Below are positions 1 to 30,940 of a DNA stretch of 30,940 nt, one piece after another (within the stretch, counting starts at the first letter, position 1; each line of letters starts with the position of its first letter). Source of the stretch: a virus (taxonomy: Duplodnaviria; Heunggongvirae; Uroviricota; Caudoviricetes). The notes beneath the pieces are model-generated. The model ran no database searches, was not told where the DNA came from, and saw only the letters and a list, made by a program, of their open reading frames with translations. The translations under genes and the position numbers were made by a program. The stretch lies in the IMG/VR virus record IMGVR_UViG_2684622670_000017. One strand, 5' to 3'.

Positions 1-237
1 ATGGAACTGTTTGTCATTTCTTCAAAACTCCCTTTGCGTAAACGCATTAAACTGGTCATCCCACTTTTTAAAGGTGTTATGACCATCCTCTGTGGTTACA
101 ACTGGTCGCTTAAATTCAGACCTGCTGGGAAAGCGCAGGCCGACGGGTTAAGCTTTGACGTCTATCAGGACGACGTTACATCGCAAGGTGCGCTTATCGT
201 CTTGGTCGATAGCAAACGGACTATGCTGCATGATTAG
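1..237 (+). other. Flanking ORF of unknown function downstream of int; may be host DNA or the attL junction
   Basis: 78-aa ORF starting at base 1; no recognisable motif. It lies beyond the 3' end of int, where the prophage/host junction is expected. Confidence 0.15.
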
Positions 238-240
238 TTA

Positions 241-1251
241 TCAAACCGTTAAACCTCCCTTTAGCGGGTTTAATGCTACTGCGTTTTGCAGGTAATCAGG
301 TGCAAGGTGCGCGTAGGCCATCGTCTGCTGAATGCTTGCGTGTCCGAGAATCTGTTGCAACGCAATAATATTGCCCCCGTTCATCATGAAATGGCTTGCG
401 AAGGTATGGCGCAGGATATGGGTTGCCTGATTGGGTGGGATATCAGGTTTTACTCTGCGTAAAATTCCACAAAACTTCTCATAATCGACCTTGAACAATT
501 TAGCGCTGGCCTCCTCTTTAACTTTCTTCTCCAGTTCCTCAGAAATCGGCACGGTTCGCTTTTTACCGTTTTTGGTTTTCAGGAAGGTAACCCTACAACT
601 TGTAATCTGTGCTGGTTTTAGCGTGGCAACTTCCGTCCATCTTCCTCCAGTGCTCAGACATAAAAGCGCGACAAGTAAGTCATCACCAGTCAAAACATTT
701 AACAGTTTTTTGATTTCTGCTTTTTCCAGGAACGTCATTTCCGGGTTGGCTTCCGCCAGTGGCGGCAGTCCGTGAATCGGATGTTGCCCGGAAAACTCAT
801 CTAGCTGGATTAGCTTGGTGAACATGCCCGATAAGCGGTACATGTCACGATTTATCGTCGCCGCGCTGATGCCATCGCGTAGACGAGCAGAGCGGTAATC
901 CATCAGGCATTTTTTATTTAACCTGCTGACCTGTATGTCACCCAATCCGCTGATGGTTTTGCGCAAATGCCCTCGCTCTTTTTCTCCGTGTTCGTGATTC
1001 TGGCCGTGATACTTCCACCATGCCTCTAACAGCTCTGACAGGGAGCGGCGGTCTGTTCGCTGGCCTGCCCATTCTTTCTGGCTGGCGTTGGCGATTGTGT
1101 ACCGCTCAAATGCCACCGCCTCAGCTTTTCTTTCAAACTTCCTGCGGATGCGTTTTCCGTCGCGACCGCGAGGTCTAATGTCCACTTCATAGCGACCATC
1201 ATCGAGCTTCTTAATTGACATAAGAAAGCCCTCCGGCGCTGTACTCACCAT
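241..1251 (-). CDS. int: Tyrosine site-specific integrase (P2 Int-like)
   Basis: 336 aa. C-terminal catalytic region has the tyrosine-recombinase pattern (..ATHILRHTFASHF..GHASIQQTMAYAHL..). Position and orientation match P2 int, co-directional with and downstream of C. Confidence 0.93.
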   Translation of the reverse strand: MVSTAPEGFLMSIKKLDDGRYEVDIRPRGRDGKRIRRKFERKAEAVAFERYTIANASQKEWAGQRTDRRSLSELLEAWWKYHGQNHEHGEKERGHLRKTISGLGDIQVSRLNKKCLMDYRSARLRDGISAATINRDMYRLSGMFTKLIQLDEFSGQHPIHGLPPLAEANPEMTFLEKAEIKKLLNVLTGDDLLVALLCLSTGGRWTEVATLKPAQITSCRVTFLKTKNGKKRTVPISEELEKKVKEEASAKLFKVDYEKFCGILRRVKPDIPPNQATHILRHTFASHFMMNGGNIIALQQILGHASIQQTMAYAHLAPDYLQNAVALNPLKGGLTV

Positions 1252-1290
1252 CTTGGTAACAAATGGTGAAAATGTAATGTTTATAGAGAG

Positions 1291-1584
1291 TTAACCAGTC
1301 TGTTTCTCGGAGCGGTCTGATTCTGTTGGTTCTCGCCCAATGTGTGCGAGAGCCGGTGCAATCTGACCAGCTTGCGGAGCTGTTTTATCTGTCATTAGCC
1401 AAAGGGTGTATTTCTGAAACTGAGGGGTGTTTGTGATTTTCATCACCACTCCCAAGCCGGGCTCTGCATGTCCTCCCTCGTAATTTTTTAACGTGCTAAG
1501 TGCTAGGCCGCTGATTTCACAAAACTTTACTTGAGTTAAACCCTCTGCTTTACGTATTGCCTTAATTTTATCGGCTACTTTCAT
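1291..1584 (-). CDS. C: Immunity repressor, P2 C-family (HTH)
   Basis: 97 aa, directly upstream of int on the same strand and divergent from cox. N-terminal HTH-like segment (GLTQVKFCEISGLALSTLKNYEGG); C-terminal segment (PQFQKYTLWLMTD..GQIAPALAH) is as I recall for P2 C-type repressors. Confidence 0.8.
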   Translation of the reverse strand: MKVADKIKAIRKAEGLTQVKFCEISGLALSTLKNYEGGHAEPGLGVVMKITNTPQFQKYTLWLMTDKTAPQAGQIAPALAHIGREPTESDRSEKQTG

Positions 1585-1738
1585 TTGACATGGTTCCTAG
1601 TTAAAGACTATATTGCCGCAAAAGGTCTAAAGGTAAGAACCTTTTGGGGTGCACAAACCAGTCCCTAGTAAGGACAGGAGTGACTTGTAAGGGACTGGAA
1701 CTAACAAGGGTAACACGAAAGCAAAAAGGGGCTAACCA
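1585..1738. promoter_or_regulatory. C/cox genetic switch region: expected divergent Pc/Pe promoters with candidate operator inverted repeats
   Basis: Intergenic region between divergent C and cox. Contains perfect inverted repeats CCAGTCCCT...AGGGACTGG (about 22 bp apart) and AAAAGGT...ACCTTTT. Confidence 0.5.
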
Positions 1739-2011
1739 ATGGGAGTCAATGACTATGTGATTCAGTACCCGCTTGATGCGGTACATACGGTTAAGTTTGC
1801 AGAGTTACTTGGTAAGCCAGAAACGGCGGTAGTCAAGATGGTAAAAGAAAATAAATTGCCAGTTATTGAGCTTCGGGATCCAAGTAAGCCGAACGCTCGT
1901 GTCGGTGAGAAGTGGGTTTTTATTCCAGAGTTTAATCGTGCTGTGCGTGAGGCATTCTACAACCGACCGGTTGAACAGCGCGACGCGTGGCTGCTGTGGA
2001 TGGGGCTTTAA
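1739..2011 (+). CDS. cox: Cox-like excisionase / early-promoter regulator
   Basis: 90 aa (P2 Cox is about 91 aa); first gene of the rightward early operon, divergent from C. Confidence 0.8.
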   Translation: MGVNDYVIQYPLDAVHTVKFAELLGKPETAVVKMVKENKLPVIELRDPSKPNARVGEKWVFIPEFNRAVREAFYNRPVEQRDAWLLWMGL

Positions 2012-2065
2012 ATCATTGCTAAATCAGGCTGTCGGCAACGGGGCGGACGGCATAAGGGGAAAGTC

Positions 2066-2254
2066 ATGGCGAATAAAAATAGTGCGAACCAGTGCGGCAC
2101 AGATAAGGCACTGACGCAGAGAGAAATTTTAGAACTGGCGGTAAAAATCGGGGATTTCATTAAAGAAGAGGCCGGACGCTTAGATAAACAGGTGTCCGGC
2201 AAAGATATCAGCGTTATCGCTGGCGTCATTGATTTTCTGTCTTATGACGAATGA
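2066..2254 (+). CDS. Hypothetical small early protein
   Basis: 62-aa ORF in the early operon after cox; no motif recognised. Confidence 0.4.
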   Translation: MANKNSANQCGTDKALTQREILELAVKIGDFIKEEAGRLDKQVSGKDISVIAGVIDFLSYDE

Positions 2255-2258
2255 TGCA

Positions 2259-2433
2259 TTAACTGGAGGCTAATTTCTCCTCGAGCTTTTTTTCCAATAC
2301 TGGATAAATCGAGTCAAAGAGACGTTGAGTGTGCTTATCCAGCGTAACGTTGGGGTTCATGTGAGGTATGGAGGAGCTGATTACCACGCAAGTTTGCTCA
2401 AAGAGAAATTTTACCTTTTCTTCATTATTCATG
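2259..2433 (-). CDS. Hypothetical small protein encoded antisense to the early operon (internal ATG start chosen)
   Basis: ORF 2259..2516 on the minus strand; an internal Met (MNNEEKVKFLFEQ...) is preceded by AAGGGA about 9 nt upstream. Tentative. Confidence 0.25.
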
Positions 2434-2548
2434 ATTTTTTCCCTTGTGTTATTAACTAATTGCATACATGTGGAGTGTAGCGTTTGGAGCATATCACAAG
2501 ACCATGTGCCGGACATGGCTAAAAACCGGCTCTGTTTCAGGAGGAGTT

Positions 2549-2719
2549 ATGCAGGAACCTCGTTGTATTGCTCAGTTATTGCGTAACGAAAGCCCCAGGG
2601 CGATTGACTTCACCATCACCCATGGGAAGGGGCGCAAAGGCATCATTATTCGCACCAAAAAACAGAGTCCGTTAAAGAAGGCTCTGACCTTTCTGAAAAG
2701 CCGGAGGGTATGGAAATGA
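2549..2719 (+). CDS. Hypothetical small basic early protein (P2 orf78-like by position)
   Basis: 56 aa from the internal Met of ORF 2468..2719 (MQEPRCIAQLL...), preceded by a strong GGAGGAG Shine-Dalgarno; overlaps the start of the next gene. Confidence 0.45.
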   Translation: MQEPRCIAQLLRNESPRAIDFTITHGKGRKGIIIRTKKQSPLKKALTFLKSRRVWK

Positions 2720-3216
2720 CAGTGATGACGCTCAATCTCGTTGAAAAACAACCAGCAACTATGCGCCGGATAATTGGTAAGCATCTTGCCGTCCCTCGCT
2801 GGCAGGAGACATGTGATTATTATAATCAGATGATGGAGCGCGAACGGCTAACGGTTTGCTTCCATGCGCAGTTAAAACAGCGTCATGCAACGATGCGTTT
2901 TGAAGAAATGAACGACGTCGAACGTGAACGGCTGGTTTGTGCAATTGATGAATTGCGTGGGGCATTCTCAAAACGCCGTCAGGTCGGTGCAAGTGAGTAT
3001 GCATATATTAGCTTTTTAACTGTCAGTCAGCGCCGTACTTTATTTATGCACGCACGACTGACAGAAAAAGAATTTAACCAGCCATACTGGCGAATTAATG
3101 AAGAGTCATGTTACTGGCGTGATGCTTTATTCCGTGCATTACGTGAATTATTCAGTCTGTTTGAATATGCACCGACAATTCTGACGTCGGTAAAACCAGA
3201 GCAATATCTGCATTAA
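2710..3216 (+). CDS. Early protein at the position of P2 replication gene B (putative helicase-loader-like)
   Basis: 168 aa (P2 B is about 166 aa), correct position between cox and A. Assigned by synteny and size only. Confidence 0.5.
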   Translation: MEMTVMTLNLVEKQPATMRRIIGKHLAVPRWQETCDYYNQMMERERLTVCFHAQLKQRHATMRFEEMNDVERERLVCAIDELRGAFSKRRQVGASEYAYISFLTVSQRRTLFMHARLTEKEFNQPYWRINEESCYWRDALFRALRELFSLFEYAPTILTSVKPEQYLH

Positions 3217-3279
3217 GTAATTAACCAAAGTTTTTAACGCACTTAATCGTGCGGGGCTTCTTTTTGCCTGGAGAAAGTC

Positions 3280-3504
3280 ATGCATACAGTTTCTGAAAAT
3301 CAGTGCGGTAAATACGCATTAATGCTGCAACAGGCCAGAACCGAAGCACAGGCCGACGCGGCGACGCGCTTTTCTTCTCATCTTGACGCCATGATTCGCC
3401 ACATCACAAAGGCGGAGTTATCCCGCGTGGAGATAGTCGAGCTGCTCAGTCAGGAGTCGGAAAAATTTCACAATATCGGATTGTCTCGCGGGGAGGTACT
3501 TTGA
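3280..3504 (+). CDS. Hypothetical early protein (P2 orf80-like by position)
   Basis: 74-aa ORF in the early operon. Confidence 0.55.
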
Positions 3505-3806
3505 TGCCCTGTTCTCGTTCGGTTGTATTACTGAATAACGCCTTAAAAATCGCCGTTATGAAAAATGGTGATTTGTCTCTTATTCAACTTGGTCTTGATA
3601 AAGAGAAGCGCGAAATAACTGAATCTGTTATCGCGATTTATCAGAGTGAATTAAATCTCCTGTCTGATGTGGTCAATTTACTTGTTAAACGCGCTGTATT
3701 TCATAAGCAAATTTCATCCGTGGATGAACTGACAAAATTAACGACAGAAATCGCCAGCTATTGCGCTGATGAATTTAAGAAACTGAACGACAAAAGGAAC
3801 TGGTAA
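3501..3806 (+). CDS. Hypothetical early protein (P2 orf81-like by position)
   Basis: 101-aa ORF; its start overlaps the upstream stop (ATGA), suggesting translational coupling. Confidence 0.55.
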
Positions 3807-4030
3807 TGCCGGACAACGTAGATTTTATTCAGGAACAACAGGCTGAATTACTGGAGCGCCAGATTAACGCGGCAAGGGTAAAACATTGCGGTGTTTCTTC
3901 GCTGGTTTGCGAAGAGTGTGATGCGCCAATACCTGCTGCCCGTCGTGCGGCTTATCCGTCAGCCACGCGTTGTGTTTCCTGTCAGTCAGTCTTTGAAGCA
4001 AAAAACAAACATTACCGGAGAACGGCATGA
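3806..4030 (+). CDS. TraR/DksA-family C4 zinc-finger protein
   Basis: 74 aa with CxxC...CxxC (CEECDAPIPAARRAAYPSATRCVSC), typical of phage TraR/DksA-like zinc fingers; P2 orf82 position. Confidence 0.75.
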   Translation: MPDNVDFIQEQQAELLERQINAARVKHCGVSSLVCEECDAPIPAARRAAYPSATRCVSCQSVFEAKNKHYRRTA

Positions 4031-4302
4031 GTATTCGTATTGAAATTGGCGAACGTTATGTCGTTACCAGTGACAGCTTTCAGTTTATTCTCCACGAGAA
4101 AAAGAGAGCTGAAAGCGGTAAAAACGCCGGTCAGGAATGGCTGGCGGTGGTTGGTTATTACCCGAAATTAAGCCAGCTCGTTTCCGGCCTGATGCATCAC
4201 GATATTCTGACCGGAAGCGCAAAGTCTTTTGCTGATTTAAACGCGCAGGTTGAGCAACTCAGCAAGCGTTGTTCAGAGGCTTTTGGCTCATATGGCCGTT
4301 AA
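4027..4302 (+). CDS. Hypothetical early protein (P2 orf83-like by position)
   Basis: 91-aa ORF immediately upstream of and overlapping gene A. Confidence 0.5.
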   Translation: MSIRIEIGERYVVTSDSFQFILHEKKRAESGKNAGQEWLAVVGYYPKLSQLVSGLMHHDILTGSAKSFADLNAQVEQLSKRCSEAFGSYGR

Positions 4303-6601
4303 AGCCTCCGGGCGTTTTGTCCCTCCGTCAGCATTTGCTGCAGGCACCGGTAAGACGTTTACCGGTGCTTATGCATGGAACGCGCCACGCGAGGCTGTCG
4401 GGCGCGAAAGACCCCTTACACGTGACGAGATGCGTCAGGTGCAAGGTGTTTTATCCACGATTAACCGCCTGCCTTACTTTTTGCGCTCGCTGTTTACTTC
4501 ACGCTATGACTACATCCGGCGCAATAAAAGCCCGGTGCACGGGTTTTATTTCCTCACATCCACTTTTCAGCGTCGTTTATGGCCGCGCATTGAGCGCGTG
4601 AATCAGCGCCATGAAATGAACACCGACGCGTCGTTGCTGTTTCTGACAGAGCGTGACCACTATGCGCGTCTGCCGGGGATGAATGACAAGGAGCTGAAAA
4701 AGTTTGCCGCCCGTATCTCATCGCAGCTTTTCATGATGTATGGGGAACTCTGCGATGCCTGGGTGGATGCGCATGGCGAAAAAGAATCGCTGTTTACGGA
4801 TGAGGCGCAGGCGCATCTGTATGGTCATGTTGCTGGCGCTGCACGTGCTTTCAATATTTCCCCGCTTTACTGGAAAAAATACCGTAAAGGACAGATGACC
4901 ACGAGGCAGGCATATTCTGCCATTGCCCGTCTGTTTAACGATGAGTGGTGGACTCATCAGCTTAAAGGCCAGCGTATGCGCTGGCATGAGGCGTTATTGA
5001 TAGCTGTCGGGGAGGTCAATAAAGACCGTTCTCCTTATGCCAGTAAACATGCCATTCGTGATGTGCGTGCGCGCCGTCAGGCAAATCTGGAGTTTCTTAA
5101 ATCGTGTGACCTTGAAAACAGGGAAACCGGCGAACGCATCGACCTTATCAGTAAGGTGATGGGCAGTATTTCTAATCCTGAAATTCGCCGGATGGAGCTG
5201 ATGAACACCATTGCCGGTATTGAGCGTTACGCCGCCGCAGAGGGTGATGTGGGGATGTTTATCACGCTGACCGCGCCGTCAAAGTATCACCCGACACGTC
5301 AGGTCGGAAAAGGCGAAAGTAAAACCGTCCAGCTTAATCACGGCTGGAATGATGAGGCATTTAATCCGAAGGATGCGCAGCGTTATCTCTGCCGTATCTG
5401 GAGCCTGATGCGCACGGCATTCAAGGATAATGATTTACAGGTCTACGGTTTGCGAGTCGTCGAGCCACACCACGACGGAACGCCGCACTGGCATATGATG
5501 CTTTTTTGTAATCCACGCCAGCGTAACCAGATTATCGAAATCATGCGTCGCTACGCGCTCAAAGAGGATGGCGACGAAAGAGGAGCTGCGCGAAACCGTT
5601 TTCAGGCAAAACACCTTAACCGGGGCGGTGCTGCGGGATATATCGCGAAATACATTTCAAAAAACATCGACGGCTATGCACTGGATGGTCAGCTCGATAA
5701 CGATACCGGCAGGCAGCTGAAAGACACCGCCGCGGCTGTTACCGCATGGGCGTCAACGTGGCGCATCCCGCAATTTAAAACGGTTGGCCTGCCGACAATG
5801 GGGGCTTACCGTGAACTACGCAAATTGCCTCGCGGCGTCAGTATTGCTGATGAGTTTGACGAACGCGTCGAGGCTGCACGCGCTGCCGCAGACAGTGGTG
5901 ATTTTGCGTTGTATATCAGCGCGCAGGGTGGGGCAAATGTTCCGCGCGATTGTCAGACTGTCAGGGTTGCCCGTAGTCCGTCGGATGAAGTTAACGAGTA
6001 CGAGGAAGAAGTCGAGAGAGTGGTCGGCATTTACGCGCCGCATCTCGGCGCGCGTCATATTCATATCACCAGAACGACGGACTGGCGCATTGTTCCGAAA
6101 GTGCCGGTCGTTGAGCCTTTGACTTTAAAAAGCGGCATCGCCGCGCCTCGGAGTCCTGTCAATAACTGTGGAAAGCTCACCAGTGGTGATACTTCGTTAC
6201 CGGCTCCCACACCTTCTGAACACGCCGCAGCAGTGCTTAATCTGGTTGATGACGGTGTTATCGAATGGAATGACCCGGAGGTCGTGAGGGCGCTCAGGGG
6301 CGCATTAAAACACGACCTGATAACACCAAACCGTCAGCAAAGAAACGGAAGCCCGTTAAAACCGCATGAAATAGCACCATCGGCCAGACTGACCAGGTCG
6401 GAACGAATGCAAATTACCCGTATCCGCGTTGACCTTGCTCAGAACGGTATCAGGCCGCAGCGATGGGAGCTTGAGGCGCTGGCGCGTGGCGCGATCGTAA
6501 ATTATGACGGGAAACAATTTACGTATCCGGTTGCTGATGAGTGGCCGGGATTTTTACAAACAGAAATTGTTTTTGGGATTAATAAGTTATCTCTAAGCTA
6601 A
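4292..6601 (+). CDS. A: Rolling-circle replication initiator endonuclease (P2 gpA)
   Basis: Large ORF with HUH-type metal-binding motif (TPHWHMMLF) and paired active-site tyrosines (GYIAKYISKN). Start set at the internal MAVKASGRF Met in frame with ORF 4250..6601; size matches P2 A (about 760 aa). Confidence 0.9.
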   Translation: MAVKASGRFVPPSAFAAGTGKTFTGAYAWNAPREAVGRERPLTRDEMRQVQGVLSTINRLPYFLRSLFTSRYDYIRRNKSPVHGFYFLTSTFQRRLWPRIERVNQRHEMNTDASLLFLTERDHYARLPGMNDKELKKFAARISSQLFMMYGELCDAWVDAHGEKESLFTDEAQAHLYGHVAGAARAFNISPLYWKKYRKGQMTTRQAYSAIARLFNDEWWTHQLKGQRMRWHEALLIAVGEVNKDRSPYASKHAIRDVRARRQANLEFLKSCDLENRETGERIDLISKVMGSISNPEIRRMELMNTIAGIERYAAAEGDVGMFITLTAPSKYHPTRQVGKGESKTVQLNHGWNDEAFNPKDAQRYLCRIWSLMRTAFKDNDLQVYGLRVVEPHHDGTPHWHMMLFCNPRQRNQIIEIMRRYALKEDGDERGAARNRFQAKHLNRGGAAGYIAKYISKNIDGYALDGQLDNDTGRQLKDTAAAVTAWASTWRIPQFKTVGLPTMGAYRELRKLPRGVSIADEFDERVEAARAAADSGDFALYISAQGGANVPRDCQTVRVARSPSDEVNEYEEEVERVVGIYAPHLGARHIHITRTTDWRIVPKVPVVEPLTLKSGIAAPRSPVNNCGKLTSGDTSLPAPTPSEHAAAVLNLVDDGVIEWNDPEVVRALRGALKHDLITPNRQQRNGSPLKPHEIAPSARLTRSERMQITRIRVDLAQNGIRPQRWELEALARGAIVNYDGKQFTYPVADEWPGFLQTEIVFGINKLSLS

Positions 6602-6723
6602 GACGCTCAAAGCAAGAGATTATTTTACTGTACGTAGCCATCTGGAATTGTGGCTGTGTTAAAACGCTCGAGATTTTTTGGATATCCAGTTATACTCCGC
6701 TTAGAAATCATTCGGAGACTAAG
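6602..6723 (+). promoter_or_regulatory. Putative promoter / 5' leader of the methyltransferase gene
   Basis: AT-rich intergenic region with a TATACT -10-like hexamer and an inverted repeat CTCCG..(13 nt)..CGGAG overlapping the GGAG ribosome-binding site before the 6724 ATG. Confidence 0.3.
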
Positions 6724-7770
6724 ATGGCGGTAAAAGTTGTTGATCTTTTTTGCGGTGCTGGCGGTTTAACGCACGGCTTACATTTGGCCGGATTGGACGT
6801 TGTCGCAGGCATTGATTTAGAAGGTGAGTGTCGTGTTGCATACGAAAGCAATAATGATGCACTTTTTATTGAAAAAGATATATCTCTGGTGACAAAAGAT
6901 GAAATCGAAAATCTTTTTGAAGGGGCAAGTGTTAAAGTATTGGCTGGATGTGCACCTTGTCAGCCATTTTCTAAATATACTCAGGGAAAAGATAAAAAAA
7001 ATGATAAAAAGTGGCCGTTATTATATGAGTTTGAACGTTTAATAAAAGACACGAAACCAGAAATAGTTACAATGGAAAACGTTCCTGATGTGACAAAACA
7101 TTCTGTCTATGATGATTTTTATAATACCTTAATAGCATTGGGTTATTATGTTTGGGCAAATAAGATTGAATGTGTAGATTTTGAGGTTCCGCAAAACAGA
7201 GTGAGGCATGTATTACTCGCATCTAAATTTGCGCCGATTTCTCTGATGAAACCACAAACATCGGTAAAGCTGACAGTTAGGGATTGCATTGGTAATTTAC
7301 CTTCGATTGAAGCGGGACAAGCAGATCCAAAAGACCCTCTCCATAAGGCGAGTAGATTGAGTGAAATTAATCTCAAACGTATTCTACATTCAAAACCGGG
7401 GGGGACATGGAGGGATTGGCCTGCTGAATTAATCGCTTCATGTCATGCCAAGAAAAGTGGGCAGGGATATGCCAGTGTTTATGGTCGTATGTCTTGGGAT
7501 AAACCGAGTCCAACGATAACTACACTTTGTTATGGTTTTGGTAATGGACGTTTTGGTCATCCCGAGCAGCATCGTGCAATCTCACTTAGGGAAGCAGCAT
7601 TACTTCAAACGTTTCCTGTTACATATTCATTTACCCAACCGGGCGAGCCGATCAAAATGAAAAATGTCGGGCGTATGATAGGTAATGCTGTTCCTGTAAA
7701 CTTAGGTAAAGCGATTGGTCTTTCAATAGTACATCATTTGAAAGAGTTTCACCCCGCCGCTCTTAAATAA
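6724..7770 (+). CDS. DNA (cytosine-5)-methyltransferase
   Basis: 348 aa with the canonical C5-MTase motifs: I DLFCGAGG (AdoMet binding), IV GCAPCQPFS (catalytic Cys; nt about 6955..6963), VI TMENVPD, VIII QNRVRHVLL, and C-terminal IGNAVPV. AT-rich codon usage unlike the phage backbone. Confidence 0.92.
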   Translation: MAVKVVDLFCGAGGLTHGLHLAGLDVVAGIDLEGECRVAYESNNDALFIEKDISLVTKDEIENLFEGASVKVLAGCAPCQPFSKYTQGKDKKNDKKWPLLYEFERLIKDTKPEIVTMENVPDVTKHSVYDDFYNTLIALGYYVWANKIECVDFEVPQNRVRHVLLASKFAPISLMKPQTSVKLTVRDCIGNLPSIEAGQADPKDPLHKASRLSEINLKRILHSKPGGTWRDWPAELIASCHAKKSGQGYASVYGRMSWDKPSPTITTLCYGFGNGRFGHPEQHRAISLREAALLQTFPVTYSFTQPGEPIKMKNVGRMIGNAVPVNLGKAIGLSIVHHLKEFHPAALK

Positions 7771-8468
7771 GCCTGAGTATCAAGATAAGTTTGTATATTT
7801 TCAAGGATGCAGTTGAGATAATGAAAAACTTCATCCTTCATTTCTGTTAGTGTATCAATAGATGTATCTCTGCCTTTGTTTCTAAATGATTCAGAACCAT
7901 GAGCAAGGTCGTTTCTGGCCTTTTTTATTGGAAGTAAATTGCAACCATTTCGCGTTATTTCTGAATCTGTATCTGCTGAGAAGCCATATTTTTCAGCGAC
8001 TTCTCTAATTTTTCTAGCATCAACATTTCCAGAAAATAACGGATTTTTATTTGATTGGATAAGTTTTTTGTGAGCGTTTAGCCACTCTTTAAATATAACT
8101 TTTGCAATGTTCCCTTGTGAGAAATCTATTTTCCCATTTGGTGATTGTAAACTATGAAATGCTACTCTTGTAAGGTTTTCATTTACAGTGTCTGCACATA
8201 ATGATTCATTAGACATTAAAACATTATGAATGTCTTCTATTGCATTGGAAATGGTTGCTTCAATGAGATTGTACAATATAATAAATGCATTAGCCTTTAA
8301 AATATGAGTCATATCAATATCAATGGGTTGTTGTATAGGCGCATCGCTTGTATTATCTTTATAGACTAGAGATGGTTTTTTGTTTATTAGTAACTGAATG
8401 AATGAGAAGTATTCATTAATATCTTGCATTCTTTCTTGGAAAAGAATTTTACTTGTCATCTCCTCCAT
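7749..8468 (-). CDS. HEPN-like protein with Rx4HG motif (putative nuclease effector; resembles the MAE_28990/Swt1-like HEPN group)
   Basis: 239 aa. Conserved-looking ARNDLAHGSESF near the C-terminus (R185..H190, nt about 7899..7917) fits the HEPN Rx4-6H signature. Second gene of a minus-strand operon, 10 nt after the DUF262 gene; AT-rich. Confidence 0.6.
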   Translation of the reverse strand: MEEMTSKILFQERMQDINEYFSFIQLLINKKPSLVYKDNTSDAPIQQPIDIDMTHILKANAFIILYNLIEATISNAIEDIHNVLMSNESLCADTVNENLTRVAFHSLQSPNGKIDFSQGNIAKVIFKEWLNAHKKLIQSNKNPLFSGNVDARKIREVAEKYGFSADTDSEITRNGCNLLPIKKARNDLAHGSESFRNKGRDTSIDTLTEMKDEVFHYLNCILENIQTYLDTQAYLRAAG

Positions 8469-8478
8469 TTACTTGGCC

Positions 8479-9624
8479 TCACTCCATATTTTCATCTTCA
8501 TCTTCATCTTCGTCGACAATATTTTCTGGAATGTCTTTCCCAAGCAACTTGTTTTTTACATATTCAATGCGTGCTTTAACTTTGGGTTTAGAGTTGCTGG
8601 CATCTGAACGTGTGTGCGTGATAAACTCTTTCGAGTTGATCCAGTCATCAATATTTTTAGGAACTAAATTGGGTTCTTCCTCCAGTGCTAATGTTGCACC
8701 GACGGCAAGAGCTTCGAAACGAATCCTAGGAACAGTGGTGGCGTTTTTCACCTTTCTGAAACCATTTGGGAAATGTGTATTAATGAATTGGCACATTTTA
8801 TGAAATTTTTCCGCCAGCATAGCTGCGTTTTCATCTGTATATTCGGCATTTTTACGTTTTAAATAGGTTGTAAGAAATTCATCAACGCTTTTTCTGAAAT
8901 CAAGATATTCTTCAGTGTAGGCAAAGTAGCGTAGTGCCAATTCTGGATATTCAGAGCGACGTTTTCTTGCATCTCCCAAAGGACAGATGCTATGAAATAG
9001 AGGATCTTCGGAAATTTCATTGATAAATGCAAGGAATGGCCCATCATGGCTACCTTGCCGTTGTTCCATTGTTGTTAGTTTTTTTCCGCCAGTATTCAGA
9101 CGGTCAAAAATTTCCCTTCTTGTCTCTTCGTCACAATGTTCTGTAAGTTCAATCATTCGAATAGTTTTTCTATCAAAACGTAGGCGACGGGGAGTACTGA
9201 AATCAGAATATTTAAAACCATTGGCTGTGACTAATTTCTGCAGGCCTTCAAGAGTTAGTTTGTTATTGGTAAATTGGTGTAGGGTTCTTATTCGTTGGCT
9301 ACCGTCAACAATTTCAAGTCTACCTTCATTTTCACCTGAACCAATATCGGCAACGAATATGTAAGGTATAGGAAGATTTAAAAGCAGAGATTCAATGAAA
9401 CGGGATTTTTGCTTGTTGTTCCAGATAAACTCCCTTTGGTAGTCAGGTATAAAAAGCTCTGCCTCATCTTCTTCAAGACCATTCTGAAATTTGTCCACAA
9501 TAACACTTATCGGGAACTCACGTATTTCATGGTCAGTGATTTTTTGCATTTCAACTATGCTTTGATCTAAAAGCTCCTTTTCTTCTTTAGTTTTTGGGGT
9601 ATGTTCTGCTTTTTTTCTCGCCAT
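8479..9624 (-). CDS. DUF262 (ParB/Srx-like, GmrS-type) domain protein
   Basis: 381 aa. N-terminal DUF262 signatures FIPDYQREFIW and EIVDGSQRIRTL (DGQQR-type). No HNH/DUF1524 His-Me motif seen in the C-terminal half. Ends in an acidic tail DEDEDEDENME. Confidence 0.8.
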   Translation of the reverse strand: MARKKAEHTPKTKEEKELLDQSIVEMQKITDHEIREFPISVIVDKFQNGLEEDEAELFIPDYQREFIWNNKQKSRFIESLLLNLPIPYIFVADIGSGENEGRLEIVDGSQRIRTLHQFTNNKLTLEGLQKLVTANGFKYSDFSTPRRLRFDRKTIRMIELTEHCDEETRREIFDRLNTGGKKLTTMEQRQGSHDGPFLAFINEISEDPLFHSICPLGDARKRRSEYPELALRYFAYTEEYLDFRKSVDEFLTTYLKRKNAEYTDENAAMLAEKFHKMCQFINTHFPNGFRKVKNATTVPRIRFEALAVGATLALEEEPNLVPKNIDDWINSKEFITHTRSDASNSKPKVKARIEYVKNKLLGKDIPENIVDEDEDEDENME

Positions 9625-9763
9625 GAGCTTATTATCCTACTATGCGTGTGATTGCATTAAATTGCATGTTAAACAAAAGCATAATCTATATCAGTCAATC
9701 AGCCAGTGGCAAGGTGTTGTGATTACAATGCAACTGCATTAGAACCGACTCATGAAGCGGGCG

Positions 9764-9782
9764 GGCGAGGCGGGGAAAGCAC
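9764..9782. other. cos: cos site: 19-nt P2-type cohesive end
   Basis: Exact sequence GGCGAGGCGGGGAAAGCAC, which I recall as the P2 cohesive end; it lies just upstream of the portal/terminase genes, as expected. Confidence 0.8.
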
Positions 9783-9950
9783 TGCGCGCTGGCGGTGGTG
9801 CTGATTTTATTTTTTCAGCGTCTGAGCGCGTCGTGATGGCGTTTAGATTGTTCGCCGGGGCGTTGGTGTGTCTGCGGGATGTTTTGTGCGGTGGTGAGCG
9901 TGTGAGGGCGTGATGGCGGGTTGTAAAAAGCCGCCCGTAGGCGGCGATGT

Positions 9951-10985
9951 TCAGCCGTTGTCAGTGTCCAGTGAGTAGTTTTTAAAGCGGATGACCTCCT
10001 GACCGAGCCAGCCGTTTATCTCGCGGATCCTGTCCTGTAGCGGGATAAGCTCATTGCGGACAAAGACCTTTGCCACTTTCTCAATATCACCCAGCGACCC
10101 GACGTTCTCCGGCTTGCCGCCCATCAACTGAAAGGGGATGCGGTGCGCGTCCAGCAGGTCAGCGGCGCTGGCTTTTTTGATATTAAAAAAATCGTCCTTC
10201 GTTGCCACTTCACTGAGCGGGATAATTTTAATGCCGTCGGCTTTCCCCTGTGGGGCATAGAGAAACAGGTTTTTAAAGTTGTTGCGGCCTTTCGACTTGA
10301 CCATGTTTTCGCGGAGCATTTCGATATCGTTGCGATCCTGCACGGCATCAGTGACGTACATGATGTATCCGGCATGTGCGCCATTTTCGTAATACTTGCG
10401 GCGGAACAGCGTGGCCGACTCATTCAGCCAGGCAGAGTTAAGGGCGCTGAGATATTCCGGCAGGCCGTACAGCTCCTGATTAATATCCGGCTCCAGCAGG
10501 TGAAACACGGAGCCGGGCGCGAAGGCTGTCGGCTCGTTGAAGGACGGCACCCACCAGTAAACATCCTCCTCCACGCCACGACGGGTATATTTGGCCGGTG
10601 AGGTTTCCAGTCTGATGACCTTACCGGTGGTGCTGTAACGCTTTTCCAGAAACGCATTACCGAACACCAGAAAATCCAGCACAAAGCGGCTGAAATCCTG
10701 CTGGGAAAGCCACGGGTGCGGGATAAACGTTGAAGCCAGAATATTACGTTTGACGTAAATCGGTGAGCTGTGATGCACGGCAGCACGCAGACTTTTTGCC
10801 AGACCGGTAAAGCTGACCGGTGGCTCATACCATCTGCCGTTACTGATGCACTCGACGTAATCCAGAATGTCACGGCGGTCGAGTACCGGCACCGGCTCAC
10901 CAAAGGTGAATGCCTCCATTTTCGGGGCGCTGGCGGTCATTTTTTTTGCCGCAGGTTGCGGTGTTTTCCCTTTTTTCTTGCTCAT
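9951..10985 (-). CDS. Q: Portal protein (P2 gpQ)
   Basis: 344 aa (same as P2 Q), adjacent to cos and the large terminase, minus strand as in P2. Confidence 0.92.
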   Translation of the reverse strand: MSKKKGKTPQPAAKKMTASAPKMEAFTFGEPVPVLDRRDILDYVECISNGRWYEPPVSFTGLAKSLRAAVHHSSPIYVKRNILASTFIPHPWLSQQDFSRFVLDFLVFGNAFLEKRYSTTGKVIRLETSPAKYTRRGVEEDVYWWVPSFNEPTAFAPGSVFHLLEPDINQELYGLPEYLSALNSAWLNESATLFRRKYYENGAHAGYIMYVTDAVQDRNDIEMLRENMVKSKGRNNFKNLFLYAPQGKADGIKIIPLSEVATKDDFFNIKKASAADLLDAHRIPFQLMGGKPENVGSLGDIEKVAKVFVRNELIPLQDRIREINGWLGQEVIRFKNYSLDTDNG

Positions 10986-12757
10986 CAGTAAAACTCCAGA
11001 ATGGTGGATGTCAGCGGGGTGCTGATACCGGCGGTGAGTGGCTCATTTAACAGGGCATGCATGGTCGCCCAGGCGAGGTCGGCGTGGCTGGCTTCCTCGC
11101 TGCGGCTGGCCTCATAGGTGGCGCTGCGTCCGCTGCTGGTCATGGTCTTGCGGATAGCCATGAACGAGCTGGTGATGTCGGTGGCGCTGACGTCATATTC
11201 CAGACAGCCACGGCGGATAACGTCTTTTGCCTTGAGCACCATTGCGGTTTTCATTTCCGGCGTGTAGCGGATATCGCGCGCGGCAGGATAGAACGAGCGC
11301 ACGAGCTGGAACACGCCGACACCGAGGCCGGTGGCATCAATACCGATGTATTCGACGTTGTATTTTTCGGTGAGTTTGCGGATGGATTCAGCCTGAGTGG
11401 CAAAGTCCATGCCTTTCCACTGGTGACGCTCAAGTATTCTGAATTTGCCACCGGCCACCACCGGCGGTGCCAGCACCACGCATCCGGCGCTGTCGCCACG
11501 GTGTGACGGGTCGTAACCAATCCATACCGGGCGGGAACCGAACGGATTTGCGGCAAAGGGTGCATAGTCTTCCCATTCTTCCAGCGTGTCGACCATGCAG
11601 CGTTGCAGCTCCTCGAACGGGAACACCGACGCCTTGTCGTCAACAAATTCACACATGAACAGGTTTTTAAAATCGTCGGCGCTGTTTTCGCGTTTAAGCT
11701 GCTCAATGTCGAACAGCGTGCAGCCACCTTTCAGGGCGTCCTCAATGGTGACAATCTGCCGCCACTGGCCGTCCGCACAGAGAAGCCCACCGGCAAGGGC
11801 GTTATGACTGACGTCGATTTCCACGCGTTCGGCGGCGCTGGCGCGCCCCCGGTTAAACAGTTCACCCGACCAGAACGGGTAGGCGTCGTGCGCCAGCGTG
11901 GACGGGGTGGAGAAATAGGTCGAGCGCAGGTGACTCTGTGAGGCCATACCTGATGCCACCTTACGCAGTACCTGAAAATTCGGGATCCAGAAAATCTCGT
12001 CGACGTACAGGTCGCCGTTATGGCTCTGTGCGGTGTTGGAGTTGGTGCCGAGAAAAATCAGTTTTGCGCCGTTATTGCCAAGGACAATCGGGTCACCGGT
12101 CAGGTCAACGTCAACCAGCCGGGCAAAGGCGATGATGTATTCACGGAACACATACGCCTGCGTTTTACTGGCCGACAGAAAAATCTGGTTATGGCCGGTT
12201 TTCAGGGCGCGCAGCAGCGCCTCGCGGGAAAAATAAAACGTCGCGCCAATCTGGCGGGATTTCAGGATATCGCGGATGCGGTGCTCAAGCCCGGCGCGAT
12301 ACCAGTGCAACTGATAGTCGAAAGACTGCTCAAAGAAAATCTGCTCCAGCTTTTCGATGGCCTCGTCACTGAAAAAATTCTTTTTCGGTTTGCGACGCCC
12401 GCCTTTGTTGCGGTTAGCGACGTTCGGATTAAGGTCTGCTTCGTTGCCGGTCTGACTGTAGCGGTTTACCCGTGCCAGTCGTTCAATCTGGCGTCCGAGC
12501 AGGTCAATTTCCTTGAAGTCACCGCCGGTTTTCTGCGGTTTGATGATGAGCTGGGTCAGCCGCGCTTCCAGACTCATTTCGACACGGCTGATGGGGGCAA
12601 CGCTGTCCCAGCCGTCGCGCTGTTTCCAGCTCTGCACCGTCGGGCGTTTCATCTGCAACATGGCGGCAATCTGCGGCACGGAAAACCCCTGCCAGTACAG
12701 CAGCGCCGCCTGACGACGCGGGTCGTGTAAAAGAGTGGTGTCTGTGGTGATGGTCAT
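10985..12757 (-). CDS. P: Terminase large subunit, ATPase (P2 gpP)
   Basis: About 590 aa from the internal Met MTITTDTTLL; position and length match P2 P; co-oriented with Q. Confidence 0.92.
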   Translation of the reverse strand: MTITTDTTLLHDPRRQAALLYWQGFSVPQIAAMLQMKRPTVQSWKQRDGWDSVAPISRVEMSLEARLTQLIIKPQKTGGDFKEIDLLGRQIERLARVNRYSQTGNEADLNPNVANRNKGGRRKPKKNFFSDEAIEKLEQIFFEQSFDYQLHWYRAGLEHRIRDILKSRQIGATFYFSREALLRALKTGHNQIFLSASKTQAYVFREYIIAFARLVDVDLTGDPIVLGNNGAKLIFLGTNSNTAQSHNGDLYVDEIFWIPNFQVLRKVASGMASQSHLRSTYFSTPSTLAHDAYPFWSGELFNRGRASAAERVEIDVSHNALAGGLLCADGQWRQIVTIEDALKGGCTLFDIEQLKRENSADDFKNLFMCEFVDDKASVFPFEELQRCMVDTLEEWEDYAPFAANPFGSRPVWIGYDPSHRGDSAGCVVLAPPVVAGGKFRILERHQWKGMDFATQAESIRKLTEKYNVEYIGIDATGLGVGVFQLVRSFYPAARDIRYTPEMKTAMVLKAKDVIRRGCLEYDVSATDITSSFMAIRKTMTSSGRSATYEASRSEEASHADLAWATMHALLNEPLTAGISTPLTSTILEFY

Positions 12758-12930
12758 GAATACCTCGCCGTGATGAATACACGGCAAGGCTACTGAGTCG
12801 CGCCCCGCGATTCGCTAAGGTGCTGTTGTGTCAGTGATAAGCCATCCGGGACTGATGGCGGAGGATGCGCATCGTCAGGAAACTGATGCCGACATGTGAC
12901 TCCTCTAATCACTATTCAGGACTCCTGACA
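12758..12930. promoter_or_regulatory. Divergent late promoter region (P2 PP / PO equivalent)
   Basis: Intergenic region between divergent P and O operons, where P2 has Ogr-dependent late promoters. Exact -10 and activator sites not resolved by eye. Confidence 0.5.
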
Positions 12931-13785
12931 ATGGCAAAAAAAGTTTCAAAATTCTTTCGTATCGGCGTTGAGGGTGACACCTGTGACGGGCGTGTCATCA
13001 GTGCGCAGGATATTCAGGAAATGGCCGAAACCTTTGACCCGCGAGTCTATGGTTGCCGCATTAACCTGGAACATCTGCGCGGCATCCTGCCTGACGGTAT
13101 TTTTAAGCGTTATGGCGATGTGGTCGAACTGAAGGCCGAAAAGATTGACGATGATTCGGCGCTGAAAGGCAAATGGGCGCTGTTTGCGAAAATCACCCCG
13201 ACCGATGACCTTATCGCGATGAACAAGGCCGCGCAGAAGGTCTACACCTCAATGGAAATTCAGCCGAACTTTGCCAACACCGGCAAATGTTATCTGGTGG
13301 GTCTGGCCGTCACCGATGACCCGGCAAGCCTCGGCACGGAATACCTGGAATTCTGCCGCACGGCAAAACACAACCCTCTGAACCGCTTCAAATTAAGCCC
13401 TGAAAACCTGATTTCAGTGGCAACGCCTGTTGAGCTGGAATTTGAAGACCTGCCTGAAACCGTGTTCACCGCCCTGACCGAAAAGGTGAAATCCATTTTT
13501 GGCCGCAAACAGGCCAGCGATGACGCCCGTCTGAATGACGTGCATGAAGCGGTGACCGCTGTCGCTGAGCATGTGCAGGAAAAACTGAGCGCCACTGAGC
13601 AGCGCCTTGCTGAGATGGAAACCGCCTTTTCCGCACTTAAGCAGGATGTGACTGACAGGGCGGATGAAACCAGTCAGGCATTCACCCGCCTGAAAAACAG
13701 TCTCGACCACACCGAAAGTCTGACCCAGCAGCGCCGCAGCAAGGCCACCGGCGGTGGCGGTGACGCCCTGATGACGAACTGCTGA
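12931..13785 (+). CDS. O: Capsid scaffolding protein (P2 gpO)
   Basis: 284 aa from the internal Met MAKKVSKFFRIGVEG (P2 O is about 284 aa); first gene of the rightward late operon before the major capsid gene. Confidence 0.9.
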   Translation: MAKKVSKFFRIGVEGDTCDGRVISAQDIQEMAETFDPRVYGCRINLEHLRGILPDGIFKRYGDVVELKAEKIDDDSALKGKWALFAKITPTDDLIAMNKAAQKVYTSMEIQPNFANTGKCYLVGLAVTDDPASLGTEYLEFCRTAKHNPLNRFKLSPENLISVATPVELEFEDLPETVFTALTEKVKSIFGRKQASDDARLNDVHEAVTAVAEHVQEKLSATEQRLAEMETAFSALKQDVTDRADETSQAFTRLKNSLDHTESLTQQRRSKATGGGGDALMTNC

Positions 13786-13843
13786 CCGGTGTCAGTCAGT
13801 CCGGGAAAACCTTCACGATTAACCCTTAATTTCAGGAAAAACT

Positions 13844-14917
13844 ATGCGCCAGGAAACCCGCTTTAAATTTAATGCCTACCTGTCCCGTGTTGCCGAACTG
13901 AACGGCATCGACGCCGGTGATGTGTCGAAAAAATTCACCGTTGAACCGTCGGTCACCCAGACCCTGATGAACACCATGCAGGAGTCCTCTGACTTTCTGA
14001 CCCGCATCAACATTGTGCCGGTCAGCGAAATGAAAGGGGAAAAAATTGGTATCGGTGTCACCGGCTCCATCGCCAGCACCACCGACACCGCCGGTGGCAC
14101 CGAGCGTCAGCCGAAGGACTTCTCGAAGCTGGCGTCTAACAAGTACGAATGCGACCAGATTAACTTCGATTTTTATATCCGCTACAAAACGCTGGACCTG
14201 TGGGCGCGTTATCAGGATTTCCAGCTCCGTATCCGTAACGCCATTATCAAACGCCAGTCCCTTGATTTCATCATGGCCGGTTTTAACGGCGTGAAGCGTG
14301 CAGAAACCTCTGACCGCAACAGTAATCCGATGTTGCAGGATGTGGCGGTCGGCTGGCTGCAGAAATACCGCAATGAAGCCCCGGCGCGTGTGATGAGCAA
14401 GGTCACTGACGAGGAAGGCCGCACCACCTCTGAGGTTATCCGCGTGGGCAAGGGCGGTGATTATGCCAGCCTTGACGCACTGGTGATGGATGCGACCAAC
14501 AACCTGATTGAGCCGTGGTATCAGGAAGACCCTGACCTTGTGGTGATTGTGGGGCGTCAGCTACTGGCGGACAAGTATTTCCCCATCGTCAACAGGGAGC
14601 AGGACAACAGCGAAATGCTGGCCGCTGACGTCATCATCAGCCAGAAACGCATCGGCAACCTGCCAGCGGTACGCGTCCCGTACTTCCCGGCGGATGCGAT
14701 GCTCATCACGAAGCTGGAAAACCTGTCCATCTACTACATGGATGACAGCCATCGCCGTGTGATTGAGGAAAACCCGAAACTCGACCGCGTGGAGAACTAC
14801 GAGTCAATGAACATTGATTACGTGGTGGAAGACTACGCCGCCGGTTGTCTGGTGGAAAAAATTAAGGTCGGTGATTTCTCCACACCGGCCAAAGTGACCG
14901 CAGAGCCGGGAGCGTAA
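13844..14917 (+). CDS. N: Major capsid protein (P2 gpN)
   Basis: 357 aa, same length and position as P2 N. Confidence 0.92.
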   Translation: MRQETRFKFNAYLSRVAELNGIDAGDVSKKFTVEPSVTQTLMNTMQESSDFLTRINIVPVSEMKGEKIGIGVTGSIASTTDTAGGTERQPKDFSKLASNKYECDQINFDFYIRYKTLDLWARYQDFQLRIRNAIIKRQSLDFIMAGFNGVKRAETSDRNSNPMLQDVAVGWLQKYRNEAPARVMSKVTDEEGRTTSEVIRVGKGGDYASLDALVMDATNNLIEPWYQEDPDLVVIVGRQLLADKYFPIVNREQDNSEMLAADVIISQKRIGNLPAVRVPYFPADAMLITKLENLSIYYMDDSHRRVIEENPKLDRVENYESMNIDYVVEDYAAGCLVEKIKVGDFSTPAKVTAEPGA

Positions 14918-14920
14918 CCG

Positions 14921-15664
14921 ATGACGAGTCCCGCACAGCGCCACATGATGCGGGTCTCGGCAGCGATGACCGCGCAGCGGGAAGCCGCCCCGCTGCGACA
15001 TGCAACTGTCTATGAGCAGATGCTGGTTAAGCTCGCCGCAGACCAGCGCACACTGAAAGCGATTTATTCAAAAGAGCTGAAGGCCGCAAAAAAACGCGAA
15101 CTGCTGCCGTTCTGGTTGCCGTGGGTGAACGGCGTGCTGGAGCAGGGCAAAGGCGCACAGGATGACATTCTGATGACGGTCATGCTGTGGCGTCTGGATA
15201 CCGGCGATATTGCCGGTGCGCTGGAGATTGCCCGTTATGCCCTGAAATACGGTCTGGCCATGCCGGGGAAACACCGCCGTACCCCGCCGTACATGTTCAC
15301 CGAGGAGGTGGCGCTTGCGGCCATGCGCGCTCACGCTGCCGGTGAGTCTGTGGATACCCGCCTGCTGACGGACACCCTTGAACTGACCGCCACGGCTGAC
15401 ATGCCTGATGAAGTGCGCGCAAAGCTGCACAAAATCACCGGTCTGTTTCTGCGTGACGCTGGTGATGCCGCAGGTGCGCTGGCGCATCTGCAACGTGCGA
15501 CACAGCTCGACTGTCAGGCAGGCGTCAAAAAAGAGATTGAACGACTGGAGCGGGAGCTGAAACCGAAGCCGGAGCCGCAGCCCAAAGCGGCCACCCGTGC
15601 CCCGCGTAAGACCCGGAGCGTGACACCGGCAAAACGTGGACGCCCGAAAAAGAAAGCCAGTTAA
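14921..15664 (+). CDS. M: Terminase small subunit / endonuclease (P2 gpM)
   Basis: 247 aa, same length and position as P2 M; basic C-terminal tail. Confidence 0.9.
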   Translation: MTSPAQRHMMRVSAAMTAQREAAPLRHATVYEQMLVKLAADQRTLKAIYSKELKAAKKRELLPFWLPWVNGVLEQGKGAQDDILMTVMLWRLDTGDIAGALEIARYALKYGLAMPGKHRRTPPYMFTEEVALAAMRAHAAGESVDTRLLTDTLELTATADMPDEVRAKLHKITGLFLRDAGDAAGALAHLQRATQLDCQAGVKKEIERLERELKPKPEPQPKAATRAPRKTRSVTPAKRGRPKKKAS

Positions 15665-15763
15665 CAACCGAATGCGCCCCGCGCCAGGGCGGCACGCCGG
15701 TCAGTGAGGGTGAATCACCTGACACTGTACCGGCGTCCACCGCCCGACTTTTCAGAGGTAGTC

Positions 15764-16273
15764 ATGATGACGCTGATTATTCCGCGAAAGGAGGCTCCCG
15801 TGTCCGGTGAGGGTACGGTGGTCATCCCGCAACCGGCAGGCGACGAGCCGGTGATTAAAAACACGTTCTTTTTTCCCGATATCGACCCGAAGCGCGTCCG
15901 GGAACGTATGCGCCTTGAGCAGACCGTCGCCCCCGCCCGTCTGCGTGAGGCCATCAAGTCAGGCATGGCGGAGACGAATGCGGAGCTGTACGAGTACCGC
16001 GAACAGAAAATTGCCGCCGGTTTTACGCGTCTGGCTGACGTCCCGGCGGACGACATCGACGGTGAAAGCATCAAAGTTTTTTACTACGAGCGCGCCGTGT
16101 GTGCGATGGCGACCGCGTCGCTTTATGAGCGTTATCGCGGCGTGGATGCCAGTGCGAAAGGCGACAAGAAGGCTGACAGCATTGACAGCACCATTGATGA
16201 ACTGTGGCGGGATATGCGCTGGGCGGTGGCGCGTATCCAGGACAAGCCGCGCTGCATCGTGAGTCAAATCTGA
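15764..16273 (+). CDS. L: Head completion / stabilisation protein (P2 gpL)
   Basis: 169 aa from the internal Met MMTLIIPRKE, preceded by GAGGT; matches P2 L size and position. Confidence 0.88.
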   Translation: MMTLIIPRKEAPVSGEGTVVIPQPAGDEPVIKNTFFFPDIDPKRVRERMRLEQTVAPARLREAIKSGMAETNAELYEYREQKIAAGFTRLADVPADDIDGESIKVFYYERAVCAMATASLYERYRGVDASAKGDKKADSIDSTIDELWRDMRWAVARIQDKPRCIVSQI

Positions 16274-16476
16274 TGAAGACCTTTGCGCTACAGGGCGACA
16301 CGCTCGACGCCATTTGTGTCCGGTATTACGGGCGCACTGAGGGCGTGGTTGAGACCGTGCTCGCCGCAAATCCGGAACTGGCTGAACTGGGTGCGGTGCT
16401 GCCGCACGGCACCGCCGTCGAACTGCCCGACGTTCAGACCGCGCCCGTGGCTGAAACTGTCAATCTGTGGGAGTAA
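16273..16476 (+). CDS. X: Tail protein X
   Basis: 67 aa from the internal Met MKTFALQGDT; its ATG overlaps the TGA stop of L; P2 X is 67 aa. Confidence 0.82.
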   Translation: MKTFALQGDTLDAICVRYYGRTEGVVETVLAANPELAELGAVLPHGTAVELPDVQTAPVAETVNLWE

Positions 16477-16479
16477 CGC

Positions 16480-16761
16480 ATGACAGCAGAAGAAAAAAGC
16501 GTCCTGTCGCTTTTCATGATTGGGGTGCTGATTGTTGTCGGCAAGGTGCTTGCCGGTGGTGAACCCATCACCCCGCGTCTGTTTATCGGGCGCATGTTGC
16601 TCGGTGGTTTTGTCTCGATGGTAGCCGGTGTTGTTCTGGTGCAGTTTCCTGACCTGTCACTGCCTGCGGTGTGCGGCATCGGCTCCATGCTGGGTATCGC
16701 CGGTTATCAGGTGATTGAGATTGCCATTCAGCGCCGTTTTAAGGGCAGGGGGAAACCGTAA
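16480..16761 (+). CDS. Y: Holin (P2 gpY)
   Basis: 93 aa with hydrophobic transmembrane segments, immediately upstream of the endolysin. Confidence 0.85.
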   Translation: MTAEEKSVLSLFMIGVLIVVGKVLAGGEPITPRLFIGRMLLGGFVSMVAGVVLVQFPDLSLPAVCGIGSMLGIAGYQVIEIAIQRRFKGRGKP

Positions 16762-17258
16762 TGCCGGTAATTAACACGCATCAGAATATCACCGCCTTTC
16801 TCGACATGCTGGCAGTGTCCGAAGGGACGGCGAATCATCCGCTGACGAAAAAACGGGGCTATGACGTGATAGTCACCGGACTGGACGGAAAACCGGAAAT
16901 TTTCACCGACTACAGTGACCACCCGTTCGCGCATGGCCGACCGGCGAAGGTGTTTAACCGTCGCGGTGAAAAATCCACGGCCTCCGGTCGCTATCAGCAG
17001 CTTTACCTGTTCTGGCCGCATTACCGCAAACAGCTTGCCCTGCCGGATTTCAGTCCGTTGTCACAGGACAGACTCGCCATTCAGTTGATCCGCGAACGCG
17101 GTGCGCTGGATGACATCCGGGCGGGACGCATTGAGCGTGCCATTTCACGCTGTCGCAATATCTGGGCGTCCCTGCCGGGTGCCGGTTACGGTCAGCGTGA
17201 GCATTCACTGGAAAAACTGGTCACCGTCTGGCGTACCGCCGGCGGCGTACCGGCTTAA
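16761..17258 (+). CDS. K: Endolysin (P2 gpK)
   Basis: 165 aa, same size and position as P2 K, between the holin and the lysA/lysB genes. Confidence 0.88.
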   Translation: MPVINTHQNITAFLDMLAVSEGTANHPLTKKRGYDVIVTGLDGKPEIFTDYSDHPFAHGRPAKVFNRRGEKSTASGRYQQLYLFWPHYRKQLALPDFSPLSQDRLAIQLIRERGALDDIRAGRIERAISRCRNIWASLPGAGYGQREHSLEKLVTVWRTAGGVPA

Positions 17259-17272
17259 ACGGAGTAAACACC

Positions 17273-17698
17273 ATGAAGAAATTATCCCTTTCACTGATGC
17301 TGAACGTGTCGCTGGCGCTGATGCTGGCACTGTCCCTGATTTACCCGCAGAGCGTGGCCGTCAATTTTGTCGCCGCCTGGGCGATTCTGGCGACGGTTAT
17401 CTGTGTGGTTGCCGGTGGTGTCGGCGTGTATGCCACTGAGTATGTGCTGGAACGCTACGGGCGGGAGCTGCCGCCGGAATCGCTGGCCGTGAAGATTGTC
17501 ACGGCGCTGTTTTTGCAGCCGGTGCCGTGGCGCAGGCGGTCAGTGGCTTTGGTGGTGATGGTGGCGACGTTTATCTCGCTGGTCGCTGCCGGGTGGATTT
17601 TTACCGCGCTGATTTATCTCGTGGCATCGGTGTTCTTCCGGCTGATACGTACGGCCTGCCGTCAGCGTTTTGAGGGGCGGGAATCATGTCAAAGATGA
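17273..17698 (+). CDS. lysA: Lysis timing protein LysA (membrane protein)
   Basis: 141 aa, strongly hydrophobic with multiple transmembrane stretches; P2 lysA position. Confidence 0.8.
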   Translation: MKKLSLSLMLNVSLALMLALSLIYPQSVAVNFVAAWAILATVICVVAGGVGVYATEYVLERYGRELPPESLAVKIVTALFLQPVPWRRRSVALVVMVATFISLVAAGWIFTALIYLVASVFFRLIRTACRQRFEGRESCQR

Positions 17699-18111
17699 TG
17701 ATTGTGCTGGTCGTGTTGTTATCGCTGGCGGTGTCCGGTCTGTTTCTGGTGAAACACAAAAATGCCAGCCTGCGCGCCTCGCTGGACAGGGCGAATAACG
17801 TCGCCAGTGAACGGCAAGCGACCATCACCATGCTGAAAAATCAGCTTCATGTTGCGCTCACCAGGGCAGACAAAAACGAGCTGGCGCAGGTGGCACTGCG
17901 TCAGGAACTGGAGAACGCCGCGAAGCGTGAAGCACAGCGCGAGAAAACCATCACGAGGTTACTGAATGAAAACGAAGATTTTCGCCGCTGGTATGGCGCT
18001 GACCTGCCTGATGCTGTGCGCCGGTTGCACCAGCGCCCCGCCTGCGCAGACGCCAGTGATTGTCGCCAACGCCTGCCCGAAAGTGAGCCTTTGCCCGATG
18101 CCGGGCAGTGA
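17686..18111 (+). CDS. lysB: LysB, Rz-like inner-membrane spanin
   Basis: 141 aa with an N-terminal transmembrane segment followed by a coiled-coil-like charged region; P2 lysB position. Confidence 0.8.
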   Translation: MSKMMIVLVVLLSLAVSGLFLVKHKNASLRASLDRANNVASERQATITMLKNQLHVALTRADKNELAQVALRQELENAAKREAQREKTITRLLNENEDFRRWYGADLPDAVRRLHQRPACADASDCRQRLPESEPLPDAGQ

Positions 18112-18256
18112 CCCGCAGACGAACGGCGATTTAAGTGCCGATATCCGGCAGCTTGAGAACGCGCTGGCACGCTGTGCCAGCCAGGTAAAAATGATTAAAC
18201 ACTGTCAGGACGAAAACGATGCTCAAACCCGAAAGCCTGCGCAGGGCGCTGACTGA
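17966..18256 (+). CDS. lysC: LysC, Rz1-like outer-membrane lipoprotein spanin, embedded out of frame in lysB
   Basis: 96 aa in a different frame, overlapping the lysB 3' end. Signal peptide plus lipobox (LMLCAGCTS); proline-rich mature part. Confidence 0.75.
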   Translation: MKTKIFAAGMALTCLMLCAGCTSAPPAQTPVIVANACPKVSLCPMPGSDPQTNGDLSADIRQLENALARCASQVKMIKHCQDENDAQTRKPAQGAD

Positions 18257-18686
18257 TGCCGTCACGGTGCTGAAAACTAACCCCGATATGCTGCGGATAT
18301 TCGTGGATAACGGGAGTATTGCCTCCACACTGGCTGCGTCGTTGTCATTCGAAAAGCGTTACACACTCAATATGATTGTGACCGACTTTACCGGTGATTT
18401 TGACCTGCTCATCGTGCCGGTGCTGGCGTGGCTGCGGGAAAATCAGCCCGACATCATGACCACCGACGAAGGCCAGAAAAAGGGCTTCACGTTTTATGCA
18501 GACATCAACAATGACAGCAGCTTTGATATCAGTATCAGCCTGATGCTGACCGAGCGCACGCTGGTCAGTGAGGTTGACGGTGCGCTGCATGTGAAGAATA
18601 TCCCGGAACCCCCGCCGCCGGAGCCGGTCACCCGCCCGATGGAGCTTTATATCAATGGTGAACTGGTGAGTAAGTGGGATGAATGA
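18219..18686 (+). CDS. R: Tail completion protein R
   Basis: 155 aa, same size and order as P2 R. Confidence 0.85.
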   Translation: MLKPESLRRALTDAVTVLKTNPDMLRIFVDNGSIASTLAASLSFEKRYTLNMIVTDFTGDFDLLIVPVLAWLRENQPDIMTTDEGQKKGFTFYADINNDSSFDISISLMLTERTLVSEVDGALHVKNIPEPPPPEPVTRPMELYINGELVSKWDE

Positions 18687-19131
18687 GTTTAAGCGTTTTG
18701 AAGACCGGCTGACCGGACTGATTGAGTCGCTGTCACCGTCAGGGCGTCGGCGACTGGGCGCCGAACTGGCGAAACGTCTGCGTCAGAGTCAGCAGCGCCG
18801 GGTGATGGCACAGAAAGCCCCGGACGGCACACCCTATGCGCCACGCCAGCAGCAGAGCGCCAGAAAAAAGACCGGTCGCGTTAAGCGAAAAATGTTTGCG
18901 AAACTTATCACCAGTCGTTTTTTGCATATCCGCGCCAGCCAGGAACAGGCATCAATGGAATTTTACGGCGGGAAGTCACCGAAAATCGCCAGCGTGCATC
19001 AGTTTGGTCTGTCGGAAGAAAACCGAAAAGACGGTAAGAAAATTGATTATCCGGCGCGTCCCCTGCTCGGCTTTACCGGTGAGGATGTGCAGATGATTGA
19101 AGAGATTATTCTGGCGCACCTCGACCGTTAG
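18679..19131 (+). CDS. S: Tail completion protein S
   Basis: 150 aa, same size and order as P2 S. Confidence 0.85.
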   Translation: MNEFKRFEDRLTGLIESLSPSGRRRLGAELAKRLRQSQQRRVMAQKAPDGTPYAPRQQQSARKKTGRVKRKMFAKLITSRFLHIRASQEQASMEFYGGKSPKIASVHQFGLSEENRKDGKKIDYPARPLLGFTGEDVQMIEEIILAHLDR

Positions 19132-19197
19132 TTGTGCCATTCCCGACACCTCATCGTCACATTGCCGCCGGTATGACCCGGCGGCATCCTTCCCGTT

Positions 19198-19833
19198 ATG
19201 AACACTCTCGCAAATATTCAGGAACTCGCGCGCGCACTGCGCAACATGATCCGCACCGGCATTATCGTCGAAACCGACCTTAACGCCGGTCGCTGCCGTG
19301 TGCAGACCGGCGGCATGTGCACCGACTGGCTTCAGTGGCTGACCCATCGCGCAGGACGTTCGCGCACATGGTGGGCACCTTCCGTGGGGGAACAGGTGCT
19401 GATTCTGGCCGTGGGTGGTGAACTCGACACGGCGTTCGTTCTGCCGGGGATTTATTCCGGCGATAACCCCTCGCCGTCTGTGTCGGCGGATGCCCTGCAT
19501 ATCCGTTTCCCTGACGGGGCGGTGATTGAGTATGAACCCGAAACCAGCGCGCTCACGGTAAGCGGAATTAAAACGGCCAGCGTGACGGCTTCTGATTCTG
19601 TTACTGCCACGGTGCCGGTGGTCATGGTGAAGGCGTCAACCCGCATCACCCTGGACACACCGGAGGTGGTCTGTACCAACAGGCTGATTACCGGCGCGCT
19701 GGAAGTACAGAAGGGCGGGACGATGCGCGGCAACATTGAACACACCGGCGGTGAACTCTCATCAAACGGTAAGGTACTGCATACCCATAAACACCCCGGC
19801 GACAGCGGCGGCACAACCGGGAGTCCTCTATGA
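19198..19833 (+). CDS. V: Baseplate spike / assembly protein V
   Basis: 211 aa, same size and order as P2 V. Confidence 0.88.
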   Translation: MNTLANIQELARALRNMIRTGIIVETDLNAGRCRVQTGGMCTDWLQWLTHRAGRSRTWWAPSVGEQVLILAVGGELDTAFVLPGIYSGDNPSPSVSADALHIRFPDGAVIEYEPETSALTVSGIKTASVTASDSVTATVPVVMVKASTRITLDTPEVVCTNRLITGALEVQKGGTMRGNIEHTGGELSSNGKVLHTHKHPGDSGGTTGSPL

Positions 19834-20177
19834 CAGCACGTTATCTCGGAATGAATCGCAGTGATGGCCTGACTGTCACTGACCTTGAGCATATCAGCCA
19901 GAGTATCGGCGATATCCTGCGCACGCCGGTCGGCTCACGGGTGATGCGTCGTGATTACGGCTCGTTGCTGGCGTCAATGATTGACCAGCCGCAGACCCCG
20001 GCGCTTGAGTTGCAGATTAAGGTCGCCTGTTACATGGCGGTGCTGAAATGGGAACCCCGCGTCACCCTGTCATCCGTCACCACTGAGCGCAGTTTTGACG
20101 GGCGAATGACGGTCACGTTAACCGGCCAGCACAACGACACCGGCCAGCCACTTTCGTTAACCATCCCTGTGAGTTGA
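19830..20177 (+). CDS. W: Baseplate protein W (gp25-like)
   Basis: 115 aa, same size and order as P2 W. Confidence 0.88.
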   Translation: MTARYLGMNRSDGLTVTDLEHISQSIGDILRTPVGSRVMRRDYGSLLASMIDQPQTPALELQIKVACYMAVLKWEPRVTLSSVTTERSFDGRMTVTLTGQHNDTGQPLSLTIPVS

Positions 20178-20181
20178 AACC

Positions 20182-21090
20182 ATGCCGATTATCGACCTGA
20201 ACCAGCTACCCGCACCGGATGTGGTCGAGGAGCTGGACTTTGAAACCATTCTCGCTGAACGCAAGGCGACACTGATTTCCCTTTACCCGGAAGACCAGCA
20301 GGAGGCGGTCGCCCGTACCCTGACGCTGGAATCTGAGCCTCTCGTCAAACTGCTGGAGGAAAATGCTTATCGTGAGCTTATCTGGCGTCAGCGTGTGAAT
20401 GAGGCTGCACGGGCGGTGATGCTGGCCTGTGCGGCCGGTAATGACCTTGATGTGATTGGTGCCAATTACAACACCACGCGCCTGACTATCACCCCGGCAG
20501 ATGATTCGACTATCCCGCCGACACCGGCAGTGATGGAATCTGACACCGATTATCGTCTGCGTATTCAGCAGGCTTTTGAGGGCTTAAGCGTCGCCGGGTC
20601 AGTGGGAGCCTATCAGTATCATGGTCGTAGTGCCGACGGGCGTGTCGCGGATATCTCTGTCACCAGTCCGTCTCCGGCCTGCGTCACCATCTCCGTGCTG
20701 TCTCGCGAAAATAACGGTGTCGCATCCGAAGACCTGCTGGCGGTGGTACGCAACGCCCTGAATGGTGAGGACGTCAGGCCGGTGGCCGACCGCGTGACCG
20801 TGCAGTCTGCCGCCATCGTTGAATACCAGATAAACGCCACGCTTTACCTTTACCCTGGTCCCGAAAGCGAACCCATCCGCGCTGCTGCCGTGAAAAAACT
20901 GGAAGCGTACATCACGGCACAGCACCGGCTGGGGCGCGACATCCGTCTGTCTGCCATTTATGCCGCTTTGCATGTGGAAGGCGTGCAGCGTGTCGAGCTG
21001 GCCGCACCACTGGCCGACATTGTGCTCAACAGTACGCAGGCGTCTTTCTGCACCGAATACCGCGTCGTGACCGGAGGCTCGGATGAGTGA
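20182..21090 (+). CDS. J: Baseplate protein J
   Basis: 302 aa, same size and order as P2 J. Confidence 0.88.
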   Translation: MPIIDLNQLPAPDVVEELDFETILAERKATLISLYPEDQQEAVARTLTLESEPLVKLLEENAYRELIWRQRVNEAARAVMLACAAGNDLDVIGANYNTTRLTITPADDSTIPPTPAVMESDTDYRLRIQQAFEGLSVAGSVGAYQYHGRSADGRVADISVTSPSPACVTISVLSRENNGVASEDLLAVVRNALNGEDVRPVADRVTVQSAAIVEYQINATLYLYPGPESEPIRAAAVKKLEAYITAQHRLGRDIRLSAIYAALHVEGVQRVELAAPLADIVLNSTQASFCTEYRVVTGGSDE

Positions 21091-21613
21091 TTCGCGACTG
21101 CTGCCGACTGGCTCATCACCGCTTGAAGTTGCCGCCGCAAAAGCCTGTGCGGAAATTGAAAAAACGCCGGTCAGTATTCGTGAGCTGTGGAACCCGGACA
21201 GCTGTCCGGCAAATCTGCTGCCGTGGCTGGCGTGGGCGTTTTCGGTCGACAGGTGGGATGAAAAGTGGCCGGAAGCGACAAAACGCGCCGTTATCCGCGA
21301 TGCCTATTTCATCCACTGTCATAAAGGCACTATAGGTGCAATCAGGCGTGTGGTGGAGCCGCTCGGCTATCTCATCAACGTGACGGAGTGGTGGGAAAAC
21401 AGTGACCCGCCCGGCACCTTCCGGCTTGATATTGGTGTACTGGAAAGCGGCATCACAGAGGAAATGTATCTGGAAATGGAGAGGCTGATTGCTGATGCCA
21501 AACCTGCAAGCCGTCACCTTATTGGTCTGAACATTACCCAGGACATTCCCGGCCACCTGTTCGCCGGTGGTGTGGCTTACGACGGCGATGTAATTACGGT
21601 TTACCCCGGATAA
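21083..21613 (+). CDS. I: Baseplate / tail protein I
   Basis: 176 aa, same size and order as P2 I. Confidence 0.86.
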   Translation: MSDSRLLPTGSSPLEVAAAKACAEIEKTPVSIRELWNPDSCPANLLPWLAWAFSVDRWDEKWPEATKRAVIRDAYFIHCHKGTIGAIRRVVEPLGYLINVTEWWENSDPPGTFRLDIGVLESGITEEMYLEMERLIADAKPASRHLIGLNITQDIPGHLFAGGVAYDGDVITVYPG

Positions 21614-21623
21614 GTGAGGAATA

Positions 21624-23630
21624 ATGAGCACAAAATTCAAAACCGTTATCACCACTGCCGGTGCAGCAAAGCTGGCAGCGGCAACCGCGCCGGGAGGGCG
21701 GAAGGTCAACATTACCACGATGGCCGTCGGGGATGGTGGTGGTAAATTGCCTGTCCCGGATGCCGGACAGACAAAACTTGTTAATGAGGTCTGGCGACAT
21801 GCCCTGAATAAAATCAGTCAGGACAATCGACACAGTAATTATATTATCGCAGAGCTGGTCATCCCGCCGGAGGTGGGCGGTTTCTGGATGCGTGAACTTG
21901 GTCTGTACGATGATACCGGTGCGTTAATTGCCGTGGCGAACATGGCCGAAAGTTATAAGCCTGCCCTTGCCGAAGGCTCAGGACGTTCGCAGACCTGCCG
22001 CATGGTCATTATCGTCAGCAGTGTGGCCTCAGTGGATCTGACCATCGACACCACAACGGTGATGGCGACGCAGGATTACGTTGATGACAAAATTGCAGAG
22101 CACGAACAGTCACGACGCCATCCGGACGCCTCACTGACTGCAAAAGGTTTTACTCAGTTAAGCAGCGCGACCAATAGTGAATCTGAAACGCTGGCCGCAA
22201 CGCCGAAGGCGGTTAAGGCAGCGTATGACCTTGCTAACGGAAAATATACCGCTCAGGACGCCAGCACGGGGCGAAAAGGTCTTGTTCAGCTAAGTAGTGC
22301 CATCAACAGCGAATCTGAGACGCTCGCAGCAACGCCAAAGGCGGTTAAGACAGCATATGACCTTGCTAATGGCAAATACACTGCACAGGACGCCACCACG
22401 GCACGAAAAGGGATTGTTCAGTTAAGCAGCGCCACTAACAGTGACTCTGAAACGCTTGCGGCAACGCCGAAAGCGGTGAAAGCTGCGAATGACAATGCGA
22501 ATGGGCGGGTGCCTTCTGTCCGCAAGGTGAATGGTAAGGCACTTTCAGAGGATATAACACTGACGCCGAAGGATATCGGTACGCTTAACTCAACAACTAT
22601 GTCATTCATCGGTGGTGCTGGTTGGTTCAAATTAGCAACGGTAACCATGCCACAGGAGAGTTCTGTTGTTTCAATTACGTTGATTGGTGGCGCTGGATAT
22701 AACGTCGGTTCACCTCAACAGGCAGGTATATCTGAACTTGTTTTGCGTGCAGGTAATGGTAATCCGAAGGGGATTACTGGTGCTTTATGGCAGCGCACAT
22801 CGACAGGGTTTACAAATTTTGCCTGGGTCAATACATCTGGTGATACTTACGATATTTACGTTGCAATCGGAAATTATGCGACTGGTGTAAATATTCAATG
22901 GGATTATACCAGTAATGCCAGCGTGACGATTCATACGTCACCAGCATATTCTGCTAATAAGCCGGAAGGGTTAACGGACGGTACAGTTTATTCACTCTAT
23001 ACGCCATCAGAGCAGTTTTATCCGCCTGGCGCACCAATCCCGTGGCCATCAGATACCGTTCCGTCTGGCTATGCCCTGATGCAGGGGCAGACTTTTGACA
23101 AATCTGCATACCCGAAACTTGCAGCGGCTTATCCGTCTGGCGTTATTCCTGATATGCGTGGCTGGACGATTAAGGGCAAACCCGCCAGTGGTCGCGCCGT
23201 ATTATCACAGGAACAGGACGGAATTAAATCACATACCCACAGTGCCAGTGCATCCAGTACGGATTTAGGGACGAAAACAACCAGTTCGTTTGATTACGGG
23301 ACAAAAACGGTCAGCACGTTTAACCACGGCACAAAAACGACAAACAATACGGGAGCGCATACACACACTGTCGGTGGTCGTTACGGTGGTGACTCCATCG
23401 GGGGTAAACAACGCGTACAGGTATCAGGAACCAACCAGGTGTCAAGCTCTGCGGGAGCACACGCCCATACAGTCGACATTGGTCAGCATAATCACACGGT
23501 TGGCATTGGTGCTCACAGCCATTCCATTGCGATTGGCGCGCATAGTCATACCGTCACTGTAAGTGCCACAGGTAATTCAGAGAACACCGTCAAAAACGTT
23601 GCGTATAACTATATTGTGAGGCTGGCATAA
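21624..23630 (+). CDS. H: Tail fiber protein H
   Basis: 668 aa (P2 H is about 669 aa). Internal tandem fibre repeats and a His-rich C-terminus with HxH motifs (AHTHTV, AHAHTV, QHNHTV, AHSHSI, AHSHTV) typical of tail-fibre receptor-binding tips. Confidence 0.9.
22143..22505 (+). repeat. Three tandem in-frame repeats of about 132 bp (about 44 aa) within H (phage tail-fibre repeat)
   Basis: Repeated peptide [35 protein letters not shown] occurs three times with minor substitutions (aa about 174..294). Confidence 0.75.
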
Positions 23631-24208
23631 TGACTTTCAGAATGAGTGCAGAGGCACAAACTATTCGCGTATTCAATTTACTGGATGGAAGCAATGAATT
23701 TATTGGCGAAAGCGATGCATATATTCCACCGTATACAGGTCTTCCTGCAAACAGTACAGACATTGCACCTCCAGATATTCCGGCTGGCTATGCTGCCGTT
23801 TTCAATGCAGACGAAATGAAATGGGAACTGATGGAAGACCATCGCGGAAAGACTGTCTATGAAACAAAAACAGGAGCAGCCATTTATATTTCTGAACTTG
23901 GCTCATTACCATCTGATGTAACAACAATTTCCCCGACCGGCAACTATCAGAAATGGAACGGGAATGTGTGGGTGGACGATGAGAGCGCAGAGCGTGATGC
24001 GCTTGTCAGGGAGGCTGAGTCTCAGAAGAAAGAGCAGACCGCATATGCAGGCGAAATTATTGCCACTTTGCAGGATGCAGTCGATTTAGATATGGCTACC
24101 GAAGAAGAAAAATTAAGTCTGACAAAATGGAAAAAATACCGGGTATTACTTAACCGCGTTCAGCCGGAAGATGCTCCGAATATAGAATGGCCGGAACTAC
24201 CGCAATAA
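23630..24208 (+). CDS. G: Tail fiber assembly chaperone G
   Basis: 192 aa; start overlaps the H stop; position matches P2 G. Confidence 0.82.
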
Positions 24209-24213
24209 ACACA

Positions 24214-24240
24214 GGCGGGCTGAATGCCTGCCTTTTCTTT
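24214..24240 (+). terminator. Putative rho-independent terminator after G
   Basis: GGCGGGC-TGAAT-GCCTGCC stem-loop (7-bp stem with one G-U pair) followed by TTTTCTTT, 6 nt after the G stop codon. Confidence 0.5.
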
Positions 24241-24337
24241 ATCTGTTGTTTCATCCACTGACCAGTCAGGTCAAATAGCGTCTTATGCCCTGCACAACTG
24301 AAAATACCACTCACCCATTAACCACGGAGTTAAACGG

Positions 24338-25528
24338 ATGAGTGACTATCATCACGGCGTGCAGGTGCTGGAGATTAACGACGGCACCCGCGTCATTTCC
24401 ACCGTATCCACTGCCATTGTCGGCATGGTCTGCACGGCCAGCGATGCGGATGCGGAAACCTTCCCCCTCAATAAACCGGTGCTGATTACCAATGTGCAGA
24501 GCGCAATTGCGAAGGCCGGTAAAAAAGGCACGCTGGCGGCATCGTTACAGGCCATCGCCGACCAGTCAAAACCGGTCACCGTTGTCGTGCGTGTGGAAGA
24601 CGGCACCGGCGAAGACGAAGAAACGAAACTCGCGCAGACCGTTTCCAATATCATTGGCACCACCGACGAAAACGGTCAGTACACCGGACTGAAAGCCCTG
24701 CTGGCGGCGGAGTCGGTAACCGGTGTTAAACCGCGTATTCTCGGTGTGCCGGGACTGGACACCAAAGAGGTGGCTGTTGCACTGGCATCAGTCTGTCAGA
24801 AGCTGCGCGCTTTCGGGTATATCAGCGCATGGGGCTGTAAAACCATTTCCGAGGTGAAAGCTTACCGCCAGAATTTCAGCCAGCGTGAGCTGATGGTCAT
24901 CTGGCCGGATTTCCTCGCATGGGATACGGTCACCAGTACCACCGCCACCGCGTATGCCACCGCCCGTGCGCTGGGTCTGCGTGCCAAAATCGACCAGGAG
25001 CAGGGCTGGCATAAAACGCTGTCCAACGTCGGGGTGAACGGTGTTACCGGCATCAGCGCATCTGTATTCTGGGATTTGCAGGAGTCCGGCACCGATGCTG
25101 ACCTGCTTAACGAGTCAGGCGTCACTACGCTGATTCGCCGCGACGGTTTCCGATTCTGGGGTAACCGTACCTGCTCTGATGACCCGCTGTTCCTCTTTGA
25201 AAACTACACCCGCACCGCTCAGGTGCTGGCCGACACGATGGCTGAGGCGCACATGTGGGCGGTGGATAAGCCCATCACCGCAACGCTGATTCGCGACATC
25301 GTTGACGGCATCAATGCCAAATTCCGCGAGCTGAAAACAAACGGCTATATCGTGGATGGCTCATGCTGGTTCAGCGAAGAATCCAACGATGCGGAAACCC
25401 TCAAGGCCGGAAAACTGTATATCGACTACGACTATACACCGGCGCCTCCTCTCGAAAACCTGACCCTGCGCCAGCGTATTACCGATAAATACCTGGCGAA
25501 TCTGGTCACCTCGGTTAACAGCAATTAA
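24338..25528 (+). CDS. FI: Tail sheath protein FI
   Basis: 396 aa, same size and order as P2 FI. Confidence 0.92.
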   Translation: MSDYHHGVQVLEINDGTRVISTVSTAIVGMVCTASDADAETFPLNKPVLITNVQSAIAKAGKKGTLAASLQAIADQSKPVTVVVRVEDGTGEDEETKLAQTVSNIIGTTDENGQYTGLKALLAAESVTGVKPRILGVPGLDTKEVAVALASVCQKLRAFGYISAWGCKTISEVKAYRQNFSQRELMVIWPDFLAWDTVTSTTATAYATARALGLRAKIDQEQGWHKTLSNVGVNGVTGISASVFWDLQESGTDADLLNESGVTTLIRRDGFRFWGNRTCSDDPLFLFENYTRTAQVLADTMAEAHMWAVDKPITATLIRDIVDGINAKFRELKTNGYIVDGSCWFSEESNDAETLKAGKLYIDYDYTPAPPLENLTLRQRITDKYLANLVTSVNSN

Positions 25529-25540
25529 GGAGCCTGACCG

Positions 25541-26059
25541 ATGGCAATGCCGCGCAAACTCAAGTTAATGAACGTCTTTCTGAACGGCTACAGCTATCAG
25601 GGCGTTGCAAAGTCCGTCACGCTGCCAAAACTGACCCGTAAGCTAGAAAACTATCGCGGTGCGGGGATGAACGGCAGCGCACCGGTAGACCTCGGCCTTG
25701 ATGACGATGCGCTGTCAATGGAGTGGTCGCTCGGGGGCTTCCCGGATTCGGTTATCTGGGAGCTTTACGCCGCAACCGGTGTGGATGCCGTACCGATTCG
25801 TTTTGCTGGCTCTTACCAGCGCGACGATACCGGCGAAACGGTGGCCGTCGAGGTGGTCATGCGTGGACGTCAGAAAGAAATCGACACCGGCGAGGGGAAA
25901 CAGGGAGAAGACACTGAGTCGAAAATCTCCGTGGTCTGCACCTATTTCCGGCTGACGATGGACGGTAAGGAGCTGGTCGAAATCGACACCATCAACATGA
26001 TTGAGAAGGTGAACGGCGTCGACCGGCTGGAGCAACACCGCCGTAATATCGGCCTGTGA
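25541..26059 (+). CDS. FII: Tail tube protein FII
   Basis: 172 aa, same size and order as P2 FII. Confidence 0.92.
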   Translation: MAMPRKLKLMNVFLNGYSYQGVAKSVTLPKLTRKLENYRGAGMNGSAPVDLGLDDDALSMEWSLGGFPDSVIWELYAATGVDAVPIRFAGSYQRDDTGETVAVEVVMRGRQKEIDTGEGKQGEDTESKISVVCTYFRLTMDGKELVEIDTINMIEKVNGVDRLEQHRRNIGL

Positions 26060-26115
26060 TTTTCATCCGGTCAGCCAGGCTGACCGGTTAACCCTGATTC
26101 AGAAGTGAGAAAACC

Positions 26116-26391
26116 ATGAACAAAGAAAATGTGATTACCCTGGAAAATCCGGTCAAACGTGGTGAGCAGGTTATCAAACAGGTCACGCTGATGAAACCTA
26201 ATGCCGGGACGCTTCGCGGTGTCAGTCTGGCTTCGGTCGCACACTCCGAAGTCGATGCACTTATTAAGGTGCTGCCGCGCATGACGGCACCGATGCTGAC
26301 CGAGCAGGAAGTCGCCGCGCTGGAACTGCCTGACATTGTGGAACTGGCCGGTAAGGTGGTCGGTTTTTTGTCGCCGAACTCGGTGCAGTGA
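26116..26391 (+). CDS. E: Tail assembly chaperone E (tape-measure chaperone)
   Basis: 91 aa immediately upstream of the tape-measure gene; P2 E is 91 aa. Confidence 0.85.
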   Translation: MNKENVITLENPVKRGEQVIKQVTLMKPNAGTLRGVSLASVAHSEVDALIKVLPRMTAPMLTEQEVAALELPDIVELAGKVVGFLSPNSVQ

Positions 26392-26543
26392 CGTTCCCGA
26401 AAAATCTCTCGGTCGATGACCTGATGGCGGATGTGGCAGTGATATTTCACTGGCCGCCATCAGAACTGTATCCCATGAGCCTGACCGAACTCATCACATG
26501 GCGCGAAAAGGCGCTCCAACGAAGCGGAAACACGAATGAGTAA
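26116..26543 (+). CDS. E': E+E' fusion made by programmed -1 ribosomal frameshift at slippery TTTTTTG (26364..26370)
   Basis: The heptamer T6G lies 7 codons before the E stop; the -1 frame stays open to TAA at 26541..26543, overlapping the T start. Predicted product is about 142 aa, as for P2 E+E'. Confidence 0.65.
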
Positions 26544-28983
26544 CAATGTAAAATTACAGGTATTGCTCAGGGCTGTTGACCAGGCATCCCGCCCGTTTAA
26601 ATCCATCCGCACAGCGAGCAAGTCGCTGTCGGGGGATATCCGGGAAACACAAAAATCACTGCGCGAGCTGAACGGTCACGCATCCCGTATTGAGGGATTC
26701 CGCAAGACCAGTGCACAGCTCGCCGTGACTGGTCAGGAACTGAAAAAAGCCAGACAGGAAGCCGCAGCTCTGGCTGTCCAGTTTAAAAATACTGAACGAC
26801 CGACAAATGCACAGGCAAAGGCAATGGAAGCCGCGCGTAAAAATGCGTCTGAGTTACAGGCGAAATATAACAGCCTGAGATTGTCGGTACAGCGACAGCG
26901 TCAGGAGTTGAGTCAGGCGGGTATTAATACCCGTAATCTGGCGCATGATGAACGAGGGCTGAAAAACCGTATCAGTGAAACCACCGCACAGCTTAACCGT
27001 CAGCGTGACGCGCTGGCGCGTGTCAGTGCGCAACAGGCAAAACTTAACGCAGTAAAACAGCGTTATCAGGCAGGCAAGGAACTGGCCGGAAATATGGCCT
27101 CAGTAGGCGCTGCCGGTGTGGGGATTGCGGCGGCGGGAACGATGGCCGGAGTTAAGCTGCTGATGCCCGGTTATGAGTTTGCGCAGAAAAACTCAGAATT
27201 ACAGGCTGTGCTCGGAGTGGCAAAAGACTCCGCCGAAATGGCCGCGCTCCGCAAACAGGCGCGCCAGCTCGGCGACAATACCGCCGCCTCGGCGGATGAT
27301 GCAGCCGGTGCGCAGATTATCATTGCGAAAGCGGGTGGAGATGCTGCGGCTATTCAGGCGGCAACGCCGGTCACGCTGAATATGGCACTGGCGAATCAGC
27401 GGTCGATGGAAGAAAACGCGCAACTGTTGCTGGGGACTAAGGCATCCTTTCAACTGTCAAATGATGATGTCAGCCATGTGGGCGACGTGTTGTCGGCAAC
27501 GATGAATAAGTCGGCGGCTGATTTTCAGGGACTCAGTGATGCACTGACTTACCTCGGTCCGGTTGCGAGGACGGCAGGTGTAAGTCTTGAGCAGGCAGCG
27601 GCCATGACAGGTGTGCTGCATGACAATAACATCAGGGGGTCAATGGCGGGTACGGGTAGTAGTGCCGTTGTCACCCGATTACAGGCTCCGACAGGGAAAG
27701 CATGGGAAGCACTAAAAGAGCTTGGCGTTAAAACCTTGGACAAAAAGGGAAATATGCGTCCGTTGTTCACCATTCTGAAAGAGATTCAGGCCAGCTTTGA
27801 TAAACACAAGCTGGGAACGTCTCAGAAGGGGGAATACCTTAAAACCATTTTTGGTGAGGAAGCACTGAAATCAGCGAACGTTTTACTGGCAGCGGCAGCA
27901 AGCGGAAAACTGGATAAGCTGACCGCCACGCTGAAAGCCTCGGACGGTAAAACGGAAGAGCTGGTTAAAATCATGCAGGATAACCTCGGTGGTGACTTTA
28001 AGGAGTTTCAGTCCGCTTATGAGGCGGTGGGGACTGACCTGTTTGACCAGCAGGAAGGCACACTGCGTAAGCTCACGCAGACGGCCACAAAGTATGTGTT
28101 AAAACTCGACGGCTGGATACAGAAAAACAAATCACTGGCGTCAACCATTGGCCTCATTGCCGGTGGCGCACTGGCGCTGACTGGTGTCATCGGTGCCATT
28201 GGCCTCGTAGCCTGGCCGGTTATCACCGGCATCAATGCCATCATCGCGGCAGCAGGCGCAATGGGGGCAATCTTCACGACGGTTGGTAGTGCCGTTATGA
28301 CGGCCATCGGGGCGATTAGCTGGCCGGTTGTGGCCGTGGTGGCCGCCATTGTCGCCGGGGCGTTACTTATCCGTAAATACTGGGAGCCTGTCAGCGCATT
28401 CTTTGGCGGTGTGGTTGAAGGGCTGAAAGCGGCATTTGCGCCGGTGGGGGAACTGTTCACGCCACTTAAACCGGTTTTTGACTGGCTGGGGGAAAAGTTA
28501 CAGGCCGCGTGGCAGTGGTTTAAAAACCTGATTGCCCCGGTTAAAGCCACCCAGGACACCCTGAACCGTTGCCGTGACACGGGCGTCATGTTCGGGCAGG
28601 CACTGGCTGACGCGTTGATGCTGCCGCTTAATGCGTTCAACAAACTGCGCAGTGGTATTGACTGGGTACTGGAAAAACTCGGTGTTATCAACAAAGAGTC
28701 AGACACACTTGACCAGACCGCCGCAAGGACTAATGCCGCCACGTATGGCACCGGTGGGTATATTCCGGCGACCAGCTCTTATGCAGGCTATCAGGCTTAT
28801 CAGCCGGTCACGGCACCGGCTGGCCGCTCTTATGTGGACCAGAGTAAAAACGAATATCACATCAGCCTGACCGGTGGTACTGCGCCGGGGACACAGTTTG
28901 ACCGCCAGTTACAGGATGCGCTCGAAAAATACGAGCGGGATAAACGTGCGCGCGCCCGTGCCAGCATGATGCATGACGGTTAA
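26536..28983 (+). CDS. T: Tail tape measure protein T
   Basis: 815 aa (same as P2 T): Ala/Gln-rich coiled-coil N-terminal part and a hydrophobic Gly/Ala-rich central segment typical of tape-measure proteins. Confidence 0.9.
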   Translation: MSNNVKLQVLLRAVDQASRPFKSIRTASKSLSGDIRETQKSLRELNGHASRIEGFRKTSAQLAVTGQELKKARQEAAALAVQFKNTERPTNAQAKAMEAARKNASELQAKYNSLRLSVQRQRQELSQAGINTRNLAHDERGLKNRISETTAQLNRQRDALARVSAQQAKLNAVKQRYQAGKELAGNMASVGAAGVGIAAAGTMAGVKLLMPGYEFAQKNSELQAVLGVAKDSAEMAALRKQARQLGDNTAASADDAAGAQIIIAKAGGDAAAIQAATPVTLNMALANQRSMEENAQLLLGTKASFQLSNDDVSHVGDVLSATMNKSAADFQGLSDALTYLGPVARTAGVSLEQAAAMTGVLHDNNIRGSMAGTGSSAVVTRLQAPTGKAWEALKELGVKTLDKKGNMRPLFTILKEIQASFDKHKLGTSQKGEYLKTIFGEEALKSANVLLAAAASGKLDKLTATLKASDGKTEELVKIMQDNLGGDFKEFQSAYEAVGTDLFDQQEGTLRKLTQTATKYVLKLDGWIQKNKSLASTIGLIAGGALALTGVIGAIGLVAWPVITGINAIIAAAGAMGAIFTTVGSAVMTAIGAISWPVVAVVAAIVAGALLIRKYWEPVSAFFGGVVEGLKAAFAPVGELFTPLKPVFDWLGEKLQAAWQWFKNLIAPVKATQDTLNRCRDTGVMFGQALADALMLPLNAFNKLRSGIDWVLEKLGVINKESDTLDQTAARTNAATYGTGGYIPATSSYAGYQAYQPVTAPAGRSYVDQSKNEYHISLTGGTAPGTQFDRQLQDALEKYERDKRARARASMMHDG

Positions 28984-28997
28984 GGAGGTGACGAAAA

Positions 28998-29477
28998 ATG
29001 ATGCTCGCGTTAGGTATGTTTGTTTTTATGCGCCAGACGCTGCCACACCAGACCATGCAGCGTGAATCAGATTATCGCTGGCCGTCAAATTCCCGTATCG
29101 GTAAACGGGATGCCTACCAGTTTCTCGGTGTGGGTGAGGAAAACATCACGCTTGCCGGTGTGCTTTATCCCGAACTGACCGGCGGCAAGCTGACGATGAC
29201 CACGCTCAGACTGATGGCAGAGGAAGGCCGGGCGTGGCCGTTGCTGGATGGCACCGGCATGATTTACGGCATGTATGTCATCAGCAGGGTGAGTGAAACA
29301 GGGAGTATTTTCTTTGCAGACGGCACACCCCGAAAAATTGATTTTACGCTGTCGCTCACCCGCGTTGATGAATCACTGGCCGCGCTTTATGGCGATATCG
29401 GTAAACAGGCGGAATCGCTCATCGGTAAGGCTGGCAGTATGGCGACCAGGTTCACGGGTATGACGGGGGCGGGATAA
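28998..29477 (+). CDS. U: Tail protein U
   Basis: 159 aa, same size and order as P2 U. Confidence 0.88.
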   Translation: MMLALGMFVFMRQTLPHQTMQRESDYRWPSNSRIGKRDAYQFLGVGEENITLAGVLYPELTGGKLTMTTLRLMAEEGRAWPLLDGTGMIYGMYVISRVSETGSIFFADGTPRKIDFTLSLTRVDESLAALYGDIGKQAESLIGKAGSMATRFTGMTGAG

Positions 29478-30640
29478 TGCTGGATGCGCTGACATTTGAT
29501 GCAGGCAGTACGCTGACGCCGGATTACATGCTGATGCTCGACAGCAGGGATATTACCGGCAATATCAGCGACCGTCTGATGAGCATGACCCTGACGGATA
29601 ACCGGGGCTTTGAGGCTGACCAGCTTGATATTGAACTGAACGATGCCGACGGGCAGGTCGGGCTACCGGTTCGTGGCGCTGTCATGACGGTGTATATCGG
29701 CTGGAAAGGTTTTGCCCTGGTATGCAAGGGGAAATTTACCGTTGATGAGGTTGAACACCGGGGCGCACCGGATGTGGTCACCATCCGCGCCCGGAGTGCA
29801 GATTTTCGCGGGACGCTCAATTCCCGCCGGGAAGGCTCATGGCATGACACCACGCTCGGTGCGATTGTTGAGGCGATAGCCTCCCGGAACAGGCTGGAAG
29901 CCAGTGTCGCTCCGTCACTGGCCGGAATTAAAATTCCGCACATCGACCAGTCGCAGGAGTCTGATGCGAAATTCCTGACCCGCCTTGCTGAACGCAACGG
30001 CGGTGAGGTGTCGGTAAAAATGGGAAAACTGCTGTTTCTCAAAGCGGGGCAGGGGGTGACGGCCAGCGGTAAAAAAATCCCGCAGATTACCATCACCCGC
30101 AGCGACGGCGACCGTCATCATTTTGCGATTGCTGACCGTGGAGCTTACACCGGCGTAACGGCAAAGTGGTTGCACACCAAAGACCCGAAGCCGCAAAAGC
30201 AGAAGGTAAAACTGAAACGCAAAAAGAAAGAAAAACACCTGCGCGCACTGGAGCACCCGAAAGCGAAACCGGTCACGCAGAAGAAAGCGCCAAAAGTACC
30301 GGAAGCGCGCGAAGGTGAATACATGGCCGGTGAGGCTGACAACGTTTTTGCCCTGACCACGGTATATGCCACGAAAGCGCAGGCCATGCGCGCCGCTCAG
30401 GCGAAGTGGGATAAGCTGCAACGGGGCGTTGCGGAGTTCTCCATCAGTCTGGCTACTGGTCGGGCAGATATTTACACGGAAACGCCGGTCAAAGTGGCAG
30501 GCTTTAAGCGCGTCATAGACGAGCAGGACTGGACAATCACTAAGGTGACACATTTTCTGAATAATAGCGGCTTCACGACGTCCTTAGAGCTTGAGGTCAG
30601 GCTTTCTGATGTGGAGTACGAAACAGAAGATGATGAGTGA
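29477..30640 (+). CDS. D: Tail protein D (late gene D)
   Basis: 387 aa, same size and order as P2 D. Confidence 0.9.
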   Translation: MLDALTFDAGSTLTPDYMLMLDSRDITGNISDRLMSMTLTDNRGFEADQLDIELNDADGQVGLPVRGAVMTVYIGWKGFALVCKGKFTVDEVEHRGAPDVVTIRARSADFRGTLNSRREGSWHDTTLGAIVEAIASRNRLEASVAPSLAGIKIPHIDQSQESDAKFLTRLAERNGGEVSVKMGKLLFLKAGQGVTASGKKIPQITITRSDGDRHHFAIADRGAYTGVTAKWLHTKDPKPQKQKVKLKRKKKEKHLRALEHPKAKPVTQKKAPKVPEAREGEYMAGEADNVFALTTVYATKAQAMRAAQAKWDKLQRGVAEFSISLATGRADIYTETPVKVAGFKRVIDEQDWTITKVTHFLNNSGFTTSLELEVRLSDVEYETEDDE

Positions 30641-30721
30641 TGTTTTTATTTTATCTGTTTGTTTTATAAGGATAAATTAAATAAAATGGCACCATCAACA
30701 AAACCGGAAGAGGTGCTCGCG

Positions 30722-30940
30722 ATGTTTCATTGTCCTTTATGCCAGCATGCCGCACATGCGCGTACAAGTCGCTATATCACTGACACGACAAAAGAGCGTT
30801 ATCACCAGTGCCAGAATGTGAATTGCAGCGCCACGTTCATCACTTATGAGTCGGTACAGCGATACATCGTGAAGCCGGGAGAAGTCCACGCCGTGAGGCC
30901 GCACCCGTTGCCGTCAGGGCAGCAAATTATGTGGATGTGA
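30722..30940 (+). CDS. ogr: Late gene transcriptional activator Ogr (zinc finger)
   Basis: 72 aa from the internal Met MFHCPLCQH; Cys-x2-Cys...Cys-x4-Cys zinc-finger pattern (CPLC...CQNVNC); GGAAGAGG ribosome-binding site; the stop codon is the last three bases of the window. Confidence 0.85.
   Translation: MFHCPLCQHAAHARTSRYITDTTKERYHQCQNVNCSATFITYESVQRYIVKPGEVHAVRPHPLPSGQQIMWM

What the first reader, a model, noticed from the sequence alone, without database searches (positions are those of the whole stretch)
1585..1738. Genetic switch with inverted-repeat candidate operators and a repressor likely of non-P2 immunity
The C-cox intergenic region carries two clear inverted repeats: CCAGTCCCT/AGGGACTGG and AAAAGGT/ACCTTTT. 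As far as I recall, P2 C binds direct repeats, so palindromic operators here would suggest a different immunity specificity. The repressor's N-terminal HTH half also looks different from what I recall of P2 C, while the C-terminal half looks conserved.
Basis: partly seen in the sequence, partly recalled or inferred. Interest (0 to 1): 0.4.

Follow-up and report, generated by a model that had tools for sequence, protein, structure and literature searches.

The report
P2-like phage switch, new immunity class

Summary
Both inverted repeats exist: I2 at 1616-1626/1639-1649 and I3 at 1658-1666/1690-1698. The region is the C-cox intergenic switch of a Peduovirus prophage. The repressor is not P2 C (46% identity; N-half 32%, C-half 60%) and not WPhi C (74%). 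Neither the P2 nor the WPhi operator half-site is present.

The Cox/Pc side is WPhi-type (Cox 98%). A roughly 300-bp immunity cassette (C helix-turn-helix plus Pe operator) has been swapped in.

The flagged repeats do not determine immunity. WPhi, whose operators are mapped direct repeats, carries both of them. Their stems covary across dozens of heteroimmune relatives.

The class-specific sequence lies in the Pe spacer (O1, 1593-1608) and in the loop of I2 (O2, 1625-1640). In phages with the same recognition helix these 16-mers are inverted copies (12-14/16). In the window they match 11/16. Recognition-helix residue 30 (S or G) tracks the AGAC or TGAC tetramer at both sites.

Prediction: C binds an inverted pair bracketing the -10 and +1 of Pe. 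The three characterised family members all use direct repeats. All of this is computational.

The parts
241..1221 (-). int, a tyrosine integrase; second gene of the lysogenic operon
   Evidence: Pfam Int_N plus Phage_integrase. 90-100% nt identity to WPhi int, except a diverged patch at 801-1040.
1291..1584 (-). C, a P2-type immunity repressor of 97 aa; recognition helix around residues 27-36 (LALSTLKNYE)
   Evidence: HTH_3 and phrog_147. 74% identical to WPhi C and 46% to P2 C. Residues 14-47 are invariant in its 90% cluster.
1585..1614 (+). Early promoter Pe: -35 TTGACA 1585-1590, 18-nt spacer, -10 TATATT 1609-1614; predicted +1 at about 1621
   Evidence: 11/12 consensus match. Homologous to the annotated WPhi Pe. 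The +1 is placed using the 82-nt Pe/Pc transcript overlap reported for WPhi.
1593..1608 (+). Predicted operator half-site O1, GTTCCTAGTTAAAGAC. Its 3' tetramer AGAC abuts the -10. Its 5' part is the complement of the C ribosome-binding site (AGGAA, 1594-1598 on the minus strand).
   Evidence: Same position as WPhi O1. The tetramer covaries with recognition-helix residue 30. Matches rc(O2) at 11/16.
1625..1640 (-). Predicted operator half-site O2, GTCTAAAGGTAAGAAC (reverse complement GTTCTTACCTTTAGAC). It is an inverted copy of O1, 32 bp centre to centre, with the dyad at 1616/1617.
   Evidence: Relatives with the same helix reach 12-14/16 inverted and only 6-9/16 direct.
1616..1649 (.). Arms 1616-1626 and 1639-1649, 12-nt loop; it encloses O2.
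   Evidence: Covariation on 37 distinct relatives: 86% of cells paired, 7/11 pairs with changes on both sides, 0/500 shuffles. A natural 1618 G>C variant repairs the single mismatch.
1658..1698 (.). Arms 1658-1666 and 1690-1698. It starts 4 nt from the predicted 5' end of the Pc transcript.
   Evidence: Arms are identical in WPhi. Covariation at stem positions 4-6 across 34 relatives, 0/1000 shuffles.
1664..1698 (+). WPhi-type Cox operator repeats (CCTAGTAAGGACAGG and CTTGTAAGGGACTGG), lying inside and overlapping I3
   Evidence: The WPhi counterpart, CCTAGAAAGGACAGG / CCTAGAAGGGACTGG 20 bp apart, is the only other direct repeat in the WPhi switch. WPhi Cox binds a 12-nt direct repeat in the Pe-Pc region (PMC5009727). 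Window repeats. The assignment to Cox is inferred.
1702..1739 (-). Lysogenic promoter Pc: -35 TTGGTT 1739-1734, 18-nt spacer, -10 TGTTAC 1715-1710, predicted +1 at about 1702
   Evidence: Homology with the annotated WPhi Pc (AJ245959 1875-1911, complement).
1739..2011 (+). cox, the first gene of the early operon; WPhi-type
   Evidence: Phage_Cox. 98% aa identity to WPhi Cox.

Best explanation
The region is the bistable switch of a P2-like (Peduovirus) prophage of Escherichia. Pe fires rightward into cox and Pc fires leftward into C-int. The two promoters face each other, and their transcripts should overlap by about 82 nt.

Relative to WPhi, the Cox/Pc half is conserved. A roughly 300-bp immunity cassette (window about 1361-1660), carrying the helix-turn-helix half of C and the Pe operator, has been replaced.

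C is a P2-type repressor of a distinct and experimentally uncharacterised immunity class. That class is common in prophages of Escherichia, Salmonella, Klebsiella and Citrobacter.

Predicted mechanism (inferred): one C dimer binds each of two asymmetric 16-bp sites. O1 is 1593-1608, in the Pe spacer and ending AGAC next to the -10. O2 is 1625-1640, beginning GTCT just after +1. The sites are inverted relative to each other, 32 bp centre to centre. Together they bracket the -10 and the start site and so occlude Pe.

They are stems conserved by covariation in heteroimmune relatives. I2 frames O2 and sits at the 5' end of the Pe RNA and in the C mRNA leader. I3 frames the Cox repeats and sits 4 nt from the 5' end of the Pc RNA. 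They most likely act as RNA stem-loops, for example as 5'-terminal stabilisers; that function is inferred, not shown.
For: Identity of the switch:
- Gene order and families.
- Closest phage is WPhi, 82% nt over the switch. Cox is 98% identical and C 74%.
- The 40-nt identity profile shows the swapped cassette.
- The rest of the prophage is about 96% identical to P2-like coliphages.

New immunity class:
- No complete E. coli genome exceeds 85% nt identity over this region.
- The best isolated phage C is 79% identical.
- No P2 or WPhi half-site lies in the region.
- The published criterion is at least 95% identity within a class (PMC3448106).
- The exact protein is recorded in Escherichia. Its 90% cluster is widespread and has an invariant helix-turn-helix.

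The flagged repeats are not operators:
- Both are present in WPhi, whose operators are mapped direct repeats.
- Stem covariation.

Operator assignment:
- O1 16-mer against reverse-complemented O2 scores 12-14/16 in same-helix relatives (L019, L027, L032, L059). The cross-class null has mean 7.7, and 12 or more occurs in 0.7% of null pairs. The direct score in those relatives is only 6-9.
- The window scores 11/16 inverted. No unrelated O1 exceeds 9 against its O2.
- Helix residue 30 = G goes with TGAC (11 of 12) and S goes with AGAC, never crossed. This residue aligns with P2 Gly32, on the DNA-facing side of helix 3.
- A Salmonella variant with S30G has GTGAC and GTCAC at O1 and O2, so both sites changed in concert and in inverted orientation.
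- The class consensus matches the 30.9-kb window only at O1 and O2.
- Genomes with the identical C show no variation in O1 or O2.
Against: - There is no binding or expression data for this repressor.
- All three characterised family members (P2, P2 Hy dis, WPhi) use direct repeats.
- In the window the inverted pair is only 11/16. As 10-mers it is 6/10, while a direct candidate (AGGTAAGAAC, 1631-1640) scores 7/10.
- Relatives L052 and L053, which have nearly the same O1, show weak pairs in either orientation.
- The left part of O1 is also constrained by the C ribosome-binding site.
- G-U counts do not say which strand's RNA uses I2. The outer I2 pairs lie upstream of the predicted Pe start.
- The promoter start sites are taken from homology and are not mapped.
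Confidence: 0.68

Rival explanations
1. One reading: the two perfect inverted repeats (AAAAGGT/ACCTTTT and CCAGTCCCT/AGGGACTGG) are palindromic operators of C and account for its new specificity.
For: Both repeats are real and exceed chance. I2 overlaps the predicted O2 by 2 nt on each side, and it lies just after Pe +1, where a repressor could act.
Against: Both repeats occur in heteroimmune WPhi, one with identical arms, yet WPhi C binds TATTGGTGAC x2. The inner arms are invariant across classes with different recognition helices, and the outer arms covary freely within one class. That is the reverse of what a specificity determinant should do. I3 sits about 40-80 bp downstream of Pe +1, in the Cox/Pc part.
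Confidence: 0.06
2. C binds direct repeats, as WPhi C does: AGTTAAAGAC (1599-1608) and AGGTAAGAAC (1631-1640), 32 bp apart and flanking the -10.
For: Matches 7/10 in the window. 5 of the 7 variable positions agree, which about 2% of cross-class pairs reach. It has the same positions and nearly the same spacing as WPhi O1/O2, and it fits the published rule for the family.
Against: Relatives with the identical recognition helix and the same O2 region score only 6-9/16 direct, against 12-14/16 inverted. The direct candidate ends GAAC rather than the class tetramer AGAC. GAAC is also found in other classes, because it belongs to the conserved I2 frame.
Confidence: 0.2
3. The O1/O2 inverted repeat serves mainly at the RNA level. 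In the Pc (C-int) mRNA leader the two segments pair, hide the C ribosome-binding site, and compete with the I2 hairpin, giving translational control of C.
For: The minimum-energy fold of the leader uses this long-range pairing and covers AGGAA in L059, L027 and L060. The pairing excludes I2.
Against: It is not the minimum-energy fold in the window, L019, L032 or P37. Direct-type relatives (WPhi, L012, L097) cannot form it, yet they keep O1 and O2 at the same places. The covariation between protein residue 30 and the tetramer points to protein recognition. It may be an additional effect rather than an alternative.
Confidence: 0.1
4. I2 and I3 act on DNA rather than RNA. They could be cruciform or bend elements that help C or Cox load, or simply recombination substrates that let the operator between the arms invert.
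For: G-U-compatible mismatches are equal on both strands (15 against 16). The outer I2 pairs lie upstream of the predicted Pe +1. The O2 loop of Arsenophonus L012 is the inversion of the phage P37 loop (10/12 reversed against 4/12 direct) with the same O1. The published in vivo/in vitro discrepancies for C binding were attributed to supercoiling.
Against: Both stems lie within a few nt of the predicted 5' ends of the two transcripts, a position where RNA stem-loops have a known role. The full I2 is present in the Pc transcript. P2 itself has an 8-bp repeat at the 5' end of its Pc RNA.
Confidence: 0.2

Closest known systems
Transcriptional switch of coliphage WPhi (immunity class III of P2-like phages)
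   Same: Same layout: C-int leftward from Pc, cox rightward from Pe, facing promoters, and a predicted 82-nt transcript overlap. Cox is 98% identical. The Pc region, the Cox repeats and I3 are nearly identical, and an I2-like stem is present. O1 and O2 occupy the same positions.
   Different: C is only 74% identical (17/23 in the helix-turn-helix). The operator TATTGGTGAC is absent. The Pe spacer is 18 nt rather than 17. O2 is predicted to be inverted rather than direct. The GATC at Pc +1 is lost.
Phage P2 C repressor and operator (class I; crystal structure in PMC2995052)
   Same: Same protein family and size. The C-terminal half is 60% identical. A symmetric dimer uses helix 3 as its recognition helix. 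Two half-sites flank the -10 of Pe.
   Different: The N-terminal half is 32% identical. P2 half-sites are the 8-bp GTTTAGAT, direct and 22 bp apart. The P2 transcripts overlap by about 35 nt, with a single inverted repeat. P2 Cox and its cox-boxes are of another type.
Yersinia phage P37 and related prophages (L060, Citrobacter L010)
   Same: P2-type C, the same I2 and I3 frame, and an O2 that is an inverted copy of O1 at the same offset (13-14/16).
   Different: Different recognition helix (ALGTLKNYE) and half-site (TTAATGAC). C is 73% identical. The Cox type differs. As far as the searched library shows, the P37 operators have not been studied either.
Phage 186 / Fels-2 type switch (CI, Apl, CII)
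   Same: Peduovirus relatives with facing lytic and lysogenic promoters. The 186 CI protein does bind inverted repeats (PMC1904263).
   Different: CI is an unrelated two-domain protein of about 190 aa, with distal sites and a cII gene. None of this is present here; C is 97 aa and P2-type.

Membership tests
P2-type C/Cox transcriptional switch (Peduovirus) | [quoted passage not shown] | tested here: met
   ORFs and Pfam: HTH_3 97 aa, Phage_Cox 90 aa, integrase. phrog_147.
P2-type C/Cox transcriptional switch (Peduovirus) | Face-to-face promoters Pe and Pc in the C-cox spacer | tested here: inconclusive
   Pe is an 11/12 consensus match. Pc is found only through homology with the annotated WPhi Pc. 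Start sites are not mapped.
P2-type C/Cox transcriptional switch (Peduovirus) | Conserved C-terminal half of C (KYTLW.MT...GQIAPALAH) | tested here: met
   Alignments.
P2-type C repressors as binders of two direct repeats | Operator consists of two directly repeated half-sites | tested here: inconclusive
   Sequence analysis favours an inverted pair (class relatives 12-14/16 inverted against 6-9/16 direct; window 11 against 9; tetramer rule).
WPhi immunity class (class III) | C at least 95% identical and operator TATTGGTGAC x2 | tested here: not met
   C is 74% identical. No such half-site with up to 2 mismatches lies in 1585-1738. Criterion from PMC3448106.
P2 immunity class (class I) | C about identical to P2 C and operator GTTTAGAT x2, 22 bp apart | tested here: not met
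   46% identity. No half-site lies in the region.
WPhi-type Cox module | Cox protein of WPhi type, with its direct repeat between Pe and Pc | tested here: met
   Cox is 98% identical. The repeats are conserved with a few changes. Binding is not testable here.
186-type CI/Apl/CII switch | Two-domain CI of about 190 aa plus a cII gene | tested here: not met
   The repressor is 97 aa and P2-type. No such ORF is present.
Any described RNA family (Rfam 15) | A covariance-model match at the gathering score | tested here: not met
   The only hit is a sub-threshold chance match: ar15, 19 bits against a gathering score of 40, E = 0.35.

The most novel reading that the evidence does not exclude
P2-type C repressors are not obligate direct-repeat binders. 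In this immunity class, and in several others (P37-like, Kosakonia L006, L091/92), the second half-site is an inverted copy of the first. It sits in the loop of a conserved inverted repeat (I2), and evolution has flipped it there: compare P37 with Arsenophonus L012. A single recognition-helix position (S or G at residue 30) reads A or T in the xGAC tetramer. In addition, I2 and I3 are functional stem-loops that cap the 5' ends of the two convergent switch transcripts.
Probability: 0.5. Interest if true: 0.55.

Novelty: new member of a known kind. Interest (0 to 1): 0.4.

Why it matters
P2 C is the textbook case of a symmetric helix-turn-helix dimer that reads direct repeats. The generalisation that all classes do so rests on three phages.

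If this widespread class uses an inverted pair at the same positions, half-site orientation is free. That fits a model of one dimer per half-site with loose coupling between dimers. It also gives a simple, testable amino-acid-to-base rule for how new immunities arise.

The two covarying stems are a conserved part of the switch that I found described nowhere in the papers I could search. They could affect the balance of C and Cox expression.

On the practical side, the result defines an immunity group common in Klebsiella, Salmonella and Escherichia prophages. That is relevant to predicting superinfection exclusion.

Tried and rejected
- Taking the window's own direct repeat as the operator. 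It scores 7/10 but is not kept in same-helix relatives.
- Treating ATGGTTCCTA as an operator element. It is largely the complement of the C ribosome-binding site plus the spacer.
- Reading I2 or I3 as intrinsic terminators. No U-run follows either on either strand. The scanner's only nearby hit (1675-1661, minus strand) is a weak 6-bp stem inside the I3 loop.
- Using G-U against A-C counts to assign I2 to one strand. The result was a tie, 15 against 16.
- Rfam search: no family.
- MAFFT alignment of the raw region misplaced gaps in the outer stem. I therefore re-extracted 38-nt segments anchored on GGT-N12-ACC.
- The two key older papers could not be read (Karlsson 2006, PMC1482927; Liu 1999, PMC113030). 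Their content is cited only through later papers.
- One script mixed alignment rows with loci of the same name. Its comparison was discarded and redone.
- A scan for further operator copies elsewhere in the prophage found none.

Full report
**What is there.**
- Window 1585-1738 is exactly the spacer between a 97-aa helix-turn-helix gene on the minus strand (1291-1584) and a 90-aa gene on the plus strand (1739-2011). An integrase lies downstream of the first gene.
- Pfam assigns HTH_3, Phage_Cox and phage integrase to the three genes. PHROGs places the repressor in phrog_147.
- The rest of the window is about 96% identical to P2-like coliphages. This is therefore the C-cox switch of a Peduovirus prophage.
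- The exact C protein is recorded as a multispecies Escherichia protein, including E. marmotae. It lies on 25 contigs read by the look-up.

**The observation.**
- Both inverted repeats are present. I3 is CCAGTCCCT 1658-1666 / AGGGACTGG 1690-1698 (9/9). I2 is AAAAGGT / ACCTTTT, extending to CCGCAAAAGGT 1616-1626 / ACCTTTTGGGG 1639-1649 (10/11).
- A perfect repeat of at least 9 bp appears in 2.8% of dinucleotide shuffles of the region. Both repeats together appear in 0.4%.
- Each hairpin folds with z of about -3.2 to -3.5 on either strand.
Against P2 C the N-terminal half is 32% identical and the C-terminal half 60%.

**Closest relative and mosaic structure.**
- The nearest characterised phage is WPhi, at 82% nt identity over the switch. 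Cox is 98% identical to WPhi Cox, but C is only 74% identical.
- A 40-nt identity profile shows 90-100% identity in the N-terminal part of int, in the 3' end of C, and from about 1660 through cox. Between them lies a 60-78% patch at about 1361-1660. That patch covers the helix-turn-helix half of C together with the Pe operator region. This is a swapped immunity cassette.
- Neither the WPhi half-site TATTGGTGAC nor the P2 half-site GTTTAGAT occurs in the spacer.
- No complete E. coli genome exceeds 85% nt identity over the region. The best C from an isolated phage is 79% identical (Salmonella phages SI7, SW3 and SW5).
- By the field's criterion of at least 95% identity within an immunity group (PMC3448106), this is a different and uncharacterised class.
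- The class is not rare. The 90% cluster has 85 members. Members are seen on hundreds of Klebsiella and Salmonella contigs, and residues 14-47 are invariant. A 95%-identical E. coli variant has the same switch sequence.

**Why the flagged repeats are not the operators.**
- WPhi carries both: TCAAAAGGT/ACCTTTTGA, and CCAGTCCCT/AGGGACTGG with identical arms. Its C has nevertheless been shown to act through the direct repeat TATTGGTGAC x2, 34 bp apart (PMC1904268 and PMC1904263).
- I collected about 100 relatives of the C gene with their upstream DNA. Almost all have a stem-loop at the I2 position.
- I built a gap-free alignment of 37 distinct sequences anchored on GGT-N12-ACC. On it, 86% of cells pair, 7 of 11 pairs show changes on both sides, and no shuffle in 500 reaches the observed covariation.
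- The I3 stem (CCARYCC...GGRYTGG) covaries as well. At stem position 4, G-C occurs 18 times and A-T 10 times. Pairing is 73% against 67.5% in shuffles, 0/1000.
- Among genomes with the identical C, one carries 1618 G>C, which repairs the only mismatch in I2.
- The inner arms are the same in classes with different recognition helices, and the outer arms vary within one class. These stems therefore cannot encode specificity.
- What differs between classes is the I2 loop and the Pe spacer. What differs between Cox types is the I3 loop.
- In WPhi the only direct repeat apart from the C operator is CCTAGAAAGGACAGG / CCTAGAAGGGACTGG, inside I3. I take this to be the 12-nt repeat bound by WPhi Cox (PMC5009727). 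The window keeps it with a few changes.

**Where C most likely binds.**
- I defined O1 as the 16 nt upstream of the -10, and O2 as GT plus the I2 loop plus AC. I then compared every phage's O1 with its own O2 in both orientations. The background was O1/O2 pairs taken from unrelated classes. That null has mean 7.7/16 for the inverted comparison, and 12 or more occurs in 0.7% of pairs.
- Phages with the same recognition helix as the window score 12-14/16 inverted (L019, L027 and L032 at 13; L059 at 14). Their direct scores are only 6-9.
- WPhi, L012, L034 and L097 score 11-14 direct, as expected. P37, L060 and L092 score 13-14 inverted.
- The window scores 11/16 inverted, and no unrelated O1 exceeds 9 against its O2. 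Its direct score is 9.
- A second, independent line of evidence comes from recognition-helix residue 30, which aligns with P2 Gly32 on the DNA-facing side of helix 3. It tracks the tetramer next to the -10. G goes with TGAC in 11 of 12 distinct cases and S goes with AGAC, with no crossing.
- A Salmonella member of the window's own cluster carries S30G. It has ...GTGAC at O1 and GTCAC... at O2, so both sites changed together and in inverted orientation.
- In the window only the inverted candidate carries the class tetramer (GTCT 1625-1628). The direct candidate ends in GAAC, which belongs to the class-independent frame.
- The class consensus finds only these two sites in 30.9 kb.
- I therefore predict O1 = 1593-1608 and O2 = 1625-1640, with the dyad at 1616/1617. 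Together they enclose the -10 (1609-1614) and the predicted +1 (about 1621).
- The published model has one dimer per half-site, with only one helix reading the repeat. WPhi C binds a single half-site and tolerates changes in spacing. Both facts make a flipped half-site mechanistically plausible.
- P37 and Arsenophonus L012 share the same O1, and their O2 loops are reverse complements of each other (10/12 reversed against 4/12 direct). O2 orientation has therefore flipped in evolution, possibly by recombination across the I2 arms.

**What the stems may do.**
- Pc was placed by homology with the WPhi annotation and its reported 82-nt overlap: -35 at 1739-1734, -10 at 1715-1710, +1 at about 1702. 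Pe +1 falls at about 1621.
- I3 then begins 4 nt from the 5' end of the Pc RNA. The inner I2 stem begins at the 5' end of the Pe RNA. The complete I2 lies in the C mRNA leader.
- P2 has a single 8-bp repeat at the 5' end of its Pc RNA.
- From general knowledge, 5'-terminal stem-loops protect E. coli mRNAs from 5'-end-dependent decay. That is my preferred reading, but nothing here tests it.
- G-U counts do not favour either strand, so a role on DNA cannot be excluded.
- In the C leader, O1 and O2 RNA can also pair with each other and cover the ribosome-binding site, in competition with I2. This is the minimum-energy fold in some relatives but not in the window.

**Verdict.**
- The claim of non-P2 immunity is correct, and I would add that the immunity is not WPhi's either.
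- The claim that the two visible palindromes are the operators is not supported.
- The object is a new, uncharacterised member of the P2/WPhi family of switches.
- The more interesting and still unproven point is that its operator, like that of several other classes, appears to be an inverted pair. The searched literature describes this family as binding direct repeats only.

Noticed in passing
L003 (phage P37) and L012 (Arsenophonus nasoniae), switch regions: Both have the same O1 (GTCCTGACTTAATGAC) and nearly the same recognition helix, but O2 has opposite orientation. The 12-nt I2 loop of L012 is the reverse complement of the P37 loop (10/12). This suggests the operator was inverted by recombination across the I2 arms.
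   Followed up: partly
window C residue 30 (codon at 1495-1497) and 1605-1608 / 1625-1628; loci L004-L112: Recognition-helix residue 30 predicts the operator tetramer across the family: G goes with TGAC and S with AGAC. This is a candidate one-residue/one-base specificity rule.
   Followed up: yes
window 1697-1701 (GGAAC); relatives: In 28 of 34 distinct relatives the I3 right arm is followed by ATC, which places a Dam site (GGATC) at the predicted Pc start. The window has GGAAC and so lacks the site.
   Followed up: no
window 1585-1703, minus strand; L059, L027, L060: The C mRNA leader can adopt two exclusive folds. One has the I2 hairpin and a free ribosome-binding site. The other has a long-range O2:O1 helix that buries AGGAA. 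The second is the predicted minimum-energy fold in some relatives.
   Followed up: partly
L103 (GCA_017756525.1), equivalent to window 1618: Among genomes with the identical C, one has G>C at 1618, which turns the only I2 mismatch (G-G) into a C-G pair. Other variants are 1648 G>A, 1658 C>T and the common 1681 T/C. None falls in O1 or O2.
   Followed up: yes
window 1-237 (+): A 78-aa ORF next to int has no PHROG match. The same 260 nt lie beside a phage integrase in E. coli strain 600029 (97%), with 88% matches in 11 other genomes. It is possibly a cargo gene at the attachment-site end.
   Followed up: partly
window 2259-2516 (-): An 85-aa ORF runs opposite to the early operon, between the orf78-like gene and the next early gene, in a lower-GC stretch (41%). 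It matches phrog_14615, of unknown function.
   Followed up: partly
window 801-1040 (within int): A second diverged patch relative to WPhi (62-78% nt) sits inside an otherwise 90-100% identical integrase gene. This suggests another recombination patch.
   Followed up: no
L098 (phage P2) 1433-1458: P2 itself has a perfect 8-bp inverted repeat, TTTAGTGC/GCACTAAA, just downstream of the annotated Pc -10, at the predicted 5' end of the C mRNA. It parallels I3.
   Followed up: partly

What the first reader, a model, noticed from the sequence alone, without database searches (positions are those of the whole stretch)
6602..9763. Three-gene AT-rich cassette in the P2 gene A / cos hotspot: C5-methyltransferase + DUF262 protein + HEPN-like protein, a candidate undescribed defence system
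Seen in sequence: three well-formed ORFs (a C5-MTase on the plus strand, and DUF262 then an Rx4HG-motif protein as a minus-strand operon) fill the whole interval between the replication gene A stop and cos. Their composition is visibly more AT-rich than the flanking phage genes. Established knowledge: in P2-like phages this interval is a variable cargo locus, which in P2 itself holds the exclusion genes old and tin. DUF262 is the NTP-binding ParB-like module of GmrSD/SspE-type restriction enzymes, and HEPN Rx4-6H domains are usually RNases or nuclease effectors of abortive-infection and toxin systems. Inference: the DUF262 and HEPN-like pair is a two-component anti-phage effector in which a HEPN nuclease substitutes for the usual DUF1524/HNH partner, with the adjacent methyltransferase acting either as the cognate self-protecting modification enzyme or as an independent anti-restriction function.
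Basis: partly seen in the sequence, partly recalled or inferred. Interest (0 to 1): 0.85.

Follow-up and report, generated by a model that had tools for sequence, protein, structure and literature searches.

The report
Methylase-linked DUF262–HEPN phage-defence cassette
A P2-like prophage carries, in its usual defence-gene slot, a real and widely conserved three-gene module (a cytosine methylase, a ParB-like DNA-sensing NTPase and a HEPN RNase) that has already been catalogued as an "RM-like system" and is related to tested defences, so it is an untested member of a known kind and not a new system.

Summary

The methylase belongs to the module. The same trio recurs in four divergent E. coli P2-hotspot variants, a P4-satellite hotspot, plasmids, Vibrio, Thalassotalea, Moraxella prophages, cyanobacteria and Bacteroidota, in two gene orders. 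It is present in 45 of 46 informative viral contigs. Methylase-less pairs cluster mainly in one cyanobacterial group.

It is not undescribed. [quoted passage not shown] Rousset 2022 lists this exact Pfam trio in the P2 hotspot as an "RM-like system". Vassallo 2022 validated the related PD-T4-2 (DUF262+HEPN) and PD-λ-5 (ParB/HEPN + methylase). No held paper tests the three-gene form.

Most likely mechanism (inferred): an R-M-like system in which 5mC marks self DNA, the ParB-like NTPase reads DNA, and the HEPN RNase executes.

The parts
6724..7770 (+). C5 cytosine DNA methyltransferase (348 aa), the modification component
   Evidence: PF00145 1.8e-54 and TIGR00675 2.9e-36. All catalytic motifs are present: DLFCGAGGL, APCQPFS, MENVP, PQNRVR, GNAVPV. 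GGAGA lies 6 nt before the ATG. It is 55-81% identical to the MTases of all other trios.
7749..8468 (-). HEPN protein of the MAE_28990 family (239 aa, or 236 aa from the ATG at 8459), the predicted RNase effector
8479..9624 (-). DUF262 (ParB-like NTPase) protein with a C-terminal helical domain (381 aa), the predicted DNA sensor/switch
7749..7770 (.). 22-bp overlap of the convergent 3' ends of the MTase and HEPN genes
   Evidence: Coordinates, sequence. The same tight tail-to-tail packing is seen in L001 (4-bp overlap), Moraxella L009 (4 bp), Vibrio L002 (8-bp gap) and 29 genome loci.
9625..9763 (-). Non-coding leader of the DUF262-HEPN operon, with a promoter-like site at 9712-9683
   Evidence: TTGCCA-18-TAGATT on the minus strand. 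The scan as a whole is not above chance (9 sites found, 10.6 expected), so this is only a candidate.
6602..6723 (+). Intergenic region between gene A and the MTase, with a promoter-like site at 6668-6696 and a Shine-Dalgarno sequence
   Evidence: TCGAGA-17-TATACT (not above chance). Sequence.
9764..9782 (.). P2 cos cohesive-end sequence (right boundary of the cargo slot, not part of the module)
   Evidence: GGCGAGGCGGGGAAAGCAC read. The identification as the P2 cohesive end is from my own knowledge. The P24B2 phage record ends at window 9763.
4250..6601 (+). Replication gene A (left boundary, context only)
   Evidence: PF05840 7e-124.
9951..10985 (-). Portal gene Q (context only)
   Evidence: PF04860 3.3e-14. 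Annotated as portal protein in homologous prophages.

Best explanation
The cassette is a three-component, restriction-modification-like anti-phage module carried as prophage cargo. Shown: it encodes an intact C5-MTase, an intact ParB/DUF262 NTPase-type protein that has a helical DNA-binding-type domain and no nuclease domain, and an intact HEPN protein. The three genes are inherited together across phyla. Inferred mechanism: (1) the MTase puts 5-methylcytosine at its target sites on the host chromosome and on the prophage's own DNA. (2) The DUF262 protein, like the DUF262 modules of SspE, BrxU and GmrSD, uses its NTPase cycle to read the modification state of DNA. (3) When it meets incoming DNA that lacks the mark, it releases or activates its operon partner, the HEPN dimer. 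(4) HEPN cleaves RNA (tRNA or mRNA), stopping translation and aborting the infection. The 'restriction' arm would therefore be a DNA sensor plus an RNase, not a DNase. For the prophage, the module excludes competing phages, including P2 relatives that lack this methylase.
For: Domains and catalytic motifs are intact and the folds are confirmed. The DUF262 protein has no nuclease domain, so HEPN is the only candidate effector. DUF262 sits directly upstream of HEPN in all 78 informative species genomes. The MTase is coupled to the pair: the same subfamily (50-81% aa identity) is adjacent in E. coli P2 variants L001/L092/L093, P4 satellite L095, Klebsiella plasmid L098, Polaromonas pPNAP06, V. 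cholerae, Thalassotalea and Moraxella prophages. It is adjacent in 34 of 80 species genomes (29 convergent, 5 as a co-directional M-D-H operon) and in 45 of 46 informative IMG/VR loci. Methylase-less loci fall almost entirely into one block of cyanobacterial genomes (31 of 33 in the UPGMA order); outside it 37 of 39 carry the MTase. The same MTase subfamily is paired in the same P2 hotspot with a BbrUII/HgiDII-family Type II REase (L096) and with paraMORC3 (L094). This means restriction-type partners are swapped on a constant methylase, as expected if the MTase is the self-marking arm. Literature: DUF262 acts as a modification-sensing NTPase in SspE, GmrSD and BrxU (PMC10952713, PMC12065111). 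PD-T4-2 (DUF262+HEPN) and PD-λ-5 (ParB/HEPN + MTase, 'compacted RM+Abi') protect E. coli from phage (PMC9519451).
Against: Nothing here measures activity, so the direction of epigenetic reading, the RNA target and the DUF262-HEPN interaction are all inferred. PD-T4-2 and several natural pairs (one cyanobacterial group, IncF plasmids L097, Klebsiella phage L011) work or persist without an adjacent MTase. The sensor therefore need not depend on this methylase. Known DUF262 enzymes recognise modified DNA, not unmodified DNA. The MTase specificity is unknown, and GTCGAC, the site suggested by the HgiDII relative, is neither avoided nor enriched in the phage (6 sites against 7.0 expected). UPGMA clustering is not a phylogeny.
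Confidence: 0.4

Rival explanations
1. Modification-licensed (Ssp-like) system. The DUF262 protein reads the 5mC mark that its own MTase places on host DNA. That contact drives its NTPase and licenses the effector against unmarked invaders, as PT-modified DNA does for SspE. The methylase is then required for defence but not for self-protection.
Against: Sequence data cannot separate this reading from the R-M-like one. Methylase-less pairs exist. The same MTase subfamily serves a classical Type II REase (L096), where its role is protective.
Confidence: 0.17
2. RM+Abi two-layer system. The ParB-like DUF262 protein is itself the DNase that restricts unmethylated DNA, and HEPN is a second-line suicidal RNase released when restriction fails. 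This is the reading of Anantharaman 2013, and the one Vassallo 2022 gave for PD-λ-5.
For: Anantharaman 2013 calls the partner a 'ParB nuclease' and proposes PrrC-like back-up RNases next to R-M systems. Vassallo 2022 calls PD-λ-5 a 'compacted RM+Abi'. Some ParB-fold proteins are annotated as nucleases (5k5d, 6ryk).
Against: In BrxU, GmrSD and SspE the nuclease activity lies in DUF1524 and not in DUF262. No nuclease fold or motif was found in the 381-aa protein.
Confidence: 0.13
3. Two independent cargos. The MTase is an orphan or anti-restriction phage methylase read through from the early operon, and DUF262+HEPN is a self-contained PD-T4-2-like or Type IV-like defence that senses phage-modified cytosines.
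For: The MTase is on the gene A strand, 122 bp downstream. PD-T4-2 works without an MTase and acts on T4. Rousset 2022 labelled a Vibrio DUF262+HEPN_MAE_28990 set 'Type-IV restriction'. An identical MTase allele (WP_001697730) is listed with other partner proteins in Table S5B.
Against: The adjacency persists outside P2 in unrelated contexts and in a second gene order. It holds in 45 of 46 viral loci. A Type IV-like cytosine-modification sensor sitting next to a 5mC writer would risk attacking its own host.
Confidence: 0.1
4. Addiction module. It acts mainly as a post-segregational killing or stabilisation system for the prophage, satellite or plasmid, like many Type II R-M systems, and phage defence is secondary.
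For: It is found on prophages, P4 satellites and plasmids. Convergent M/R-like packing is typical of selfish R-M units.
Against: This is not exclusive of defence. It sits in hotspots where tested cargo is mostly anti-phage (PMC9122126, PMC9519451). A chromosomal cyanobacterial group keeps the pair without the MTase.
Confidence: 0.08

Closest known systems
'RM-like system' no. 2 of the P2 gpA-gpQ hotspot (Rousset et al. 2022, Tables S5A/S5B)
   Same: [quoted passage not shown] The listed proteins WP_000351260/WP_001697730/WP_000373633 are those of locus L092.
   Different: The window's proteins are a divergent allele set: MTase 73%, DUF262 45% and HEPN 30% identical to the listed set. Rousset's group also lumps in D12-methylase and other partner variants. 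It does not appear among the tested systems in Table S2, which has no DUF262 entry.
MAE_28990 HEPN operon (Anantharaman et al. 2013, Table 1)
   Same: [quoted passage not shown] The Rx4-6H motif is conserved.
   Different: That work was purely computational. It assumed the ParB partner is a DNase and gave no phage-hotspot context.
PD-T4-2 (Vassallo et al. 2022)
   Same: It is a two-gene DUF262 + HEPN system whose HEPN matches PF18735/PF18737 by HHpred. It is a validated anti-T4 defence in E. coli. The window's DUF262 matches the PADLOC PD-T4-2_A model over nearly its full length, E 9e-35.
   Different: PD-T4-2 has no methylase and a shorter HEPN (about 165 aa against 239). The window's HEPN matches no PADLOC model. 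The DUF262 protein scores higher on NsnA than on PD-T4-2_A.
PD-λ-5 (Vassallo et al. 2022)
   Same: It combines a ParB-fold protein carrying HEPN-like regions with a DNA methylase in a prophage. It is validated, gives broad protection, and was interpreted as a compact RM+Abi system.
   Different: ParB and HEPN are fused in one protein, of the ParBc type and not DUF262. Its methylase is the N6-adenine D12 class, not C5. No PADLOC PD-λ-5 match was found here.
GmrSD / BrxU / SspE (DUF262 + DUF1524 enzymes)
   Different: The window protein has no DUF1524 His-Me nuclease. Its effector is a separate HEPN protein, and it is linked to a 5mC writer.
Menshen (NsnABC)
   Same: The window's DUF262 protein is the best match to the PADLOC NsnA model (4.9e-55), with the same ParB-DUF262 plus helical domain layout.
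   Different: There is no NsnB ABC ATPase and no NsnC effector. The partners here are HEPN and an MTase.
PrrC-EcoprrI
   Same: It is a HEPN RNase genetically and functionally tied to an R-M system.
   Different: PrrC is an ABC-ATPase-HEPN fusion embedded in a Type Ic hsdMSR operon. A DNase restriction arm is present there.

Membership tests
C5 DNA methyltransferase (PF00145) | Profile match above the gathering score, plus the catalytic motifs I (FxGxG), IV (PCQ), VI (ENV), VIII (QxRxR) and X (GNxVP) | tested here: met
   185.8 bits against a cut-off of 22. The motifs are read in the alignments.
DUF262 / GmrSD_N (PF03235) | Profile match above the gathering score and a DGxQR nucleotide-binding motif | tested here: met
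GmrSD/BrxU/SspE Type IV-like enzymes | A C-terminal DUF1524 His-Me (HNH-type) nuclease domain in the same protein or in a partner | tested here: not met
HEPN, MAE_28990/MAE_18760 family (PF18737) | Profile match above the gathering score, the Rx4-6H motif, and a HEPN helical fold | tested here: met
HEPN, MAE_28990 operon (Anantharaman 2013) | A gene neighbourhood with a ParB-fold gene and a DNA methylase gene | tested here: met
   Met in the window and in related loci.
Rousset 2022 P2-hotspot 'RM-like system' | [quoted passage not shown] | tested here: met
PD-T4-2 | Component A (DUF262) matches the PD-T4-2_A model | tested here: met
   PADLOC PDLC04027 9.2e-35, model positions 55-357 of 363. 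The score (118 bits) is lower than for NsnA (185 bits).
PD-T4-2 | Component B (short HEPN) matches a PD-T4-2_B model | tested here: not met
   The window's HEPN and seven related HEPNs gave no match to any PD-T4-2_B or other defence-system HEPN model in PADLOC; the only hit at all was a weak CARF_HEPN match (0.0015) for the Vibrio protein. I could not obtain the PD-T4-2B sequence to compare directly, nor confirm that PADLOC holds a PD-T4-2_B model.
PD-T4-2 | Protection against T4 by the two genes alone | not testable with these tools
   Needs cloning and plaque assays.
Menshen (NsnABC) | NsnA together with an NsnB ABC ATPase and an NsnC effector | tested here: not met
   Only the NsnA-like protein is present. 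The cassette holds no ATPase or NsnC gene.
PD-λ-5 | A ParBc-HEPN fusion protein plus a D12-class N6-adenine MTase | tested here: not met
   The proteins are separate and the MTase is C5 class. No PD-λ-5 model appears among the PADLOC hits.
Type II restriction-modification | An MTase plus a DNA endonuclease with the same sequence specificity | tested here: inconclusive
   The MTase is present and is 55-58% identical to the MTase of a BbrUII/HgiDII-type R-M unit in the same hotspot. No endonuclease fold was found. A weak PADLOC REase_II match (8.7e-7) covers only the DUF262 region.

The most novel reading that the evidence does not exclude
This is a true restriction-modification system whose restriction arm does not cut DNA. 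A ParB-type NTPase reads whether DNA carries the cognate 5-methylcytosine mark and gates a HEPN RNase, so that epigenetic self/non-self discrimination is coupled directly to RNA cleavage. The same methylase scaffold would then be re-used in the P2 hotspot with interchangeable executors (Type II REase, paraMORC, DUF262+HEPN).
Probability: 0.35. Interest if true: 0.65.

Novelty: new member of a known kind. Interest (0 to 1): 0.35.

Why it matters
If the inferred logic is right, this widespread module would show that the methylation-based self/non-self test of R-M systems can drive an RNase instead of a DNase. The HEPN family has about 1,270 representative clusters at 50% identity with E<=1e-10. 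The module occurs in prophages, satellites and plasmids of enterobacteria, Vibrio and Moraxella, and in many cyanobacteria. It would also link R-M, Type IV/DUF262 sensors and abortive infection in a single three-gene unit. The apparent swapping of executors on one methylase in the P2 hotspot would be a compact example of modular evolution in defence systems. In practice the window adds only another allele of a catalogued cassette. The value lies in prompting the missing experiment, not in a discovery.

Tried and rejected
- PADLOC scans of the HEPN protein and seven related HEPNs gave no defence-system match. The module would therefore not be called by PADLOC-DB 2.0, although it appears in the literature tables.
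- NCBIfam has no model for the DUF262 or HEPN proteins.
- PDB sequence searches for DUF262 and HEPN found nothing. Only the fold search worked.
- I looked for genuine PD-T4-2 sequences among phage DUF262 hits. Loci L010 and L011 are other DUF262 pairs and not PD-T4-2, scoring 49-118 bits on PD-T4-2_A. A direct comparison with PD-T4-2 was not possible.
- The promoter/terminator scan gave sites no more frequent than in shuffles, so I treat them only as candidates.
- Rfam found no RNA family in 6300-10100 at E<=1, so no RNA antitoxin or regulator is evident.
- MTase specificity could not be assigned. PDB relatives align only in the catalytic core. GTCGAC, suggested by the HgiDII-family neighbour, occurs at chance frequency.
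- I considered that the MTase conservation might merely reflect the general conservation of C5-MTases. I rejected this as the whole explanation because the alignment has no internal gaps and is 49-73% identical even in the variable region, residues 176-250. The subfamily is, however, not exclusive to the trio.
- Blastn with the DUF262 gene found only 7 E. coli genomes. The MTase gene was the better probe for divergent variants.
Full report
**1. Observation**

The window is a P2-like prophage. It is 99.8% identical to Peduovirus P24B2 and 99.8-99.9% identical to three complete E. coli genomes.

Between replication gene A (PF05840, stop at 6601) and the P2 cohesive-end sequence GGCGAGGCGGGGAAAGCAC (9764-9782) lie exactly three ORFs:
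- a C5-MTase, 6724-7770 (+)
- a HEPN protein, 7749-8468 (-)
- a DUF262 protein, 8479-9624 (-)

DUF262 and HEPN are 10 nt apart on the same strand. RefSeq's 236-aa HEPN start at 8459 follows a GGAGGAG sequence. The MTase and HEPN genes converge and overlap by 22 bp. GC is 0.30-0.39 across the cassette against 0.52-0.60 in the flanks.

**2. The proteins**

All three Pfam matches are above their gathering scores: PF00145 at 1.8e-54, PF03235 (GmrSD_N/DUF262) at 4.7e-28, and PF18737 (HEPN_MAE_28990) at 6.5e-18, with PF18735 at 6.8e-7.

The MTase has every catalytic motif.

This is a DUF262 sensor-type protein without its usual nuclease, encoded next to a HEPN protein.

**3. Is the methylase part of the system?**

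The same tail-to-tail architecture (DUF262 then HEPN, with a convergent C5-MTase) occurs in many settings:
- the V. cholerae chromosome, between housekeeping genes
- Thalassotalea
- nine Moraxella catarrhalis prophages
- a linear Klebsiella plasmid
- Polaromonas plasmid pPNAP06, where the MTase is missing from the gene table but found by tblastn
- three further divergent variants in the E. coli P2 hotspot (L001, L092, L093)
- the int-psu hotspot of a P4-like satellite (L095)

Between these variants the MTase is 55-81% identical, DUF262 is 34-69% and HEPN only 23-61%. The methylase is thus the most conserved partner and the RNase the fastest-evolving.

A scan of one genome per species found 179 HEPN relatives, of which 80 loci were kept. 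In these:
- DUF262 is directly upstream in all 78 informative loci.
- The MTase of this subfamily is adjacent in 34. It is convergent in 29 and forms a co-directional M-D-H operon in 5 (Bacteroidota, Lentisphaerae and Planctomycetes).
- It is absent in 37 loci with full flanks.

The methylase-less loci are not scattered. In a UPGMA ordering of the DUF262 sequences, 31 of 33 form one contiguous block of cyanobacteria, and outside that block 37 of 39 loci carry the MTase. UPGMA is only a proxy for a tree.

In IMG/VR, 45 of 46 informative viral loci carry the MTase.

Two gene orders, many genomic contexts and near-universal adjacency in mobile elements argue that the methylase is a functional component and not independent cargo.

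**4. Modularity**

The same MTase subfamily is 55-58% identical to the trio MTases. The alignment has no internal gaps and includes the variable region where target-recognition domains lie.

In the very same P2 hotspot this subfamily is paired with a BbrUII/HgiDII-family Type II restriction enzyme (L096). It is also paired there with a paraMORC3 GHKL ATPase in phage PhiR44_1 (L094).

This looks like restriction-type executors being exchanged on a constant self-marking methylase, which is the pattern expected for R-M logic. It also shows that the subfamily is not exclusive to the trio. The MTase target remains unknown. GTCGAC, the HgiDII site recalled from my own knowledge, occurs at chance frequency in the window.

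**5. What is already known**

The claim that the system is undescribed fails.
- Anantharaman et al. [quoted passage not shown] They propose PrrC-like RNases coupled to R-M systems.
Their table of tested systems has no DUF262 entry.
- Vassallo et al. 2022 (PMC9519451) validated PD-T4-2. It is DUF262 + HEPN from ECOR65, its HEPN matches PF18735/PF18737 by HHpred, and deleting it in the native strain restores T4 plaquing.
- RefSeq already names the window's proteins.

Some gaps remain. The only held paper containing 'MAE_28990' is the 2013 one. No held paper reports a test or a mechanism for the three-gene C5-MTase form. PADLOC-DB 2.0 would not call it, because the HEPN matches no model and the DUF262 protein matches NsnA better than PD-T4-2_A.

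**6. Mechanism**

Shown: three intact enzymes or switch proteins, no DNase domain, tight operon coupling of DUF262 and HEPN, and co-inheritance with the MTase.

Inferred, as the best explanation (0.4): the MTase marks self DNA. The DUF262 NTPase reads the modification state of DNA, as the DUF262 modules of SspE, GmrSD and BrxU do. Unmarked incoming DNA leads it to unleash the HEPN RNase, which arrests translation.

Rivals:
- An Ssp-like licensing role for the mark (0.17).
- The 2013 'ParB DNase plus back-up RNase' reading (0.13). This is weakened because DUF262 is an NTPase sensor and not the nuclease in the solved relatives.
- Independent cargos (0.10). This is weakened by the co-inheritance data.
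- An addiction module (0.08), which is not exclusive of defence.

The persistence of methylase-less pairs (PD-T4-2, IncF plasmids L097, the cyanobacterial group) is the main caution. The sensor can evidently work, or be retuned to work, without this methylase.

**7. Verdict**

The domain calls and the idea of a cognate MTase are right. The novelty claim is wrong.

This is a new allele or member of a known, catalogued but experimentally untested kind. Interest is moderate to low (0.35). The most novel reading that the evidence still allows is an R-M system whose restriction arm is a DNA-sensing NTPase gating an RNase (probability about 0.35).

Noticed in passing
L005 4916-6693; also L014-L016, L019-L026, L031-L034 and other genome loci: The methylase-less DUF262+HEPN pairs form essentially one cyanobacterial group. 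In Microcoleus and in Nostocales-type genomes they sit just downstream of a gene of about 870 aa (ClpB in L005), in conserved synteny. They look like a vertically inherited chromosomal resident and not a mobile defence island.
   Followed up: partly
L094 5004-8052 (phage PhiR44_1); L096 4361-7403: In the same P2 gpA-gpQ hotspot, an MTase of the same subfamily (55-58% aa) is paired with a paraMORC3 GHKL ATPase in one locus. In another it is paired with a BbrUII/HgiDII-family Type II restriction enzyme. Different executors appear to be swapped on one methylase.
   Followed up: partly
L095 4992-7852: A very divergent copy of the trio (HEPN 23%, DUF262 36% and MTase 57% identical to the window) occupies the int-psu hotspot of a P4-like satellite next to ssrA. 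The module is therefore shared between the helper-phage and satellite hotspots.
   Followed up: partly
window 8459-8468: The HEPN start codon is ambiguous. The ATG at 8468 gives 239 aa. The ATG at 8459 gives 236 aa, is the RefSeq choice, and lies just downstream of GGAGGAG. With the shorter form, residue numbers such as R185/H190 shift by 3.
   Followed up: yes
window 7990-8040 (HEPN residues 145-163): An invariant FSGNVDA block (followed by R or K) and a YGF block lie in an insertion of about 70 residues between HEPN helices, where the model confidence is lower. No function is known for them. They could be a partner-binding or ligand-binding surface.
   Followed up: no
window 8479-8735 (DUF262 residues 298-381): The C-terminal helical domain carries invariant or near-invariant VPRIRFE and HTRSDASNS(R/K)PKV motifs but has no nuclease fold. 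Enterobacterial versions end in a disordered acidic tail (EDEDEDEDENME) that Vibrio, Pseudomonas and Shewanella homologues lack.
   Followed up: no
window 24208-24338: The second known P2 cargo hotspot (Z/fun, between tail-fibre assembly gene G and sheath gene FI) is empty in this prophage, with only about 130 bp between the two genes. The GC dips at 22.5-24 kb correspond to the tail-fibre genes.
   Followed up: yes
L011 3426-5329 (Klebsiella phage ST16-OXA48phi5.4); L097 2915-4615 (E. coli IncF plasmids): Other DUF262 + HEPN pairs (RiboL-PSP type, or a 211-aa MAE_28990 type) occur without any adjacent methylase. One lies between tail genes of a P2-family phage. The other is on conjugative IncF plasmids next to an IS66 element.
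   Followed up: partly
L099 4692-5735 (Polaromonas pPNAP06, record positions about 64-1107): A full-length C5-MTase (about 50% identical to the trio MTases) lies convergent to the HEPN gene but is absent from the plasmid collection's gene table. This is an annotation gap that would hide the trio.
   Followed up: yes
L140 and L141 (IMG/VR): Two viral loci carry DUF262+HEPN relatives with an upstream co-directional C5-MTase that is only 31% identical to the usual subfamily. This suggests the methylase arm can be replaced as well.
   Followed up: no

What the first reader, a model, noticed from the sequence alone, without database searches (positions are those of the whole stretch)
6602..9763. 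Compositional island replacing P2 orf91/tin/old
By eye the cassette is AT-rich (long A/T runs, AAA/AAT/GAT-heavy codons) whereas flanking A, Q and P are GC-rich. Because cos lies immediately after the cassette and A immediately before it, the cassette sits exactly where P2 carries its old and tin exclusion genes. This points to horizontal acquisition by cassette exchange at a conserved insertion point.
Basis: partly seen in the sequence, partly recalled or inferred. Interest (0 to 1): 0.5.

Follow-up and report, generated by a model that had tools for sequence, protein, structure and literature searches.

The report
Defence cassette in P2 prophage hotspot
The AT-rich 3.2-kb block is a swapped-in three-gene cassette (a cytosine DNA methylase, a ParB-like DUF262 sensor and a HEPN nuclease) sitting in the already well-described variable 'defence hotspot' of P2-like prophages, where phage P2 itself carries tin and old.

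Summary
Window 6602-9763 has 37.5% G+C against 53.7% for the rest of the prophage, and GC3 of 0.24-0.31 against 0.54-0.71. Homology to P2 stops at 6552, inside the last 16 codons of gene A, and resumes at 9723-9735, about 30 nt before the cos cut at 9763/9764. P2's orf91, tin and old are absent.

The block encodes three genes:
- an intact C5-cytosine methyltransferase (6724-7770, +);
- a ParB-DUF262 NTPase-type protein (8479-9624, -);
- a MAE_28990-family HEPN nuclease (7749-8468, -).

The same trio sits at the same site in every P2-like element I found. Two E. coli alleles differ at saturated synonymous sites while their backbones differ by dS of about 0.1, which indicates cassette exchange.

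This is known. The gpA-gpQ hotspot was described by Rousset 2022 and Vassallo 2022, Rousset's Table S5 lists this exact architecture, and Anantharaman 2013 noted the gene neighbourhood. The closest tested system is PD-T4-2 (DUF262 + HEPN, anti-T4). The trio itself appears untested.

The most likely function is a methylation-linked, R-M-like anti-phage module. One side observation: a G7 tract in the methylase reads G6, G7 or G8 among near-identical copies.

The parts
4292..6601 (+). P2 replication gene A (left flank). The last 16 codons (6553-6601) are AT-rich non-P2 sequence, giving a chimeric C-terminus ...EWPGF|LQTEIVFGINKLSLS where P2 has ...EWPGF|STVMEWT.
   Evidence: Pfam Phage_GPA E 7e-124. 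RefSeq annotation of identical prophages. Homology to P2 ends at 6552. C-termini compared.
6553..9734 (.). The exchanged segment: the AT-rich cassette replacing P2 orf91-tin-old.
   Evidence: Breakpoints. G+C 0.375 against 0.537. No flanking direct or inverted repeats, so not a transposon-type insertion.
6602..6723 (+). A-MTase intergenic region. Positions 6553-6656 are a lineage-specific junction filler. From about 6655 onward the sequence is conserved with all other alleles of the cassette. There is a promoter-like match at 6668-6696 (TCGAGA-17-TATACT).
   Evidence: Cassette homology starts at 6654-6657 in L002, L003, L007 and L008. The filler matches only P24B2. The promoter scan gave no more hits than chance, so this is a position-only hint.
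6724..7770 (+). C5-cytosine DNA methyltransferase, 348 aa, with motifs I FCGAGG, IV PCQ, VI ENV, VIII QNRVR and X GNAVP intact.
   Evidence: PF00145 E 1.8e-54. PADLOC DrmMII 1.9e-89 and MTase_II 5e-84. TIGR00675. The region between motifs VIII and X is the most conserved part across 34 orthologues.
7398..7404 (+). G7 homopolymer inside the MTase (codons CCG GGG GGG, the invariant Pro-Gly-Gly). Its length is 6, 7 or 8 among near-identical copies.
7749..8468 (-). HEPN nuclease of the MAE_28990 family, 239 aa, with invariant R185-N-D-L-A-H190 (Rx4H). Its 3' end overlaps the MTase 3' end by 22 nt (convergent genes).
8479..9624 (-). ParB-DUF262 protein, 381 aa: an N-terminal DUF262 NTPase-type domain with motifs QRxxxW (63-68), DGSQR (107-111) and FDRLN (173-177), plus a helical C-terminal half. 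It lies 10 nt upstream of HEPN, so the two are presumably one operon.
   Evidence: PF03235 E 4.7e-28. PADLOC NsnA 4.9e-55 (residues 31-358) and PD-T4-2_A 9.2e-35. Alignment A2. No nuclease domain detected.
9625..9763 (-). Upstream region of the DUF262-HEPN operon, with a promoter-like match at 9712-9683. This is the same place as the P2 old-tin promoter region. P2-type sequence resumes at 9723-9735.
9764..9782 (+). cos cohesive-end sequence ggcgaggcggggaaagcac (right boundary).
9951..10985 (-). Portal gene Q (right flank).
   Evidence: PF04860. 96.9% nucleotide identity to P2.

Best explanation
Window 6553-9734 is one of the interchangeable cargo cassettes of the gpA-cos-gpQ hotspot of P2-like prophages. 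It was acquired by recombination through the conserved flanks, with breakpoints in the 3' end of A and just left of cos.

The cargo is a three-gene, restriction-modification-like anti-phage module expressed from the lysogen. The proposed mechanism has three parts:
1. The C5-methyltransferase writes a fixed 5mC mark on host and prophage DNA.
2. The ParB-DUF262 protein, an NTPase-type DNA sensor with a DNA-binding C-terminal half and no nuclease domain, reads the modification state of DNA.
3. That sensor controls the co-transcribed MAE_28990 HEPN nuclease, which is the effector. Whether it acts as an RNase causing growth arrest or cleaves nucleic acid directly is unknown.

What is shown: the position, the breakpoints, the composition, intact catalytic motifs, conserved synteny, co-divergence and purifying selection.

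What is inferred: the anti-phage role, the sensor-to-effector order, and the direction of the methylation logic. Either an unmethylated site marks non-self, or, as for SspE, the self mark is needed to license the sensor.

My confidence is about 0.9 for 'exchangeable hotspot cargo with defence-type genes' and about 0.5 for the methylation-gated sensor/effector mechanism. The overall figure blends the two.
For: Hotspot and exchange. Flanks are shared with 88 phage records that hold unrelated inserts. Breakpoints are at 6552 and 9723-9735. There are no terminal repeats. A second, deeply diverged allele sits at the same site: cassette pS is 0.71-0.83 against backbone dS of about 0.1. [quoted passage not shown]

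One functional unit.
- DUF262 followed by HEPN on the same strand occurs in 78 of 79 species-level loci.
- The orthologous MTase is immediately adjacent in 33 of 79 genomic loci, spanning Proteobacteria, Cyanobacteria, Bacteroidota and Acidobacteria, and in 16 of 16 viral contigs.
- MTase-linked and MTase-less pairs form separate clades with few losses.
- Pairwise distances of MTase and DUF262 correlate at r = 0.93.
- Non-synonymous change is strongly constrained: pN is 0.15-0.25 at saturated pS.

R-M-like logic. The same MTase family is elsewhere paired with other NTPase 'R' modules: GHKL/MORC-like ATPases (once with Vsr), SNF2/ResIII helicases and a NERD-UvrD helicase. Seven of those loci are also P2 hotspots. 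The MTase region between motifs VIII and X is its most conserved part, which implies one shared target.

Precedents.
- DUF262 domains act as modification sensors driving a nuclease in GmrSD, BrxU and SspE (PMC10952713, PMC12065111).
- PD-T4-2 (DUF262 + a HEPN of the RiboL-PSP/MAE_28990 type) protects E. coli from T4, both cloned and in its native strain (PMC9519451).
Against: - I found no experiment on this trio in the searchable library.
- 45 of 79 genomic loci carry DUF262-HEPN with no MTase nearby, flanked by housekeeping genes. PD-T4-2 also works without a methylase. The pair can therefore stand alone.
- Two near-identical copies have a frameshifted MTase (G6 in E. coli 2015C-4136CT1, G8 in phage P24B2) while DUF262 and HEPN stay intact. 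If real, the pair does not kill unmethylated self, which argues against simple type II logic.
- The MTase is on the opposite strand and may have its own promoter. It may also be read through from the early lytic operon.
- The HEPN protein matches no PADLOC model, including PD-T4-2_B.
- The DUF262 structural model is only moderate (pLDDT 75), and its PDB matches to ParB, Noc and BrxU are not significant.
- The correlation of distances partly reflects shared host phylogeny.
Confidence: 0.6

Rival explanations
1. There are two independent cargos. DUF262-HEPN is a self-sufficient PD-T4-2-like or type IV-like system that senses modified phage DNA (for example hmC or glucosyl-hmC) or another infection cue. 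The C5-MTase is a separate phage gene, either anti-restriction self-methylation of progeny DNA or epigenetic lysogenic conversion, that merely shares the hotspot.
For: - MTase-less pairs are common in chromosomes (45 of 79 loci).
- PD-T4-2 defends without a methylase.
- MTase frameshift variants coexist with an intact pair.
- The MTase is convergently transcribed and lies directly downstream of the early operon gene A.
- The same MTase family occurs without the pair in 40 of 80 viral contigs.
Against: - The orthologous MTase stays glued to the pair across several phyla, in two fixed arrangements, and in 16 of 16 viral contigs.
- It co-diverges with DUF262 (r = 0.93).
- MTase presence follows clades rather than being scattered.
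- Where the pair is absent, the MTase has another NTPase/nuclease-type partner rather than standing alone. This is the pattern of an M subunit with alternative R modules.
Confidence: 0.27
2. The cassette is chiefly an addiction (post-segregational killing) module that stabilises the prophage or the cassette itself. A long-lived DUF262-HEPN toxin would be held in check by continuing methylation, and any phage exclusion would be incidental.
For: Many R-M systems behave as selfish addiction modules (general knowledge). HEPN proteins are toxins in HEPN-MNT toxin-antitoxin systems, which are the top structural matches. The module is compact and horizontally mobile, and it is AT-rich in every host.
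Against: The apparent MTase-OFF variants and the MTase-less clade would be lethal under this model. The hotspot is strongly enriched for tested anti-phage systems (PMC9122126, PMC9519451). The nearest tested relative is an anti-phage system.
Confidence: 0.08
3. The low G+C is not a horizontal-transfer signature. It would be local mutational or selective drift of ancestral P2 sequence, or a chance fluctuation.
For: The cassette is AT-rich relative to its surroundings in almost every host, so composition reflects the cassette's own constraints rather than a particular donor.
Against: There is no sequence homology to P2 orf91, tin or old. The gene families are unrelated. Only 7 of 5,426 complete E. 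coli genomes carry it. Sister phages with 95-97% identical flanks hold other genes. The composition deviates by z of about -4.6.
Confidence: 0.02

Closest known systems
P2 'hotspot 1' / TO (tin-old) variable locus between gpA and gpQ next to cos (Odegrip 2006; Rousset et al. 2022, PMC9122126; Vassallo et al. 2022, PMC9519451)
   Same: Identical position, size (about 3.2 kb, which is the published mean) and behaviour. Conserved flanks hold unrelated cargo. [quoted passage not shown]
   Different: No difference in kind. In this lineage the left breakpoint lies inside gene A and orf91 is lost, whereas the diverged allele keeps orf91 and a small ORF.
PD-T4-2 (E. coli ECOR65; Vassallo et al. 2022)
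   Same: A two-gene core: a DUF262 protein followed by a HEPN protein whose best HHpred matches are HEPN_RiboL-PSP and HEPN_MAE_28990. The window's DUF262 protein matches the PADLOC PD-T4-2_A model (E 9.2e-35).
   Different: PD-T4-2 is about 1.5 kb with a HEPN of about 165 aa and no methylase. Here the HEPN is 239 aa and matches no PADLOC model, including PD-T4-2_B. The DUF262 protein scores higher against NsnA, and a cognate C5-MTase is attached.
Menshen (NsnA-NsnB-NsnC; Millman 2022; Li et al. 2025, PMC12065111)
   Same: The DUF262 protein matches the NsnA profile almost end to end (E 4.9e-55, residues 31-358) and has the three NsnA motifs QRxxxW, DGxQR and FxxxN.
   Different: There is no NsnB ATPase and no NsnC effector. 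The partner is a HEPN protein, and a methylase is present.
GmrSD / BrxU type IV restriction enzymes and SspABCD-SspE
   Same: A DUF262 NTPase-type sensor of DNA modification is coupled to a nuclease. SspE is the precedent for a DUF262 reader working alongside a self-modification system.
   Different: There is no DUF1524/HNH nuclease domain. The effector is a separate HEPN protein, and the modification enzyme is a C5-MTase rather than a phosphorothioation system.
MAE_28990 HEPN gene neighbourhood (Anantharaman et al. 2013, PMC3710099, Table 1)
   Same: [quoted passage not shown]
   Different: That paper is purely comparative. It assumed the ParB protein to be a DNase, but no nuclease motif was identified in the protein here.

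Membership tests
P2 gpA-gpQ defence hotspot cargo | Lies between replication gene A and portal gene Q, directly next to cos. | tested here: met
   A ends at 6601, cos is 9764-9782 and Q is 9951-10985.
P2 gpA-gpQ defence hotspot cargo | Flanks are conserved while the content differs between related phages. | tested here: met
   88 phage records share the flanks at 95-97% identity and only P24B2 shares the insert.
PD-T4-2 | A DUF262 protein with an adjacent HEPN protein, co-directional. | tested here: met
   Genes at 8479-9624 and 7749-8468, both on the minus strand with a 10-nt gap.
PD-T4-2 | Both proteins match the PADLOC PD-T4-2 A and B models. | tested here: not met
   The A model matches at E 9.2e-35 but scores below NsnA. 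The B model gives no hit even at E <= 10.
PD-T4-2 | Protects against T4. | not testable with these tools
   Needs plaque assays.
Menshen (NsnABC) | An NsnA-like ParB-DUF262 + ParBDB protein. | tested here: met
   PADLOC NsnA E 4.9e-55 over residues 31-358, and the motifs are present.
Menshen (NsnABC) | An NsnB ATPase and an NsnC effector immediately downstream. | tested here: not met
   Only a HEPN gene follows, and there is no further ORF of 60 aa or more with such domains.
GmrSD/BrxU type IV restriction | DUF262 fused or paired with a DUF1524 (His-Me/HNH) nuclease. | tested here: not met
   Pfam finds only GmrSD_N at residues 52-190. The C-terminal half is helical. The BrxU fold match is not significant (E 0.078).
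Classical type II R-M | A C5-MTase with a complete catalytic motif set. | tested here: met
   PF00145 E 1.8e-54 over profile positions 2-323 of 324. Motifs I, IV, VI, VIII and X are visible in the translation.
Classical type II R-M | A recognisable restriction endonuclease partner (PD-(D/E)xK, HNH, GIY-YIG or PLD). | tested here: not met
   No such domain appears in either partner. There is only a weak REase_II PADLOC hit (E 8.7e-07) over the DUF262 region.
HEPN superfamily (MAE_28990 family) | The Rx4-6H motif and the HEPN helical fold. | tested here: met
HEPN superfamily (MAE_28990 family) | Ribonuclease activity. | not testable with these tools
   Needs biochemistry.
SspABCD-SspE-type 'self-mark plus DUF262 reader' systems | Modification genes linked to a DUF262 sensor whose activity depends on the mark. 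| tested here: inconclusive
   The linkage of MTase and DUF262 is strong. Dependence on the mark cannot be computed.
Phase-variable methyltransferase (phasevarion-type switch) | A homopolymer tract in the ORF whose length differs between isolates and shifts the frame. | tested here: inconclusive
   G6, G7 and G8 occur among five copies at 99.8% identity or more. There are no other indels within the cassette, and its other homopolymers of 6 nt or more do not vary. Homopolymer sequencing error is not excluded.

The most novel reading that the evidence does not exclude
The trio would be a new class of epigenetic immunity. In this reading a ParB/DUF262 NTPase reads the 5mC mark written by its dedicated methylase and licenses a HEPN RNase. 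That amounts to a restriction-modification system whose 'restriction' arm is an RNA-cleaving, abortive effector rather than a DNase. The methylase in this E. coli lineage would additionally carry a slippery G-tract (G6/G7/G8) that switches the whole system on and off.
Probability: 0.2. Interest if true: 0.6.

Novelty: already known. Interest (0 to 1): 0.27.

Why it matters
The finding as stated re-discovers from raw sequence a well-documented rule: P2-like prophages swap anti-phage cargo at the A-cos-Q locus. That is a useful sanity check of the scan, not a discovery.

The residual value lies in the cargo. The DUF262 + MAE_28990-HEPN + C5-MTase trio is widespread, occurring in several bacterial phyla, in P2-like phages and in other viruses. 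It is under strong constraint and apparently untested. The present comparison makes three points that sharpen a testable hypothesis:
- Its methylase family is a shared 'M' module with interchangeable NTPase partners.
- A methylase-less clade of the pair exists.
- The E. coli allele may be phase-variable.

The hypothesis is that DNA-methylation state gates a HEPN effector.

Tried and rejected
- PADLOC and NCBIfam gave nothing for the HEPN protein, even at E <= 10. NCBIfam gave nothing for DUF262.
- PDB sequence searches found no relative of DUF262 or HEPN.
- The promoter and terminator scan found no more sites than shuffled sequence. The two promoter-like sites I cite are positional hints only.
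- A repeat search found no terminal direct or inverted repeats, so a transposon, IS or integron-type insertion is rejected.
- The 104-nt junction filler (6553-6656) matches nothing but P24B2 in the phage collection.
- I rejected filing the cassette as Menshen, GmrSD or PD-T4-2 proper because defining partners or models are missing (see the membership test).
- I considered that MTase-less loci might hide another methylase. Their neighbours are ClpB, aconitase B, an ABC1 kinase, acetyl-CoA synthetase and similar genes.
- The Odegrip 2006 paper (PMC1367236) is not held, so it is cited only through Rousset and Vassallo.
- The MTase target sequence could not be inferred. PDB matches to DNMT1, M.HaeIII and M.HhaI are too distant.
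Full report
**1. The observation**

A sliding-window profile shows a sharp trough in G+C. It falls from about 0.55 at 6001-6500 to 0.30-0.43 across 6501-9750, then returns to 0.56 at 9751-10250.

None of the 429 other windows of the same length falls below 0.455 (mean 0.542, sd 0.037).

Third-position G+C of the three genes inside is 0.24-0.31. For A, Q, P and N it is 0.54-0.71. The compositional island is real and far outside the prophage's own range.

**2. The setting**

The window is a P2-like prophage. The identified genes are:
- integrase (241-1251, -), C repressor (1291-1584, -) and Cox (1739-2011, +);
- replication protein A (4292-6601, +);
- portal Q (9951-10985, -) and terminase P (10985-12787, -);
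- tail fibre H, tail fibre assembly G, sheath FI and D.

The 19-nt P2 cohesive-end sequence is at 9764-9782. The linear genome record of Peduovirus P24B2, which carries the same cassette, ends exactly at window 9763.

In P2 itself the interval between A and cosR holds orf91, tin and old. Against P2, homology stops at window 6552 and resumes at 9735. Against other P2-like prophages it resumes at 9723.

The left breakpoint lies inside A. The last 16 codons are AT-rich foreign sequence, so the protein ends ...EWPGFLQTEIVFGINKLSLS where P2 has ...EWPGFSTVMEWT. No direct or inverted repeats flank the segment. It is therefore not a transposon-type insertion, and exchange through the homologous flanks fits best.

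**3. Evidence for cassette exchange**

The flanks alone match 88 phage records at about 95-97% identity. Their inserts differ: a Fic/VbhT protein, DUF4209, DUF4238, retron Ec48 or orf91 only. Only P24B2 shares this insert, at 99.3%.

Only 7 of 5,426 complete E. coli genomes contain the cassette. Three hold it at 99.8% identity or more, and four hold an allele at about 75% identity. In all seven it lies between A and the portal gene. The diverged allele follows orf91 and a small ORF.

The same placement is found in P2-like prophages of Kluyvera and Buttiauxella and in 6 P2-like IMG/VR contigs.

Between the window and the diverged E. coli allele, synonymous sites of the three cassette genes are saturated (pS 0.71-0.83). 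A and Q of the same two prophages differ by dS of about 0.10-0.12. The two alleles are therefore far older than their backbones and were acquired separately.

One caveat applies. The cassette is poorer in G+C than its surroundings in nearly every host examined, including cyanobacteria. The composition is therefore a property of the module, not a pointer to a donor.

**4. What the cassette encodes**

*The methyltransferase.* Gene 6724-7770 (+) is a 348-aa C5-cytosine methyltransferase (PF00145, E 1.8e-54; PADLOC DrmMII/MTase_II). All catalytic motifs are present.

*The DUF262 protein.* Gene 8479-9624 (-) is a 381-aa DUF262 (GmrSD_N) protein. It matches the Menshen NsnA model almost end to end (E 4.9e-55) and the PD-T4-2_A model more weakly (E 9.2e-35). 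The QRxxxW, DGSQR and FDRLN motifs are invariant in 16 homologues from several phyla, with a mean column identity of 66%. No nuclease domain is detectable, and the C-terminal half is helical. Li et al. 2025 interpret the equivalent half of NsnA as a DNA-binding 'ParBDB' domain.

The MTase and HEPN genes converge and overlap by 22 nt.

**5. Are the three genes one system?**

A scan of one genome per species with the HEPN alignment gave 79 loci.
- DUF262 directly precedes HEPN in 78 of them.
- The orthologous MTase (49-89% identity) is immediately adjacent in 33.
- It is convergent downstream in 29 loci and co-directional upstream in 4.

All 16 viral contigs carrying the HEPN have the full trio.

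On a DUF262 tree the MTase-linked loci and the MTase-less loci fall into separate clades, with only a few losses. The MTase-less loci are mostly cyanobacterial and lie between housekeeping genes. MTase and DUF262 pairwise distances correlate at r = 0.93, though shared host phylogeny contributes to that figure.

The reciprocal test is informative. Of 80 viral contigs carrying this MTase family (48-72% identity), 40 have the pair. In the other 40, all ten MTase neighbours I scanned (from nine contigs) were NTPase- or nuclease-type proteins:
- GHKL/MORC-like ATPases, once together with Vsr;
- SNF2/ResIII helicases;
- a NERD-UvrD helicase.

Seven of these loci are also P2 hotspots. The MTase thus behaves as a common modification subunit with interchangeable 'restriction' modules. 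Its region between motifs VIII and X is its most conserved part, which suggests a single shared target.

**6. Mechanism**

The best-supported reading is a methylation-linked, R-M-like defence.
- The MTase marks self DNA.
- The DUF262 NTPase-type protein reads DNA modification state, as DUF262 does in GmrSD, BrxU and SspE.
- The HEPN nuclease is the effector.

The closest tested system, PD-T4-2, has a DUF262 protein plus a HEPN of the same clade. It protects E. coli from T4 both when cloned and in its native strain.

Three observations count against a simple type II logic:
- The pair exists without any methylase in a whole clade.
- PD-T4-2 needs no methylase.
- Two near-identical copies of this very cassette have a frameshifted MTase with the pair intact.

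These facts fit either an SspE-like logic, in which the self mark is needed to license the sensor so that MTase-off means system-off, or the rival view that the pair and the MTase are independent. I weight the linked model at about 0.5-0.6 and the independent model at about 0.27. Nothing in the accessible literature reports a test of the trio.

**7. Comparison with what is known, and novelty**

The gpA-gpQ hotspot is published. Rousset et al. 2022 counted 1,650 gene arrangements in 18,150 E. coli loci with a mean size of 3.2 kb, and proposed recombination at cos. Vassallo et al. 2022 found several new systems at this position.

[quoted passage not shown] It is not among the systems they tested.

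Anantharaman et al. [quoted passage not shown]

The cassette is not Menshen, because it has no NsnB or NsnC. It is not GmrSD, because it has no DUF1524. By PADLOC models it is not PD-T4-2 proper, because the B component does not match.

The finding is therefore already known as a phenomenon and as an architecture. Only the mechanism of the cargo remains open.

**8. Side observation**

The MTase contains a G7 run at 7398-7404 (CCG GGG GGG, encoding the invariant Pro-Gly-Gly). Five copies of the cassette differ by only 4-5 substitutions, yet the run length varies:
- G6 in E. coli 2015C-4136CT1, where RefSeq marks the gene as frameshifted;
- G7 in the window and two other genomes;
- G8 in phage P24B2, where the gene is annotated as truncated.

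There are no other indels within the cassette in any of these copies. The one other indel in the aligned spans of 6.8-14 kb is an extra A at 9924, shared by three genomes. Those spans hold 15-31 homopolymers of 6 nt or more.

Orthologues in other taxa use mixed codons and have no such run.

This is either homopolymer sequencing error or genuine slipped-strand switching of the methylase. It deserves a read-level check because it bears directly on the mechanism.

**9. Verdict**

The phenomenon is already known, so interest is low to moderate (0.27). What interest there is comes from the untested trio and the possible phase-variable methylase.

Noticed in passing
window 7398-7404 (inside the MTase gene 6724-7770): The G7 homopolymer reads G6, G7 or G8 among five near-identical copies of the cassette. 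G6 and G8 frameshift the methylase while DUF262 and HEPN stay intact. It is the only indel site within the cassette, and orthologues elsewhere lack the run. This could be phase variation or homopolymer sequencing error.
   Followed up: partly
window 6553-6601: The 3' end of replication gene A is chimeric. The last 16 codons are AT-rich non-P2 sequence, giving a new C-terminal tail 8 aa longer than P2's. The recombination breakpoint therefore lies inside an essential gene.
   Followed up: partly
window 24209-24337: The second P2 variable locus (the Z/fun position between tail-fibre assembly gene G, 23630-24208, and sheath gene FI, 24338-25528) is empty here. It is only a 129-nt gap.
   Followed up: partly
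window 1251-4250 and 22500-24250: Two milder G+C dips (0.43-0.49) occur over the early-region small genes and over the 3' part of tail-fibre gene H plus G. These are probably the usual mosaic segments of P2-like phages.
   Followed up: no
L114, L115, L128, L129, L131, L134, L144, L164, L170 (IMG/VR contigs; MTase at about 5001-6040): The same C5-MTase family (48-60% identity) is paired with GHKL/MORC-like ATPases, SNF2/ResIII helicases or a NERD-UvrD helicase instead of DUF262-HEPN. One locus also has Vsr. Seven such MTase-only loci (L131, L137-L140, L144, L145) are P2-like, judged by A, P and Q hits on the contig. The neighbour was identified as a GHKL-type ATPase in the two I scanned (L131, L144).
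   Followed up: partly
L010-L076 (for example L010 5895-7669 and L061 5889-7651): A cyanobacterial clade of DUF262-HEPN pairs has no methylase. The pairs are inserted as two-gene units between housekeeping genes such as ClpB, aconitase B, an ABC1 kinase and acetyl-CoA synthetase. Many Microcoleus copies have a shortened DUF262 ORF of about 190 aa.
   Followed up: partly
L096-L105 (IMG/VR contigs): Ten viral contigs that are not P2-like (no matches to A, Q or P) also carry the complete trio, in both gene arrangements. The module therefore travels on other virus types too.
   Followed up: no
window 9924: There is a one-base difference in an A run just upstream of the tQ terminator hairpin (9930-9945). 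Three E. coli prophages carry one more A than the window.
   Followed up: no

What the first reader, a model, noticed from the sequence alone, without database searches (positions are those of the whole stretch)
7749..8468. HEPN-like Rx4HG protein as the predicted effector
The motif K-A-R-N-D-L-A-H-G (R185, H190) sits in the C-terminal third of a 239-aa protein and fits the catalytic Rx4-6H signature of HEPN RNases. The gene follows the DUF262 gene by only 10 nt, suggesting translational coupling and a fixed stoichiometry. If it is a HEPN RNase, its activity would have to be held in check in the lysogen, perhaps by the DUF262 partner, and triggered on infection.
Basis: partly seen in the sequence, partly recalled or inferred. 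Interest (0 to 1): 0.7.

Follow-up and report, generated by a model that had tools for sequence, protein, structure and literature searches.

The report
Prophage HEPN nuclease paired with DUF262
The gene encodes a predicted HEPN-type RNA-cutting enzyme, paired with a DNA-sensing DUF262 protein and a cytosine methylase in the defence hotspot of a P2-like prophage; both the protein family and this gene arrangement are already described, so it is an ordinary new member of a known kind.

Summary
Window 7749-8468 (minus strand) is a 239-aa ORF with K-A-R-N-D-L-A-H-G at residues 183-191 (R185, H190), 10 nt after a DUF262 gene.

The motif alone is not evidence, because 49% of shuffles contain an Rx4-6H. 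The rest is strong:
- Pfam PF18737 (MAE_28990 HEPN), E 6.5e-18.
- R185, N186, H190 and G191 are invariant in 46 homologs down to 39% identity.

The gene lies in the gpA-portal defence hotspot of a P2-like prophage. A DUF262 gene sits immediately upstream in 78 of 79 related loci, mostly overlapping. An orthologous Dcm methylase is adjacent in 28 of 52 complete loci and was lost repeatedly.

RefSeq already names the protein. The HEPN-ParB-methylase triad was described in 2013, and a DUF262+HEPN pair (PD-T4-2) is a validated anti-T4 system.

[quoted passage not shown] This is inferred, not shown. Verdict: new member of a known kind, modest interest. The role of the Dcm is the one open question.

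The parts
7749..8468 (-). HEPN-family gene (239 aa from M1, or 236 aa from M4 as annotated in RefSeq), Pfam PF18737 MAE_28990/MAE_18760-like HEPN
7896..7922 (-). Codons for K183-A-R185-N-D-L-A-H190-G191, the Rx4H catalytic signature
   Evidence: Position computed. R185, N186, L188, H190 and G191 are invariant and A189 is at least 90% conserved in 46 homologs.
8469..8478 (-). 10-nt spacer between the DUF262 stop codon and the HEPN ATG. It holds the last two bases of a GAGG Shine-Dalgarno-like element (8477-8480) that begins in the DUF262 stop codon and ends 8 nt upstream of the ATG
   Evidence: Sequence. Homologous loci mostly overlap by 4 nt or 1 nt at this junction.
8479..9624 (-). NsnA-like ParB/DUF262 protein (381 aa), the predicted DNA sensor and NTPase partner. 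It has no DUF1524/HNH domain
   Evidence: Pfam GmrSD_N E 4.7e-28 over residues 52-190. PADLOC NsnA E 4.9e-55 over residues 31-358 and PD-T4-2_A E 9.2e-35. Y62-Q63-R64, D107-G108-x-Q110-R111 and F173/R175/N177 are invariant in 25 orthologs. Weak profile match to solved DUF262 proteins and SspE.
6724..7770 (+). C-5 cytosine DNA methyltransferase (348 aa), convergent with the HEPN gene, with the two 3' ends overlapping by 22 nt. A frequent third member of the module
   Evidence: Pfam DNA_methylase E 1.8e-54 and TIGR00675. Orthologs at 49-89% identity are adjacent in 28 of 52 full-length loci across several phyla, and a 59%-identical copy is adjacent in Moraxella prophages.
9683..9712 (-). Sigma-70-like promoter match upstream of the DUF262 start. 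Weak, consensus-level evidence only
   Evidence: 9 of 12 matches. The number of sites in the region is not above the shuffled expectation.
9930..9945 (-). GC-rich hairpin followed by a T-run directly after the portal gene. A terminator-like site that would separate the late operon from the DUF262-HEPN operon
   Evidence: six G-C pairs, a 4-nt loop and a TTTTT tail.
4250..6601 (+). P2 gpA-type replication endonuclease, the left border of the hotspot
   Evidence: ORF. RefSeq annotation of near-identical DNA.
9951..10985 (-). P2 portal protein (gpQ-type), the right border of the hotspot
   Evidence: ORF. RefSeq annotation.

Best explanation
The 239-aa protein is a HEPN-superfamily nuclease of the MAE_28990 family. 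It is the effector of a two-gene anti-phage module, DUF262 then HEPN, carried as cargo in the gpA-portal hotspot of a P2-like prophage, with an orthologous Dcm methylase as a frequent third gene.

Proposed mechanism, all of it inferred:
1. The operon is transcribed in the lysogen from its own promoter, and the two proteins are made by coupled translation.
2. The NsnA-like ParB/DUF262 protein (NTP-binding DGxQR motif plus a C-terminal DNA-binding domain) surveys DNA and responds to incoming phage DNA or its modification state.
3. That signal releases or assembles the HEPN dimer. Its R185/H190 site then cleaves RNA, either tRNA or mRNA.
4. RNA cleavage stops translation and phage development, probably at the cost of the infected cell.

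Where the Dcm is present, it most likely writes an m5C mark on resident DNA that tunes what the DUF262 sensor treats as self.

What is shown here: family membership, the fold, the conserved catalytic motif, the operon linkage and the prophage-hotspot context. RNase activity, the trigger, the regulatory direction and the Dcm role are inferred.
For: HEPN identity.
- Pfam PF18737, E 6.5e-18.
- R185, N186, H190 and G191 invariant.

Effector by elimination.
- The partner has a DUF262/GmrSD_N domain but no DUF1524/HNH domain.
- It aligns end to end with NsnA, the proposed sensor of Menshen (PMC12065111).
- The invariant residues in its C-terminal half are mostly hydrophobic or basic, with no His or acidic cluster.

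Obligate pairing.
- DUF262 is immediately upstream on the same strand in 78 of 79 loci from genome species representatives. The single exception is cut by a contig end.
- Junctions are mostly -4 or -1 nt.

Defence context.
- The module lies between gpA and the portal gene of a P2-like prophage. That is the hotspot holding old, tin and many other defence systems (PMC9519451 and PMC9122126).
- Island GC is 37% against 52% for the window.
- The same triad sits next to the CI-like repressor in Moraxella prophages.
- A DUF262 plus RiboL-PSP-HEPN pair is found in a Klebsiella Peduoviridae phage.

Validated precedent.
- PD-T4-2 is DUF262 plus a roughly 165-aa HEPN protein (HHpred PF18735 97.8%, PF18737 96.9%). 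It protects against T4 both when cloned and in its native strain ECOR65.
- Characterised defence HEPN proteins are RNases, often tRNA anticodon nucleases (DARNA preprint).

The pair can work without the Dcm.
- The Dcm is absent from 24 of 52 full-length loci, and those checked are flanked by housekeeping genes.
- Dcm-less clades are nested among Dcm-bearing ones.
Against: - There are no biochemical or phenotypic data for this subfamily.
- PADLOC's PD-T4-2_B and NsnC models do not hit the HEPN protein even at E up to 1, so the link to the validated system rests on architecture and Pfam family, not on close homology.
- A co-inherited, orthologous Dcm in all deep branches of the family is not explained by a pure sensor-effector model.
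- ParB-fold proteins were classed as nucleases in the 2013 analysis, and the DUF262 protein weakly hits a PADLOC 'Type II REase' model (E 8.7e-07), so the partner may also cut DNA.
- The geometry of R185 and H190 in a dimer was not examined.
Confidence: 0.55

Rival explanations
1. Restriction-modification with a HEPN fail-safe, the PrrC/EcoPrrI-type model of Anantharaman et al. 2013. Dcm plus the ParB/DUF262 protein form an R-M pair in which DUF262 cuts or nicks unmethylated DNA. The HEPN RNase is held inactive by the DUF262 subunit and is released only when a phage neutralises restriction.
For: [quoted passage not shown]
- The Dcm is orthologous (49-89% identity) and its divergence tracks that of HEPN and DUF262 (r 0.91-0.97).
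- The Dcm is present in every deep branch of the HEPN tree.
- The DUF262 protein gives a weak hit to a PADLOC REase_II model.
Against: - The Dcm is missing from 24 of 52 full-length loci and was lost several times independently while both other genes stayed intact. Loss of the methylase should be lethal in a classical R-M system.
- Phage P24B2 carries the island with a frameshifted Dcm, although this could be a sequencing error.
- PD-T4-2 works as a two-gene clone without a methylase.
- No recognised DNase domain (DUF1524/HNH or PD-(D/E)xK) is present.
Confidence: 0.2
2. Toxin-antitoxin or addiction module. HEPN is a constitutively active toxin, and the DUF262 protein is its antitoxin, stabilising the prophage rather than sensing phages.
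For: - HEPN toxins paired with a neutralising partner are common: HepT-MNT, and the ParA/Soj pairing proposed for the MAE_18760 family.
- Strict co-occurrence and translational coupling would suit a fixed toxin:antitoxin ratio.
Against: - In a Microcoleus clade the DUF262 protein has lost its whole C-terminal half and the aspartate of DGxQR, yet HEPN stays intact under purifying selection (dN/dS 0.19).
- The gene order, with the larger 'antitoxin' first and an NTPase/DNA-binding architecture shared with the sensors NsnA, SspE and GmrSD, points to a sensor.
- The closest validated relative was selected for phage defence.
Confidence: 0.08
3. The DUF262 protein is the real effector, a ParB-type DNase or nickase acting on modified phage DNA like a split GmrSD. 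The HEPN protein is then a non-catalytic adaptor or regulator.
For: - DUF262 proteins in GmrSD, BrxU and SspE act on DNA.
- PD-T4-2 was isolated against T4, which carries glucosyl-hmC DNA.
Against: - In GmrSD, BrxU and SspE the cutting is done by DUF1524, which is absent here.
- Absolute conservation of R185, N186, H190 and G191 over 46 sequences down to 39% identity indicates a catalytic HEPN. Inactive HEPN domains usually lose these residues.
Confidence: 0.05

Closest known systems
MAE_28990 family HEPN (Pfam PF18737), described by Anantharaman, Makarova, Burroughs, Koonin and Aravind 2013 (PMC3710099)
   Same: - The whole protein matches the family model above its gathering score.
- The Rx4-6H motif is conserved.
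[quoted passage not shown]
   Different: Nothing substantive; this protein is a member. The family has no experimentally characterised representative that I could find (literature searches).
PD-T4-2 (Vassallo et al. 2022, E. coli ECOR65)
   Same: - A two-gene operon with DUF262 first and HEPN second.
- The DUF262 protein matches the PD-T4-2_A model over nearly its full length (E 9.2e-35).
- PD-T4-2B matches the same two Pfam HEPN families by HHpred.
- Both come from E. coli and are likely mobile-element cargo.
   Different: - The HEPN protein here is 239 aa, against roughly 165 aa.
- It is not detected by PADLOC's PD-T4-2_B model at E up to 1.
- The best Pfam family here is PF18737 rather than PF18735.
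- PD-T4-2 has no methylase, whereas this module carries a Dcm.
- The DUF262 protein scores higher with the NsnA model than with PD-T4-2_A.
Menshen (NsnABC; Millman 2022; Zheng et al. 2025, PMC12065111)
   Same: The DUF262 protein is NsnA-like over its full length (E 4.9e-55), that is a ParB-DUF262 domain plus a C-terminal DNA-binding domain. The proposed logic is also shared: a DNA sensor feeding an RNase effector.
   Different: There is no NsnB ABC ATPase transducer and no inPIN-type NsnC effector. Here the HEPN gene follows DUF262 directly.
GmrSD / BrxU / SspE (DUF262-DUF1524 Type IV and PT-dependent enzymes)
   Same: An N-terminal DUF262 domain with the QR and DGxQR motifs. SspE is a precedent for a DUF262 sensor working alongside a linked DNA-modification system.
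   Different: There is no DUF1524 HNH nuclease. The nuclease is a separate HEPN protein, so the expected target is RNA rather than DNA.
PrrC-EcoPrrI and other HEPN genes embedded in R-M loci
   Same: A HEPN nuclease genetically linked to a DNA methylase and a DNA-acting partner, with an abortive RNase as the proposed second line of defence.
   Different: There is no ABC ATPase domain on the HEPN protein and no Type I hsdMSR genes. The methylase is dispensable in about half of the family.

Membership tests
HEPN superfamily, MAE_28990/MAE_18760 family (PF18737) | Match to the family profile above the curated threshold | tested here: met
   66.1 bits against a cut-off of 26.8, E 6.5e-18, residues 10-234 on profile positions 9-211 of 211. 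All 120 listed homologs carry PF18737, apart from one 155-aa fragment with no Pfam entry.
HEPN superfamily, MAE_28990/MAE_18760 family (PF18737) | Conserved Rx4-6H motif with a polar residue after the arginine | tested here: met
   R185-N-D-L-A-H190-G. R185, N186, H190 and G191 are invariant in 46 sequences.
HEPN superfamily, MAE_28990/MAE_18760 family (PF18737) | All-alpha HEPN fold | tested here: met
HEPN superfamily, MAE_28990/MAE_18760 family (PF18737) | Dimer with a composite active site, and metal-independent RNase activity | not testable with these tools
   No multimer prediction or coordinate access was available, and no biochemistry.
PD-T4-2 | PD-T4-2_A (DUF262) component | tested here: met
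   PADLOC PDLC04027, E 9.2e-35, residues 59-356 on profile positions 55-357 of 363. The NsnA model scores higher.
PD-T4-2 | PD-T4-2_B (HEPN) component recognised by the system's model | tested here: not met
   No PADLOC family hits the 239-aa protein at E up to 1. The relation holds only at Pfam-family level.
PD-T4-2 | Anti-phage activity | not testable with these tools
   Needs plaque assays.
Menshen (NsnABC) | NsnA followed by an NsnB ABC ATPase and an NsnC effector | tested here: not met
   An NsnA-like protein is present. The only genes between gpA and the portal gene are Dcm, HEPN and DUF262, so there is no ATPase and no NsnC hit.
GmrSD-type Type IV restriction enzyme | DUF262 joined to, or paired with, a DUF1524 HNH nuclease | tested here: not met
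   Only GmrSD_N is found in the 381-aa protein at E up to 1. The downstream gene is HEPN.
Classical Type II R-M system | Methylase obligatorily linked to a cognate endonuclease | tested here: not met
   The Dcm is adjacent in 28 of 52 full-length loci and absent in 24, with repeated losses. The DUF262 protein hits a REase_II model only weakly (E 8.7e-07).
HEPN-MNT (HepT/MntA) toxin-antitoxin | Adjacent minimal nucleotidyltransferase antitoxin | tested here: not met
   The neighbours are DUF262 and Dcm. There is no nucleotidyltransferase gene.

The most novel reading that the evidence does not exclude
The Dcm-DUF262-HEPN triad is an R-M-like self/non-self system with an RNA output. The Dcm writes an m5C mark that the ParB/DUF262 NTPase reads, as SspE reads phosphorothioate. 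Unmarked or differently modified incoming DNA then switches on a HEPN RNase instead of a DNase. The Dcm-less and N-domain-only variants would be derived forms that have been rewired to another cue.
Probability: 0.2. Interest if true: 0.65.

Novelty: new member of a known kind. Interest (0 to 1): 0.3.

Why it matters
It adds one more defence cargo to the P2 gpA-portal hotspot. PADLOC's models recognise only the DUF262 and Dcm components here, not the HEPN component, so this sub-type of the DUF262+HEPN architecture may be under-counted in surveys.

The module is small, about 3 kb, and sits in a tractable E. coli phage that has been isolated (Peduovirus P24B2). That makes it a convenient model for two open questions:
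- How does a ParB/DUF262 sensor control a separate HEPN nuclease?
- What does the co-inherited cytosine methylase contribute?

Neither question is new, and the HEPN assignment itself is already in RefSeq and Pfam.

Tried and rejected
- Sequence search of the HEPN profile against all PDB chains gave nothing meaningful. The best hit was a ferredoxin-thioredoxin reductase at E 0.67.
- NCBIfam and PADLOC gave no hit for the HEPN protein.
- The large ~890-aa genes upstream of several Dcm-less loci might have been a missing system component. They are ClpB and aconitase B, which are housekeeping genes.
- The ~190-aa DUF262 ORFs in Microcoleus might have been pseudogene fragments. They are a clean N-terminal-domain-only form under purifying selection.
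- The G7 tract in the Dcm might have been a conserved phase-variation switch. It is confined to this allele, and other orthologs use non-repetitive codons for the same KPGGTW peptide.
- The Rousset 2022 and 2026 P2/P4 hotspot papers do not mention a DUF262, HEPN+methylase or PD-T4-2 system.
- Promoter scans are at chance level.
Full report
**1. Observation**

The ORF at window 7749-8468 lies on the minus strand and encodes 239 aa from an ATG. It is the only R.{4,6}H match in the protein.

The DUF262 ORF (8479-9624, minus strand) ends 10 nt before this ATG, and a GAGG sits 8 nt upstream of it. RefSeq/PGAP instead starts the protein at the second ATG (M4, 236 aa), which would give a 19-nt gap.

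The 3' end of the HEPN gene overlaps the 3' end of a convergent C-5 cytosine methyltransferase gene (6724-7770, plus strand) by 22 nt.

The bare motif is not evidence. In 20,000 shuffles of the protein, 49% contain an Rx4-6H, 20% an Rx4H and 1.9% an RNx3H.

**2. What the protein is**

Sequence evidence:
- Pfam assigns residues 10-234 to PF18737 (MAE_28990/MAE_18760-like HEPN) at E 6.5e-18, 66 bits against a cut-off of 26.8.
- The sister family PF18735 (RiboL-PSP HEPN) scores just above its threshold.
- NCBIfam and PADLOC give no hit.
- PHROGs places it in phrog_3846, function unknown.
- A database search found 547 homologs, and PF18737 is on record for all of the 120 listed except one 155-aa fragment.
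- In an alignment of 46 homologs down to 39% identity, R185, N186, L188, H190 and G191 are invariant. So are N67 and E70 in the long helix YNLIEAT, and F145, N148, D150 and A151 in a LFSGNVDA motif.

Structural evidence:
- AlphaFold2 with that alignment gave a confident all-alpha model (pLDDT 91.7, pTM 0.87).
- Foldseek also ranked a HepT toxin first, but only at E 0.08.
- A profile search of PDB sequences found nothing.

The juxtaposition of R and H in a dimer could not be examined, because model coordinates were not exposed.

**3. Surroundings**

The window is a P2-like prophage. The three-gene island lies between the gpA replication endonuclease (4250-6601) and the portal gene (9951-10985). 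This is hotspot #1 of P2-like phages, which holds old, tin and many other defence systems (PMC9519451; PMC9122126).

Other features of the island:
- Its GC content is 37%, against 52% for the window.
- A terminator-like hairpin follows the portal gene, and a weak promoter-like site precedes the DUF262 gene. Promoter matches in the region are at chance level.

The partner protein (381 aa):
- It has a GmrSD_N/DUF262 domain (E 4.7e-28) and no DUF1524 domain.
- It aligns over nearly its full length with PADLOC's NsnA model (E 4.9e-55) and PD-T4-2_A model (E 9.2e-35).
- The YQR, DGxQR and FxRxN motifs are invariant in 25 orthologs.
- The conserved residues in its C-terminal half are mainly hydrophobic or basic.

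**4. Distribution**

In E. coli and its phages:
- The island is near-identical (99.3-99.7%) in three of 5,426 complete E. coli genomes.
- A ~76-78% identical allele occupies the same P2 position in four more.
- It is also present in the isolated phage Peduovirus P24B2.

Across species representatives:
- A scan of 185,579 species genomes found 321 stretches encoding relatives, and 79 loci were fetched.
- A DUF262 gene lies immediately upstream on the same strand in 78 of the 79. The exception is cut by a contig end.
- In 52 loci with a full-length DUF262 gene, the junction is -4 nt (21 loci), -1 (11), 0 to 10 (19) or 41 (1). This supports coupled translation across the family.

The Dcm:
- A Dcm gene is adjacent in 28 of those 52 loci. 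It is usually convergent and 3 nt from the HEPN stop, and sometimes upstream and co-directional.
- These Dcm proteins are orthologs (49-89% identical to the window's), and their divergence tracks that of HEPN and DUF262 (r 0.91-0.97).
- On a neighbour-joining tree of HEPN, the Dcm is present in every deep branch (Enterobacterales, Thalassotalea, Cytophagales, Runella, Parabeggiatoa, Pyrinomonadaceae). Dcm-less clades are nested within Dcm-bearing cyanobacterial clades, which implies several independent losses.
- The Dcm-less loci that were checked are flanked by housekeeping genes such as ClpB, aconitase B, GlyS and TerC.

Other phages:
- The same triad lies next to a CI-type repressor in nine Moraxella catarrhalis prophages, with Dcm 59%, DUF262 45% and HEPN 29% identical.
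- A Klebsiella Peduoviridae phage carries an NsnA-like DUF262 gene followed by a RiboL-PSP HEPN gene, without a methylase, at another position.

**5. Mechanism**

Shown here:
- HEPN family membership, the fold and the invariant catalytic signature.
- Obligate, translationally coupled pairing with a ParB/DUF262 protein that lacks its usual HNH nuclease.
- Location in a prophage defence hotspot.
- Facultative but orthologous linkage to a Dcm.

[quoted passage not shown] This rests on three lines of published work:
- DUF262 domains act as NTP-dependent DNA or modification sensors in GmrSD, BrxU and SspE, and NsnA is proposed to be the Menshen sensor.
- Characterised defence HEPN proteins are RNases, commonly tRNA anticodon nucleases.
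- PD-T4-2, a DUF262 plus HEPN operon from E. coli ECOR65, protects against T4 both when cloned and in its native strain.

I give this sensor-effector reading 0.55.

Rival readings:
- Anantharaman's PrrC-like R-M plus fail-safe model. It explains the co-inherited Dcm, but it is weakened by repeated Dcm loss and by the absence of any recognised DNase domain. Probability 0.2.
- A plain toxin-antitoxin reading (0.08). It is disfavoured by the Microcoleus clade. There the DUF262 protein is reduced to its N-terminal 177 aa, with DGxQR changed to YGAQR in the example examined, and the Dcm is absent. Yet HEPN (dN/dS 0.19) and the short DUF262 (0.31) remain under purifying selection.
- A non-catalytic HEPN (0.05). 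It is disfavoured by the invariant motif.

**6. Comparison with known systems, and novelty**

RefSeq already names the protein 'MAE_28990/MAE_18760 family HEPN-like nuclease'. [quoted passage not shown]

The system fails the definitions of several named systems:
- It is not Menshen, because there is no NsnB or NsnC.
- It is not GmrSD, because there is no DUF1524.
- It is not HepT-MNT, because there is no nucleotidyltransferase.
- It fails the PADLOC definition of PD-T4-2, because the B component is not recognised. It does share that system's architecture and Pfam families.

I found no experimental study of this subfamily or of the role of its Dcm. It is a new member of a known kind.

The open question worth an experiment is whether the Dcm mark feeds into the DUF262 sensor. 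That would make the module an R-M-like discriminator with an RNA-cleaving output (probability about 0.2).

**7. Verdict**

It is untested for activity and regulation.
- Novelty is low and interest is 0.3.

Noticed in passing
window 7398-7404 (within the Dcm gene, 6724-7770 +): A G7 homopolymer encodes part of the KPGGTW peptide. Phage P24B2 has G8 at this position, which frameshifts its Dcm to 235 aa while DUF262 and HEPN stay intact. The tract is specific to this allele, since other orthologs use non-repetitive codons. It is therefore either a sequencing error, a recent inactivating mutation, or an incidental slippage-prone site.
   Followed up: yes
L007, L017, L022, L026-L028, L031-L037, L042, L051, L078 (Microcoleus spp.), about 6330-6865 and 6980-7672 in each locus: In this clade the DUF262 protein is only the N-terminal ParB domain (177 aa). 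DGxQR reads YGAQR in the one sequence examined. A gap of about 110 nt precedes the HEPN gene, and there is no Dcm. Both genes are still under purifying selection, with dN/dS 0.31 for DUF262 and 0.19 for HEPN.
   Followed up: partly
window 8482-8532 (-), the C-terminal 17 residues of the DUF262 protein: The protein ends in an acidic tail, DIPENIVDEDEDEDENME. Similar tails occur in the enterobacterial and Moraxella orthologs but not in the cyanobacterial ones. It could be an auto-inhibitory DNA-mimic tail or an interaction tail. This was not tested.
   Followed up: partly
L084 (Moraxella phage Mcat32) 3728-7407, and eight related Mcat prophages: The same DUF262-HEPN-Dcm triad sits directly downstream of a CI/LexA-like repressor gene in Moraxella catarrhalis prophages. 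All three genes are annotated only as hypothetical proteins.
   Followed up: yes
L085 (Klebsiella phage ST16-OXA48phi5.4, Peduoviridae) 2426-4329: An NsnA-like DUF262 gene is followed by a 220-aa RiboL-PSP HEPN gene, with no methylase. The pair lies between tail-fibre and tail genes, which is a different cargo site in a P2-family phage. In L086, a DUF262 gene next to an integrase is followed by a 216-aa protein with no Pfam hit.
   Followed up: partly
window 7749-7770: The convergent Dcm and HEPN genes overlap by 22 nt at their 3' ends. In most other loci the two stop codons are 3 nt apart. No terminator lies between them, so the transcripts would be partly antisense to each other.
   Followed up: no
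window 8457-8468: The start codon is ambiguous. ATG-GAG-GAG-ATG gives M1 (239 aa, with GAGG 8 nt upstream) or M4 (236 aa, the RefSeq choice, with GGAGGAG immediately upstream). Orthologs at 82-86% identity are mostly annotated at 239 aa.
   Followed up: partly
L008 and L016, HEPN region about 6980-7669: In these two Microcoleus loci the uninterrupted HEPN reading frame starts only at about 7175-7220. This suggests a disrupted HEPN gene in some members of the short-DUF262 clade.
   Followed up: no

What the first reader, a model, noticed from the sequence alone, without database searches (positions are those of the whole stretch)
6724..7770. C5-cytosine methyltransferase in convergent, 3'-overlapping arrangement with the effector operon: cognate modification enzyme or phage anti-restriction methylase?
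All catalytic motifs are present, so it is probably active. Its last 22 nt (7749..7770) overlap the 3' end of the HEPN-like gene on the opposite strand, a tight convergent layout seen in some restriction-modification pairs and one that permits antisense interference. If the DUF262/HEPN pair is modification-dependent, a linked methylase would be paradoxical, so one of two things holds: either the methylase marks self DNA for protection, or it is an independent cargo that protects the phage from host type II restriction.
Basis: partly seen in the sequence, partly recalled or inferred. Interest (0 to 1): 0.55.

Follow-up and report, generated by a model that had tools for sequence, protein, structure and literature searches.

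The report
Methylase partner of a DUF262–HEPN cassette
The cytosine methylase is real, looks active, and is the long-standing built-in partner of the neighbouring DUF262 sensor and HEPN RNase genes, not a separate phage accessory; the three genes form a catalogued but untested defence-type cassette in the P2 prophage cargo hotspot.

Summary
A 348-aa C5-cytosine methyltransferase (6724-7770, +) has every catalytic motif. Its last 22 nt overlap the 3' end of a MAE_28990-family HEPN gene (7749-8468, -), which follows a DUF262/ParB-like gene (8479-9624, -). The three genes are low-GC cargo between gpA and gpQ of a P2-like prophage, the known old/tin defence hotspot.

An orthologous methylase (51-89% identity) lies tail-to-tail with the HEPN gene in cyanobacteria, Bacteroidota, and Gamma- and Betaproteobacteria. 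These copies sit in prophages, Tn7-like elements, islands and plain chromosome. Every methylase homologue I sampled (59-82% identity) sits next to DUF262+HEPN. Methylase and DUF262 distances co-vary (r = 0.92), and the methylase's target-recognition region is conserved family-wide. It is therefore a cognate component, not independent anti-restriction cargo.

The most likely mechanism, which is inferred, is a restriction-modification-like self-mark read by the DUF262 sensor, which controls the RNase. The dependence is not absolute: one cyanobacterial clade lost the methylase but kept an intact pair, and two frameshifted alleles exist.

The triad was noted in 2013 and listed among P2 hotspot cargos in 2022. 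I found no functional test of it in the papers searched. Interest is moderate.

The parts
6724..7770 (+). C5-cytosine DNA methyltransferase, 348 aa, all catalytic motifs present (catalytic Cys79)
   Evidence: Pfam PF00145 E = 1.8e-54; motif positions; motifs invariant in 31 orthologues and TRD region conserved; nearest solved structures are the DNMT1 catalytic domain, M.HaeIII and M.HhaI
7749..7770 (.). 22-nt overlap of the 3' ends of the convergent methylase and HEPN genes
   Evidence: Sequence read directly; convergent abutment conserved in 28 of 29 loci, overlap length variable
7749..8468 (-). MAE_28990-family HEPN protein, 239 aa, predicted RNase; Rx4H motif R185-N-D-L-A-H190
8479..9624 (-). 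DUF262 / ParB-like NTPase with NsnA-like C-terminal helical domain, 381 aa; motifs QREFIW 63-68, DGSQR 107-111, FDRLN 173-177; no DUF1524/HNH domain
   Evidence: Pfam PF03235 E = 4.7e-28; PADLOC NsnA E = 4.9e-55 over the full length, PD-T4-2_A E = 9.2e-35; motifs; Foldseek top hits are all ParB/Srx fold but weak
7398..7404 (+). G7 homopolymer inside the methylase ORF (codons P225-G226-G227); site of the only two known frameshift alleles (G8, G6)
6666..6697 (+). Conserved promoter-like block upstream of the methylase (GCTCGAGATTTT-N9-CAGTTATACTC; TCGAGA-17-TATACT)
   Evidence: Consensus scan; conserved in 6 enterobacterial cassettes while the flanks diverge; located. Function not shown
9643..9669 (-). 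Conserved direct repeat ATGCAA-N-ATGCAA(+GCA) between a promoter-like site (9712-9683) and the DUF262 start; candidate operator
   Evidence: Alignment A3; located; promoter-like site; absent from cyanobacterial cassettes. Function not shown
4250..6601 (+). P2 gpA replication endonuclease, left border of the hotspot
   Evidence: Pfam PF05840 E = 7e-124
9951..10985 (-). P2 gpQ portal protein, right border of the hotspot; the linear phage genome end (cos) lies near 9763
   Evidence: Pfam PF04860; the phage P24B2 record ends at query position 3264, which is window ~9763

Best explanation
The methylase is the dedicated modification component of a three-gene, horizontally mobile cassette carried as cargo in the P2 gpA-gpQ hotspot. 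The other two genes encode an NsnA-like ParB/DUF262 NTPase, taken to be the DNA sensor, and a MAE_28990 HEPN RNase, taken to be the effector. Shown here: (1) all three genes are intact with their active-site motifs; (2) the methylase lineage and the DUF262-HEPN pair are reciprocally linked across phyla in a conserved tail-to-tail layout, the methylase is ancestral to the family, and it co-diversifies with DUF262; (3) its target-recognition region is as conserved as its catalytic core, so one specificity probably serves the whole family. Inferred: the enzyme puts 5-methylcytosine on a fixed short motif in host and prophage DNA as a self-mark. The DUF262 protein reads the methylation state of that motif. 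DNA that lacks the mark, such as an incoming phage, lets the NTPase license the HEPN RNase, which stops translation and aborts the infection. This would be a restriction-modification logic whose 'restriction' arm is an RNase. The convergent, terminator-less junction may let each transcript run antisense into the other gene and balance their expression, but that is not shown.
For: Linkage seen from the HEPN side: of 79 genome loci, 77 have DUF262 directly upstream. In 29 an orthologous methylase (51-89% identity) lies next to HEPN; in 28 of these it is convergent just downstream, and in L029 it lies upstream on the same strand. The 29 include all 5 non-cyanobacterial loci. Linkage from the methylase side: 5 of 5 homologues picked from the methylase search at 59-73% identity sit convergent to HEPN_MAE_28990+GmrSD_N, in Shigella/E. 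coli, Proteus, P. aeruginosa, Acinetobacter and Shewanella. Linkage from the DUF262 side: a Rhodocyclaceae locus and a Pseudomonas locus both carry all three genes. The cassette is not tied to phages: in V. cholerae it is chromosomal, and elsewhere it sits in Tn7-like elements, integrase islands and a defence island. In E. coli complete genomes all 16 cassettes of three sequence types carry all three genes, with no partial cassettes. Pairwise distances of methylase and DUF262 correlate at r = 0.92 over all triads and 0.70 within cyanobacteria. Methylase-positive loci are basal and widespread on the DUF262+HEPN tree. The TRD region shows 55% identity between E. coli and cyanobacteria, against 47% for the N-terminal core. 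A Vsr gene beside the methylase in two relatives argues for real DNA 5mC. The best PADLOC matches are methylases of self-marking systems, DrmMII of DISARM and DruM of Druantia. [quoted passage not shown] Li et al. raise the idea that ParB-DUF262 domains linked to lone methylases may target non-modified genomes (PMC12065111).
Against: No experiment bears on this cassette. All characterised DUF262 proteins either attack modified DNA (GmrSD, BrxU) or are stimulated by the self-mark (SspE); none is known to sense the absence of a mark (PMC10952713). One large cyanobacterial clade, plus three scattered loci, lost the methylase yet keep DUF262 and HEPN motifs intact (24-25 of 25 and 23 of 25). The pair is therefore not obligatorily lethal or useless without a linked methylase. 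PD-T4-2, a distant DUF262+HEPN pair, protects E. coli K-12 from T4 when cloned without any methylase. Two alleles of this very cassette have a frameshifted methylase with intact effector genes, although sequencing error is not excluded. The target motif is unknown.
Confidence: 0.55

Rival explanations
1. The DUF262-HEPN pair is a self-sufficient sensor-effector like PD-T4-2 or type IV enzymes, for example sensing hypermodified phage DNA or another infection cue. The methylase is a conserved accessory whose job is not to prevent autoimmunity. One option is a PrrC-like guard arrangement, in which HEPN stays silent while the methylase/DUF262 complex is intact and fires when a phage inhibits the methylase or depletes SAM. 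Another option is that the methylase adds a separate layer of protection.
For: Methylase-less lineages keep intact motifs. PD-T4-2 works without a methylase. Frameshifted methylase alleles exist with intact effectors. The guard model was proposed for HEPN genes embedded in R-M loci (PMC3710099). Known DUF262 enzymes are modification-dependent.
Against: It does not by itself explain why the methylase co-varies most tightly with the DNA-binding DUF262 protein, or why its TRD is frozen across phyla. After methylase loss DUF262 diverges faster (0.33 against 0.24 mean distance), and in about 22 Microcoleus species it is truncated, which suggests the sensor's constraint depended on the methylase.
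Confidence: 0.25
2. The methylase is independent phage cargo (a moron) that protects P2 DNA from host type II restriction, and it merely happens to lie next to the DUF262-HEPN operon.
For: Phages often carry orphan Dcm-like methylases. The gene has its own promoter-like site and lies on the opposite strand. Rousset Table S5 also lists P2 hotspot arrangements with a DNA_methylase gene and no DUF262 or HEPN.
Against: The same methylase lineage is linked to DUF262+HEPN in non-phage chromosomal sites of V. cholerae and cyanobacteria, and in Tn7-like and island contexts. All five homologues sampled from the methylase search are linked. Orientation and abutment are conserved.
Confidence: 0.05
3. The methylase is mainly an epigenetic or regulatory switch. 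The G7 tract makes it phase-variable, so lysogen subpopulations differ in methylation, and through the conserved promoter/operator blocks they differ in cassette or host gene expression or in the arming of the effector.
For: The only two disrupted alleles are +1 and -1 changes in the G7 tract. The tract uses two rare GGG codons in a 40% GC gene and is shared by the Citrobacter-type cassette, while other orthologues interrupt it. Conserved CTCGAG-containing and ATGCAA-repeat blocks lie upstream of the two transcription units.
Against: Seven G is short for efficient slippage. Every other copy examined is G7: six sequences checked directly, in-frame partial proteins, and the exact intact protein seen on 410 contigs. 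Homopolymer sequencing error explains both variants equally well. Most orthologues have no tract.
Confidence: 0.08

Closest known systems
MAE_28990 HEPN - ParB - DNA methylase operon (Anantharaman et al. [quoted passage not shown] 2022, Table S5
   Same: The same three protein families in the same neighbourhood, and in Rousset's table the same P2 gpA-gpQ locus. This window is an instance of that catalogued arrangement.
   Different: Both sources only list the association. Rousset's table of tested systems contains no DUF262 entry. Orientation, the conserved 3' abutment, the ancestry of the methylase, its loss in one clade, TRD conservation and co-variation with DUF262 were worked out here.
PD-T4-2 (Vassallo et al. 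2022), a validated two-gene anti-T4 system from E. coli ECOR65
   Same: A DUF262 protein followed by a small HEPN protein whose best HHpred matches are the same two Pfam families, HEPN_RiboL-PSP and HEPN_MAE_28990. The window's DUF262 hits the PADLOC PD-T4-2_A model at E = 9.2e-35.
   Different: PD-T4-2 was cloned as about 1.8 kb with no methylase. Its two ORFs together span only about 1.5 kb, so its HEPN is much shorter. The window's HEPN hits no PADLOC model at E up to 1. The DUF262 protein is closer to the NsnA model (185 bits) than to PD-T4-2_A (118 bits).
Type II restriction-modification systems with convergent R and M genes
   Same: A solitary-subunit C5 methylase tightly linked tail-to-tail to a potentially toxic partner. 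The unit is mobile as a whole and sits next to Vsr in some relatives. Antisense and convergent transcription is a known control layer in R-M systems (PMC3141266; PMC12707154).
   Different: No restriction endonuclease domain is present. The partner is a ParB-like NTPase plus an RNase, and the partner survives long-term loss of the methylase in one clade.
SspABCD-SspE and Dnd systems (DUF262 proteins working with a self DNA modification)
   Same: A DUF262/ParB-like NTPase genetically coupled to an enzyme that marks self DNA. In SspE the self-mark is what the DUF262 domain reads.
   Different: The mark here is 5mC, not phosphorothioate. There is no DUF1524 nickase domain, and the effector is a separate HEPN protein.
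Menshen (NsnABC)
   Same: The DUF262 protein matches the NsnA model over its full length (E = 4.9e-55), meaning ParB-DUF262 plus the helical ParBDB-type domain described by Li et al. 2025. Some Menshen loci also carry lone methylases.
   Different: There is no NsnB ABC-ATPase and no NsnC inPIN-nuclease. The only other genes between gpA and gpQ are HEPN and the methylase.

Membership tests
C5-cytosine DNA methyltransferase (PF00145) | Motifs I (FxGxG), IV (PCQ, catalytic Cys), VI (ENV), VIII (QxRxR), IX and X (GNAVP) in canonical order | tested here: met
C5-cytosine DNA methyltransferase (PF00145) | Methylates DNA at a defined motif | not testable with these tools
   Indirect support only: a Vsr gene lies beside the orthologue in P. 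aeruginosa and Rhodocyclaceae. The specificity cannot be read from PDB relatives
HEPN superfamily, MAE_28990 family | Rx4-6H motif in an all-helical HEPN fold | tested here: met
HEPN superfamily, MAE_28990 family | Operon context with a ParB-like gene and a DNA methylase (Anantharaman 2013) | tested here: met
GmrSD / BrxU / SspE type IV-like enzymes | DUF262 NTPase domain with QRxxxW, DGxQR and FxxxN motifs | tested here: met
GmrSD / BrxU / SspE type IV-like enzymes | DUF1524 His-Me/HNH nuclease domain, fused or adjacent | tested here: not met
   Pfam finds only GmrSD_N in the 381-aa protein. The hits to SspE and HEC-05/06 models cover only the N-terminal ~30-65 residues of the domain. Not a member.
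PD-T4-2 | Two-gene operon: a DUF262 protein followed by a HEPN protein | tested here: met
   Architecture; PD-T4-2_A model E = 9.2e-35
PD-T4-2 | The HEPN partner matches the PD-T4-2_B model; the system has no methylase | tested here: not met
   No PADLOC hit for the HEPN protein even at E up to 1. A methylase is present and conserved. It is a distant relative, not a member.
Menshen (NsnABC) | NsnA-like ParB-DUF262 + ParBDB protein | tested here: met
   PADLOC NsnA E = 4.9e-55, model positions 41-377 of 385
Menshen (NsnABC) | NsnB ABC-ATPase and NsnC inPIN-nuclease immediately downstream | tested here: not met
   Only HEPN and the methylase lie between gpA and gpQ
Type II restriction-modification | A methylase with a cognate DNA endonuclease | tested here: not met
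   No REase domain. The PADLOC 'REase_II' hit is marginal (E = 8.7e-07) and lies on the DUF262 region. It works like an R-M system at most by analogy.
DISARM / Druantia type II | DrmMII/DruM-type methylase together with DrmA/B/C or DruE/H helicase genes | tested here: not met
   The methylase hits DrmMII (E = 1.9e-89) and DruM (E = 5e-67), but no other DISARM or Druantia gene is in the 3.3-kb cargo
P2 hotspot #1 cargo (old/tin locus) | Variable, compositionally foreign genes between gpA and gpQ, next to cos | tested here: met
   (GC 0.39 against 0.54); literature

The most novel reading that the evidence does not exclude
This would be an epigenetic immune system in which the methylation state of DNA (5mC at one fixed motif) is read by a ParB-like NTPase and passed to a HEPN RNase. 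In other words, it would be a restriction-modification system whose restriction arm is abortive RNA cleavage rather than DNA cutting. A slippage-prone G7 tract in the methylase could act as an on/off switch that arms or disarms the cassette in subpopulations.
Probability: 0.3. Interest if true: 0.75.

Novelty: new variant of a known kind. Interest (0 to 1): 0.5.

Why it matters
DUF262/ParB-like sensors appear in many anti-phage systems (GmrSD, BrxU, SspE, Dazbog, Menshen, PD-T4-2), but how the nuclease-less ones tell self from non-self is unknown. This cassette couples such a sensor to a dedicated, phylum-spanning methylase with one conserved specificity. Nature has also supplied the control: sister lineages that lost the methylase, including a clean in-situ deletion between two Okeania species. 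That makes the question testable with ordinary genetics in E. coli using a 3.3-kb insert. If the methylase is the self-mark, the cassette would add an RNase-armed branch to restriction-modification. It would also explain how P2 prophages exclude competitors while sparing their own methylated DNA.

Tried and rejected
1. Reading the methylase's target from solved relatives failed. The best PDB hits are the DNMT1 catalytic domain, M.HaeIII and M.HhaI at E of 1e-21 to 1e-11, which is too distant.

2. I looked for a different methylase class next to HEPN in the methylase-negative loci. The neighbours are housekeeping genes by my reading of their sequences: ClpB, aconitase, acetyl-CoA synthetase, GlyS and an ABC1 kinase.

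3. I asked whether the cassette is a named PADLOC system. Only the DUF262 protein (NsnA, PD-T4-2_A) and the methylase hit models; the HEPN protein hits none.

4. An RNA or tRNA methylase reading (Dnmt2-like antitoxin against the RNase) was rejected. Similarity to DNMT2 is weak (E about 1e-8) compared with DNA methylases, and Vsr, which on background knowledge repairs the T:G mismatches left by 5mC deamination in DNA, accompanies two orthologues.

5. V. cholerae VchM identity was considered from memory. Source names gave no support, and I dropped it.

6. Population evidence for G-tract switching was sought. IMG/VR and metagenome scans found only G7 copies, and most metagenome pattern hits were unrelated. 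Truncated cluster members are contig-end fragments, not frameshifts.

8. Repeat and promoter/terminator scans of the cargo gave counts no better than shuffled sequence. Only cross-species conservation singled out two upstream blocks.

Full report
WHERE WE ARE. The window is a P2-like (Peduovirus) prophage. The stretch 6500-9763 is 99.8% identical to the right end of phage P24B2. gpA (4250-6601, PF05840, E = 7e-124) and the portal gpQ (9951-10985) flank the region of interest. The 3.3 kb between them has 39% GC, against 54% for the rest of the window. This gpA-gpQ interval next to cos is the documented P2 'old/tin' hotspot of anti-phage cargo (Rousset 2022, PMC9122126; Vassallo 2022, PMC9519451).

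THE OBSERVATION. It is correct. ORF 6724-7770 (+) encodes a 348-aa C5-cytosine methyltransferase (PF00145, E = 1.8e-54). Motifs I, IV (PCQ, Cys79), VI, VIII, IX and X are all present. On the other strand lie a DUF262/GmrSD_N protein (8479-9624, E = 4.7e-28) and, 10 nt downstream, a MAE_28990-family HEPN protein (7749-8468, E = 6.5e-18). The methylase stop (7768-7770) and the HEPN stop (7749-7751) give a 22-nt overlap of the 3' ends.

IS THE METHYLASE A PARTNER OR A NEIGHBOUR? I tested linkage from all three genes.

(a) Starting from HEPN. A profile scan of one genome per species returned 79 loci. DUF262 lies directly upstream of HEPN in 77 of them. The other two are cut by a contig end.
- In 29 loci an orthologue of this methylase (51-89% identity) lies next to HEPN: in 28 it is convergent just downstream, and in L029 it lies upstream on the same strand.
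- These 29 include every non-cyanobacterial locus: Kluyvera, Buttiauxella, Thalassotalea, Cytophagales and Parabeggiatoa.
- Fifteen loci have exactly a 4-nt stop overlap. The window-type 22/25 nt occurs in the closest relatives, and 89 nt in Cytophagales.

(b) Starting from the methylase. All five homologues I picked from its own search (59-73% identity) sit convergent to HEPN_MAE_28990+GmrSD_N. They are:
- a very common Shigella/E. coli P2 variant;
- a Proteus island;
- a P. aeruginosa island that also carries Vsr;
- an Acinetobacter prophage, where the cassette lies beside the CI repressor;
- a Shewanella defence island.

(c) Starting from DUF262. A Rhodocyclaceae locus and a Pseudomonas Tn7-like cargo locus again carry all three genes. 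Each also has a MORC-like HATPase_c_3 gene, and the Rhodocyclaceae locus has Vsr.

In V. cholerae the cassette lies between ordinary chromosomal genes. In E. coli complete genomes three sequence types of the cassette occur in 3, 4 and 9 genomes, and always with all three genes. The 'independent phage anti-restriction cargo' reading is therefore not tenable.

EVOLUTIONARY SIGNAL. In 30 triads, methylase and DUF262 pairwise distances correlate at r = 0.92 (0.70 within cyanobacteria). That is tighter than either correlates with HEPN. The region between motifs VIII and IX, which sets sequence specificity in this enzyme class (established knowledge of C5 methyltransferases), is as conserved as the catalytic core: 55% identity between E. 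coli and cyanobacteria, against 47% for the N-terminal core. This suggests one target motif for the whole family and fits a sensor tuned to that motif.

On a neighbour-joining tree of DUF262+HEPN, methylase-positive cassettes are basal and widespread. Methylase-negative ones form one derived cyanobacterial clade plus three singletons, one of which (L081) retains a methylase remnant. Okeania L069 (methylase present) and L053 (absent) share the same flanking genes, which shows an in-situ deletion.

LIMITS OF THE DEPENDENCE. The methylase-less pairs sit alone between genes that I read as housekeeping from their sequences (ClpB, aconitase, AcsA, GlyS). They still keep their active-site motifs: 24-25 of 25 for DUF262 and 23 of 25 for HEPN. 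So the pair can persist without a linked methylase.

DUF262 is, however, more divergent in the methylase-less loci (mean distance 0.33 against 0.24). In about 22 Microcoleus species it is cut to about 177 aa with a decayed DGxQR motif. This fits the idea that losing the methylase changed or relaxed the constraint on the sensor.

PD-T4-2 is the experimentally validated relative. It pairs a DUF262 protein with a short HEPN protein whose best matches are the same two Pfam families. It was cloned without a methylase and blocks T4.

Within the window's own cassette type, two records carry a frameshifted methylase with intact DUF262 and HEPN: phage P24B2 (G8) and E. coli 2015C-4136CT1 (G6, annotated 'frameshifted'). 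Both changes lie in the G7 tract at 7398-7404. Every other copy I examined is G7, and the exact intact protein is seen on 410 contigs. I cannot separate slippage from homopolymer sequencing error.

MECHANISM (INFERRED). The best-supported model is restriction-modification-like. The methylase marks a fixed motif on resident DNA. The ParB-like NTPase, with its helical DNA-binding domain, reads that motif's state. Unmarked incoming DNA licenses the HEPN RNase, giving abortive infection.

Support comes from the linkage and co-variation data above, from Vsr beside two orthologues (real DNA 5mC), from the methylase's best defence-database matches being DISARM and Druantia self-marking methylases, and from the SspE precedent of a DUF262 domain reading a self-mark.

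The main rival is that the pair senses something else and the methylase is an accessory or a guarded component, as in the PrrC-type model proposed by Anantharaman et al.. I cannot exclude it, and I give it about 0.25.

The junction has no terminator between the genes. The only terminator-like hairpin on the + strand lies at 7905-7922, inside HEPN. Mutual antisense read-through is therefore plausible, as in some R-M systems, but it has not been shown.

REGULATORY LEADS. Two short blocks are conserved among six enterobacterial cassettes while their surroundings diverge. One is GCTCGAGATTTT-N9-CAGTTATACTC at 6666-6697, upstream of the methylase, which coincides with a promoter-like site. The other is an ATGCAA direct repeat at 9643-9669, between a promoter-like site and the DUF262 start. 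Their function is unknown.

COMPARISON WITH WHAT IS KNOWN. The triad is already in the literature as an association. Anantharaman et al. [quoted passage not shown] Rousset et al. [quoted passage not shown] It is absent from their table of tested systems, and no PADLOC model matches its HEPN protein. Full-text searches found no functional study.

It fails the membership tests for GmrSD (no DUF1524), Menshen (no NsnB or NsnC), type II R-M (no endonuclease) and PD-T4-2 proper (different HEPN, plus a methylase). It is best described as a methylase-equipped variant of the DUF262+HEPN kind.

VERDICT. The self-marking mechanism is likely but unproven, and clearly not obligatory in all lineages. Novelty: a new variant of a known kind, already catalogued but not characterised. 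Interest: 0.5.

Noticed in passing
window 7398-7404: A G7 homopolymer lies inside the methylase ORF (CCG GGG GGG, P225-G226-G227). The only two disrupted alleles found are G8 in phage P24B2 (NC_049387) and G6 in E. coli 2015C-4136CT1 (CP027550), both with intact DUF262 and HEPN. The Citrobacter-type cassette also has G7, while other orthologues interrupt the run. It could be a slippage switch or a homopolymer sequencing error.
   Followed up: partly
window 6666-6697: The block GCTCGAGATTTT-N9-CAGTTATACTC (contains a CTCGAG palindrome; promoter-like TCGAGA-17-TATACT) and the leader AATCGGAGACTAA-ATG are conserved upstream of the methylase in six enterobacterial cassettes whose surrounding sequence has diverged.
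   Followed up: partly
window 9643-9669 (minus strand): The direct repeat ATGCAA-N-ATGCAA followed by GCA, between a promoter-like site (9712-9683) and the DUF262 start, is conserved in enterobacterial cassettes but not in cyanobacterial ones. It is a candidate operator, and DndB-type DUF262 proteins are known autoregulators.
   Followed up: partly
L124:6028-6438; L128:2485-2856; L130:5978-7927; L128:533-2446: Relatives carry extra genes. Vsr (very-short-patch repair) lies beside the methylase in P. aeruginosa and Rhodocyclaceae. A ~640-aa HATPase_c_3 (MORC-like GHKL ATPase) lies next to or inside the cassette in Rhodocyclaceae and Pseudomonas, both at Tn7-like elements.
   Followed up: no
L007, L008, L015, L016, L021, L025-L027, L030-L036, L040, L046, L049, L065, L074 (about 7300-7870 in most): About 22 Microcoleus species share, at one chromosomal site beside clpB, a methylase-less copy in which DUF262 is cut to about 177 aa (DGxQR intact in only 7), while most still keep a full-length HEPN ORF (cut in at least two, L008 and L015). 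This looks like slow decay after methylase loss.
   Followed up: partly
L053 vs L069 (Okeania spp.): The two loci have the same flanking genes, but L069 has the methylase (282 nt from HEPN) and L053 lacks it. This is a clean natural deletion pair for testing whether the pair depends on the methylase.
   Followed up: no
L012:8632-8720: In a Cytophagales genome the convergent methylase and HEPN ORFs overlap by 89 nt, the longest overlap seen.
   Followed up: no
window 7905-7922 (+): A terminator-like hairpin followed by a T-run lies inside the HEPN coding region, 135 nt past the methylase stop. If functional, methylase transcripts would run about 150 nt antisense into HEPN.
   Followed up: no

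What the first reader, a model, noticed from the sequence alone, without database searches (positions are those of the whole stretch)
8479..9624. Stand-alone DUF262 protein without an HNH/DUF1524 nuclease domain, ending in a poly-acidic tail
N-terminal motifs DYQREFIW and DGSQR match the DUF262/ParB-like NTPase module seen in GmrSD, SspE and DndB-like proteins. The C-terminal 180 residues show no His-Me finger. The protein ends in DEDEDEDENME, encoded by a short GAA/GAT triplet repeat (about 8485..8520). This suggests DUF262 acts here as a sensor or NTPase partnered with a separate nuclease rather than as a fused restriction enzyme.
Basis: partly seen in the sequence, partly recalled or inferred. 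Interest (0 to 1): 0.6.

Follow-up and report, generated by a model that had tools for sequence, protein, structure and literature searches.

The report
DUF262–HEPN–methylase prophage defence cassette
The gene encodes a nuclease-less DUF262 (ParB-like) DNA sensor that, across many bacterial phyla, sits next to a HEPN ribonuclease gene and a DNA cytosine methylase gene, so it is most likely one part of an uncharacterised restriction-modification-like anti-phage system carried in the defence hotspot of a P2-type prophage.

Summary
ORF 8479-9624 (minus strand, 381 aa) is a stand-alone DUF262 protein with intact QRxxxW, DGxQR and FxxxN motifs. Its C-terminal half is all-helical with no nuclease fold, and it ends in a disordered DEDEDEDENME tail encoded by a 21-bp hexamer repeat.

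In 79 of 80 related loci from many phyla, a MAE_28990-family HEPN gene with an invariant Rx4H motif follows on the same strand.

A C5 cytosine methyltransferase (window 6724-7770) is adjacent in about 70 of 80 loci, in two different gene orders. A MmeI-type methylase replaces it in at least four more. The three genes also co-diverge.

The acidic tail is lineage-specific, not a family trait.

The island lies in the P2 gpA-portal defence hotspot. The closest validated relative is PD-T4-2 (DUF262+HEPN, active against T4), which was cloned and tested without a methylase. The ParB+MAE_28990+methylase operon appears as one table line in a 2013 computational survey, and no experiments were found.

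Verdict: a new variant of a known kind, of moderate interest. It is unresolved whether the methyl mark blocks the system or licenses it.

The parts
8479..9624 (-). Gene for the stand-alone DUF262 protein (381 aa): ParB-DUF262 NTPase/sensor domain, helical ParBDB-like domain and acidic tail. It is the first gene of the DUF262-HEPN pair.
   Evidence: ORF, translation. Pfam PF03235 E=4.7e-28. PADLOC NsnA E=4.9e-55 over residues 31-358 and PD-T4-2_A E=9.2e-35 over 59-356. RefSeq WP_021560113.1.
9055..9537 (-). ParB/sulfiredoxin-fold DUF262 domain (about residues 30-190). It carries motif I Y62-Q63-R64...W68, motif II D107-G108-S-Q110-R111 (the predicted NTP-binding centre) and motif III F173-x-R175-x-N177.
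8530..9054 (-). All-helical C-terminal domain (about residues 191-365). It corresponds to the 'ParBDB' DNA-binding domain described for NsnA, SspE and GmrSD. Invariant patches are P299-R300-x-R302-F-E304 and S340-D341-x-S343-N344-S345-x-P347. It is not a nuclease fold.
   Evidence: DSSP on the model shows only helices from 185 to 361. The PADLOC NsnA profile aligns through residue 358. Conserved residues are listed. No nuclease hit appears. The ParBDB description is in PMC12065111.
8482..8514 (-). Acidic tail DEDEDEDENME (residues 371-381). It contains a perfect hexamer repeat (GATGAA x3.5) at 8491-8511. The tail is disordered and lineage-specific.
   Evidence: pLDDT<50 for residues 369-381. 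Tails in relatives vary in length and sequence and are often absent.
7749..8468 (-). Gene for the MAE_28990-family HEPN protein (239 aa from the first ATG; RefSeq starts it at 8459, giving 236 aa). It is the predicted RNase effector and starts 10 nt after the DUF262 stop codon.
   Evidence: Pfam PF18737 E=6.5e-18 over residues 10-234 and PF18735 E=6.8e-07. RefSeq names it 'MAE_28990/MAE_18760 family HEPN-like nuclease'. It lies downstream on the same strand in 79 of 80 related loci.
7899..7916 (-). HEPN catalytic motif R185-N186-D-L-A-H190 (Rx4H).
   Evidence: R185, H190 and G191 are conserved in 78 of 78 relatives and N186 in 77 of 78.
6724..7770 (+). Gene for the C5 cytosine DNA methyltransferase (348 aa). 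It is convergent with the HEPN gene and the 3' ends overlap by 22 bp (7749-7770). All catalytic motifs are present: FxGxG at 9-14, PCQ at 78-80, ENV at 118-120, QxRxR at 157-161 and GNAV at 320-323.
   Evidence: Pfam PF00145 E=1.8e-54. NCBIfam TIGR00675 E=2.9e-36. Motif conservation. A related MTase is adjacent in about 70 of 80 loci.
7398..7404 (+). G7 homopolymer inside the methyltransferase ORF (codons P225-G226-G227). It is the only G or C run of 6 or more in the window. It is a site of length variation (G6, G7, G8) among near-identical copies.
6602..9707 (.). Low-GC island (30-39% against about 55% for the prophage backbone) between the replication gene gpA (4250-6601) and the conserved cos/portal region. 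This is P2 defence hotspot #1.
   Evidence: Composition. Flanking genes. Only window positions from about 9708 onward are conserved across more than 2000 E. coli records. The hotspot is described in PMC9519451 and PMC9122126.
9683..9712 (-). Weak sigma-70-like site (TTGCCA-18-TAGATT) upstream of the DUF262 start codon. It is a possible operon promoter, but the count of such sites is no higher than chance.
   Evidence: 9 sites found against 9.6 expected from shuffles.

Best explanation
The ORF encodes the DNA-sensing NTPase subunit of a three-gene, restriction-modification-like anti-phage cassette. The cassette sits in the gpA-portal defence hotspot of a P2-type prophage.

Shown here:
- The protein is a ParB-fold DUF262 domain with an intact NTP-binding DGxQR centre, followed by a helical ParBDB-type domain, with no nuclease.
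- Its gene is almost always followed by a MAE_28990-family HEPN gene with an intact Rx4H catalytic motif.
- The pair is almost always flanked by an active-looking DNA methyltransferase.
- The three genes co-diverge and travel together on prophages, Tn7-like elements and chromosomal islands across many phyla.

Inferred:
- The methyltransferase writes an m5C mark at its target sites on resident DNA.
- The DUF262/ParBDB protein reads the modification state of DNA and couples it to an NTP-driven conformational switch. Related DUF262 domains do this for glucosyl-hmC (GmrSD), 5mC/5hmC (BrxU) and phosphorothioate (SspE).
- The switch is passed in trans to the HEPN partner, probably in a complex, since several relatives have overlapping stop and start codons.
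- HEPN then cleaves RNA and stops phage growth, possibly at the cost of the infected cell.

Unresolved: either the mark prevents firing on self DNA (classical R-M or Dnd logic), or it licenses the sensor (Ssp-like logic).

The acidic tail is a disordered, lineage-specific appendage. At most it modulates DNA or partner binding.
For: Domains and motifs.

Fold. The best matches are BrxU, SspE, sulfiredoxin and ParB, and the C-terminal half is all-helical.

HEPN partner: it lies directly downstream in 79 of 80 species-representative loci, and 1-4 nt overlaps appear in the gene calls. Rx4H is conserved in 78 of 78.

Methyltransferase linkage:
- 51 loci have a convergent Dcm-type MTase after HEPN, as in the window.
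- 15 loci have it directly upstream on the same strand.
- L031, L032, L033 and L041 lack a Dcm-type gene. They carry a 1391-aa MmeI/Eco57I-type MTase upstream instead, adjacent in three of them and about 2 kb away in L031.
- The remaining loci without a detected MTase are truncated contigs.

Co-divergence: pairwise identities correlate at r=0.88 for DUF262-HEPN and r=0.68 for DUF262-MTase, with 0 of 999 permutations reaching the observed value.

Mobility: the same cassette occurs in a second, about 76% identical, version at the same P2 hotspot, in Moraxella prophages and next to Tn7-like transposition genes.

Precedents: PD-T4-2 (a DUF262 protein plus a RiboL-PSP/MAE_28990-like HEPN) protects against T4 both natively and when cloned (PMC9519451). 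DUF262 acts as a modification sensor and NTP switch in GmrSD, BrxU and SspE (PMC10952713; PMC12065111). [quoted passage not shown]
Against: There is no biochemical or genetic test of this family, so every mechanistic step after 'the genes are linked' is inference.

PD-T4-2 was cloned as a two-gene fragment without a methylase. It defended K-12 with no reported toxicity. A DUF262-HEPN pair can therefore work without a cognate MTase.

Two near-identical copies (G6 in CP027550, G8 in phage P24B2) and Neisseria weixii carry a frameshifted MTase beside intact DUF262 and HEPN genes. If these are real and not homopolymer sequencing errors, classical 'unmethylated self is lethal' logic is unlikely.

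Co-divergence may reflect physical linkage alone.

The HEPN protein matches no PADLOC model.

The model's pTM is only 0.55 and Foldseek TM-scores are low (0.19-0.27). Domain-level fold assignment is sound, but the relative orientation of the domains is not.
Confidence: 0.6

Rival explanations
1. This is a PD-T4-2-type, modification-dependent (type IV-like) or abortive-infection pair. DUF262 senses foreign modified DNA, such as hmC or glucosyl-hmC of T-even phages, or another infection cue, and activates HEPN. The neighbouring methyltransferase is a functionally independent cargo gene, for example self-protection of the prophage against host restriction.
For: PD-T4-2 has the same two-protein architecture and works against T4 without a methylase (PMC9519451). 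GmrSD, BrxU and Dazbog DUF262 proteins recognise modified phage DNA. Copies with a frameshifted MTase keep intact DUF262 and HEPN genes.
Against: A DNA MTase is adjacent in essentially every evaluable locus of this family. It appears in two gene orders and with replacement by a different MTase class, and it co-diverges with DUF262. That pattern is not expected for an unrelated passenger gene. An m5C-reading type IV sensor beside an m5C writer would be self-targeting unless the specificities differ.
Confidence: 0.2
2. The DUF262 protein is itself the restriction DNase (a 'ParB nuclease'), forming a type II-like R-M pair with the methyltransferase. HEPN is a second-line suicide RNase held in check by the R-M proteins, as PrrC is by EcoprrI.
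For: Anantharaman et al. 2013 call the partner a 'ParB nuclease' and propose PrrC-like logic for HEPN domains embedded in R-M systems. The N-terminal domain matches a PADLOC 'Type II REase' profile weakly (E=8.7e-07). The convergent M/R gene order is typical of type II systems.
Against: The characterised DUF262 domains described in the papers read here (GmrSD, BrxU, SspE) are NTPases and sensors, and cleavage in those enzymes is done by a separate DUF1524 domain. The conserved residues here are those of the NTP-binding motifs. The REase-profile match covers only the ParB core.
Confidence: 0.12
3. The protein is not a defence factor. It is a ParB-like DNA-binding regulator or partition-type protein serving the prophage, or a regulator of the methyltransferase as DndB regulates dnd genes.
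For: It has the ParB fold. DndB, a DUF262/ParB relative, is a transcriptional regulator. DndI and KorB appear among the fold hits.
Against: The gene is obligately paired with a catalytically intact HEPN toxin-type RNase. It lies in a hotspot that holds experimentally validated defence systems (PMC9519451, PMC9122126). Its closest profile matches are defence proteins. The island is absent from most P2-like phages, so it is not a core phage function.
Confidence: 0.04

Closest known systems
PD-T4-2 (Vassallo et al. 2022, E. coli ECOR65)
   Same: It is a two-gene operon: a stand-alone DUF262 protein of about 360 aa, followed by a HEPN protein of the RiboL-PSP/MAE_28990 clade (HHpred 97.8% and 96.9%). 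The window protein matches the PD-T4-2_A profile over residues 59-356 with E=9.2e-35. PD-T4-2 is also an E. coli system, and many systems from that screen lie in prophages (its own context was not retrieved).
   Different: PD-T4-2 spans only 1540 bp, so its HEPN is about 165 aa against 239 aa here. The window HEPN matches no PADLOC profile, including PD-T4-2_B, at E<=10. PD-T4-2 was cloned and is active without a methyltransferase. The window family is almost always methylase-linked. The window DUF262 protein scores higher against NsnA than against PD-T4-2_A.
ParB + MAE_28990 HEPN + DNA methylase operon (Anantharaman et al. 2013, Biol Direct, Table 1)
   Same: It has exactly the same three components. 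The Pfam family PF18737 that matches the window HEPN is named after the Microcystis prototype, and Microcystis loci are among the relatives found here (L076, L083).
   Different: It is only a one-line computational entry. No system name, mechanism, distribution figures or experiment were found, and no paper in the searchable library mentions PF18737 or HEPN_MAE_28990. The prophage-hotspot location and the MTase-class replacement are not described in the passages read.
Menshen NsnA (Millman et al. 2022; Li et al. 2025)
   Same: This is the best profile match (NsnA E=4.9e-55, near full length). It has the same ParB-DUF262 + ParBDB two-domain architecture and a proposed sensor role with an RNase effector in trans. 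Li et al. also raise the possibility that solitary methylases near Menshen let DUF262 target non-modified DNA.
   Different: Menshen requires the NsnB ATPase and the NsnC inPIN-nuclease effector. Neither is present in the window island, where a HEPN protein takes the effector position.
GmrSD / BrxU type IV restriction enzymes
   Different: GmrSD and BrxU carry a fused C-terminal DUF1524 His-Me nuclease, which is absent here. They act alone, target modified DNA and are not paired with a methyltransferase.
SspABCD-SspE phosphorothioate-sensing system
   Different: The modification is backbone sulfur, not m5C. The nuclease is a fused DUF1524 nickase, not a separate HEPN protein. Sequence similarity is limited to the motif I region (PADLOC SspE E about 2e-4).
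PrrC-EcoprrI (HEPN anticodon nuclease embedded in an R-M system)
   Same: A HEPN RNase is genetically embedded with DNA-modification genes and is proposed to act as an abortive-infection effector.
   Different: PrrC is fused to an ABC-type NTPase and guards a complete type I R-M system. Here no conventional restriction endonuclease is present.

Membership tests
DUF262 / GmrSD_N (PF03235) domain superfamily | Profile match above the gathering threshold, plus motifs QRxxxW, DGxQR and FxxxN | tested here: met
   99.1 bits against a 33.2-bit cut-off, E=4.7e-28. Motifs are at residues 63-68, 107-111 and 173-177.
GmrSD / BrxU type IV restriction enzymes | C-terminal DUF1524 (His-Me finger) nuclease domain fused to DUF262 | tested here: not met
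PD-T4-2 | PD-T4-2_A-type DUF262 protein | tested here: met
   PADLOC PD-T4-2_A E=9.2e-35, residues 59-356 against profile positions 55-357 of 363.
PD-T4-2 | PD-T4-2_B-type HEPN protein encoded directly downstream | tested here: inconclusive
   A HEPN of the same Pfam clade (PF18737/PF18735) is directly downstream, and PD-T4-2B matches those same two families by HHpred. However, the window HEPN matches no PADLOC model at E<=10 and is about 70 aa longer.
PD-T4-2 | Protection against T4 by the two genes alone | not testable with these tools
   This needs a plaque assay.
Menshen (NsnABC) | NsnA-like ParB-DUF262 + ParBDB protein | tested here: met
   PADLOC NsnA E=4.9e-55, residues 31-358 against profile positions 41-377 of 385.
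Menshen (NsnABC) | NsnB ATPase and NsnC effector genes directly downstream of NsnA | tested here: not met
   The island holds only the DUF262, HEPN and Dcm genes. No ATPase gene is present, and the HEPN protein has no NsnB or NsnC match.
ParB + MAE_28990 HEPN + DNA methylase operon (Anantharaman 2013) | All three components adjacent | tested here: met
   DUF262 at 8479-9624, HEPN PF18737 at 7749-8468 and Dcm PF00145 at 6724-7770. The arrangement is conserved in about 70 of 80 loci.
Type II restriction-modification system | Methyltransferase with intact catalytic motifs | tested here: met
   FxGxG, PCQ, ENV, QxRxR and GNAV are present and conserved. PF00145 E=1.8e-54.
Type II restriction-modification system | Cognate restriction endonuclease of a recognised DNase fold (PD-(D/E)xK, HNH, GIY-YIG, PLD or half-pipe) | tested here: not met
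   Neither partner has such a domain. The only link is a weak match of the ParB core to one PADLOC 'REase_II' profile (E=8.7e-07).
SspABCD-SspE | SspE-type protein with linked sspABCD phosphorothioation genes | tested here: not met
   SspE profiles match only residues 50-81, with E about 2e-4. There are no ssp or dnd genes in the window.
HEPN RNase superfamily (partner protein) | Rx4-6H catalytic motif in a HEPN-profile match | tested here: met
   R185-x4-H190 is conserved in 78 of 78 relatives. PF18737 E=6.5e-18. RNase activity itself cannot be tested here.

The most novel reading that the evidence does not exclude
The cassette is a distinct class of modification-based immunity. A solitary m5C (or, in some lineages, MmeI-type) methyltransferase provides the self mark. 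A ParB-type NTP switch protein reads that mark on DNA. The response is RNA cleavage by a HEPN partner rather than DNA cleavage, making it an 'abortive R-M' hybrid. In the E. coli P2 version the methyltransferase would be phase-variable through a G7 tract. This would switch the immunity state without killing the lysogen, which implies Ssp-like licensing logic rather than classical restriction.
Probability: 0.3. Interest if true: 0.75.

Novelty: new variant of a known kind. Interest (0 to 1): 0.5.

Why it matters
Stand-alone DUF262 systems (PD-T4-2, Menshen, Dazbog) are validated defences whose mechanisms the literature read here describes as largely uncharacterised.

This family offers a tractable handle on what the DUF262/ParB switch reads. 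Its sensor is almost always linked to a writer of a defined DNA mark (m5C), so the ligand can be guessed and tested directly with methylated and unmethylated oligonucleotides.

If the methyl mark controls a HEPN RNase through a ParB-type NTPase, restriction-modification logic would extend to an RNA-targeting, possibly abortive, output.

The family is also widespread. Relatives were found in 553 of about 185,600 species-representative genomes, across Proteobacteria, Cyanobacteria, Acidobacteria, Planctomycetes, Verrucomicrobia, Bacteroidota and Spirochaetes. It travels on prophages and next to Tn7-like transposition genes. PADLOC has no model that matches its HEPN component.

Tried and rejected

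2. Membership in Menshen, despite the best profile hit to NsnA: rejected, because NsnB and NsnC are absent.

3. Acidic tail as a defining or functional family feature: rejected. The median tail in 75 relatives is 3 residues, and the tail is disordered in the model.

4. Sequence search of the DUF262 and HEPN proteins against PDB chains: uninformative. BrxU scored only E=0.84, the top hits were chance MHC matches, and the HEPN protein had no hit.

5. PADLOC and NCBIfam for the HEPN protein: no match, even at E<=10.

6. Literature search for PF18737/HEPN_MAE_28990, and for DUF262+HEPN+methyltransferase together: no experimental paper found. The main text of Rousset 2022 on P2 hotspots does not mention DUF262.

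7. Attempt to retrieve PD-T4-2 itself for direct comparison and to check its native neighbours: failed. The accession cannot be fetched with these tools. A candidate E. coli phage locus (L095, a DUF262 protein plus a 216-aa protein beside the integrase) matched PD-T4-2_A only weakly (E=9.5e-14) and was dropped.

8. Promoter scan of the island: no more sites than expected from shuffles.

9. Inferring the MTase target sequence: not possible. The best solved relatives are eukaryotic DNMT1 catalytic domains (E about 4e-21) and M.HaeIII, which does not fix specificity.

10. A second structure prediction and a homologue search for the HEPN protein: not run. The Pfam match plus the invariant Rx4H motif were judged sufficient for the cost.
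Full report
**Context.** The window is a P2-type (Peduovirus) prophage of Escherichia coli. It holds an integrase at 241-1251 (minus), the replication gene gpA at 4250-6601, the portal gene at 9951-10985 (minus), the terminase at 10985-12787 (minus), and then head, tail and tail-fibre genes. Between gpA and the portal gene lies an island (about 6602-9707) of 30-39% GC against about 55% for the backbone. This is the P2 'hotspot #1', known to hold old, tin and many recently validated defence systems (PMC9519451; PMC9122126).

Near-identical islands occur in three complete E. coli genomes and in phage P24B2. A version about 76% identical, with the same three genes, sits at the same site in four other E. 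coli genomes.

**Observation check.** The ORF at 8479-9624 (minus) encodes 381 residues.
- DYQREFIW is at residues 61-68, DGSQR at 107-111 and FDRLN at 173-177. These are the three DUF262 motifs defined in the literature.
- Pfam GmrSD_N/DUF262 matches residues 52-190 (E=4.7e-28) and nothing else matches.
- The tail DEDEDEDENME (371-381) is encoded by 8482-8514 and contains a perfect hexamer repeat of 3.5 copies at 8491-8511.

**No hidden nuclease.**
- An AlphaFold2 model built on 37 relatives (mean pLDDT 80, pTM 0.55) has a mixed alpha/beta N-terminal domain. From residue 185 to 361 it has only helices, and the tail is disordered.
- Foldseek against the PDB gives ParB/Noc CTPases, BrxU, SspE, DndI, PadC, KorB and sulfiredoxin.
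- No His-Me, PD-(D/E)xK, GIY-YIG or PLD fold appears, and no histidine is conserved in the C-terminal half.
- PADLOC's NsnA profile aligns over residues 31-358 (E=4.9e-55) and PD-T4-2_A over 59-356 (E=9.2e-35). The C-terminal half therefore corresponds to the helical 'ParBDB' DNA-binding domain described for NsnA, SspE and GmrSD (PMC12065111).
- It carries two invariant patches, P299-R-x-R-F-E304 and S340-D-x-S-N-S-x-P347. Their role is unknown.

**The family.**
- 4522 clusters at 90% identity match with E<=1e-5.
- 195 cluster representatives at 50% identity match with E<=1e-30, and the listed full-length matches are about 340-420 aa, none long enough to carry a fused nuclease.
- 553 stretches in species-representative genomes encode a relative, at 48-63% identity across Gamma- and Betaproteobacteria, Cyanobacteria, Acidobacteria, Planctomycetes, Verrucomicrobia, Bacteroidota and Leptospira. 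Such conservation across phyla suggests horizontal spread.

**The acidic tail.** It is not a family trait. After the conserved LL361 the median tail is 3 residues, and only 19 of 75 tails are strongly acidic (alignment).

**The nuclease partner.** Ten nucleotides downstream of the DUF262 stop begins a 239-aa ORF (7749-8468) that matches Pfam HEPN_MAE_28990 (E=6.5e-18) and HEPN_RiboL-PSP (E=6.8e-07).
- In 79 of the 80 best species-representative loci a homologue lies directly downstream on the same strand. The one exception is a contig cut 224 bp after the DUF262 match.
- In gene calls from Pseudomonas, Shewanella, Cytophagales and Rhodocyclaceae the two ORFs overlap by 1-4 nt. This is consistent with translational coupling.
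- The motif R185-N-x-x-A-H190 is invariant (78 of 78).

**The third partner.** A 348-aa C5 cytosine methyltransferase gene (6724-7770, plus strand; PF00145 E=1.8e-54) converges on the HEPN gene, and the two overlap by 22 bp. It has all catalytic motifs. Across the 80 loci:
- 51 have a Dcm-type gene in this convergent position.
- 15 have it directly upstream on the same strand.
- A few have other nearby arrangements.
- L031, L032, L033 and L041 have no Dcm-type gene. They carry a 1391-aa MmeI/Eco57I-type methyltransferase upstream, immediately adjacent in three of them.
- The remaining loci without a detected MTase are cut by contig ends.

Pairwise identities co-vary (DUF262-HEPN r=0.88; DUF262-Dcm r=0.68), and none of 999 permutations reaches the observed values.

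The same DUF262, HEPN and convergent Dcm arrangement is found next to the CI-type repressor of Moraxella catarrhalis prophages. It is also found beside Tn7-like transposition genes in Pseudomonas and Rhodocyclaceae.

Linkage that survives changes of gene order, methylase class and vehicle indicates a functional unit rather than chance neighbours.

**What is known.**
- Anantharaman et al. [quoted passage not shown] They suggest PrrC-like suicide roles for HEPN domains embedded in R-M systems.
- Vassallo et al. (2022) validated PD-T4-2 from ECOR65. It is a DUF262 protein plus a small HEPN that HHpred assigns to the same RiboL-PSP/MAE_28990 clade. It protects against T4 both when cloned as a 1.5-kb two-gene fragment and in its native strain.
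- Reviews and the 2025 Menshen analysis describe PD-T4-2, Dazbog and Menshen as largely uncharacterised DUF262 systems without DUF1524. The Menshen paper speculates that nearby solitary methylases might let DUF262 target unmodified DNA.
- No paper in the searchable library mentions PF18737/HEPN_MAE_28990. The window HEPN matches no PADLOC model.

**Mechanism.**

Shown here:
- The domain composition and intact catalytic motifs of all three proteins.
- Their tight, mobile, co-diverging linkage.

Inferred:
- The MTase marks resident DNA with m5C.
- The DUF262/ParBDB protein reads that modification state and couples it to an NTP-dependent switch, as DUF262 does in GmrSD, BrxU and SspE.
- The switch controls the HEPN RNase in trans.

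I cannot tell whether the mark blocks firing (classical R-M or Dnd logic) or licenses the sensor (Ssp-like logic).

**A poly-G tract in the MTase gene.** One observation bears on that open question. The only G or C run of 6 or more in the whole window is a G7 tract inside the MTase ORF (7398-7404). Among near-identical copies, the only indels inside the island fall there.
- G6 occurs in CP027550, which RefSeq flags as frameshifted.
- G8 occurs in phage P24B2, whose MTase is annotated as split.
- G7, or an intact 348-aa product, occurs in the window and six other copies.
- Neisseria weixii also has a frameshifted MTase beside intact partner genes.

If these variants are real, the MTase-off state is tolerated, which favours licensing logic or an independent MTase. 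They may equally be homopolymer sequencing errors.

**Rivals.**
- A PD-T4-2-like modification-dependent or abortive pair with an unrelated MTase (0.2). The near-universal linkage argues against it.
- DUF262 as the actual DNase, with HEPN as a backup suicide RNase (0.12). Characterised DUF262 domains are NTPase sensors, which argues against it.
- A non-defence ParB-like regulator (0.04).

**Verdict.** The finding is real and its core interpretation is right, but the idea of a nuclease-less DUF262 protein with a separate effector is already established. The analysis adds four points:
- The gene belongs to a widespread, conserved three-gene cassette of methylase, DUF262 and HEPN.
- PADLOC does not recognise the cassette's HEPN component.
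- No experimental study of it was found.
- The cassette points to a testable ligand for the DUF262 switch.

I rate it a new variant of a known kind, with interest 0.5.

Noticed in passing
window 7398-7404: A G7 homopolymer lies inside the cytosine methyltransferase ORF. It is the only G or C run of 6 or more in the 30.9-kb window. Near-identical copies elsewhere have G6 (CP027550, flagged as frameshifted) or G8 (phage P24B2, MTase split). These are the only indels inside the island. The cause is either slipped-strand phase variation of the MTase or homopolymer sequencing error.
   Followed up: partly
window 7749-7770: The methyltransferase and HEPN ORFs converge and overlap by 22 bp at their 3' ends. 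Convergent overlap also occurs in distant relatives (89 bp in L007, 55 bp in L009). This would allow transcriptional interference or antisense control.
   Followed up: no
L002 5068-7964 (E. coli NZ_CP147056) and hits H5-H7: A second version of the same three-gene cassette, about 76% identical in nucleotides, occupies the same P2 hotspot in four other E. coli genomes. In L002 extra cargo genes (a DUF3850 protein and a hypothetical protein) lie between gpA and the MTase.
   Followed up: partly
L091 3228-6907 (Moraxella phage Mcat32) and Mcat24-31: Nine Moraxella catarrhalis prophages carry the same DUF262, HEPN and convergent Dcm cassette. It sits directly after a CI-type (HTH + S24 peptidase) repressor gene. 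The DUF262 protein is 45% identical to the window protein.
   Followed up: partly
L003 1-11358, L009 2533-12914: The cassette lies next to Tn7-like transposition genes (TnsB/TniB/TniQ/TnsE upstream in Pseudomonas; TnsA-like and TniB downstream in Rhodocyclaceae). In these loci it is accompanied by a 640-650-aa HATPase_c_3 protein, and in L009 also by a Vsr mismatch endonuclease. These may be accessory components.
   Followed up: no
L032 1779-5954 (also L031, L033, L041): In a sub-lineage the Dcm-type methylase is replaced by a 1391-aa MmeI/Eco57I-type (type IIL/BREX PglX-like) methyltransferase upstream of the DUF262 gene. It is adjacent in L032, L033 and L041 and about 2 kb away in L031.
   Followed up: partly
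window 6724-7770: By sequence, the closest solved relatives of this prophage methyltransferase are eukaryotic DNMT1 catalytic domains (E about 4e-21, over residues 210-337). They score better than bacterial M.HaeIII or M.HhaI.
   Followed up: no
L048 7229-8679 (Okeania sp.): The HEPN region downstream of the DUF262 gene is rearranged. There is one N-terminal fragment and two tandem copies of the C-terminal half, followed by an intact convergent MTase.
   Followed up: no
phage records H69-H80 (e.g. Escherichia phage Phi1 116520-116864): Many large lytic phages (Escherichia phages Phi1, MIZ2/3/6, Whisky, G2248 and G5211; Enterobacter phage EC-F2; Cronobacter GAP32; Caulobacter CcrPW) encode proteins about 29-33% identical to the DUF262 core (roughly residues 30-196). 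Their function was not examined.
   Followed up: no
window about 9708-9950: The stretch between the island and the portal gene is conserved at 93-98% in more than 2000 E. coli records. The linear P24B2 genome ends at window position about 9763. The DUF262 gene is therefore the last gene before the cos end of the phage chromosome.
   Followed up: no
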